The notes under the pieces are model-generated. The model did not search any database and was not told where the DNA came from. It saw only the letters and a program-made list of their open reading frames with translations. Positions 1 through 64,000 of a stretch of 64,000 nt of DNA are shown one piece after another; the first letter of the stretch is position 1, and the number at the start of each line of letters is the position of its first letter. This DNA comes from Macrostomum lignano (taxonomy: Eukaryota): contig NIVC01000461.1 in assembly GCA_002269645.1 (NCBI GenBank), positions 310,001 through 374,000 on the forward strand, in the 5' to 3' direction. The translations under genes and the position numbers were made by a program.

Positions 1-421
1 TAGTGTGTGGGATAGAGTGGGTAGTGTGTGTGGATAGAGTGGGTAGTGTGTGGGATAGAGTGGGTAGTGTGTGGGATAGAGTGGGTAGTGTGTGGGATAG
101 AGTGGGTAGTGTGTGGGATAGAGTGGGTAGTGTGTGGGATAGAGTGGGTAGTGTGTGGGATAGAGTGGGTAGTGTGTGGGATAGAGTGGGTAGTGTGTGG
201 GATAGAGTGGGTAGTGTGTGGGATAGAGTGGGTAGTGTGTGGGATAGAGTGGGTAGTGTGTGGGATAGAGTGGGTAGTGTGTGGGATAGAGTGGGTAGTG
301 TGTGGGATAGAGTGGGTAGTGTGTGGGATAGAGTGGGTAGTGTGTGGGATAGAGTGGGTAGTGTGTGGGATAGAGTGGGTAGTGTGTGGGATAGAGTGGG
401 TAGTGTGTGGGATAGAGTGGG
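1..421. repeat. 21-bp G-rich minisatellite (TAGTGTGTGGGATAGAGTGGG), ~20 copies, cut by the window start
   Basis: Near-perfect 21-nt period; explains ORFs 3..449 and 28..483. Confidence 0.97.
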
Positions 422-1076
422 TAGGATTTGGATATTTCGTGGTGACTGAGGCACTGTGTACAACTTTGAGATGGGTTGGCTAGGGTGTTAGGTGGTGTGT
501 AGCGTAGGTAAGTTAGTATTATGGGTTGGATTGAATATTTCCATAGTTTAGATTGTCCCCACCTGCAGCCCAGGTGCCCAGCTGTTAATGTTACGAGTAT
601 TGTAATAATGTAAAAGCAGAACAAAACTTTCTGCTCTATTTCTTAACTTAGATTTTTGTGTGCATAATTTTTTCTCACGTTGCGAGCTAAATAAGCGTGT
701 AACTCGTAAGATATATAAAAGGAAAGTAAAAGGAAAGTAAAAAGCGAAAATCTGGCCTTCTTAAAAGGTAAATCTTAACTTTGAGTACTTTCCGCAGAAG
801 AAATACAAATTTTCGTTTGTTAAAATGTTTTTTTAATAATAAATAATTACTTTGTCTTGTAAATGCCTACTTTGCCACCTTAAACTAAACTATATACTAA
901 GCTAAACTAAATCATCAGACTCTAAAGGCATCGTCTACTAGGCTTACAGTTTCATATAAATGCTGAAGTGCAAAAATTGCGTTTCTGAGAAATACTCGTA
1001 CATATGTGTACACGCGAAGTTAATCTAGTAGAATCGATAGCACCAAAAAATGAATTAAAAACTCAAACAGCCGGCC

Positions 1077-5689
<4,613 letters not shown>

Positions 5690-7765
5690 TCAAGACCATT
5701 TACACACCACACGGAAAATAGACAGAATTCACTATGCAACACATATGTAAATTTTCTGGCAAAGGTGATACATCAACAGTTGCATTTATAAACTCTTAGA
5801 TAGAAATCATTATAAAACTCTCCTTAAGACATGTAGCTAGCTGTGCATTTTACACTTCATTGAAAGCAAAAAATATATTTAGGCTATATTAAAAAATGCA
5901 TAATAACTTTTTTGAACTTTATTTTTAAAGTTCTAGTAGAAATAGTTTGCATAGATTATCTAATTTAGGGACAAACATTAATATTAAGTTAAATGCAAGA
6001 AATTTGAAAGTGATTCATTGCAAAGGAAGTTTCGAAATACCATAAAATTTGGTTCAAAAGCATTCGTAAAAAAATAAAAGCTCTATTATTTTCTTACACC
6101 AACATAATTTGATTTCTTGTTAGAGAATTTGTTCATTCAAATAGTCAAAGGAGAACTAAAGGCTTTATATGGAATCTTGTCAGATGTATTATTTTCAACA
6201 ACTAGAATCACTTACTTAGTTTAGGTACTTTGATAAAGCAAATGTGGCTAATTTGAGTAGAATATGTTGTATAAAATGTTGGAAGTACTGTACGATTTGG
6301 AAGACGTGAACTTACGTGTCACGAAAATTGACATGAGATTTTAAATTCATTACACGAATTCATTGTGGTTGTGGTTTAAACAAATCTCCAACATTTATAC
6401 CTTGATGTCTGATTTAAAAATTCTTTATTCTCAACATTAATTGCGTGTCTTAGTGATGCTTTTTACATGAACTTTATAATTCACTTTATTGCAGCATTGT
6501 CAGATGCTTTGTTGTGATCATTTATCTTCTACTGCTCTTCGTATATTTTAGCAGCCGACGCGAAGGTAAACAATATATTGTATTTATTACAGTATTGTCG
6601 CTGAAAATTCAAAACACAAAAAAACATTTTTGCTATACAAGAATGAATACTGCATATGTCCATAATTTTTCATGCTAAAACTATTTATTCACACGAATCA
6701 CAGATTTAGTAAATTATCAAAACTCATCTTTGAATACTTCTTGCCACTTGCCAGACAGAAGTCACAAATATTTGCTGTTGTGGTTCTGTTGCACTTATAC
6801 TAATAGTTTGATTCAGCCTAAATTCATTATATTAAGACTCTTGTACTTACTTTGGAATTACTTTAGTTTAGGCCCTAGCTTTTCTTTATCTTTGCTATTG
6901 AAATAAAAATATTCATATTGGTATTTTCTTTTTCCTATGATTAATATTAATACAATTATAACAATTATCCAATGCTTAGTAATACTAAAAAGTTAGCTAC
7001 ATTGAAAAAAAATATAATAAATTAACAAACCATAAAGATCTCTCATTTATCTCTTTAATGTTTTTGAATTTAGTTTTCTCTGATGATTCTTTGATGGAGA
7101 TATTAAATTTAAAAAAACATAATTGATTACAATATATGGCATATCAATTATTATGTCTCTAAGTTTCTTGCTTTAATACCATATTGTTTGTATAGCTATA
7201 TATCAATATCTATACTAGCTAACTAAACAATCTATTAGCTAGTATAGATATAGGCTTTATAAAAAATATTAGTATTTTCATTATGATGGCCTGCTAGTCT
7301 ATGATTAGTACATAACCTTGCATATACATGTTTAACCTTCTAGCTTGCCTCGTAGGGGTTAGATACATTTAGTCTGCTAGTCAGACCCATTCCTTTAAGT
7401 GAGAATGCATGGACTTAAAAGCCTTTGATTAGGCAGCACCTTGCCCCACTATTGTCTTACTCTCTATAAATAAACTAATTTGCCATTTCATCAATTGTAT
7501 TTTTCTTAACATTATGCAAGCTGCTAGATCTCTATATATTTTCTTTAAAAATATTATAAAAATAATTTTGTCCAAAATAACAATTGTTATTTAAGCATAT
7601 AGGTTATAACAATATTTAGAAAAGTAAAAAAAATGTTTTTATTACTTTCTTCTATTTTTGGGTAATAAAGTAATTGTAATCTATTTAACATTAAATTTCA
7701 GGTATTTCCATGTGCCTATTTTCTATGGCTCATTTAGAGCCAATCTCATTTGCCTAACATCAAAG

Positions 7766-9806
7766 ATGTCCTTGCCTTGCCAACTGAATATAACAGACAT
7801 ACAATGTGACGACTACTGGTCTAACCCAGGACAGCCTGGTCTAGAGCTTTGGGCATGGTTGCTCATAGGCTTTGGAGTTTTTATTGCATTGGGAATTGGA
7901 GGAGGTATGTCTATTATATGCATGCTTTGTTTGCAAAGTTGAAGTTTGAAAGTTGAAAGGCTTAAATCACAACTAGACACTTGACTAGACACTAAAAAAG
8001 ATAGTTTAAAAAATATAGATAGCTAGCATTGAAAAAATAGATATTTTTTATGTCTACTATAATTATATATAATTATTAATTAAATATAATTATACATAAT
8101 TATATATTTTATAAATAGTAAAAAATAATATACACATGAGTTGGTTGATAGTAAAAATTACTTAGTTACTTTTTGTTACTATTGTTGTTATTATTGTTTT
8201 TATTATTATTGCTTGCAAAACTACTTCTTTGTGGTCTATCATTCAGACCCACCTAAATTCTACCATTTGCCCTCAGCTGCACACTAAACAATCCACCATT
8301 GCCCTCCACTGCACACTAAACAATCTACCACTGCCCTCACCTAAACACTACACAATCTACCATTGCCCTCAGCTACACAATAAACAATCTACCATTGCCC
8401 TCAGCTACACACTAAACAATCTACCATTGCCTTCAGCTACACACTAAACAATCTATCATTGCCCTCAGCTACACACTAAACAATCTACCATTGCCCTCAG
8501 CTACACACTAAACAATCTACCATTGCCCTCAGCTACACACTAAACAATCTACCATTGCCCTCAGCTGCACACTAAACAATCTACCATTGCTCTCAGCTAC
8601 GCACTAAACAATCTACCATTGCCCTCAGCTACACAATAAACAATCTACCATTGCCCTCAGCTACACACTAAACAATCTACCATTGCCTTCAGCTACACAC
8701 TAAACAATCTACCATTGCCCTCAGCTACACACTAAACAATCTACCATTGCCCTCAGCTGCACACTAAACAATCTACCATTGCCCTCAGCTACACACTAAA
8801 CAATCTACCATTGCCCTCAGCTACACACTAAACAATCTACCATTGCCCTCAGCTGCACACTAAACAATCTACCATTGCCCTCAGCTACACACTAAACAAT
8901 CTACCATTGCCCTCAGCTACACAATAAACAATCTACCATTGCACTCAGCTACACACTAAACAATCTACCATTGCTTTCAGCTACACACTAAACAATCTAT
9001 CATTGCCCTCAGCTGCACACTAAACAATCTACCATTGCCCTCAGCTACACACTAAACAATCTACCATTGCCCTCAGCTGCACACTAAACAATCTACCATT
9101 GCCCTCAGCTGCACACTAAACAATCTACCATTGCCCTCAGCTGCACACTAAACAATCTACCATTGCCCTCAGCTGCACACTAAACAATCTAACATTGCCC
9201 TCAGCTGCACACTAAACAATCTACCATTGCCCTCAGCTACACACTAAACAATCTACCATTGCCCTCAGCTGCACACTAAACAATCTACCATTGCCCTCAG
9301 CTACACAATAAACAATCTACCATTGCCCTCAGCTACACACTAAACAATCTACCATTGCCCTCAGCTGCACACTAAACAATCTACCATTGCAATATCGCGC
9401 ACCTCCCGTCATCCGCAACGCAACATCCCCAGCCCTATCTGTCTACTTGGCCCGCCGCCGCTGCACCAACGGCAGGCGCCGCAAGCTGCAAGCCGAGTCG
9501 GCCGTCTCCTCCCTGGCCGGCGATCACCCGCAGCAGCAGCCGCCGTCGCCCGGCCCCCTTGCCAACAGCGGCGCCTCATTCGACAGCTTCAACAACTTGG
9601 CGGACCCTGGTGCCGATCAGGACTGGTTCCTGCACAGCCTGGAGAGCGCCGTGTTCGCCTCCCCGTCTGCAGCCTTGGCGCTGTCCGGCCCCGGCCAGAC
9701 TGCTAGCTCGGCCGCTGGCGGCGTCAATGGCGTCGGCGGCAGCGGCAGCGGCGACTGTCGACTGTGCGTGCTGAACCCCGCCCAGCTGCCATACTATTGT
9801 CGCTGA
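7766..9806 (+). CDS. Orphan single-pass membrane protein, 170 aa; exons 7766-7904 and 9433-9806
   Basis: Phase-1 donor GGAG|gtatgt matches phase-1 acceptor ccccag|CC. Splicing joins LWAWLLIGFGVFIALGIGG to ALSVYLARRRCTNGRRRK, giving one hydrophobic helix followed by a basic stop-transfer cluster. N-I-T sequon in the short N-terminal segment; exon 2 is GC-rich. Confidence 0.7.
8240..9388. repeat. 32-bp minisatellite (CTACACACTAAACAATCTACCATTGCCCTCAG), ~35 copies, intronic
   Basis: Direct tandem repeats. Confidence 0.96.
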
Positions 9807-10403
9807 CTAATATTTATTCGATTGTTAATCGGGCTAATTCTCGGTTCATATAGCTCTGTTGTGTTGCACACAAGGGCACCACAATATATTTAGTCTGTAG
9901 ATTATACTGCAGGCTGCAACATAAATCTGGGTATTTACAGGATGGCAGATTGAAAACCAGGATGCCAGCTGGCTTCCTACATCAAGTTTGCATCTAATTG
10001 GCAACCTGTTTTTTCAAGCTGGGGACATTTTGATTTTCAGGTTCCATAGTTTCTGTAATTCATAATTTTATAGTTATTGAGATTTCAAAACTTCTAACAA
10101 TACTCAAATTTGAGTAATCTGTAAACATGGAGTCTGCAGACTTCCGCAACTTCTGAGGGTCAGTGAGGCTCAGAAATATTAGGAGTAGAGTAGAGACGTT
10201 CGTATATTTGAGTTTACGACATGTAGAGTTTGAGAGTTATGAGAGAGAGAGGGAAGAGAAATTTAAAAGAGGAGAGGAGAGAGAAGTGAAGAGTGAAGAA
10301 GACGGAAGAGAGCTGAGAAGAGACAAGCTTTGAGCAGGCCGGATTGCTATTGTGAAGTTTCAGAGGACCCGACGGCCGGATAGAGGGGCTTCTCGGGCCG
10401 GAG

Positions 10404-10855
10404 CACAGGTACTAGAATAAATAGATGAGCCCCTAAGCAGATTTGCGTGCAAGCTACTTTCAGTTCAGTAGTAATTTAAACATAATCATTTTAATGTATT
10501 TTAAAGCCAAGGCTCGTTTATTGGCTCTAACCCCCCGCCCCCAGCTTAAACCCTCCAACTGCGCCTTTCCACACTCCCCCCCGCCCCGCCCCAATTTTTA
10601 TTGCCTTTCTCACAATTCCAGCCTAAAGCTGCCATGTACATTTCAGTGGACTGGCTAATGTACATTATTGCTGAACCAATTAGCAAGCTGTTTACGCCTG
10701 CAAGCTTGGGAAGGTTATCAAAGTTATTTCATTTTGACTTTATTTTTATAAAATAGCTTATATATTCTTCTTTGCTACTGAACTAAAAGTAGAAAGCTGT
10801 TTTACTAAGTATAATATATGTCTGAGTGGCCCATCTAGCTATTTTTGTATCTATG
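10404..10855 (+). mobile_element. MITE copy 1 (CACAG...CTATG ends, degenerate 8-bp TSD)
   Basis: Homologous to 26594-27040 and 40209-40683 in the opposite orientation; terminal inverted repeats; flanks GGCCGGAG / GGACCGAG (6/8). Confidence 0.8.
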
Positions 10856-11817
10856 GGACCGAGTTTGACGAGCCCTGTAGCGCCTGGTTACAATCAATTG
10901 TTGCACAGTGATAATTAGTCTAAAGAAGTATAAAAATCTGTTTGAAGTTAATTCAGTGCTTCATCGATCAGCGGATTAGTGTCTTATATATTCGGTAATA
11001 TCTTATTAGTTACTGCTATTTTTAGGTCAACTGGGTGTGGCTGCATCGGTGCTGTGTGCAGTGCCGATGGCCAGCTAAATCTATCTTGTCAATAAAGTCA
11101 TTCCACGTACGCCTGATGAACGCTTATCGATATTTTATTTATTACTTTTTGGTAATATAATCATCCCTGAACTTTTATCTTAGTTAATCAGTTTGACAAC
11201 TTTTCCTTGTGTTTTTTTACTGAATCCATTCTAGTCCCACCTGTCTATTCTGTATAAGTAACGGTATCAATATGCGCATTATTCTACTAATCTTAGTAGG
11301 CCGACAGAAAACATGTAAAAAATTCTGTCTCTCTTTTTATGACAGGTCAAAGGCATTTAAATTTGGATTTTATGTAATTGTGAAGTTTTTCTTCTGCGCA
11401 CAAACTGTCTGCACTTTCTTGTATTCGGTTCCCGCTCTACTGGTTGTGTTCCCATCTGAGTGTCTGGCTCTGTATTGTCCCCTCTGTATCCTGCACTATT
11501 CAGTGCACTGCTGCTTCGAACTCTCTATTAGCTTGGTCTGTTACTGGTTGCTATGGAAACTGTATTGACTACTACCATGCGTTGTTTTTATCATCGAATT
11601 CTTTTTTTCTGTTGCATCTTTTTTTAATAAATCGTCTATTTTTTATTTTATTGTCTAATTTCTAAATATGAAATTTAACCTTTTCTCTCTATGTGCAGCG
11701 AGTTCTGGTTTGCTGCACATAGAATGTGCCCTAACGTCCCCTAACCGCGTGTTACCATGGGGATTGTCTTTGAAGTTCGCGGATGTTGTGTTGCATACTT
11801 GTAGAGTGGTTCACCGC

Positions 11818-12322
11818 CCTCCCAGATCCTCAGTTGCTGGGCCAGCCTGCCAGATCCTCAGTTGCTGGGCCAGCTTTCCAGATCCTCAGTTGCTGGGCCA
11901 GCCTCCCAGATCCTCAGTTGCTGGGCCAGCTTTCCAGATCCTCAGTTGCTGGGCCAGCCTCCCAGATCCTCAGTTGCTGGGCCAGCTTTCCAGATCCTCA
12001 GTTGCTGGGCCAGCTTTCCAGATCCTCAGTTGCTGGGCCAGCCTCCCAGATCCTCAGTTGCTGGGCCAGCCTCCCAGATCTTCAGTTGCTGGGCCAGCCT
12101 CCCAGATCCTCAGTTGCTGGGCCAGCCTCCCAGATCCTCAGTTTCTGGGCCAGCTTTCCAGATCCTCAGTTTCTGGGCCAGCCTGCCAGATCCTCAGTTG
12201 CTGGGCCAGCCTCCCAGATCCTCAGTTGCTGGGCCACCCTCCCAGATCCTCAGTTGCTGGGCCAGGTTCCCAGATCCTCAGTTGCTGGGCCAGCCTCCCA
12301 GATCCTCAGTTGCTGGGCCATC
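11818..12322. repeat. 28-bp minisatellite (CCCAGATCCTCAGTTGCTGGGCCAGCCT)
   Basis: Direct tandem repeats; explains the three overlapping ORFs at 11668-12438. Confidence 0.95.
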
Positions 12323-12867
12323 CTTCCGCAGCAATATTTCTTTCATTAAATCAGGTTTCAAGATTTCAGAGTGCACAAATATTCGTCGAGCTTCTAGAAG
12401 TCTACACAATTCTTATATGTAAATTCCAGAAATCCTGATTTAAGTATGTTTGCACCATTGTCGCAACTGTTCTGATCTGTGCAAATAAACGAATTTCTTA
12501 ATGTTTCTTTTCTTGGAACAATTTTCTTGGTTCATTATAAGCATGGCAAACAGTTTTTTTTAAGTTGTTGTCTGGCTCTAACTGCCAATCTTTTTCACGA
12601 AAACAAATTTATTGGAGTTGTAATCGAATTATTTTGTATCATGAGTGTCCGAAGAGCGTTTATACGAGCTAAATATACTGTGCAAAATGAGTCTGAAATT
12701 TCTTTTAATACTAAGCAGTCTATCTATGTACATGCAAATGGGTAAGGTGCAGTTGTTGCAGTTGGATTTTAAACGATTTACGAGCGTACGAGCGTATTGT
12801 ACCTGCTACAGTATATTTTTGCTTCAGTATATATTTCTCATCTATTGATAATAGTAATAACAATAGT

Positions 12868-13162
12868 AATTGATTACACCTGTCCCAATGGGCAGATGTG
12901 CAACCGACAGCTCAGCCGCAGCTATTGCGCGGCGCATCTGAAGGCTGCGTACGGCTGTTCAGTCCAAGGACTGGGGGGTCACCACACACACCCTCAATTA
13001 CCCCAGCTAATGCTGGCACCCATTTTACAGCTGGGTGAACTGAAGCAATGCAGAGTTAAAGTGTCTTGCTCAAGGACACAAATTGTTCCGAGTGGGTCGA
13101 GAATCGAACCCCCGACCTTTAAGTCGTGAGTCCGACGCTCTGACCACTAGGCTACAACCCCC
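12868..13162 (-). mobile_element. tRNA-derived SINE with CORE-like central domain, copy 1
   Basis: Minus strand reads GGGGTTGTAGCCTAGTGGTCAGAGCG (A box)...GGTTCGATTC (B box)...GTGTCCTTGAGCAAGACAC...CAGCTGTAAAATGGG. Possible TSD TCATCTATTGATAATA on both sides. Homologs at 44777 and 45932. Confidence 0.85.
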
Positions 13163-13334
13163 TCACTAGGAGGGGGGTTGTCATCTATTGATAATAATAA
13201 CCCTTGACACAACGTGTACATATCAGTCTATTATTAGCCTTGAGCTATGCGGCACATTGACGCAGTGTTCTGTTGTGCTATGATGCCACATTTGATACTG
13301 AAAAATCCACTGCATGCTGACACAGCATCCTTAA

Positions 13335-13548
13335 CAAAGCTGTACCTGTTGCACAGTACACAGTACCTGTTGCTTCACCCCCTGACACAGTACCTGTTGC
13401 GATACCCCCTGACACAGTACCTCTTGCTAGACCCCTGACACAGTACCTCTTGCTAGACCCCTGACACAGTACCTCTTGCTAGACCCCTGACACAGTACCT
13501 CTTGCTAGACCCCTGACACAGTACCTCTGGATACACCCCTGACACAGT
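13335..13548. repeat. 26-bp minisatellite (CACAGTACCTCTTGCTAGACCCCTGA)
   Basis: Direct tandem repeats. Confidence 0.9.
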
Positions 13549-13765
13549 ACATTAAATAGGTCACCAAAATACACCAGTTTTATCGGCTCCCTCGCCAGGT
13601 CGAGTCTAAAATGCATTTAATCATGCAATATCAGAACTGCCGCTTAAAGGTCGCTCACTGCATTCAGGGCAACTATGAATGCTTGTTAATTGGCTTGTTG
13701 AAACCTCACATAGTTTTAACCGTTTAAGTAAAACACCTGTAACAGAAATAGTCGAGTAGAGAATC

Positions 13766-16700
13766 ATGCAGGCACTGTGGCAGCCATTTCTACCGCCAAC
13801 TGCGCCACCTCAGCCGGCCACTCCGAGTTCGAATGTCGCCCTCGAGTTCGGGGAGAATCCGCAGGCTCGACTGGCTGAAGCCGAGCTGTGGCGCAGGTTC
13901 CACCGGCTGGGAACGGAGATGGTGGTGACTCGGGCTGGACGGTGAGACTGGGGTGTGTGATCTATTGCAGACTGGGGTGTGTGATCTATTGCAGACTGGG
14001 GTGTGGGATCTATTGCAGACTGGGTGTGTGATCTATTGCAGACTGGGGTGTGTGATCTATTGCAGACTGGGGTGTGTGATCTATTGCAGACTGGGGTGTG
14101 TGATCTATTGCAGACTGGGGTGTGGGATCTATTGCAGACTGGGGTGTGTGATCTATTGCAGACTGGGGTGTGGGATCTATTGCAGACTGGGGTGTGTGAT
14201 CTATTGCAGACTGGGGTGTGTGATCTATTGCAGACTGGGGTGTGTGATCTATTGCAGACTGGGGTGTGTGATCTATTGCAGACTGGGGTGTGTGATCTAT
14301 TGCAGACTGGGGTGTGTGATCTATTGCAGACTGGGGTGTGTGATCTATTGCAGACTGGGGTGTGTGATCTATTGCAGACTGGGGTGTGTGATCTATTGCA
14401 GACTGGGGTGTGTGATCTATTGCAGACTGGGGTGTGGGATCTATTGCAGACTGGGGTGTGTGATCTATTGCAGACTGGGGTGTGTGATCTATTGCAGACT
14501 GGGGTGTGTGATCTATTGCAGACTGGGGTGTGGGATCTATTGCAGACTGGGGTGTGTGATCTATTGCAGACTGGGGTGTGTGATCTATTGCAGACTGGGG
14601 TGTGTGATCTATTGCAGACTGGGGTGTGGGATCTATTGCAGACTGGGGTGTGTGATCTATTGCAGACTGGGGTGTGTGATCTATTGCAGACTGGGGTGTG
14701 GGATCTATTGCAGACTGGGGTGTGTGATCTATTGCAGACTGGGGTGTGTGATCTATTGCAGACTGGGGTGTGGGATCTATTGCAGACTGGGGTGTGTGAT
14801 CTATTGCAGACTGGGGTGTGTGATCTATTGCAGACTGGGGTGTGGGATCTATTGCAGACTGGGGTGTGTGATCTATTGCAGACTGGGGTGTGTGATCTAT
14901 TGCAGACTGGGGTGTGGGATCTATTGCAGACTGGGGTGTGTGATCTATTGCAGACTGGGGTGTGTGATCTATTGCAGACTGGGGTGTGGGATCTATTGCA
15001 GACTGGGGTGTGGGATCTATTGCAGACTGGGGTGTGTGATCTATTGCAGACTGGGGTGTGTGATCTATTGCAGACTGGGGTGTGTGATCTATTGCAGACT
15101 GGGGTGTGTGATCTATTGCAGACTGGGGTGTGTGATCTATTGCAGACTGGGGTGTGTGATCTATTGCAGACTGGGGTGTGTGATCTATTGCAGACTGGGG
15201 TGTGTGATCTATTGCAGACTGGGGTGTGTGATCTATTGCAGACTGGGGTGTGTGATCTATTGCAGACTGGGGTGTGTGATCTATTGCAGACTGGGGTGTG
15301 TGATCTATTGCAGACTGGGGTGTGTGATCTATTGCAGACTGGGGTGTGTGATCTATTGCAGACTGGGGTGTGGGATCTATTGCAGACTGGGGTGTGTGAT
15401 CTATTGCAGACTGGGGTGTGTGATCTATTGCAGACTGGGGTGTGGGATCTATTGCAGACTGGGGTGTGGGATCTATTGCAGACTGGGGTGTGGGATCTAT
15501 TGCAGACTGGGGTGTGGGATCTATTGCAGACTGGGGTGTGGGATCTATTGCAGACTGGGGTGTGGGATCTATTGCAGACTGGGTGTGGGATCTATTGGAA
15601 ACTGGAGTGTGGGATCCGTAATCGATAATAAAGTGGGATCTATTGTAGATGGGTGTGAGATCCATTTCAGACTGGGGTATGGGATCTATTTGATACTGGG
15701 GTGTGGGATCTATTGAAGGCTGGGTGTGGGGATCTATTGAATATTGAGTTGTGGGATCTGTTGGAGACATGGGGTGTGGGATCTGTTGGAGACATGGGGT
15801 GTGGGATCTGTTGGAGACATGGGGTGTGGGATCTATTGGAGACTGAGACTGGGGTGTAAGATCTATTGTATGCTGGGTGTGGGATCTATTGCAGACTGGG
15901 GTGTGGGGATCTATTGCAGACTGGGTTGCGGGGATCTATTGCAGACTGGGGTGTGGGATCTATTTCAGACTGGGGGGTGTAGGATCTATTGCAGACTGGG
16001 TTGTGGGGATCTATTGTATGCTGGGTGTGGGATCTAGTTTATACTGGGGGTAGGCTCTATTGGACACTGGGGTATGGGATCTATTGAGAGTGAAGTGTGG
16101 GATCTATTGCAGACTGGGTGTGGGATCTATTGGAGCAGCACCGGGTGTGGGATCTATTTGATACTGGGGTGTGGGATCTATTTGATACTGGGGTGTGGGA
16201 TCTATTGGATACTGGGGTATGGGATCTATTGGAGACTGGAGTGTGGGATCTGTAATCGATAATAGAGTGGAATCTATGGCTAATCCAGTGGGATGTATTG
16301 AAACTTACTTCGATTCTACTGCCCCAAATTGCATTTCCCACCGGCCCCTGCCAGCCGGATGTTCCCGGCATTCAAGGTGTCCCTGACGCACCTGGAGCCG
16401 GACGCCAGCTACTCGGTGCTGCTCGAGGCGGCCGTCCAAGGCGACGCTGCTCGGCACCGATTCGTCGGCGGCGCCTGGACGGTATCGCCGACAACGCTGA
16501 AAAAGGCGTCACCGAGCCGCCGACCCCGTCCAGTTCGAGCGCACCCGGACAGCCCGGCTCCTGGCCGGCACTGGATGGCCAGGCCCGTGTCCTTCCACCG
16601 GCTGAAGCTGACTAATAGCGAGGAGCAGGCCGACAGGCTGGGTCACGTGAGAGACCATTGGGGGTCGCGTGATATGGGAACTGATCACGTGATTATGAAA

Positions 16701-18651
16701 TGGCCAATAATTGGTCAATCAAGTAGAAAATGTCTCGTGATGTGGATATGAATTATTCTCGTTTACCTAAGTTAGCGCCAACCATAGCCCCAACCATAGC
16801 CTCAACCATAGCCCCAACCATAGCCCCAACCATAGCCCCAACCATAGCCCCAACCATAGCCTCAGCCATAGCCCCAACCATAGCCCCAACCATAGCCCCA
16901 ACCATAGCCTCAGCCATAGCCCCAACCATAGCCCCAATCATAGCCTCAACCATAGCCCCAACCATAGCCCCAACCATAGCCCCAACCATAGCCCCAACCA
17001 TAGCCTCAACCATAGCCCCAACCATAGCCTCAGCCATAGCCTCAGCCATAGCCCCAACCATAGCCCCAATCATAGCCTCAACCATAGCCCCAACCATAGC
17101 CCCAACCATAGCCCCAACCATAGCCCCAACCATAGCCTCAACCATAGCCCCAACCATAGCCTCAGCCATAGCCTCAGCCATAGCCTCAACCATAGCCCCA
17201 ACCATAGCCCCAACCATAGCCTCAGCCATAGCCCCAACCATAGCCCCAACCATAGCCCCAACCATAGCCTCAGCCATAGCCCCAACCATAGCCCCAACCA
17301 TAGCCCCAACCATAGCCCCAACCATAGCCTCAGCCATAGCCCCAACCATAGCCCCAATCATAGCCTCAACCATAGCCCCAACCATAGCCCCAACCATAGC
17401 CCCAACCATAGCCCCAACCATAGCCCCAACCATAGCCTCAGCCATAGCCTCAGCCATAGCCTCAACCATAGCCCCAACCATTGCCCCAACCATAGCCTCA
17501 GCCATAGCCCCAACCATAGCCCCAACCATAGCCCCAACCATAGCCCCAACCATAGCCTCAGCCATAGCCCCAACCATAGCCCCAATCATAGCCTCAGCCA
17601 TAGCCTCAGCCATAGCCTCAGCCATAGCCCCAACTATAGCCCCAACCCCAACCCTCGCCGCTCAGCTGGCCCTGCCCAGCATGCGCCGGTATTGCCTGAA
17701 GCTTCACCTGGTCCGACTGGACAATCGGGGAGCGCCAGAGCCTCTCGGCTGGCACAGCTTCACGTTCAAGGAGACCGAGTTCATTGCCGTCACAGCCTAT
17801 CAGAACGAGAAGGTTAGTGAGCATGCTCTGCGTGATGTGGCAGATGCGGACAGATTCTGTGCAAGTTTGCCCGATTTCACTTCCAGCCATTTGTCTGCCA
17901 CAAATTGGACTCCGACACTAACTTTAACCGACTGAGCAGTCGGTTTGTTGGCACTGAAATACTGGCACTGAAATACTGGCACTGAAATAGTGGCACTGAA
18001 ATACTGTCACTGAAATACTGGCACTGAAATAGTGGCACTGAAATACTGGCACTGAAATAGTGGCACTGAAATACTGGCACTGAAATAGTGGCACTGAAAT
18101 ACTGGCACTGAAATACTGGCACTGAAATAGTGGCACTGAAATACTAGAACTGAAAAACTGGCACTGAAATACTGGCACTGAAATACTGGCACTGAGATAG
18201 TGGCACTGAAATAGTGGCACTGAAATACTGGCACTGAGATAGTGGCACTGAAATAGTGGCACTGAAATAGTGGCACTGAAATAGTGGCACTGAAATAGTG
18301 GCACTGAAATAGTGGCACTGAAATAGTGGCACTGAAATAGTGGCACTGAAATAGTGGCACTGAAATAGTGGCACTGAAATAGTGGCACTGAAATAGTTCC
18401 ATCCTTCGCCGTTTCCTACCCACAGATCACCCGATTAAAGATCGATCACAATCCCTTCGCAAGGGGATTCCGCAGCGATCCAACAACATCAGGCTCAGGG
18501 TAAGAATTATTAATCTCGTCTCATTAAAGGTTACTTGAATTTTCTTCAAGATGCAAATCGATTTAGGTTAATTTTAAGAACTTCAATCATTTTTCGTGAA
18601 ACTCAATTTTCCCAAGCAAAGACTTTTTGCATGTTTAGGTCCTCAGTCTGA
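13766..18651 (+). CDS. T-box transcription factor, ~233 aa; exons 13766-13941, 16355-16646, 17666-17812, 18426-18499, 18639-18651
   Basis: T-box motifs [83 protein letters not shown]. All junctions are GT-AG and in phase. The terminal exon is least certain; subfamily not assigned. Confidence 0.93.
13946..16262. repeat. 24-bp minisatellite (GACTGGGGTGTG[T/G]GATCTATTGCA) filling T-box intron 1; degenerate after ~15590
   Basis: Direct tandem repeats; source of the 541-587 aa artefact ORFs. Confidence 0.97.
16779..17650. repeat. 12-bp minisatellite (CCATAGCCCCAA variants) in T-box intron 2
   Basis: Direct tandem repeats; source of the TIAP/AMVG ORFs. Confidence 0.96.
17950..18396. repeat. 14-bp minisatellite (GGCACTGAAATA[C/G]T) in T-box intron 3
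   Basis: Direct tandem repeats; second copy at 28264-28604. Confidence 0.95.
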
Positions 18652-19380
18652 AGAAATGCTTGGCTGTTTTATAACAACTCTTTCAGAGAGAATAATGCAG
18701 AGCGTGCCAGCAGCAAGAGCGGCATGGTTGTCAGGCAAAAATTCGAACTCTCGGGAAGGTCGGCCGGGTTCACCATCGATCAGCTGCTGCGATCTGGCTG
18801 ACCCAGTTGAACTCACTACTAGCATTGTTTGAACACTGATGACACCAAAACATTTTTTATAACCCCGAAACCTCACCAATGCGACTGTGACCTGTCAAGT
18901 CTTGAACCCTAATTCACGCCATGTGGTCTCACAGCAAATGCTTTTCCATATTGGCTTGCCGGCCAAAGCACTGATAAAACGGGCCAAAACGCCCACCCGC
19001 CTTAACAAGTAGAGGTAATTTTATTATCTTGGAATGCAACAAACTTAATAGAAATTATTCCAATATCGAAGGCTTCTGAATGTGTATGCATGAAGGATCG
19101 GGGGTGCATTGGCGGCCAATCTCAAAGGTGAGTGATTGAGTGTCCTAGTCTTATTTATCTTTGTTGCTAATTTCACACTCTCCAAAACTGGCCCCGGAGT
19201 GTGAAATGTGTGGTTGAGGCTAAGCCACTCTTATCGCCACCTCTTATAAAGCGAACAGGGTCTTTAAATTTAACTTTGCCAATTAAAAATTAGATTATAA
19301 ATGCTAGTAGCTGTGCGCAACTCTATAGTGATTGTTTATACTCTGGAAAGGGGACGCTCTTACCTCACATGAGCTTTCAT

Positions 19381-20168
19381 GTGACCTGGCAAGGGGTAGC
19401 TCATCTCTCTTCATAGCATGAGCTGCAGTGTTCTCAGTGACCTGGCAAGGGGTAGCTCATCTCTCTTCATAGCATGAGCTGCAGTGTTCTCAGTGACCCG
19501 GCAAGGGGTAGCTCATCTCTCTTCATGGCATGAGCTGCAGTGTTCTCAGTGACCCGGCAAGGGGTAGCTCATCTCTCTTCATAGCATGAGCTGCAGTGTT
19601 CTCAGTGACCTGGCAAGGGGTAGCTCATCTCTCTTCATAGCATGAGCTGCAGTGTTCTCAGTGACCCGGCAAGGGGTAGCTCATCTCTCTTCATAGCATG
19701 AGCTGCAGTGTTCTCAGTGACCTGGCAAGGGGTAGCTCATCTCTCTTCATGGCATGAGCTGCAGTGTTCTCAGTGACCCGGCAAGGGGTAGCTCATCTCT
19801 CTTCATAGCATGAGCTGCAGTGTTCTCAGTGACCCGGCAAGGGGTAGCTCATCTCTCTTCATAGCATGAGCTGCAGTGTTCTCAGTGACCTGGCAAGGGG
19901 TAGCTCATCTCTCTTCATAGCATGAGCTGCAGTGTTCTCAGTGACCCGGCAAGGGGTAGCTCATCTCTCTTCATAGCATGAGCTGCAGTGTTCTCAGTGA
20001 CCCGGCAAGGGGTAGCTCATCTCTCTTCATAGCATGAGCTGCAGTGTTCTCAGTGACCCGGCAAGGGGTAGCTCATCTCTCTTCATAGCATGAGCTGCAG
20101 TGTTCTCAGTGACCCGGCAAGGGGTAGCTCATCTCTCTTCATAGCATGAGCTGCAGTGTTCTCAGTGA
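19381..20168. repeat. 56-bp minisatellite, ~14 copies
   Basis: Unit GTGACC[T/C]GGCAAGGGGTAGCTCATCTCTCTTCATAGCATGAGCTGCAGTGTTCTCA. Confidence 0.96.
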
Positions 20169-21082
20169 CTATATGCAAATAAACTTATTTTAATTCTGCT
20201 ATTTTAACACTAAGACAGAGTTATGAAACGTAAGAATTTGTTTTAAATTTTGCCATCGTGGAGAAGTTTATTGAGTTCTTTTGGGGGGGGGCTTGATGTA
20301 GTACCGTTGTGTCGGTCCGGAGAAATTGGATTGGTACATCTAGGAAAGTGGATAAATTAGTTTCGAAAAATGGAGAAATCAGACAATAAAATGTAAATTA
20401 TCTTTTTAAATTTACGTCAACCAAAAAACAAAAAAATAGAATCCGAAACTGATCAGACAATAAATTCCTTGTCAAAAATAGGTGGAGTTGCACAGAGTCT
20501 TCTGGAGAAGGCCAATGACTGGGATAGTACCACGATAAAACTCTAGTCACCATATTAAACATCAATAATATAAAAAGCGTATTAAATTTCGGCGGGTGAG
20601 TAAGATGAGAAAAAAGCAACTAATAAGCTGAGATATGGTTGAATAACATAACAAAGTGAGGCAATTTTCTGATAAGAATAAAGCATTCAAACAACCATTG
20701 GAGACAGTCGAAAGCAGAGAATTAATATAATTTTTAGAGAAATCATTTGTAAGAGATTCAATTTAGACTACTGAGAAAAGTAGACGAATAAAAATTTGAA
20801 TCGTTAATCTCTCAAATAGCCTGAAAAATGTCGCCATAAAACAAATGGCTTTATGACTGACGAAGGCAAACAAATCAGAAACCGGGTCTGCTTGCGACCT
20901 CCAATTTTAGTGTATCACATAGTTCTTGAATTGCATCAGGCTTTTCAGAACATTAAAAACATCAGCTCTATATTTAGTACATATGGACTAGATATTTAAT
21001 TCAACCAAAATTCTCGATTCCCGAGTGCTCAATCATAATTATATTGGACCTCCATCGCCAACCAATCCATCCGTACCTTGTA

Positions 21083-24000
21083 TCAGTCGAACGGGCTGAC
21101 GCACTGGCAGAGCGCGTAGTTATTCTCCGATTCGGCTTTGTCGTTGAACACAACGCCTGACTTCTCCAGCACCATGCGATTCTGGTTCACGTCGTTGTCG
21201 GGATCGTCCGAGTCCCACAGCGAGCTGCTCATGTTCACGGGCAGGCCGGAGCCCAGCCACAGCCAGCCCTGGTCCGGCTCCACGCTGCCAGGCGGCTGGA
21301 AGGCGTTCAGCCAGGCGTGATCGGACCACGGATAGCCGCCCATGGTGGCAGCGTGGTCCATGTCCTGGCGGTCCACCAGCTCAGCCAGGCGGGACAGGCC
21401 TCCGAGCGACTTGCAGTGGGTCTGCATGGGAAAGTTGGCAACTTTTATTTGTTTATTTACTTTGGAGTCTGACTAAGAATTTATCACGAGACTCTTGATG
21501 CCAGGACTTATTACTATACTCAACAACATTAAAAAGTCACCACCTGTGAGAGTGCGCAGTAAATTCCAGCTCAGTACTGACTTATGAGTGACGCAACTTG
21601 CGCCACGCGACGCAGAGTTGGGCTGGGTGAGGAGGATTGGAAAGAGTGGAGTGCGAAGATTGGATGGATTGAAGCTTCCGCTCGGTTTTCATTGTTTTTT
21701 CAAGCATGTTTTAATATCAAAATGGTTGACCAGGTGATAGACACTGGTCGAAAGACACTGCTCACTGGGGCAAAGGGTGGCGACTGTTCAATGTTGCTGA
21801 GTATAATTACCTGTTTCTGCTCAACTGCACCATTGCAAATATTAGCTAACCTTAAACATCCATTTCTGCCACATGGAGCTGGCACCAGACAGATGCTAAA
21901 CGACTACCTGATCTGCCAACCATGAGTGATCCCATTGGGACGTACAGTTTGATATCAAATGTCAGCTGCTCGGGAAGTTAGTCAGCTGGAAATGATAAAC
22001 ATGTTTTAGATGACAACTCAAGGACGACTTAGGTATAACTACCTGCAGCTTTATAATTGACTCAGTGTTTGTTTTGCCAACGTTTCAATCTGAATCAGCT
22101 GAATCAATCGTTTCTTGAACCGATACTCGTAAAGCAATTTGATAACAAAGCCTTTATGGCATTCGCATAGTTATATTTTCCAGAAATTTACAAGCTACAA
22201 GATACTCTCTAGGATGTACTTTTGCAGAAATTCTATCTGCCAACAGGAGCCCCAGCAAGGCATACACTGCCCTATTTTGGTTATGAGCGCATTGAAGAAC
22301 TCACAAGAGGACTGATATGGTTTAGCTCAACTTAATAGAAGCATTATCCGACTAGCTAAAATTTCTGTCTGTTGATTTCAATGGTTAGCTGAGCTGTCAG
22401 GAGCAGAAGTACAGAGCATTCAAGAGCAAGATATTGTATTTTCTTTCTTCATAGCTGCTCTTCAGCTTGATCTTAACCTTGGCTGAGAATACGAGGTATT
22501 TCCTATTTGGTGAAAAATTGCCCCCCCCCTGTTAAGAGGCTGAGCAGCCCAGTTCAGGATGGAGACAAATGAGCTTTATTTAGTCAAAGCTCAGTAGTAA
22601 ACGCATTTGACACGGTCTTTGGTTCGATTCTGTGCTCAAACACATTCACATTGCCTTGGGCTTGTGTGCACGAAAATTGTGCACTCAGGGGGTTGTCTGC
22701 GACTCACAGCCATGAGGGCCAGCCCCAAGGCACAGGGACTGTACATGCCTGACGATTAGAAAGTCAGGGCCGATGTACACCCTGTGTGAGCGTGTGTTTG
22801 AGTGCTCAGGAGTCAGCGGAATGTACAGAATTGCCGTCAGCTCTGGTTGTGGGACCGATGCCGCCGAAGTCGTAGCGCCAGGGATGCCCCACAGCCCCTC
22901 CTACAAATATGATTATGATTTTATTATTATCTAGAATTTACACATCGACGCAGAGACAAACTTCACAAGCTTGAAAGTTACCAAAATTTTTCGTTTTTCG
23001 ACGATGTCAAGTTTTGAGCTTATGAACTTTCGAGCTTGTGAAACGCCCTCACCCAGGTAGTACTCTATGAAGAGGCACGGCGCCTCAGCAGATGAACTGC
23101 GCCACTGCCTTGGAAAGCCTTGCAACCAGAGCACTGAGATCAGTGAGACAACTGCAGCCAGAGCACTGAGATCAGTGAGACAACTGCAACCAGAGCACTG
23201 AGATCAGTGAGACAACTGCAGCCAGAGCACTGAGATCAGTGAGACAACTGCAGCCAGAGCACTGAGATCAGTGAGACAACTGCAGCCAGAGCACTGAGAT
23301 CAGTGAGACAACTGCAGCCAGAGCACTGAGATCAGTGAGATAACTGCAGCCAGAGCACTGAGATCAGTGAGACAACTGCAACCAGAGCACTGAGATCAGT
23401 GAGACAACTGCAACCAGAGCACTGAGATCAGTGAGACAACTGCAGCCAGAGCACTGAGATCAGTGAGATAACTGCAGCCAGAGCACTGAGATCAGTGAGA
23501 CAACTGCAACCAGAGCACTGAGATCAGTGAGACAACTGCAGCCAGAGCACTGAGATCAGTGAGACAACTGCAACCATCCTATTAAAATCAATCGCTTCTG
23601 AACTAGCAGCAGCAATTAGTAAAGATGCTACTATAGTTAGTTTTCACATTTGTTCACACTCACGCTGGCCTGCTCCCAGGTGAAGCTGGTCTTCTCCAGC
23701 TTGAACTTCGTGCCGAACAAGTCGAAGCCGAAGCCCGAGCCGCACAGAGCGCCCGGCTGCGCCGCGCCGGCCACGTTGCGGACGAAGACGTCGGCCGTCC
23801 GATTCGGACACGGCATCACCGACCGGACGCGCCGGCTGAACGCGCCAAAGTTGAATCGGCGACAGCGAGCCGGAGCAGTCAGGATGGCGAAGGCCACGCA
23901 GCTGGGCAACTTGGCGCACGCGAACGAGCAGGACTTCGGATCGCTGACGCCTGACAGGTCGGGCATCGTGAAGCGAGGATCGATGCAGTCGAGCACCTGC

Positions 24001-24104
24001 GTGCTCACGCGGGTGAAGGTCGCCTTCTCCGAGCAGCCGGTCGATAAGTCGGCGGCAGCCTGGGAGATGCAGAGAAGCAGCTGGGCGAGAAGGACGGCGC
24101 GCAT
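21083..24104 (-). CDS. Secreted PAN/Apple + C-type lectin protein, copy A, 259 aa; exons 24104-23664 and 21421-21083
   Basis: Signal peptide MRAVLLAQLLLCISQAAA. Apple-like C-x3-C-x5-C-x2-F...C. CTLD features FTWEQAS|THCKSLGG..LAEL, WLN, WLWLGSG, WDSDDPDN, FND, LCQC. Phase-0 GT-AG intron. Confidence 0.85.
22699..22930 (+). mobile_element. Retroposon-like 3' fragment ending in an (ATT)-rich tail, in the lectin A intron
   Basis: Shared GCGACTCAC..CCATGAGGGCC..CCCAAGGCACAG..GTACATGCCTGACGATTAGAAAGTCAG..GTGTGAGCGTGTG with 32749-32980, 47504-47700 and, more weakly, ~37130-37230. Confidence 0.6.
23126..23576. repeat. 32-bp minisatellite (CCAGAGCACTGAGATCAGTGAGACAACTGCAG), ~14 copies
   Basis: Direct tandem repeats; only ~3 copies in block B (33198-33298). 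Confidence 0.95.
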
Positions 24105-24477
24105 GCTGGAGTGGCAGGCTGGAGCAGCGGCAGAGGCTTGGGCGGCAACCGGAGGCTGGCGAGGACCGGCGCTTTAAGCTGAAAACGCGGAATAGGAGGG
24201 GGAGAGAAGGGAGGGTAGGGCAGCGGAGAGTAAACTAGATTGGCTGCCCTCAGTTGAGCAACAAGCAGAGCAGTGCCAGCAGCCATTTCAACAAGTGGTC
24301 GCTATGGGTAACAAAAAACAAATTGCTGCGTCTGGTAACCCTCCCCCGCGCCGGCTTGTCTCTAGCTATACATCTACAATATCTAACTGCCCATCTCAAC
24401 ACCTCTGTTAATTGGCGTGCGCTTAGAATAGCCCAGTGAGACTTCTCTCTCTTTAAACGGTTTTTGGTTTGACACAT

Positions 24478-24943
<466 letters not shown>

Positions 24944-25880
24944 TAGATAGCGAGAAAGAGCGAGCGAAGCGAGCTCTTTCGAGCTTGCTTGCCGCAGCCA
25001 ATCAAGCTGAAAGCACGCACACAAGATCACCGGAAACGATTAAGGCAGCTGGAAAGCCAATGGGCGCGGTAAGCGCTTTTATCCAGAGGAACTACCTGCT
25101 GGAACCAGCCTGCCGTTCGAAAATCAGACTACTCAAGTAGTGCAAAAGAGTGCGAGCAACTACCGAGAAATCTAATTTTCGTAACCGCTCCGGTGCAGGT
25201 CCTGGCAATAGATGGTAGATAGCGAGAAAGAGCGAGCGAAGCGAGCTCTTTCGAGCTTGCTTGCCGCAGCCAATCAAGCTGAAAGCACGCACACAAGATC
25301 ACCGGAAACGATTAAGGCAGCTGGAAAGCCAATGGGCGCGGTAAGCGCTTTTATCCAGAGGAACTACCTGCTGGAACCAGCCTGCCGTTCGAAAATCAGA
25401 CTACTCAAGTAGTGCAAAAGAGTGCGAGCAACTACCGAGAAATCTAATTTTCGTAACCGCTCCGGTGCAGGTCCTGGCAATAGATGGTAGATAGCGAGAA
25501 AGAGCGAGCGAAGCGAGCTCTTTCGAGCTTGCTTGCCGCAGCCAATCAAGCTGAAAGCACGCACACAAGATCACCGGAAACGATTAAGGCAGCTGGAAAG
25601 CCAATGGGCGCGGTAAGCGCTTTTATCCAGAGGAACTACCTGCTGGAACCAGCCTGCCGTTCGAAAATCAGACTACTCAAGTAGTGCAAAAGAGTGCGAG
25701 CAACTACCGAGAAATCTAATTTTCGTAACCGCTCCGGTGCAGGTCCTGGCAATAGATGGTAGATAGCGAGAAAGAGCGAGCGAAGCGAGCTCTTTCGAGC
25801 TTGCTTGCCGCAGCCAATCAAGCTGAAAGCACGCACACAAGATCACCGGAAACGATTAAGGCAGCTGGAAAGCCAATGGG
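24944..25880. repeat. 272-bp tandem repeat, 3 full copies + 121-bp partial, embedded in (GATA)n
   Basis: Unit starts at 24944, 25216, 25488 and 25760; identical ORFs recur at 272-nt offsets. Confidence 0.96.
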
Positions 25881-26593
25881 TAGATAGATAGATAGATAGA
25901 TAGATATTCTGAAGGTGTGTCCCAACACTTACTGTGTTGTCTGTGTGTAAGATTAGGAATTCATCCTACCGTGTATCCTGATTCATGTCCAAATGATTTG
26001 AGAAAAGTTTTATTACTGCGGGGTAGCTCTTGAAGGTCGTACTTTAAATTTTCTTCCATTTGTTGCCACACGATAGGTTCAAATCAAATTATGCTGCTAC
26101 TCCCTGCTTAAGCTCTATGGTTACCATGGAGACATACAACTCCCTTTCTAGTTCTTCATAATTCAGATAGGAATCGCCATTGTAAGCAGTGGCACCTCTG
26201 TATGTAGTCTCTCCATGTGGATTCCTGAATAGGATTCTTGGCTGCGCCAAGGAGACCTAGCATGAGAACTTGGAGTAGCCACAGTACATCACTTTCAATA
26301 ACTTTTACACATCAAATCTAGTGAAGTGGAATCAATTACTTTTACTGTATTTAACTTCAATGTCGTTAACTTAAAAAAAGTATAATAATTTGGTTACTGT
26401 ATGCAGGGCTAGTAAAGGATTTTTGCATTCCAGAGTATCGCTCAAAGTCGCCTTGACTGCATACATAATTCATGCCTAATTAACGACGCCTGCGAAGCCA
26501 GCCACTCAAGCGGTGCGCCTTCATTCAGTGTCTGGGAGAGGAGACGATGAAGTCGTTGAGAGAGCCTGGAAGACTGCCTCTCCTGGGTGGGAA

Positions 26594-27040
26594 CACAGAT
26601 ACTAGAATGACTAGATGGGCCACTCAGGCACATATACTTAGTAAAATAGCTTTCTACTTTCAGTTCAGTAGCAAAGAGGAATACATAAGCTTTTTTATGA
26701 AAAAAGGCAGCTGAAATGACTTTGATAAGTTTAGAAGCCCAAGCTTGCAGGCGTAAACAACTTGCTAATTGGTTCAGCAATAATGTACATTAGCCAGTCT
26801 ACTAAAATGTACATGGCATCTTTAGGCTGGAATTCCAAAAAAGGCAATAAAATTGGGGTGGGGCGTGGCGGGGGTAGTGTGGAAGGCGCGGTTGGAGGGT
26901 TTAGGCTGGGGGTAAGAGCCAATAAATGAGCTTTCGCTTTGAAAATACATTAAAATGCTTCTGTTTAACTTGCTACTGAACTGAAAGTAGTTTGCACACA
27001 AATGTGCTGAGTGGCCCATCTAGCTATTCTAGTATCTGTG
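26594..27040 (-). mobile_element. MITE copy 2 (447 bp; CACAGATACTAG...CTAGTATCTGTG)
   Basis: ~35-bp TIRs plus inner inverted CTACTTTCAGTTCAGTAGCAA / TTGCTACTGAACTGAAAGTAG; flanks GGTGGGAA / GGTGGGAC (7/8). Confidence 0.88.
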
Positions 27041-27065
27041 GGTGGGACCTGCAGGTAAGAAATGG

Positions 27066-27874
27066 TATATATTCCCCATTTATACCAGTGCTAGGGCAAT
27101 AAATGCTTGAGTGACTTGTTTATTGACCGAGGCGAAGCCGAGGTCACTAAGCAAGGCACGAATGCATTTTTGCCCTAGACACTTGGTATTAATGGAGAAT
27201 ATTATATGTATCCCTCAGTTAAATAGCATATAGTACAAAGCTAAAAGCAAAAATGGCCATAGACACTAGCATCAAGGTACTGTACCGCTAAATGAAAGAC
27301 GCGCTCGTAAAAAGAAGAGAGACAGCGCGAGTGCTTAGCTTAGCTAGCTAGTTAAAATGGCTACCGAAAGATTTGTCAATCTGACTGACGAAGAAGTAAT
27401 GAGCGCTATATCTCGCCATCTATCACGAAGCATAAAACCGTAAGCGCAATTCTATGCGGTCAAGTCGACAGTCAAACTCGTGAGATCAGTACAAGGACCA
27501 TATCAACTGTGACTACACCCGATGGCAGTACTGCTACAACCGAGACGGACTTCTGTGAAACTACTGTGGTTCAAGGAACACCGCACAAACTAATGCGGAT
27601 TGAGGCTTGTGGTGACACTAATAAGGTGACCATCACATTCGAAAACAAGGACTAATCACTGTTATCTGCGTCATGTCTGCGTCTGCGTATATCACTGGAA
27701 CTTAGACTATTGCACAAGTGCAATTGTTAAATGGTTACAATTTCATGTTGAATCGATTTCATTTTAAAATATAAAGTTCTCGTTTATTTGCACTCTGTGC
27801 CGGTGCAAATAAATCATTTAATAAATAAACCATTAGAACATAGACTACTGCATCAGTGCAACTGGGGGATACAT
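27066..27874 (+). mobile_element. Possible non-autonomous Crypton-like element: 140-bp palindrome + segment bounded by 15-bp inverted repeats with decayed coding remnants
   Basis: Palindrome 27066-27206 centred on GCGAAGC; inverted repeats ATGTATCCCTCAGTT (27206-27220) / AACTGGGGGATACAT (27860-27874); short ORF MATERFVNLTDEEV at 27357. Family assignment is from remembered motifs only. Confidence 0.4.
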
Positions 27875-28633
27875 GCCTGTTGGCTGCTGACTAACGCTCC
27901 TTTCATTCGTTGATTTTTATAAAAAACCTACACTCACATCAATCCAACCGTGACTACTGATTTAGTTCACAGATACGAGAGAGAAATGTTAAACTGTAAA
28001 AGCAGAATAGATTACCTGATCATGAAATAATTTACTCAGGCGCGTCGCCACCGGGGGGGGGGACAGGGGGAAATGCTCCCCCAGTAAATGCTATGGGGGA
28101 CATGCCAATGCTTTGTCCCCCACCCCACCTTGTGACCCGTTGTGGTAATCAATAATTTTTCTTCAGGGCGCCAACAATATAGCGCCTTCGGCGCAAAATG
28201 AGTGCCTGCGGCGCCAAAAGGAATGCCTGAGGCGCCAAAATGAGTGCCTGCGGCGCCAAAATGAATACTGGCACTGAAATACTGGCACTGAAATACTGGC
28301 ACTGAAATACTGGCACTGAAATAGTGGCACTGAAATACTGGCACTGAAATAGTGGCACTGAAATACTGGCACTGAAATAGTGGCACTGAAATACTGGCAC
28401 TGAAATAGTGGCACTGAAATAGTGGCACTGAAATAGTGGCACTGAAATAGTGGCACTGAAATAGTGGCACTGAAATACTGGCACTGAAATTCTGGAACTG
28501 AAATACTGGCACTGAAATAGTGGCACTGAAATACTGGCACTGAAAAATTGGCACTGAAATAGTGGCACTGAAATAGTGGCACTGAAATAGTGGCACTGAA
28601 ATAGTTCCATCCTCCGCCGCTTCCTACCCACAG

Positions 28634-28798
28634 ATCACCCGATTAAAGATCGATCACAATCCCTTCGCAAGGGGATTCCGCAGCGATCCAACAACATCAG
28701 GCTCAGGGTAAGAATTATTAATCTCGTCTCATTAAAGGTTACTTGAATTTTCTTCAAGATGCAAATCGATTTAGGTTAATTTTAGGTCCTCAGTCTGA
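28634..28798 (+). pseudogene. Orphan duplicate of T-box exons 4-5 (28634-28707, 28786-28798)
   Basis: [24 protein letters not shown] exon identical to 18426-18499 with intact splice sites; no copies of exons 1-3 upstream in block B; intron 61 bp shorter. Confidence 0.8.
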
Positions 28799-29528
28799 AG
28801 AAATGCTTGGCTGTTTTGTAACAACTCTTTCAGAGAGAATAATGCAGAGCGTGCCAGCAGTGAGAGCCGCATGGTTGCCAGGCAAAAATTCGAACTCTCG
28901 GGAAGGTCGGCCGGGTTCACCATCGATCAGCTGCTGCGATCTGGCTGACCCAGTTGAACTCACTACTAGCATTGTTTGAACACTGATGACGCCAAAACAT
29001 TTTTTATAACCCCGAAACCTCACCAATGCGACTGTGACCTGTCAAGTCTTGAACCCTCATTCACGCCATGTGGTCTCACAGCAAATGCTTTTCCAAATTG
29101 GCTTGCCGGCCAAAGCACTGATAAAACGGGCCAAAACGCCCACCCGCCTTAACAAGTAGAGGTAATTTTATTATCTTGGAATGCAACAAACTTAATAGAA
29201 ATTATTCCAATATCGAAGGCTTCTGAATGTGTATGCATGAAGGACCGGGGGTGCATTGGCGGCCAATCTCAAAGGTGAGTGATTGAGTGTCCTAGTCTTA
29301 TTTATCTTTGTTGCTAATTTCACACTCTCCAAAACTGGCCCCGGAGTGTGAAATGTGTGGTTGAGGCTAAGCCACTCTTATCGCCACCTCTTATAAAGCG
29401 AACAGGCTTTTTTAAATTTAACTTTGCCAATTAAAAATTAGATTATAAATGCTAGTAGCTGTGCGCAACTCTATAGTGATTGTTTATACTCTGGAAAGGG
29501 GACGCTCTCACCTCACATGAGCTTTCAT

Positions 29529-30205
29529 GTGACCTGGCAATGGGTAGCTCATCTCTTTTCATAGCATGAGCTGCAGTGTTCTCAGTGACCCGGCAAGGGG
29601 TAGCTCATCTCTTTTCATAGCATGAGCTGCAGTGTTCTCAGTGACCCGGCAAGGGGTAGCTCATCTCTCTTCATAGCATGAGCTGCAGTGTTCTCAGTGA
29701 CCCGGCAAGGGTTAGCTCATCTCTCTTCATAGCATGAGCTGCAGTGTTCTCAGTGACCTGGCAAGGGGTAGCTCATCTCTCTTCATAGCATGAGCTGCAG
29801 TGTTCTCAGTGACCCGGCAAGGGGTAGCTCATCTCTCTTCATAACATGAGCTGCAGTGTTCTCAGTGACCCGGCAAGGGGTAGCTCATCTCTCTTCATAG
29901 CATGAGCTGCAGTGTTCTCAGTGACCCGGCAAGGGTTAGCTCATCTCTCTTCATAGCATGAGCTGCAGTGTTCTCAGTGACCTGGCAAGGGGTAGCTCAT
30001 CTCTCTTCATAGCATGAGCTGCAGTGTTCTCAGTGACCCGGCAAGGGTTAGCTCATCTCTCTTCATAGCATGAGCTGCAGTGTTCTCAGTGACCTGGCAA
30101 GGGGTAGCTCATCTCTCTTCATAGCATGAGCTGCAGTGTTCTCAGTGACCTGGCAAGGGGTAGCTCATCTCTCTTCATAACATGAGCTGCAGTGTTCTCA
30201 GTGAC
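29529..30205. repeat. 56-bp minisatellite, ~12 copies (block B)
   Basis: Same unit as 19381-20168. Confidence 0.95.
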
Positions 30206-31125
30206 TATATGCAAATAAACTTATTTTAATTCTTCTATTTTAACACTAAGACAGAGTTATGAAACGTAAGAATTTGTTTTAAATTTTGCCATCATGGAGA
30301 AGTTTATTGAGTACTTTTTGGGGGGGCTTGATGTAGTACCGTTGTGTCGGTCCGGAGAAATTGGATTGGTACATCTAGGAAAGTGGATAAATTAGTTTCG
30401 AAAAATGGAGAAATCAGACAATAAAATGTAAATTATCTTTTTAAATTTACGTCAACCAAAAAACAAAAAAATAGAATCCGAAACTGATCAGACAATAAAT
30501 TCCTTGTCAAAAATAGGTGGAGTTGCACAGAGTCTTCTGGAGAAGGCCAATGACTGGGATAGTACCACGATAAAACTCTAGTCACCATATTAAACATCAA
30601 TAATATAAAAAGCGTATTAAATTTCGGCGGGTGAGTAAGATGAGAAAAAAGCAACTAATAAGCTGAGATATGGTTGAATAACATAACAAAGTGAGGCAAT
30701 TTTCTGATAAGAATAAAGCATTCAAACAACCATTGGAGACAGTCGAAAGCAGAGAATTAATATAATTTTTAGAGAAATCATTTGTAAGAGATTCAATTTA
30801 GACTACTGAGAAAAGTAGACGAATAAAAATTTGAATCGTTAATCTCTCAAATAGCCTGAAAAATGTCGCCATAAAACAAATGGCTTTATGACTGACGAAG
30901 GCAAACAAATCAGAAACCGGGTCTGCTTGCAACCTCCAATTTTAGTGTATCACATAGTTCTTGAATTGCATCAGGCTTTTCAGAACATTAAAAACATCAG
31001 CTCTATAGTCTATATTTTAGTACATATGGACTAGATATTTAATTCAACCAAAATTCTCGATTCCCGAGTGCTCAATCATAATTATATTGGACCTCCATCG
31101 CCAACCAATCCATCCGTACCTTGTA

Positions 31126-33822
31126 TCAGTCGAACGGGCTGACGCACTGGCAGAGCGCGTAGTTATTCTCCGATTCGGCTTTGTCGTTGAACACAACGCC
31201 TGACTTCTCCAGCACGATGCGATTCTGGTTCACGTCGTTGTCGGGATCGTCCGAGTCCCACAGCGAGCTGCTCATGTTCACGGGCAGGCCGGAGCCCAGC
31301 CACAGCCAGCCCTGGTCCGGCTCCACGCTGCCAGGCGGCTGGAAGGCGTTCAGCCAGGCGTGATCGGACCACGGATAGCCGCCCATGGTGGCAGCGTGGT
31401 CCATGTCCTGGCGGTCCACCAGCTCAGCCAGGCGGGACAGGCCTCCGAGCGACTTGCAGTGGGTCTGCATGGGAAAGTTGGCAACTTTTATTTGTTTATT
31501 TACTTTGGAGTCTGACTAAGAATTTATCACGAGACTCTTGATGCCAGGACTTATTACTCGTACTATACTCAACAACATTAAAAAGTCACCACCTGTGAGA
31601 GTGCGCAGTAAATTCCAGCTCAGTACTGACTTATGAGTGACGCAACTTGCGCCACGCGACGCAGAGTTGGGCTGGGTGAGGAGGATTGGAAAGAGTGGAG
31701 TGCGAAGATTGGATGGATTGAAGCTTCCGCTCGGTTTTCATTGTTTTTTCAAGCATGTTTTAATATCAAAATGGTTGACCAAGTGATAGACACTGGTCGA
31801 AAGACACTGCTCACTGGGGCAAAGGGTGGCGACTGTTCAATGTTGCTGAGTATAATTACCTGTTTCTGCTCAACTGCACCATTGCAAATATTAGCTAACC
31901 TTAAACATCCATTTCTGCCACATGGAGCTGGCACCAGACAGATGCTAAACGACTACCTGATCTGCCAACCATGAGTGATCCCATTGGGACGTACAGTTTG
32001 ATATCAAATGTCAGCTGCTCGGGAAGTTAGTCAGCTGGAAATGATAAACATGTTTTAGATGACAACTCAAGGACGACTTAGGTATAACTACCTGCAGCTT
32101 TATAATTGACTCAGTGTTTGTTTTGCCAACGTTTCAATCTGAATCAGCTGAATCAATCGTTTCTTGAACCGATACTCGTAAAGCAATTTGATAACAAAGC
32201 CTTTATGGCATTCGCATAGTTATATTTTCCAGAAATTTACAAGCTACAAGATACTCTCTAGGATGTACTTTTGCAGAAATTCTATCTGCCAACAGGAGCC
32301 CCAGCAAGGCATACACTGCCCTATTTTGGTTATGAGCGCATTGAAGAACTCACAAGAGGACTGATATGGTTTAGCTCAACTTAATAGAAGCATTATCCGA
32401 CTAGCTAAAATTTCTGTCTGTTGATTTCAATGGTTAGCTGAGCTGTCAGGAGCAGAAGTACAGAGCATTCAAGAGCAAGATATTGTATTTTCTTTCTTCA
32501 TAGCTGCTCTTCAGCTTGATCTTAACCTTGGCTGAGAATACGAGGTATTTCCTATTTGGTGAAAAATTGCCCCCCCCCCTGTTAAGAGGCTGAGCAGCCC
32601 AGTTCAGGATGGAGACAAATGAGCTTTATTTAGTCAAAGCTCAGTAGTAAACGCATTTGACACGGTCTTTGGTTCGATTCTGTGCTCAAACACATTCACA
32701 TTGCCTTGGGCTTGTGTGCACGAAAATTGTGCACTCAGGGGGTTGTCTGCGACTCACAGCCATGAGGGCCAGCCCCAAGGCACAGGGACTGTACATGCCT
32801 GACGATTAGAAAGTCAGGGCCGATGTACACCCTGTGTGAGCGTGTGCTTGAGTGCTCAGGAGTCAGCGGAATGTACAGAATTGCCGTCAGCTCTGGTTGT
32901 GGGACCGATGTCGCCGAAGGCGTTGCGCCAGGGATGCCCCACAGCCCCTCCTACAAATATGATTATGATTTTATTATTATCTAGAAATTACACATCGTCG
33001 CAGAGACAAACTTCACAAGCTTGAAAGTTACCAAAATTTTCTGTTTTTCGACGATGTCAAGTTTTGAGCTTATGAACTTTCGAGCTTGTGAAACGCCCTC
33101 ACCCAGGTAGTACTCTATGAAGAGGCACGGCGCCTCAGCAGATGAACTGCGCCACTGCCTTGGAAAGCCTTATACATGTAAATGTATTTGCGTGTCTGCA
33201 GCCAGAGCACTGAGATCAGTGAGACAACTGCAACCAGAGCACTGAGATCAGTGAGACAACTGCAATTAGAGCACTAAGATCAGTGAGACAACTGCAGCAA
33301 TCCTATTAAAATCATTCGTTCTGAACTAGCAGCAGCAATTAGTAAAGCTACTAGTTAGTTTTCACATTTGTTCACACTCACGCTGGCCTGCTCCCAGGTG
33401 AAGCTGGTCTTCTCCAGCTTGAACTTCGTGCCGAACAAGTCGAAGCCGAAGCCCGAGCCGCACAGAGCGCCCGGCTGCGCCGCGCCTCCCACGTTGCGGA
33501 CGAAGACGTCGGCCGTCCGATTCGGCCACGGCGTCACCGACCGGACGCGCCGGCTGAACGCGCCAAAGTTGAATCTGCGACAGCGAGCCGGAGCAGTCAG
33601 GATGGCGAAGGCCATGCAGGTGGGCAACTTGGCGCACGCGAACGAGCAGGACTTCGGATCGCTGACGCCTGACAGGTCGGGCATCGCAAAGCGAGGATCG
33701 ATGCAGTCGAGCACCTGCGTGCTCACGCGGGTGAAGGTTGCCTTCTCCGAGCAGCCGGTCGATAAGTCGGCGGCAGCCCGGGAGATGCAGAGAAGCAGCT
33801 GGGCGAGAAGGGCGGCGCGCAT
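31126..33822 (-). CDS. Secreted PAN/Apple + C-type lectin protein, copy B; exons 33822-33382 and 31464-31126
   Basis: Intact ORF and splice sites; 9 aa differences from copy A including Cys99Trp. Confidence 0.83.
32749..32980 (+). mobile_element. Retroposon-like 3' fragment (block B copy)
   Basis: Duplicate of 22699-22930. Confidence 0.6.
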
Positions 33823-34196
33823 GCTGGAGTGGCAGGCTGGGGCAGCGGCAGAGGCTTGGGCGGCAACCGGAGGCTGGCGAGGACCGGCGCATTTAAGCTG
33901 AAAACGCGAAATAGGAGGGGGAGAGAAGGGAGGGTAGGGCAGCGGAGAGTAAATAGATTGGCTGCCCTCAGTTGAGCAACTAGAAGAGCAGTGCCAGCAG
34001 CCATTTCAACAAGTGGTTGCTATGGGTAACAAAAAACAAATTGCTGCGTCTGGTATCCCTCCCCCGCGCCGGCTTGTCTCTAGCTATACATTTACAATAT
34101 CTAACTGCCCATGTCAGCACCTCTGTTAATTGGCGTGCACTTAGAATAGCCCAGTGAGACTTCTTTCTCTTTAAACAGTTTTTGGTTTGACATATT

Positions 34197-34529
34197 GAGA
34201 TAGATAGTGACATACCATAGATAGTGACATACCATGGATAGTGACATAGACAATGACATACCCTGGATAGTGACATACTACAGATGGTGACATACTATAT
34301 AGATAGTGACATACTACAGATACTGACATACTATAGATAGTGACATACTTTAGATAGTGACATACCATAGATAGTGACATACTATAGATAGTGACATACC
34401 ATAGATAGTGACATACTATAGATAGTGGCATACTTTAGATAGTGACATACCATAGATAGTGACATACTATAGATAGTGACATACCATAGCTGATAGGGCC
34501 ATAAATACTGACATAAATACTGACATACG

Positions 34530-34613
<84 letters not shown>

Positions 34614-34614
34614 G

Positions 34615-34648
<34 letters not shown>
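34197..34648. repeat. 17-bp minisatellite + (GATA)n (block B)
   Basis: Counterpart of 24478-24943. Confidence 0.92.
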
Positions 34649-35148
34649 CACACACGGAAATATTGAAGAACGTTAGTTGTCGAATATTCAGAAACCGATA
34701 TTTCGGCCTGGACTGGGCCTTCGTCAGGGTTTATTTATTCGGGTTTAAAAACAAATATATTGGCTGTGAAGTTATTTTAACATAATTTCAATATATATAT
34801 GCGACTTTTGGGGGTGCACTGAGCAGTGTTGAGTAAAGATGTGTACGTATAATTAGTTAAAAACGTGAGTTGAAGCACGCTGATTGGTTAAAGTCTTGCA
34901 GCTAAAGCCTTGCACAAAAATAAATATGTTAGGTGCTATAGAAAACCAGATTTAAAGCGTAGAAGTGTATGACTAAGCATCTAGAAAAGTTCAACAAATA
35001 AGTTAATTACGCCCGTAGAAAAAAACAAATATTAAATTAATACAGAGCACTGAGAACTTTGCATAAATAAGTGTAAATAATTAGATGTAACTATTGAATT
35101 CATATACAGTAATTAATTGGGTAGCCAGACAGGCCACGCGAGACGCAG
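34649..35148 (-). mobile_element. ~500-bp insert within (GATA)n carrying a hammerhead ribozyme; likely Penelope-like element end or retrozyme-like element
   Basis: Unique sequence bounded by GATA tracts on both sides and absent from block A; hammerhead near its minus-strand 3' end, followed by (TCTA)n. Confidence 0.6.
34681..34741 (-). ncRNA. Minimal type I hammerhead ribozyme
   Basis: Minus strand: CGAATA-aat-AAACC-CTGACGA-A-GGCC-cagtcca-GGCC-GAAA-TA-TC^GGTTT-ctgaa-TATTCG. Core boxes intact; helix II GGCC/GGCC; palindromic ATAT helix III; helix I AAACC/GGTTT extended by CGAATA/TATTCG. Confidence 0.82.
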
Positions 35149-35242
<94 letters not shown>

Positions 35243-35243
35243 T

Positions 35244-35308
<65 letters not shown>
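35149..35308. repeat. (GATA)n microsatellite
   Basis: Direct. Confidence 0.97.
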
Positions 35309-36279
35309 AGGTGTGTCCCAACACTTACTTAATCGCCTGTGTGTAAAATTAGGAATTCATCCTACCGTGTATCCTGATTCATGTCCAAATGATTTGAAAA
35401 AAGTTTTATTACTGCGGGGTAGCTCTTGAAGGTCGTACTTTAAATTTTCTTCCATTTGTTGCCACACGATAGGTTCAAATCAAATTATGCTGCTACCCCC
35501 TGCTTCAGCTCTATGGTTACCATGGAGACAGACAACTCCCTTTCTAGTTCTCCATCATTCAGATAGGAATCGCCATTGTAAGCAGTGGCACCTCTGTGTG
35601 TAGTCTCTCTATGTGGATTCCTGAATTGGATTCGTGGCTGCGCCAAGGAGACCTAGCATGAGAACTTGGAGTAGCCACAGTACATCACTTTCAATAACTT
35701 TTACACATCAAATCTAGTGAAGTGGAATAGGGAAGTGAAGTGAAGTCTAGTGAAGTGCAACGCGACTGTTGAGTCACGATTGTCACGGGAGTTGCAGAAT
35801 TGTAAAAAGTTGTCCAAGAGTCATTGTGTTAGCGCTTAAATTTCTACTTACTCAAGCAGACTAAATAGAGTTGTTATAAATGCGAACTGCGATTCTAATT
35901 CATAAAGTGATGCAACTCAGCGATTCTACAGCGACTCCAGCACGCCTCAGATGCGACTCTGCGGCCCCAGAGTCATTTTTGATTCACAGACAATAAAATA
36001 CCAAGTATCCTTGGTTAGATTCCATTCGGCGAAAATTTGGCTTTGGGAGGCGTTCTCCCTCACGCCCCATGGACCAGCCCGCGAAGCATGGGCACCTGAA
36101 GTGGAAGGATTTTTCAGAAATGAGCTGGAGGTTGGTAAGGAGTGTATATTTGTCGCATTGCTAGTGAGATGTCAAGGCTCAAGCAGGAGTTGCTGAGATG
36201 CTGCATTTAGTATGCGCTGAGTGGGGTTTCGCCATAGAAAATTTGATCGAGAAAAATCCGGTTCCTCTAGAGCATACTA

Positions 36280-37035
36280 TAGCTTTTTGCAGCTTATTTG
36301 GGCTTACGCGCATTTAATTTAATCCAAGATAGGTTTGCCAATGTAATGGAGCTTTTGTCTATGGTAGCAAGGCTGGCACAGCGGCATTTGATTTAGTCCA
36401 ACAAGCATCAATTTGGTCCAAATGCTTGTGAGCCAATGGCAAACTCTTGCCTTCTCGCAACCGCCTAAGGATTGTTGCGCACCGCTGGAATGTCAGCGTC
36501 TGTACCAGCAATTTCAGTCGCTTTTCCAGAGCTCTGCTGATAGTCAAAATCTGATAACCAACTGGAACTGTTTCTTCAACTGCTGCTGCATTTTCTGCTC
36601 CGTCAACAAAGGGTTCGTCTCAATTGCATTAAGTAGCAGTTAGACCTGAGTCTCTAGCAACTTGCCTTGGCGATTGCCACCTTTCACAGGCGACCTATGC
36701 CAGAATTGGTTTCAACACGCTGATGGATGCTGTAAATCATCTTTCTTCTATATTCAGCAACCTTGCAATGTCCTCTGGGTGTTCACCTCTGTTGAGTGCT
36801 TTGATCACAAGCCAGTGGCATTCGTTCGACAACCTAGCATGGTCCACAACTCTGGGGCTGATCTTGCTCCTCCGCAACAGTTGCAAATAAAGCTATGGAC
36901 CAAATTGATGCTTGTTGGACTAAATTAAGTGCCGCTGTGCCAGCCTTGCTACCATAGACAAAGCTCTGTTACATTGGCAAACCTATCTTGGATTAAATTA
37001 AATGCGCGTAAGCCCAAATGGGCTGCAAAAAGCTA
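36280..37035 (-). mobile_element. Decayed, internally deleted Tc1/IS630-like DNA transposon with ~140-bp TIRs and TA TSD
   Basis: Inverted repeats 36280-36420 / 36896-37035 flanked by TA. Frameshifted minus-strand translation LVIKALNRGEHPEDIARLLNIEER..MIYSIHQRVETN..GGNRQGKL..IETNPLLT..LTISRAL resembles a bipartite HTH DNA-binding domain. Confidence 0.65.
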
Positions 37036-38093
37036 TACTAAAAGATGCACTGCGATGCGGCAAATATTCTTTCCTTACTGGCCTCCGGCTCATTTCTAGG
37101 AAAATCGAGTGTAGTGCCCTTCCACTTCAGTTGTGCATGTCCCAAGGCATAGTTTGTACATGTCTAATGATCAGAAAGTCGGAACCGCTGTAAACTTAGT
37201 GTGAGCGTGTGCCTGCGTACGTACCCGTGCTCCAGGGTCAGTGGAATGGCTACGGTTCGACTGTCGCCTTGACTTGTTTCAGCGCCCAGAGCCCACTGCG
37301 AACTACAAGTAACTAACAAACTAAGGTCAACAAGTGTCACTCCCATGTTTAGGCTTCTCCCATGCAAAGATACGCTCATATCGGAACGAAAGTTTGGACA
37401 AAATTGAAAAGACACAGGGCGTGCCTCAAGGCGTTGACGTTGACGAAGCGCCTGGTTCGCGCCTGTCCTCTGTAGGTCGTCTGCAGTATCAGCATCAACA
37501 CCTCCTGTGCAACATTTTTGTCAACAAAAATTTCCTTGGATCGTCTCCAAGCTTTAAAACCTAACAAGCCAAGCTCCAGGTCGTCAATGGGACTGAGTTT
37601 TGTCTAGGCCCTCCCGTCCTTCAGCCACTTCTCTGTGTAGCTCGTAGTAACTTCGCCAATTCTACTTTCTAATTGCTCAAACTGACAAGATTTACTTCAA
37701 GCAACTCGAAGCGCAAATGCATTAGACTGAAAGAGAAAAGTTGTTTTTCAAATTTAAAATCGGTCAGAAAGAAACTGGGGACATATACCAGAGCTGACTT
37801 TCCTGAACATATAGTTCGTAAAATGGGTAAAAAAATTTATGCCAGCCTTACATCATCATTGCGTCAGACATCCGTACATCAGATTTTGGCTCTTCCCGAC
37901 GAGCTTAACACCATCAAACCCGCTGGCTGACCTGCAGCCATCTGCCATCCGGTGAATGCCCGCAGTCGCAGCTGTCTGTGGCCAGCACCAGCGGCACCCT
38001 GCCACTAACTCTGAGAAAACCCACTGTGGCTGCAGAGCAGCCATCAAAGAAACAACACCCATTTTTACACAGCTCATAGCTCATTAGTGAATC

Positions 38094-38290
38094 TATGGCT
38101 GCTCTGCAGTCAGCGGATTTTCAGAGTGAATGTTGTGGCTGCTTGTGGGTAGATGCAGATGTCTATGGCTGCTCTGCAGCCAACGGGTTTTCAAAGAGTG
38201 AGTGCACAGGCTTGAGGGTAGATGCAGATGTCTATGGCTGCTCTGCAGCCAACGGGTTTTCAAAGAGTGAGTACACAGGCTTGAGGGTCA
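38094..38290. repeat. 69-bp tandem repeat, ~2.8 copies
   Basis: CTATGGCTGCTCTGCAG recurs at 69-nt period. Confidence 0.85.
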
Positions 38291-38766
38291 GAAGTGTTTG
38301 AAGCAGAGAGTATCGTCAATTTTACAGCTAATTACAGTATAGTTTTACTATAACAAATGCATTTCTTTGAATTTTGTCCCTGAATAACTCGCTCTCGTTA
38401 TAGTCACCGTCTCTACAACAGGATTTGAAGATTTGAAAATTAACCGCACTGATTCCAGTGAAGTGTTTTAGCAGTACTCAAAGAGGGCCGAGGGTTACAA
38501 GGGTTTCCCTCATGAGAAAAAAGAGTAAAAGACAATGGCGAGGCGACGGAGCTGATGCATCATACATTTTCTTTCCTTTCCATGGAAACAATTGTTCTCA
38601 AACTGCAAACCCTTCACGCTGCCTGACAGCCAATCCATCAACTGACTCCTCCCTTCCACTCCTCCTTCGTCTCTCCTTTTGAATTTTTCAGCTTAAATGC
38701 GCCGGTCCTCGCCAGCCTCCGGTTGCCGCCCAAGCCTCTGCCGCTGCCCCAGCCTGCCACTCCAGC

Positions 38767-40045
38767 ATGCGCGCCGCCCTTCTCGCCCAGCTGCTTCTCT
38801 GCATCTCCCAGGCTGCCGCCGACTTATCGACCGGCTGCTCGGAGAAGGTGACCTTCACCCGCGTGAGCACGCAGGTGCTCGACTGCATCGATCCTCGCTT
38901 TGCGATGCCCGACCTGTCAGGCGTCAGCGATCCGAAGTCCTGCTTCTATGCGTGCGCCAGTTTGCCCAGCTGCGTGGCCTTCGCCATCCTGACTGCTCCG
39001 GCTCGCTGTCGCCGATTCAACTTTGGCGCGTTCAGCCGGCGCGTCCGGTCGGTGATGCCGTGTCCGAATCGGACGGCCGACGTCTTCGTCCGCAACGTGG
39101 GCGGCGCGGCGCAGCCGGGCGCTCTGTGCGGCTCGGGCTTCGGCTTCGACTTGTTCGGCACGAAGTTCAAGCTGGAGAAGACCAGCTTCACCTGGGAGCA
39201 GGCCAACGTGAGTGCTTTGTTTCTCAAGCTACACACTGGATAGGCTGGCAGAGTGAAATATCATTATGTACTTAAATTACAATCTAAATCCAACCGCTTC
39301 CTCACAAAAAGCGGGAGTTTCACTGGTGATGTTAGTGGCTAACGTTCTCTCTCCTCTGTTCTGTTCTTTCATTAAAAGAGCGACTGTAACTTTAGGAGAA
39401 AATTCAATCATATCTCTAGACAAGGGTTAATGCCTTAACACTTGATTGTTAAAGTTGCAGGTAATTGTAATTAAGTCGCCCTTGAGTTATGTCAGCCCAA
39501 AAACATGATTGTTATTTCCTCCTGACTAACTTCCGAGCAGCTGACATTCGATTTCAAACTGTATGTCTACAATGGTAGATCCGGTAGTGGTTCCGCATCT
39601 TGTTGGTGCCGGCTCTGTTTCAGAAACAAGTGTTCAAGATTAGCTAATATTTGCAATAGTAAAGCTGAACTTTAGACTTGTAATTAGTAATAACTTTCCC
39701 ATGCAGACCCATTGCGAGTCGCTCGGAGGTCTGTCCCGCCTGGCTGAGCTGGTGGACCGCCAGGACATGGACCACGCTGCCACCATGGGCGGCTATCCGT
39801 GGTCCGATCAGGCCTGGCTGAACGCCTTCCAGCCGCCTGGCAGCGTGGAGCCGGACCAGGGCTGGCTGTGGCTGGGCTCCGGCCTTCCCGTGAACATGAG
39901 CAGCTCGCTGTGGGACTCGGACGATCCCGACAACGACGTGAACCAGAATCGCATGGTGCTGGAGAAGTCAGGCGTTGTGTTCAACGACAAAGCCGAATCG
40001 GAGAATAACTACGCGCTCTGCCAGTGCGTCAGCCCGTTCGACTGA
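38767..40045 (+). CDS. Secreted PAN/Apple + C-type lectin protein, copy C (inverted), 259 aa; exons 38767-39207 and 39707-40045
   Basis: Same two-exon structure: donor CAAC|gtgagt, acceptor atgcag|ACC; 499-bp intron. Confidence 0.87.
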
Positions 40046-40208
40046 TACAAGGTACGTCGAACGGTTTTATCAGAGGCCACCACAGACTGAAGGTAAACCG
40101 TGACCACCTCGGAACACTCTGAGCTCACGCTGAGCTGCAACTAAAACTGAACTACAATTCTCTGTGACACGTCCATAAATGGCTAGAGCAAGACAAGCTA
40201 ATCATAAC

Positions 40209-40683
40209 CACAGATACTAAAATAACTAGATGGCCACTCAGGCACATATACTTAGTAAAACAGCTTTCTACTTTCAGTTCAGTAGCAAAGAAGAATACAT
40301 AAGCTATTTTATAAAAATAAAGGCAGCTGAAATGACTTTGATAAGTTTAGAAGCCCAAGCTTGCAGGCGTAAACAACTTGCTAATTGGTTCAGCAATAAT
40401 GTACATTAGCCAGTCCACTGAAATGTACACGGCAATTTTAGGCTGGAATTCCAAGAAAGGCAATAAAAATTGGGGCTGTGCGGGGGGGGGGGTAAGTGTG
40501 AAAAGGCGCGGTTGGAGGGTTTAAGCTGGGGGGGGGTAGAGCCAATAAATGAGTTGGCTTTAAAAATATTGTACATTTAAATGCTTCTGTTTAACTTGCT
40601 AACTTGTTTAGCTTGCGTGAAAGTAGCTTACACGCAAATGTGCTCTGAGTTTGCAATCCCATCTAGTTATTCTAGTATCTGTG
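40209..40683 (-). mobile_element. MITE copy 3
   Basis: Same TIRs and interior as 26594-27040; flanks ATCATAAC / ATCATGAC (7/8). Confidence 0.87.
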
Positions 40684-41477
40684 ATCATGACAAGATGTCA
40701 TTGAAATGTGAAATACTTTTGTCTATGGTCGAAAAGTAGGTCCCGAGGTTTCGGAATTTTGGCTCTCTATGTGAGCTCGGTACTCTTTGGTGTTGACATT
40801 TATTTTCTACTTAAACAAAGAAACGTGCAACTCTCCCAAAAGACTGTCTATGGTTAGACTCCTGCCATGCCACTAAATCAAGTTCTATCTTTATTTATAC
40901 TTGCTTATGCTCTCTTTATATCTCTTTCATTCTTGAAACTCAACATTTATCCGGCTAAAGCTAGAACTTCGAAAGTTTAATTTTTTCTAAGAAATCTCAC
41001 GTACCCAAGAAGGAAGAAAGCTATTCTGCTCTAATTTTTCGCTTGCCTGCATTCCGAACAATGCGCGTATTTTGCTTTGTTTATCCAGTCTTATCTGTTT
41101 TGTCTTGGCTTGAGTAATTGTCTTTTAACTTGTCTCTAACTTGCTTTGCAGCTCTTGTCGACACTTACATACTACTTCTGCTGCTAAACTCTCGGGTCTC
41201 CCGTGACTCTCGTGTCCGAAACTCTAATGCTCAAATACAACTGAAGCAAGTGCTTTTAGGCAACCGGGCTTTTTGTATCTCGACTCTTTTGTTGCCTTTC
41301 TCAAAGTTCTAGCATTCAGGAGCCTGCTTCCACTTAGAGGAAGGATTGGAGATCAGCTGATGGATTAGTTTTGGTGCAAGGGAAGCCTCAAGTTTGCTGT
41401 CTCAAACAAGCAGTGGAAGCCACTCCCAGCCTGATGGGCGGAGGCTGAGCCACACTGTTTTGCAGTCTTCGCTCTAA

Positions 41478-41985
41478 GTCACTCACTCAAGCCAGTCAGT
41501 CACTCACTCAAGCCAGTCAGTCACTCACTCAAGCCAGTCACTCACTCACTCAAGCCAGTCACTCACTCACTCAAGCCAGTCACTCACTCACTCAAGCCAG
41601 TCAGTCACTCACTCAAGCCAGTCAGTCACTCACTCACTCAAGCCAGTCACTCACTCACTCAAGCCAGTCAGTCACTCACTCAAGCCAGTCAGTCACTCAC
41701 TCAAGCCAGTCACTCACTCACTCAAGCCAGTCACTCACTCACTCACTCAAGCCAGTCACTCACTCACTCAAGCCAGTCACTCACTCACTCAAGCCAGTCA
41801 CTCACTCACTCAAGCCAGTCAGTCACTCACTCACTCAAGCCAGTCAGTCACTCACTCAAGCCAGTCAGTCACTCACTCAAGCCAGTCAGTCACTCACTCA
41901 AACCAGTCACTCACTCACTCAAGCCAGTCAGTCACTCACTCAAAAAGCCAGATAGTCAGTCAGTCAGTCAGTCACTCACTCACAG
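41478..41985. repeat. ~21-bp minisatellite with variable (CACT)n core (CACTCACTCAAGCCAGTCAGT)
   Basis: Direct tandem repeats. Confidence 0.93.
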
Positions 41986-42516
41986 TCACTTCACAACGTA
42001 TGCGGATGGGTAAGAAGCGGTGGTCATGTGGAAGCTTTAGAACATTTACTAACACTTTTCTTCTACCATAAGTAGGTAGAAACGCGCACAAGTCAAACTA
42101 TTTAACAGACACAAATGCTACAAATTAGTATCGAATCTTGTCTTTCTAGTAGACTAAACTTGCCAAACTTGTAGTTTCTATTTTTGCGCTAATCATCAAA
42201 GAATTCTGGGTGGAAAAATAGATCGCCAGAAGGTTCGAAAGCAGTTGTAGCTGCTTTTTCTTTTTGCCTCTGCAGACTCCTAGTAGCAGCCTGAAGTCGA
42301 GTTTTAGGGCTCACGTAAATTCAAGTAAGGAGAGCATGAGGGAACTGTCAGCGGAAAAAGAGGTGTTAGCATTCGGCTTTAAAACTGCGAAACCGACAGA
42401 ACTATACTCAAAAATTACTCTTCGACTGTAAAACCGAAATTCAAAATTGAGACTGATAGTTTTATGTACTTCGATAAATTCCCACCATAGTGTTTCTACA
42501 GGCGCTAAAGACTCTC

Positions 42517-53551: not shown

Positions 53552-56500
53552 ATGGACACAATCAGCAGCTGGCTGACCTGCTGCCCGGTGCTGCACATCG
53601 GCGGCGGCGGCATCGGCGGCTCCTCCGCCAAGGCCGATCAGGAAGATTTTGTGCCGCTGAAAAATGCCGAGAGCAAGCCGCCAGGTGAGATGCGGACTGC
53701 TGCTGAGATGGCGGTGGCTGTTTGAAATGTTGAGATTCTCTTTGATGGATTCAAAGATTCCCCGAGGCAAATATGAGATGGGGAAAACTAAGGGTGAGAT
53801 TTTGGTGATGAGATTCTATTGATGAGATTTTAGGATGAGATTCTAGAGGCGTGGGAGATTCTAGGAATGATGAGACTCTAGGGGTAGTGAGCTGCTAGGA
53901 TATGATTCTAGTGTGAGATCCTAGAGTGAGATTCTAGTGTGACATTCTAGGGTTAAGATTCTGGGGGTGAGATTCAAGGGCAAGACTCTAGGGGTGGTGC
54001 GACTCTAGCGTGGGGAGATTCTAGGGGTGGTGAGACTCTAGGGGTGAGACTCTAGGGTGGTGAGACTCTAGGGTGGGGAGATTCTAGGGGTGGTGAGACT
54101 CTAGGGGTGAGACTCTAGGGTGGTGAGACTCTAGCGTGGGGAGATTCTAGGGGTGGTGAGACTCTAGGGGTGAGACTCTAGGGTGGTGAGACTCTAGCGT
54201 GGGGAGATTCTAGGGGTGGTGAGACTCTAGGGGTGAGACTCTAGGGTGGTGAGACTCTAGCGTGGGGAGATTCTAGGGGTGGTGAGACTCTAGGGGTGAG
54301 ACTCTAGGGTGGTGAGACTCTAGCGTGGGGAGATTCTAGGGGTGGTGAGACTCTAGGGGTGAGACTCTAGGGTGGTGAGACTCTAGCGTGGGGAGATTCT
54401 AGGGGTGGTGAGACTCTAGGGGTGAGACTCTAGGGTGGTGAGACTCTAGCGTGGGGAGATTCTAGGGGTGGTGAGACTCTAGGGGTGAGACTCTAGGGTG
54501 GTGAGACTCTAGCGTGGGGAGATTCTAGGGGTGGTGAGACTCTAGGGGTGAGACTCTAGGGGTGAGACTCTAGGGTGGTGAGACTCTTGGGGGTGAGACT
54601 TTCGGGGTAGTGAGACTATAGGGGTGAGACTCTAGGGTGAGACTCTAGGGTGGCGAGACTCTTGGTGGTGAGTTTGCACTGACTACACGACTGCAGACAA
54701 ATCTTCTGACACTGGCAAGATGACTTCCATGCTTCGATTCACCCTAAGAAACTTTTAATTAACGATATAATTTCAATTTGCAGAGTGCAGCTCAATTACA
54801 GTGATTAATAATGCCGGTAGCGAGACAAAAATCTGATGCACTGGATTTAAAATTTAATCAAACATAGTTTTTTGTCTCCAGGTGGGCGCTGCAGCCACTG
54901 GGTTTTTAGGTCTAGCTCGTCGAGTCTCGACATTTGGCATTGAGTATCCATCCAAAGGAGGTCAATGAGTCAAACAGCAGCGCAAATCATCGCTTCGTTT
55001 CAGACGCAAACCCCACACCAGGCCGGTCGAAATCTGCAGCCGCGGCTGCCGGCTCCACTGTTGACGAGAACGGCCGGATGACTGATGGCGGGCGCGGCTG
55101 CGTCGGCAACTACGGAGCAACGTCGACAGCCGACCAGAGGGAGCCGCAGACCCGTGCGTGTTTGGCCTCTGATATTGGCAGTTTTTTACTTTTGCACTTT
55201 TAATAAGGACCAAGTGGCGCTATCTAGTGGCGCTATCTAGTGGCGCTATCTAGTGGCGCTATCTAGTGGCGCTATCTAGTGGCGCTATCTAGTGGCGCTA
55301 TCTAGTGGCGCTATCTAGTGGCGCTATCAAGTGGCGCTATCTAGTGGCGCTATCTAGTGGCGCTATCTAGTGGCGCTATCTAGTGGCGCTATCTAGTGGC
55401 GCCATCTAGTGGCGCTATCTAGTGGCGCTATCTAGTGGCGCTACCTGGGGCTCTCTATGAGCTAAAGGAACCATCTGTAGGGACTCCGTCACGAGTTATC
55501 CAACCCTCTCTCTGCCTCTGTCTTCCCCCAAACAGCTCCGGTCGTCAGAGCTCCAAAGTCAAACAACTCAACCGCCGCAACCCCGGCGGCTGCAACGCCG
55601 ACGACAACCGTCCAGTCGGTGTCGGACAAGTTCGAGGACCGCGGCCTCGGCCAGCTGCACTTCGTGCTGCAGTTCATCCCGGGCAAGGCCACTCTGTACA
55701 TCCGCATCATCAAGGGCGAATGCCTGGCTGCTCAGGACTCCAACGGGCTGTCCGACCCGTACGTGAAGGTGCACCTGCTGCCGGACACGGGCAAGCGGAC
55801 CAAGCTGCGCACCCGGACTTGCCAACGAACTCTGAATCCCATCTGGGATGAGGAATTCTGTTACAGCGGGGTCAGCCGAAGCGATATGGAAACTAAAATG
55901 CTGAGGTGAGGACAGGTTGAGAGCAGGGACTGACAGGTTGAGAACAGGTGCTGACAGGTTGAGAACAGGTGCTGACAGGTTGAGAGCAGGGACTGACAGG
56001 TTGAGAGCAGGGACTGACAGGTTGAGAGCAGGGACTGACAGGTTGAGAGCAGGGACTGACAGGTTGAGAGCAGGGACTGACAGGTTGAGAACAGATGCTG
56101 ACAGGTTGAGAGCAGGTGCTGACAGGTTGAGAGCAGGGACTGACAGGTTGAGAGCAAGGACTGACAGGTTGAGAGCAGGTGCTGACAGGTTGAGAGCAGG
56201 GACTGACAGGTTGAGAACAGATGCTGACGGGTTGAGAGCAGGGACTGACAGGTTGAGAGCAGGGACTGACAGGTTGAGAGCAGGGACTGACAGGTTGAGA
56301 ACAGATGCTGACAGGTTGAGAGCAGGGACTGACAGGTTGAGAGCAGGGACTGACAGGTTGAGAGCAGGGACTGACAGGTTGAGAGCAGGGACTGACAGGT
56401 TGAGAACAGATGCTGACAGGTTGAGAGCAGGGACTGACAGGTTGAGAGCAGGGACTGACAGGTTGAGAGCAAGGACTGACAGGTTGAGAGCAGGGACTGA

Positions 56501-59500
56501 CAGGTTGAGAGCAGGTGCTGACAGGTTGAGAGCAGGGACTGACAGGTTGAGAACAGATGCTGACAGGTTGAGAGCAGGTGCTCACAGGTTGAGAGCAGGG
56601 ACTGACAGGTTGAGAGCAGGGACTGACAGGTTGAGAGCAGGGACTGACAGGTTGAGAGCAGGGACTGACAGGTTGAGAGCAGGGACTGACAGGTTGAGAG
56701 CAGGTGCTGACAGGTTGAGAGCAGGGACTGACAGGTTGAGAGCAGGGACTGACAGGTTGAGAACAGATGCTGACAGGTTGAGAGCAGGGACTGACAGGTT
56801 GAGAGCAGGGACTGACAGGTTGAGAACAGATGCTGACAGGTTGAGAGCAGGGACTGACAGGTTGAGAGCAGGGACTGACAGGTTGAGAACAGATGCTGAC
56901 AGGTTGAGAGCAGGGACTGACAGGTTGAGAGCAGGGGCTGACAGGTTGAGAACAGGTGCTAACAGGTTGAGAACAGGTGCTGATAGGTTGAGAGCAGGTG
57001 CTAACAGGTTGAGAGCATGGACTGACAGGCTGAGAGCATGGATTACGCTAAGGTCGAGGGCAGAGGCTTCAGACTAATACTTAAGTCGAGTTGACCGGAC
57101 AGCTAATCCGATATAATTTTGACAAACAACACTTCAGTTTTCGAAGTGCACGGCAGTAAATTCACTGCTTCCCGCTTCTAATCTTCTTTTTCAATACCCT
57201 GGGCATATTTTATTGCTGCATCAGAACACGTCTGTACTGACACAAACCCCAAGTCACTACCAAAACTGATAAGCTATGCTAATTTATTTCATTCGAATGA
57301 AACACACCTTCGGTCACCTGGATTCGAAACTTAATTCAGGCTCTCAGTTCTCGACGAAGACACCATCGGATTCGACTGGATGGGCGAGATCCTGCTGCCT
57401 CTCGGCCACCTGCTGCACGGCCGCAAAGAGTACTACGAAATCCCACTGCAGCCTAAGAACTTTGTGAGGCTTGGAGTGGGGGACTGACTCAAGCCCAATC
57501 GTGAGGCTGACTCAAACCCAATCATGAGACTGACTCAAGCCCAATCATGAGACTGACTCAAACCCAATCATGAGACTGACTCAAGCCCAATCATGAGACT
57601 GACTCAAACCCAATCATGAGACTGACTCAAGCCCAATCATGAGACTGACTCAAACCCAATCCCGAGACTGACTCAAACCCAATCCCGAGACTGACTCAAA
57701 CCCAATCCCGAGACTGACTCAAACCCAATCCCGAGACTGACTCAAACCCAATCCCGAGACTGACTCAAACCCAATCATGAGACTGACTCAAACCCAATCC
57801 CGAGACTGACTCAAGCCCAATCATGAGACTGACTCAAACCCAATCCCGAGACTGACTCAAGCCCAATCATGAGACTGATGAGACTGACTCAAGCCCAATC
57901 ATGAGACTGACTCAAACCCAATCCCGAGACTGACTCAAGCCTAATCATGAGACTGACTCAAGCCCAATCATGAGACTGACTCAAACCCAATCATGAGACT
58001 GACTCAAACCCAATCATGAGACTGACTCAAGCCCAATCATGAGACTGACTCAAGCCCAATCATGAGACTGACTCAAGCCCAATCATGAGACTGACTCAAG
58101 CCCAATCATGAGACTGACTCAAGCCCAATCATGAGACTGACTCAAGCCCAATCATGAGACTGACTCAAGCCCAATCATGAGACTGACTCAAACCCAATCC
58201 TGAGACTGACTCAAACCCAATCCCGAGACTGACTCAAACCCAATCGTGAGACTGACTCAAGCCCAATCGTGAGACTGACTCAAGCCCAATCGTGAGACTG
58301 ACTCAAGCCCAATCATGAGACTGACTCAAACCCAATCCTGAGACTGACTCAAGCCCAATCATCGGGGAACTATCCCTGGCAGGAACTGGACCGCAGCCTG
58401 AAGCTGGAGCAAGAGGACCGCGGCAAGATCATGATCGGGCTGTGTTACGCGCCGGCGAAGAGCGAGCTGACGGTGCGGGTCATTCAGTGCGTGAACCTCA
58501 TCGCCATGGACGCCAATGGCTACAGCGATCCGTTCGTTAAGCTGTGAGCTGCTCTTGCTGGGCGAGTCGCTGAGTTCGATCGATTTATTAATACTGACTT
58601 TACTGACCTAAAAAATTGCTTATAAAAACTTCGATCCCACAGAAACCTGAAGCCAGGCCAGGATAAGTTCAAAAAGTACAAAACTGAAGTTAAGAAGCGA
58701 ACTCTTAATCCTGAGTATAACGAGGTACGCAGTGGAATTATCCCTGGATTATCCAAACTGTACTATTTTAGTCTCTAAATATCAATCTTCACAGATTTAT
58801 ATTGCATTATTCACTTATAATATTTTAGTATATTAGCTATGGGATTTTATACTGTATTATCTATCCTACACTGAACTGTCTATCCTACACTGGATTGTCT
58901 ATCCTACACTTGATTGTCTATCCTACACTGCATTGTCTATCCTACACTGCATTGTCTATCCTACACAACTGTCTATCCTACGCTGGATTGTCTGTCCTAC
59001 ACTGAACTGTCTATTCTACACTGGATTGTCTATCCTACACTGAACTGTCTATCCTTCACTGAACTGTCTATCCTACACTGAACTGTCTATCCTACACAAC
59101 TGTCTATCCTACACTGAACTGTCTATCCTACACTGAACTGTCTATCCTACACTGAACTGTCTATCCTACACTGAACTGTCTATCCTACACTAAACTGTCT
59201 ATCCTACACTGAACTGTCTATCCTACACAACTGTCTATCCTACACTGAACTGTCTATCCTACACTGAACTGTCTATCCTACACTGAACTGTCTATCCTAC
59301 ACTGAACTGTCTATCCTACACTGAACTGTCTATCCTACACAACTGTCTATCCTACACAACTGTCTATCCTACACTGTATTGTCTATCCTACACAGAATTA
59401 TATTCTATTGTGTGTTCCATCCACCCTCGTGCACTCTTACAGTTATATTTTAACAGTATTCATAGCTACTGACTAATTACTTTAGCAACAGTAGTGCTAC

Positions 59501-61312
59501 AGATTTACTTTAAAAAAAATTTTAAATACAAACATGATACTACGAGTAATAATCTCCAATAGCAGCCGCCTACCCCGCCCTCTCGCACAGGAGTTCCACT
59601 ACATCCTGAGCCAGCAGGAACTGCAAGAGAAAACACTCGAAATCACAGTGTGGGACAAGGACTTCGGCACTAAGAACGACTTTATGGGTGAGTGTGGGGC
59701 TCCCGGCTGCCTCCGAGACATCCGGCTTCGAGCCGGCGTTTTTTTATTCGATAACACTTCTTCTGCTCCTAGAAGCGGAAAAATCGTCTATTGCCAGCCA
59801 GGGACTGAGCGAGATGGATCAGGGGATGGGAGGGGAGTTCTTAGAGCAGAATTTCATCGCATGACCAAATCCAGCAGCTAGCAGCAGTCTCGCTTTGTTG
59901 CCAAGTCTGCGCGGCGAGTATCAGATAACTGCTGCTTCTGCTCGGCAATTCTTCACCTTTCGCTTATCGAATTCCCCTTTCTAGCCGTAGCTATCTAGCT
60001 TCTGACAGGTGCATGAAATAGAGTAGAATAGAATAGAATAGAATAGAAAAGAGTAGAATAGAATAGAATAGAATAGAATAGAATAGAATAGAATAGAATA
60101 GAATAGAATAGAATAGAATAGAATAGAATAGAATAGAATAGAATAGAATAGAATAGAATAGAATAGAATAGAAAAGAGTAGAATAGAATAGAATAGAATG
60201 GAATAGAATAGAATAGAATAGAATAGAATAGAATAGAATAGAAAAGAGTAGAATAGAATAGAATAGAATAGAATAGAATAGAATAGAATAGAATAGAATA
60301 GAAAAGAATAGAATAGAATAGAAAAGAATAGAATAGAATAGAATAAAATAGAATAGAATAGAATAGAATAGAATAAAATAGAATAGAATAGAATAGAATA
60401 AAATAGAATAAAATAGAATAGAATAGAATAGAATAGAATAGAATAGAATAGAATAGAATAGAATAGAAAAGAGTAGAATAGAATAGAATAGAATAGAATA
60501 GAATAGAATAGAATAGAATAGAATAGAAAAGAATAGAATAGAATAGAAAAGAATAGAATAGAATAGAATAAAATAGAATAGAATAGAATAGAATAAAATA
60601 GAATAGAATAGAATAGAATAAAATAGAATAAAATAGAATAGAATAGAATAGAATAGAATAGAATAGAATAGAATAGAATAGAATAGAATAGAATAGAATA
60701 AAATAGAATAGAAAAGAATAGAATAGAATAGAAAAGAATAGAATAGAATAAAATAAAATAGAATAGAATAGAATAGAATAGAATAGAATAGAATAGAATA
60801 GAATAGAAAAGAATAGAATAGAATAGAAAAGAATAGAATAGAATAGAATAAAATAGAATAGAATAGAATAGAATAAAATAGAATAGAATAAAATAGAATA
60901 AAATAGAATAAAATAGAATAGAATAGAATAGAATAGAATAGGATAGAATAGAATAGGAAAGAATAGAACAGAATAGAATAGATTAGATAAGAATCGAATA
61001 GACACCCCTCCTAGCTGAGGAAGTTCAGTACTGCAATTTACCAAGAAATTCAAACCTACTTCAATAATTAAATTAGAACATCAAAGCAAAGAGTTAAATG
61101 AACGGTGCTAAAGGCCTCAGTATCATCTTGCCTATATTGAAATTCAAAACCAGCAAGCAGTATTGAACCCCGCTTTTGTCACCCCAGGCGCCCTGGTGAT
61201 CGGCAATCGGTGCAGCGGAGAGCGCTGGAGCCACTGGGAGGTGATGATGAAGCAGCCGTACCAGCGTCACGATCGGTGGCACTCTCTGTGCCCTGAGCTG
61301 CTATTGGACTGA
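53552..61312 (+). CDS. Doc2/rabphilin-type double C2 domain protein, 363 aa; exons 53552-53684, 55536-55905, 57340-57463, 58383-58543, 58643-58724, 59591-59687, 61188-61312
   Basis: C2A: LGQLHFVL..AQDSNGLSDPYVKVHLLP..KLRTRT..TLNPIW..LSVLDED. C2B: RGKIMIGL..AMDANGYSDPFVKL..KYKTEVKKRTLNPEYNEEF..WDKDFGTKNDFMG; terminal HW...RWHSL. All seven exons join in phase. Exon 1 assignment is less certain. Confidence 0.92.
53870..54665. repeat. G-rich minisatellite with a 63-bp higher-order unit of four 14-17-bp GAGA[C/T]TCTAG subunits
   Basis: CTAGCGT variant recurs every 63 nt (54131, 54194, ...). Confidence 0.9.
55212..55445. repeat. 13-bp minisatellite (GTGGCGCTATCTA)
   Basis: Direct. Confidence 0.95.
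55910..57040. repeat. 21-bp minisatellite (GACAGGTTGAGAGCAGGGACT) in C2-gene intron 2
   Basis: Direct; source of ORFs 55861-57077. Confidence 0.96.
57481..58361. repeat. 23-bp minisatellite (GAGACTGACTCAAGCCCAATCAT) in intron 3
   Basis: Direct. Confidence 0.96.
58856..59395. repeat. 19-bp minisatellite (CTATCCTACACTGAACTGT) in intron 5
   Basis: Direct. Confidence 0.94.
60016..60985. repeat. (GAATA)n pentanucleotide tract in intron 6
   Basis: Direct. Confidence 0.97.
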
Positions 61313-61673
61313 CACTGGACTGGGCCAGGGAGTGCTAAAAGCGAGCCGTCTGGATTGGGTATCGGAGCTTTTCAGTTTGTCATGGTCTGGGACTCCCTCC
61401 TGATCGGACGCAGCTTTGACTCCTGTTATATCCTGTTGTGAGCACCCCCTTTGATCGCAGCCCATGCAAAACCGCTTAGAATCGTTGTTGTAAATTTGCA
61501 CTCAATTGACTCAATTACTAAATAGAGGATAGGAATTTATTTTTGGCTTGATTATACTAATAATATATCGTTTATCAAGGAGAACTAGAGAGAGATTAAA
61601 AAATCTGAGCAGCAAATTCTTTATGCTCTTTGTAAGAAAAAGATTTCCGAATGTCAAAATAGTGGGCAACTAT

Positions 61674-63565
61674 GTGACTGACCTCAGCCAAACAAATCTG
61701 TCGGTCTATTAGTATTGAAATATCGGCAACACTCCTTACTATCCCTTCACCCCATGACGTGACTGACCTCAGCCAATCAAATCTGTCGGTCTATTAGTAT
61801 TGAAATATCGGCAACACTCCTTACTATCCCTTCACCCCATGACGTGACTGACCTCAGCCAATCAAATCTGTCGGTCTATTAGTATTGAAATATCGGCAAC
61901 ACTCCTTACTATCCCTTCACCCCATGACGTGACTGACCTCAGCCAATCAAATCTGTCGGTCTATTAGTATTGAAATATCGGCAACACTCCTTACTATCCT
62001 TCACCCCATGACGTGACTGACCTCAGCCAAGCAAATCTGTCGGTCTATTAGTATTGAAATATCGGCAACACTCCTTACTATCCCTTCACCCCATGACGTG
62101 ACTGACCTCAGCCAATCAAATCTGTCGGTCTATTAGTATTGAAATATCGGCAACACTCCTTACTATCCCTTCACCCATGACGTGACTGACCTCAGCCAAT
62201 CAAATCTGTCGGTCTATTAGTATTGAAATATCGGCAACACTCCTTACTATCCCTTCACCCCATGACGTGACTGACCTCAGCCAATCAAATCTGTCGGTCT
62301 ATTAGTATTGAAATATCGGCAACACTCCTTACTATCCCTTCACCCCATGACGTGACTGACCTCAGCCAATCAAATCTGTCGGTCTATTAGTATTGAAATA
62401 TCGGCAACACTCCTTACTATCCCTTCACCCCATGACGTGACTGACCTCAGCCAAGCAAATCTGTCGGTCTATTAGTATTGAAATATCGGCAACACTCCTT
62501 ACTATCCCTTCACCCCATGACGTGACTGACCTCAGCCAAGCAAATCTGTCGGTCTATTAGTATTGAAATATCGGCAACACTCCTTACTATCCCTTCACCC
62601 CATGACGTGACTGACCTCAGCCAATCAAATCTGTCGGTCTATTAGTGTTGAAATATCGGCAACACTCCTTACTATCCATTCACCCCATGACGTGACTGAC
62701 CTCAGCCAATCAAATCTGTCGGTCTATTAGTGTTGAAATATCGGCAACACTCCTTACTATCCCTTCACCCCATGACGTGACTGACCTCAGCCAATCAAAT
62801 CTGTCGGTCTATTAGTATTGAAATATCGGCAACACTCCTTACTATCCCTTCACCCCATGACGTGACTGACCTCAGCCAATCAAATCTGTCGGTCTATTAG
62901 TGTTGAAATATCGGCAACACTCCTTACTATCCCTTCACCCCATGACGTGACTGACCTCAGCCAATCAAATCTGTCGGTCTATTAGTATTGAAATATCGGC
63001 AACACTCCTTACTATCCCTTCACCCCATGACGTGACTGACCTCAGCCAATCAAATCTGTCGGTCTATTAGTATTGAAATATCGGCAACACTCCTTACTAT
63101 CCCTTCACCCCATGACGTGACTGACCTCAGCCAATCAAATCTGTCGGTCTATTAGTATTGAAATATCGGCAACACTCCTTACTATCCCTTCACCCCATGA
63201 CGTGACTGACCTCAGCCAATCAAATCTGTCGGTCTATTAGTATTGAAATATCGGCAACACTCCTTACTATCCTTCACCCCATGACGTGACTGACCTCAGC
63301 CAATCAAATCTGTCGGTCTATTAGTATTGAAATATCGGCAACACTCCTTACTATCCCTTCACCCCATGACGTGACTGACCTCAGCCAATCAAATCTGTCG
63401 GTCTATTAGTATTGAAATATCGGCAACACTCCTTACTACCCCTCCACCCCAGCACGTGACTGACCTCAGCCAATCAAATCTGTCGGTCTATTAGTATTAA
63501 AATATCGGCAACACTCCTTACTACCCCTCCACCTCATCACGTGACTGACCTCAGCCAATCAAATT
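61674..63565. repeat. 85-bp satellite, ~22 copies
   Basis: Unit starts at 61674, 61759, ...; highly homogeneous. Confidence 0.97.
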
Positions 63566-64000
63566 ATTTACTCAGTAATAAAATTACTTTATATTTTAGA
63601 TTGCAGTTCTTGTCTGAGTGATTCAGTCAGTTCAAACTAGCTCAGCCAGATAAAGCGCTATATGTATTGAATACATATTCGTTAGAATACTTCCATTGGA
63701 CTCTATTTTTATGTCATGGGAACATGCCGCATTGGAGCCTATAATTTTACTCGATATTTCGCACTTGCAACACTCTACGCTCATACTGTTGTATCATTGT
63801 CTTACTAAGAGTCTCGTGAGTGGTCGGTTAGAGTAACATTGAAATTCATCAGCGACTCAAATCTATTTAACTCAGTAAAAGCCCCTCGAATTTCTGTAAT
63901 CACACTTTTTTCAGCAGGTATCGTCAGCTTAACTTTCTGTTGTGAGTTGTGAGTTCTGTCATAATTAGTAAAAAAACAAATGACCGTTCTGCATCACCGG

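What the first reader, a model, noticed from the sequence alone, without database searches (positions are those of the whole stretch)
34681..34741. Intact minimal type I hammerhead ribozyme hidden between two GATA tracts
Seen (minus strand): CUGACGA and GAAA cores; 4-bp helix II with a 7-nt loop; palindromic 4-nt helix III (AUAU); AUC cleavage triplet (cut after 34697); 5-bp helix I extended by a further 6 bp across an internal loop. One extra A lies between A9 and G10.1. Known: minimal type I hammerheads with palindromic helix III occur in Penelope-like elements and retrozymes and can cleave as dimers; an A9/G10.1 insertion is tolerated in natural hammerheads; loop I-loop II contacts enhance activity. 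Inference: a self-cleaving RNA marking a small retroelement.
Basis: partly seen in the sequence, partly recalled or inferred. Interest (0 to 1): 0.82.

Follow-up and report, generated by a model that had tools for sequence, protein, structure and literature searches.

The report
Penelope-type minimal hammerhead in a GATA-tract insert
The hammerhead ribozyme motif is really there and is very unlikely to be chance, but it is an ordinary minimal hammerhead of the kind Penelope-like retroelements scatter through animal genomes, here in a lone 500-bp insert in a flatworm GATA microsatellite, with cleavage untested.

Summary
That covers both core boxes, the extra A after A9, the G10.1-C11.1 pair, the palindromic AUAU helix III, C17 at 34697, a 5-bp helix I and a 6-bp closing stem.

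A minimal-hammerhead descriptor finds this one site and none in 1500 shuffled windows. Three of its features were not demanded by a core search. They are the hallmarks published for minimal hammerheads of metazoan Penelope-like elements (PLEs), flatworms included.

The motif lies 48 nt from the 3' end of a 500-bp, 35% G+C block (34649-35148). That block interrupts one (GATA)n microsatellite in phase. The window is from a Macrostomum flatworm.

Weak points:
- No second copy could be found, so there is no covariation.
- No RT or GIY-YIG coding sequence lies within the 64 kb.
- No Rfam hammerhead model matches.
- In longer context the hammerhead fold is not the minimum-energy fold.
- A lone monomer has no partner for the dimer its helix III needs.

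Verdict: a new member of a known kind, probably a truncated or non-autonomous PLE-type copy that is inert at this locus. Interest is low to moderate. The paralogous GATA tract carries a different, highly structured 272-bp tandem insert, which is the odder observation.

The parts
34649..35148 (-). 500-bp, 34.8% G+C block that interrupts a (GATA)n microsatellite. Proposed insert: a truncated or non-autonomous PLE-type element, or a solo pLTR.
   Evidence: Unique in the window. Removing it rejoins ...GATAGATAGA|TAGATAGATA... in phase. The paralogous copy of the locus lacks it. No terminal inverted repeats, no tRNA-like part, no ORF longer than 40 aa. The whole-insert fold is not unusual, z = +0.78.
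34681..34741 (-). Complete type I minimal hammerhead motif, including the closing stem of helix I.
34721..34727 (-). Core box CUGACGA (C3-A9).
34720..34720 (-). Extra unpaired A between A9 and G10.1.
   Evidence: A hallmark of PLE minimal hammerheads according to PMC4209133.
34705..34719 (-). Helix II hairpin GGCC-CAGUCCA-GGCC, closed by G10.1-C11.1.
34697..34704 (-). GAA (G12-A14), palindromic AUAU (15.1, 15.2, 16.2, 16.1) and C17. The predicted cut is between 34697 and 34696.
   Evidence: As a monomer helix III is 1 bp plus a 2-nt loop. As a dimer it is 4 A-U pairs.
34728..34732 (-). Helix I, 5' strand AAACC, pairing with 34696-34692 GGUUU.
34692..34696 (-). Helix I, 3' strand GGUUU.
34733..34741 (-). 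Loop 1 5' side (AAU) and closing stem CGAAUA.
34681..34691 (-). Loop 1 3' side (CUGAA) and closing stem UAUUCG.
34649..34696 (-). 48-nt stretch between the predicted cut site and the 3' end of the insert.
   Evidence: The geometry resembles PLEs, where the hammerhead lies near the 3' end and reverse transcription starts a short distance downstream of it (PMC8557442; PMC11167929).
34530..34648 (.). (GATA)n tract on the low-coordinate side, downstream of the insert in its own orientation.
35149..35308 (.). (GATA)n tract on the high-coordinate side, upstream of the insert in its own orientation.

Best explanation
The motif is a genuine retroelement-borne minimal type I hammerhead, of the class carried in the terminal repeats (pLTRs) of Penelope-like elements and their non-autonomous derivatives. 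It lies near the 3' end of a 500-bp copy that was inserted into a (GATA)n microsatellite of a Macrostomum flatworm genome. The copy is either 5'-truncated, a solo pLTR, or non-autonomous.

Inferred mechanism in the parent element:
1. Tandem or multimeric transcripts bring two hammerheads together.
2. Their palindromic AUAU stretches pair to form a 4-bp shared helix III (a double hammerhead). This may be helped by the element's protein.
3. Each core cuts 3' of C17, leaving a 2',3'-cyclic phosphate and a 5'-OH, which trims the RNA to unit length.
4. The element's RT and GIY-YIG nuclease then nick AT-rich or microsatellite DNA and start reverse transcription a few tens of nucleotides downstream of the ribozyme. 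This would explain why the insert ends 48 nt after the cut site.

At this locus the copy is a lone monomer with no partner in 64 kb, so it is most likely a catalytically idle relic.

Shown: the motif, its improbability by chance, the discrete in-phase interruption of the microsatellite, and the flatworm origin. Inferred: the PLE parentage, the dimer mechanism, any cleavage, and how the insert got there.
For: - All core positions and helices I and II are present. They are the minimum-energy fold of the isolated 61-71 nt.
- The minimal-hammerhead descriptor gives 1 hit in the window and 0 in 1500 shuffles.
- Three features that a core search does not demand are present: an extra nucleotide after A9, G10.1-C11.1, and a palindromic 15.2/16.2. 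These are exactly what PMC4209133 lists as arguing against chance for PLE minimal hammerheads. [quoted passage not shown]
- The window is from Macrostomum. The best protein hit is an M. lignano C-type lectin at 66% identity. The window also shares interspersed repeats at 80-90% identity with an M. lignano contig.
- The 500-bp block splits a GATA tract in phase and is absent from the paralogous copy of the locus.
- PLEs are documented to favour microsatellite or AT-rich targets and to carry the hammerhead near the 3' end (PMC8557442; PMC11167929).
- An unrelated metagenome contig, L008, links this core to a PLE. It has the same core in the same register: CUGACGA-U-GGCC..GGCC-GAAAUAUC. It lies 79 nt downstream of the stop of an ORF carrying the PLE-type GIY-YIG signature GVYRIPCGDCAQCYIGET...EH, with two Cys inside the GIY-YIG core.
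Against: - No second copy of the insert was found in the window, in an M. lignano contig, through six-frame protein searches or in the pattern scans. There is therefore no covariation or consensus.
- No RT (YxDD) or GIY-YIG coding remnant lies in the 64 kb.
- No Rfam hammerhead model matches, even on 81 nt at E <= 10.
- In 161-500 nt context the minimum-energy fold is a competing hairpin, AGGCCGA/UCGGUUU, and the hammerhead helices have probabilities of 0.03-0.16.
- The shared helix III would be only four A-U pairs.
- Helix II is 4 bp, not the 7-8 bp typical of S. mansoni PLE minimal hammerheads.
- No target-site duplication can be read in a microsatellite.
Confidence: 0.7

Rival explanations
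1. It is a real hammerhead-bearing non-autonomous element, but not PLE-derived or PLE-mobilised. It could be a monomeric non-LTR retrozyme or a Sm-alpha-like SINE, copied by a microsatellite-specific LINE-type machinery or through microhomology priming on the GATA tract.
For: - No PLE coding sequence lies in the window.
- The helix I and II dimensions (5-6 bp with an internal loop and closing stem; 4 bp with a 7-nt loop) resemble canonical metazoan type I hammerheads of retrozymes as much as they resemble PLE minimal hammerheads.
- Reported retrozyme consensus lengths run from 51 to 972 bp, and monomer copies are common.
- The paralogous GATA tract received a different, tandem insert whose 3' end shares microhomology (CUAUCUAC) with the repeat.
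- From general knowledge, not tested here: microsatellite-specific non-LTR elements are known.
Against: - It is a single copy, not a tandem array.
- The 500-nt RNA is not highly self-paired, z = +0.78, unlike retrozyme circular RNAs.
- No tRNA-like 5' part.
- Recent work places animal retrozymes as PLE pLTR derivatives anyway, so this rival largely merges with the main reading.
Confidence: 0.2
2. It is a chance match to the hammerhead consensus in AT-rich unique DNA between two microsatellite tracts, with no ribozyme ancestry.
For: - No Rfam hit.
- The fold z-score is only -1.85.
- The hammerhead fold is not favoured in context.
- A lenient descriptor expects 0.08 hits per window.
- No other copy was found.
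Against: - 0 hits in 1500 shuffles with the minimal-hammerhead descriptor, and an analytic estimate of about 5e-5 per window.
- The extra nucleotide, G10.1-C11.1, the palindromic 15.2/16.2 and a 6-bp closing stem are all present together.
- The motif sits inside a discrete insertion-like block.
Confidence: 0.05
3. It is a host-domesticated ribozyme. The hammerhead lies about 875 nt upstream of the lectin ORF start at 33822, on the same strand, and would process or regulate that gene's transcript.
For: It has the same orientation as the PAN/C-type lectin exon at 33355-33822.
Against: - The two paralogous lectin copies in the window lack it.
- Monomeric minimal hammerheads show no detectable activity in vitro.
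- There is no evidence that the site is transcribed.
Confidence: 0.03

Closest known systems
Minimal type I hammerheads (min-HHRs) in the pLTRs of metazoan Penelope-like elements (Cervera & de la Pena 2014, PMC4209133), including the Cercyon PLEs of the flatworm Schistosoma mansoni
   Same: - Type I topology.
- No real helix III, only A15.1-U16.1 with a palindromic 15.2-16.2, so a dimer is needed.
- An unpaired nucleotide between A9 and G10.1.
- The G10.1-C11.1 pair.
- Helix I of 4-5 bp with loop 1 and a closing stem.
- Mostly found as solitary copies away from full elements.
- Position close to the 3' end of the insertion unit.
   Different: - Helix II is 4 bp with a 7-nt loop, not the 7-8 bp reported for S. 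mansoni.
- No PLE ORF or second pLTR lies within 64 kb.
- No family of copies could be examined.
- The target is a GATA microsatellite. The papers read here mention (TA)n, (CA)n, (C)n or AT-rich sites.
Canonical metazoan type I hammerheads of non-LTR retrozymes and satellite repeats (newt, axolotl, coral, mussel; PMC7229834)
   Same: - Helix I of about 6 bp and helix II of 4 bp.
- A very weak helix III (1-2 bp capped by a small palindromic loop) that works through dimers.
- A low-G+C host element of a few hundred bp.
   Different: - Those sit in tandem arrays of 150-450 bp units and give highly self-paired circular RNAs.
- Here there is one 500-bp copy with an unremarkable fold.
- Loop-loop contacts are unverified.
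Poseidon PLE of Anolis carolinensis (PAc; PMC11167929)
   Same: - The hammerhead lies a short distance upstream of the point where reverse transcription starts, which becomes the 3' end of new insertions.
- Target DNA is AT-rich.
- The ribozyme is weak.
   Different: - In PAc the hammerhead overlaps the start of the ORF, and the RT start is about 85-92 nt after the cut. Here the distance is 48 nt and no ORF is present.
- PAc cleavage needed the element's protein. Nothing is known here.
Metagenome contig L008 (Ga0182011_10240342): PLE-type GIY-YIG ORF followed by a minimal hammerhead
   Same: - Identical core register, CUGACGA-N-GGCC...GGCC-GAAAUAUC, with a zero-loop AUAU helix III and an extra nucleotide.
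   Different: - Helix II is 7 bp and helix I only 2 bp.
- There is no sequence similarity outside the core.
- It comes from an unrelated organism.

Membership tests
Hammerhead ribozyme (catalytic motif) | Conserved core: C3 U4 G5 A6 N7 G8 A9, G12 A13 A14, A15.1-U16.1, H17 not G | tested here: met
   CUGACGA at 34727-34721, GAA at 34704-34702, A15.1 at 34701, U16.1 at 34698, C17 at 34697.
Hammerhead ribozyme (catalytic motif) | Three helices around the core. Type I means helix I is open and helices II and III are closed. | tested here: inconclusive
   Helix I (5 bp plus a 6-bp closing stem) and helix II (4 bp) are present and form the minimum-energy fold of the isolated motif. Helix III exists only as 1 bp plus a 2-nt loop, or as 4 A-U pairs in a dimer. 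In 161-500 nt context the hammerhead fold is a minority.
Hammerhead ribozyme (catalytic motif) | Site-specific self-cleavage 3' of position 17 | not testable with these tools
   Needs in vitro transcription or mapping of RNA ends.
Rfam hammerhead models (Hammerhead_1 RF00163 and the other Rfam hammerhead families) | Covariance-model score at or above the gathering threshold | tested here: not met
   No hit at gathering on the window. No hit at E <= 10 on 451 nt or on 81 nt. The same library also reported nothing for twelve metagenome and genome loci (54,878 bases) that carry the same core, nor on a 141-nt stretch of locus L010 at E <= 10. I therefore had no positive control, and the negative carries little weight.
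Metazoan PLE minimal hammerhead (PMC4209133) | [quoted passage not shown] | tested here: met
   A at 34720. Criterion.
Metazoan PLE minimal hammerhead (PMC4209133) | Conserved G10.1-C11.1 pair | tested here: met
   G at 34719 pairs with C at 34705.
Metazoan PLE minimal hammerhead (PMC4209133) | Palindromic 15.2-16.2 (and loop 3 if present), allowing a dimeric helix III | tested here: met
   AUAU at 34701-34698.
Metazoan PLE minimal hammerhead (PMC4209133) | Belongs to a within-genome consensus family with covariation and compensatory changes | not testable with these tools
   The source genome is not in any searchable collection. No copy was found in the window, in L001, in the protein searches or in the pattern scans.
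Metazoan PLE minimal hammerhead (PMC4209133) | Located in the pLTR of an element encoding RT plus a GIY-YIG nuclease | tested here: not met
   No YxDD or GIY-YIG signature in any frame of the 64 kb. The source paper says most genomic copies are solitary, so this weakens the assignment but does not exclude it.
Non-LTR retrozyme (PMC7229834) | Tandem repeats of 150-450 bp, each carrying a type I hammerhead | tested here: not met
   One hammerhead in the window. The insert is a single 500-bp copy.
Non-LTR retrozyme (PMC7229834) | Highly self-paired unit RNA | tested here: not met
   The 500-nt insert has z = +0.78 against shuffles.
Sm-alpha-like SINE with hammerhead | tRNA-related, Pol III-promoter 5' part | tested here: not met
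   ARAGORN finds nothing in 24000-36000. No box A or B was seen by eye. This is a weak test.

The most novel reading that the evidence does not exclude
Macrostomum may host mobile RNAs that home specifically to (GATA)n microsatellites. The two paralogous copies of one GATA tract, 9.7 kb apart, were each hit independently. One received the hammerhead-bearing 500-bp element. The other received 3.4 identical copies of a 272-nt, very strongly folding unit that has no known ribozyme. That second insert would look like rolling-circle reverse transcription of a small circular RNA. If so, the hammerhead element would be one member of a site-specific, circle-based retroelement system, and the 272-nt unit might carry an undescribed processing motif.
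Probability: 0.12. Interest if true: 0.55.

Novelty: new member of a known kind. Interest (0 to 1): 0.25.

Why it matters
As it stands this adds one more minimal hammerhead to a class already counted in the thousands per genome in flatworms, fish, amphibians and many invertebrates. It would be an early record for a macrostomid flatworm: my one literature search combining Macrostomum and hammerhead returned nothing relevant.

Its practical value is as an annotation marker. It flags a 500-bp block in a lectin-gene upstream region as retroelement-derived, and it shows that Rfam-based annotation misses this variant.

The more useful lead is the targeting. Two different inserts sit in two paralogous GATA tracts. 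If that proves general in the genome, it would extend the known microsatellite preferences of PLE-type elements, (TA)n and (CA)n, to a tetranucleotide repeat.

Tried and rejected
- Rfam at gathering and at permissive thresholds, on the window, on 451 nt and on 81 nt: no hammerhead hit.
- Control scans of other loci carrying the same core also returned no hammerhead hit. Rfam could therefore neither confirm nor refute.
- Search for other copies of the insert, all empty:
  - self-BLAST of the window;
  - BLAST against the only M. lignano contig I could fetch;
  - exact look-up of the 40-aa ORF that overlaps the motif;
  - a six-frame pseudo-protein search of the whole insert.
- Pattern scans of metagenome, prokaryotic-genome and viral collections. 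These returned other hammerhead-like cores but no relative of this insert. The two viral hits lack helix II and are chance matches.
- Looked for RT or GIY-YIG remnants in all six frames: none.
- Looked for tRNA-like parts and terminal inverted repeats: none. A SINE of the tRNA type and a MITE are therefore not supported. A Helitron was rejected by eye from the termini.
- Supplements of the two key PLE papers are not held as text, so published minimal-hammerhead sequences could not be aligned.
- For the paralogous 272-bp tandem insert: the Rfam permissive scan, an exact ORF look-up and a four-frame pseudo-protein search over two tandem units were all empty.

Full report
**1. The observation**

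On the minus strand, 34741..34681 reads as follows:

CGAAUA-AAU-AAACC-CUGACGA-A-GGCC-CAGUCCA-GGCC-GAA-AUAU-C-GGUUU-CUGAA-UAUUCG

- both core boxes;
- one extra A (34720) between A9 and G10.1;
- a 4-bp helix II closed by G10.1-C11.1, with a 7-nt loop;
- the palindromic AUAU in place of helix III;
- C17 at 34697, so the cut would fall between 34697 and 34696;
- a 5-bp helix I, continued across a 3x5 internal loop by a 6-bp closing stem.

The isolated 61-71 nt fold into exactly this arrangement as the minimum-energy structure. The energy is not striking, with z = -1.85.

**2. Chance**

The answer depends on the descriptor.
- A deliberately lenient descriptor that accepts any helix III hairpin up to 70 nt expects 0.08 hits per shuffled window.
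- A descriptor modelled on the published minimal hammerhead finds the one real site and nothing in 1500 dinucleotide-preserving shuffles. It requires G10.1-C11.1, an optional extra nucleotide, a palindromic 15.2/16.2, helix I of at least 4 bp and helix II of at least 3 bp.
- My analytic estimate is about 5e-5 per 64-kb window, which is roughly one chance hit per gigabase.

I therefore treat the motif as non-random.

**3. Rfam**

No Rfam family reaches its gathering score anywhere in the window. No hammerhead model appears even at E <= 10 on 451 nt or on 81 nt.

This negative is weak. The same library reported nothing for twelve metagenome and genome loci (54,878 bases) carrying the same core. 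It also reported nothing on a 141-nt stretch of one of them, L010, at E <= 10.

**4. Context**

The window is eukaryotic and very rich in minisatellites.
- The ORF next to the motif (33355-33822, minus strand) is the first exon of a lectin-like gene. Its only database relative is a Macrostomum lignano C-type lectin domain protein at 66% identity.
- The window shares several interspersed repeats at 80-90% DNA identity with the M. lignano contig that encodes that protein.
- The source is therefore M. lignano or a close relative, a free-living flatworm.

The hammerhead lies in a 500-bp, 34.8% G+C block, 34649-35148. This block separates two (GATA)n tracts at 34530-34648 and 35149-35308. Deleting the block rejoins the tracts in phase...GATAGATAGA|TAGATAGATA....

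The locus is part of a tandem segmental duplication, with 19964-26332 matching 30000-35728 at 92-98% identity. The other copy has the same GATA tract, but there it is interrupted by something entirely different. The 500-bp block is therefore an insertion, or at least a lineage-specific acquisition, that post-dates the duplication.

In the hammerhead's orientation the cut site is 48 nt from the 3' end of the block.

The block itself has:
- no ORF above 40 aa;
- no terminal inverted repeats;
- no tRNA-like part;
- no unusual overall folding, z = +0.78.

**5. Comparison with the literature**

Cervera & de la Pena 2014 (PMC4209133) defined the minimal hammerheads of metazoan Penelope-like elements.
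- They are type I motifs with essentially no helix III, expected to act as dimers.
- About 2,000 copies were found in the flatworm Schistosoma mansoni and thousands in other animals.
- Most are solitary copies. A few lie in the pLTRs that flank an RT plus GIY-YIG ORF.

The authors list features that emerged although their search did not demand them:
- a conserved G10.1-C11.1 pair;
- palindromic 15.2-16.2;
- genome-wide families with covariation.

The present motif has the first three. The fourth could not be tested. The paper also reports helix I of 4-5 bp with a closing stem, which agrees with this motif. Helix II here is 4 bp, as in canonical metazoan type I hammerheads, and not the 7-8 bp reported for S. 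mansoni.

On activity, the same paper found none for monomers and low activity for dimers. Frangieh et al. 2024 (PMC11167929) found the following for an Anolis PLE:
- its hammerhead cleaved only in the presence of the element's protein;
- cleavage was not needed for insertion in vitro;
- reverse transcription starts internally, a short way downstream of the ribozyme;
- targets are AT-rich.

Craig et al. 2021 (PMC8557442) document a microsatellite insertion bias in PLEs, (TA)n and (CA)n, and place the hammerhead near the 3' end. A 2026 preprint argues that animal non-LTR retrozymes derive from PLE pLTRs.

**6. An independent link between this core and a PLE**

I scanned public collections for the pattern CTGANGA-N-GGCC-N(5-9)-GGCC-GAAATATC. 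It gave 20 metagenome contigs and 4 prokaryotic-genome contigs, most of the latter labelled as metagenome-assembled genomes. None is related to the insert outside the core.

- Contig L008 carries the core in the same register as here, with a zero-loop AUAU and an extra U. The core lies 79 nt downstream of the stop of an ORF containing GVYRIPCGDCAQCYIGET...LSEH. That is a GIY-YIG motif with two cysteines inside it, the signature of PLE endonucleases. The Pfam GIY-YIG match has E = 6e-4, below the curated cut-off.
- About ten hits, read by eye, come from one group of metagenomes, which I take from their sample names to be termite gut. They can be read as type I hammerheads with a 1-bp helix III capped by UAUC, followed by a 4-6 bp helix I.

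These hits show that the variant is used by PLE-type elements elsewhere. They say nothing about this particular copy.

**7. What could not be done**

The source genome is not in any collection open to these tools.
- I found no second copy of the insert in the window or in the M. lignano contig.
- An exact look-up of the overlapping 40-aa ORF found nothing.
- A six-frame pseudo-protein search of the insert found nothing.
- No RT or GIY-YIG remnant is present in any frame of the 64 kb.

There is therefore no covariation evidence and no direct proof that the block is a retroelement.

Two points also argue against activity at this locus.
- When the motif is folded within 161, 261 or 500 nt, a competing hairpin (AGGCCGA/UCGGUUU) wins, and the hammerhead helices have probabilities of 0.03-0.16.
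- There is no second hammerhead to dimerise with.

**8. Conclusion**

The best reading is a genuine PLE-type minimal hammerhead near the 3' end of a truncated or non-autonomous copy inserted into a GATA microsatellite, probably idle at this locus. My confidence is about 0.7.

Rival readings:
- The main rival is the same kind of element mobilised by other machinery, or a retrozyme monomer, at about 0.2.
- Chance, at about 0.05.
- A domesticated regulatory ribozyme, at about 0.03.

This is a new member of a known kind. The interest lies less in the ribozyme than in the targeting.

**9. Side observation: the paralogous GATA tract**

The paralogous GATA tract holds 3.4 head-to-tail copies, 100% identical, of a 272-bp unit of 52% G+C.
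- The minus-strand RNA of the unit folds to -102.8 kcal/mol, z = -4.6.
- No Rfam match and no protein-level relative was found.
- The array ends, in that orientation, at CUAUCUAC, which is microhomologous to the repeat.

Identical units in more-than-unit length are what rolling-circle reverse transcription of a small circular RNA would give. They are also what a recent local tandem duplication would give.

Noticed in passing
window 24943-25880 (unit e.g. 25337-25608): The paralogous GATA tract is interrupted by 3.4 head-to-tail, 100% identical copies of a 272-bp unit of 52% G+C. The minus-strand RNA of one unit folds to -102.8 kcal/mol (z = -4.6), and the plus strand gives z = -2.8. There is no hammerhead core, no Rfam hit at E <= 10 and no protein-level relative. 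The array's 3' end (minus orientation) is CUAUCUAC, microhomologous to the GATA repeat. It could be a rolling-circle cDNA of a small structured RNA or simply a young minisatellite.
   Followed up: partly
window 19964-26332 vs 30000-35728; also 38685-39214 and 39692-40056 (inverted): A tandem segmental duplication at 92-98% identity carries a two-exon lectin-like gene. The first-exon ORF looks PAN/apple-like to me (not domain-tested), and the nearest relative is named a C-type lectin domain protein. A third, inverted partial copy is present. The nearest database relative is an M. lignano protein at 66% identity.
   Followed up: partly
window 2135-3768, 11668-12438, 13953-15770, 16730-17935, 28036-28631, 51318-53009, 55861-57077, 59995-61053: There is an exceptional density of long minisatellite arrays, which show up as long repetitive pseudo-ORFs on both strands. 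They make up a large share of the window.
   Followed up: no
window 36274-37041: An element of about 770 bp has inverted terminal arms (36278-36427 vs 36890-37037, 94%). It is also present at 80% identity in the M. lignano contig L001 at 7702-8467. It looks like a foldback or MITE-like transposon.
   Followed up: no
window 10404-10856, 26594-27041, 40208-40683: Three copies of an interspersed repeat of about 450 bp are shared at 84-87% identity with M. lignano contig L001 at 4783-5231.
   Followed up: no
window 34200-34489 (and 24480-24820): A 17-bp minisatellite, (ATAGATAGTGACATACT)n, abuts the GATA tract and looks derived from it.
   Followed up: no
L008 560-1217 (minus strand): This 1.2-kb metagenome contig holds a PLE-type GIY-YIG endonuclease ORF (GVYRIPCGDCAQCYIGET...EH). 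It is followed 79 nt later by a minimal hammerhead with the same core register as the window's motif.
   Followed up: partly
L022 1855-1887 (+) and 5638-5670 (-): This 5.8-kb, 31% G+C contig is filed as a Chlamydiae metagenome-assembled genome. It carries two inverted copies of the same PLE-type minimal hammerhead as L008, next to a tRNA and an ORF with VWA and papain-like domains. The contig may be eukaryotic DNA binned by mistake.
   Followed up: partly
L003, L004, L005, L012, L013, L014, L015, L016, L019, L021: A set of contigs from one group of metagenomes, termite gut judging by their sample names, carries CUGAWGA-U-GGCC..GGCC-GAAA-UAUC-U-H followed by a 4-6 bp helix I. I read this as type I hammerheads with a 1-bp helix III and a UAUC loop. 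None is reported by Rfam at gathering.
   Followed up: partly
window 5072-5659 (minus strand): An exon-like ORF that looks coronin-like by eye (WD-repeat style sequence such as ...FRHVYGK...). No search was run.
   Followed up: no
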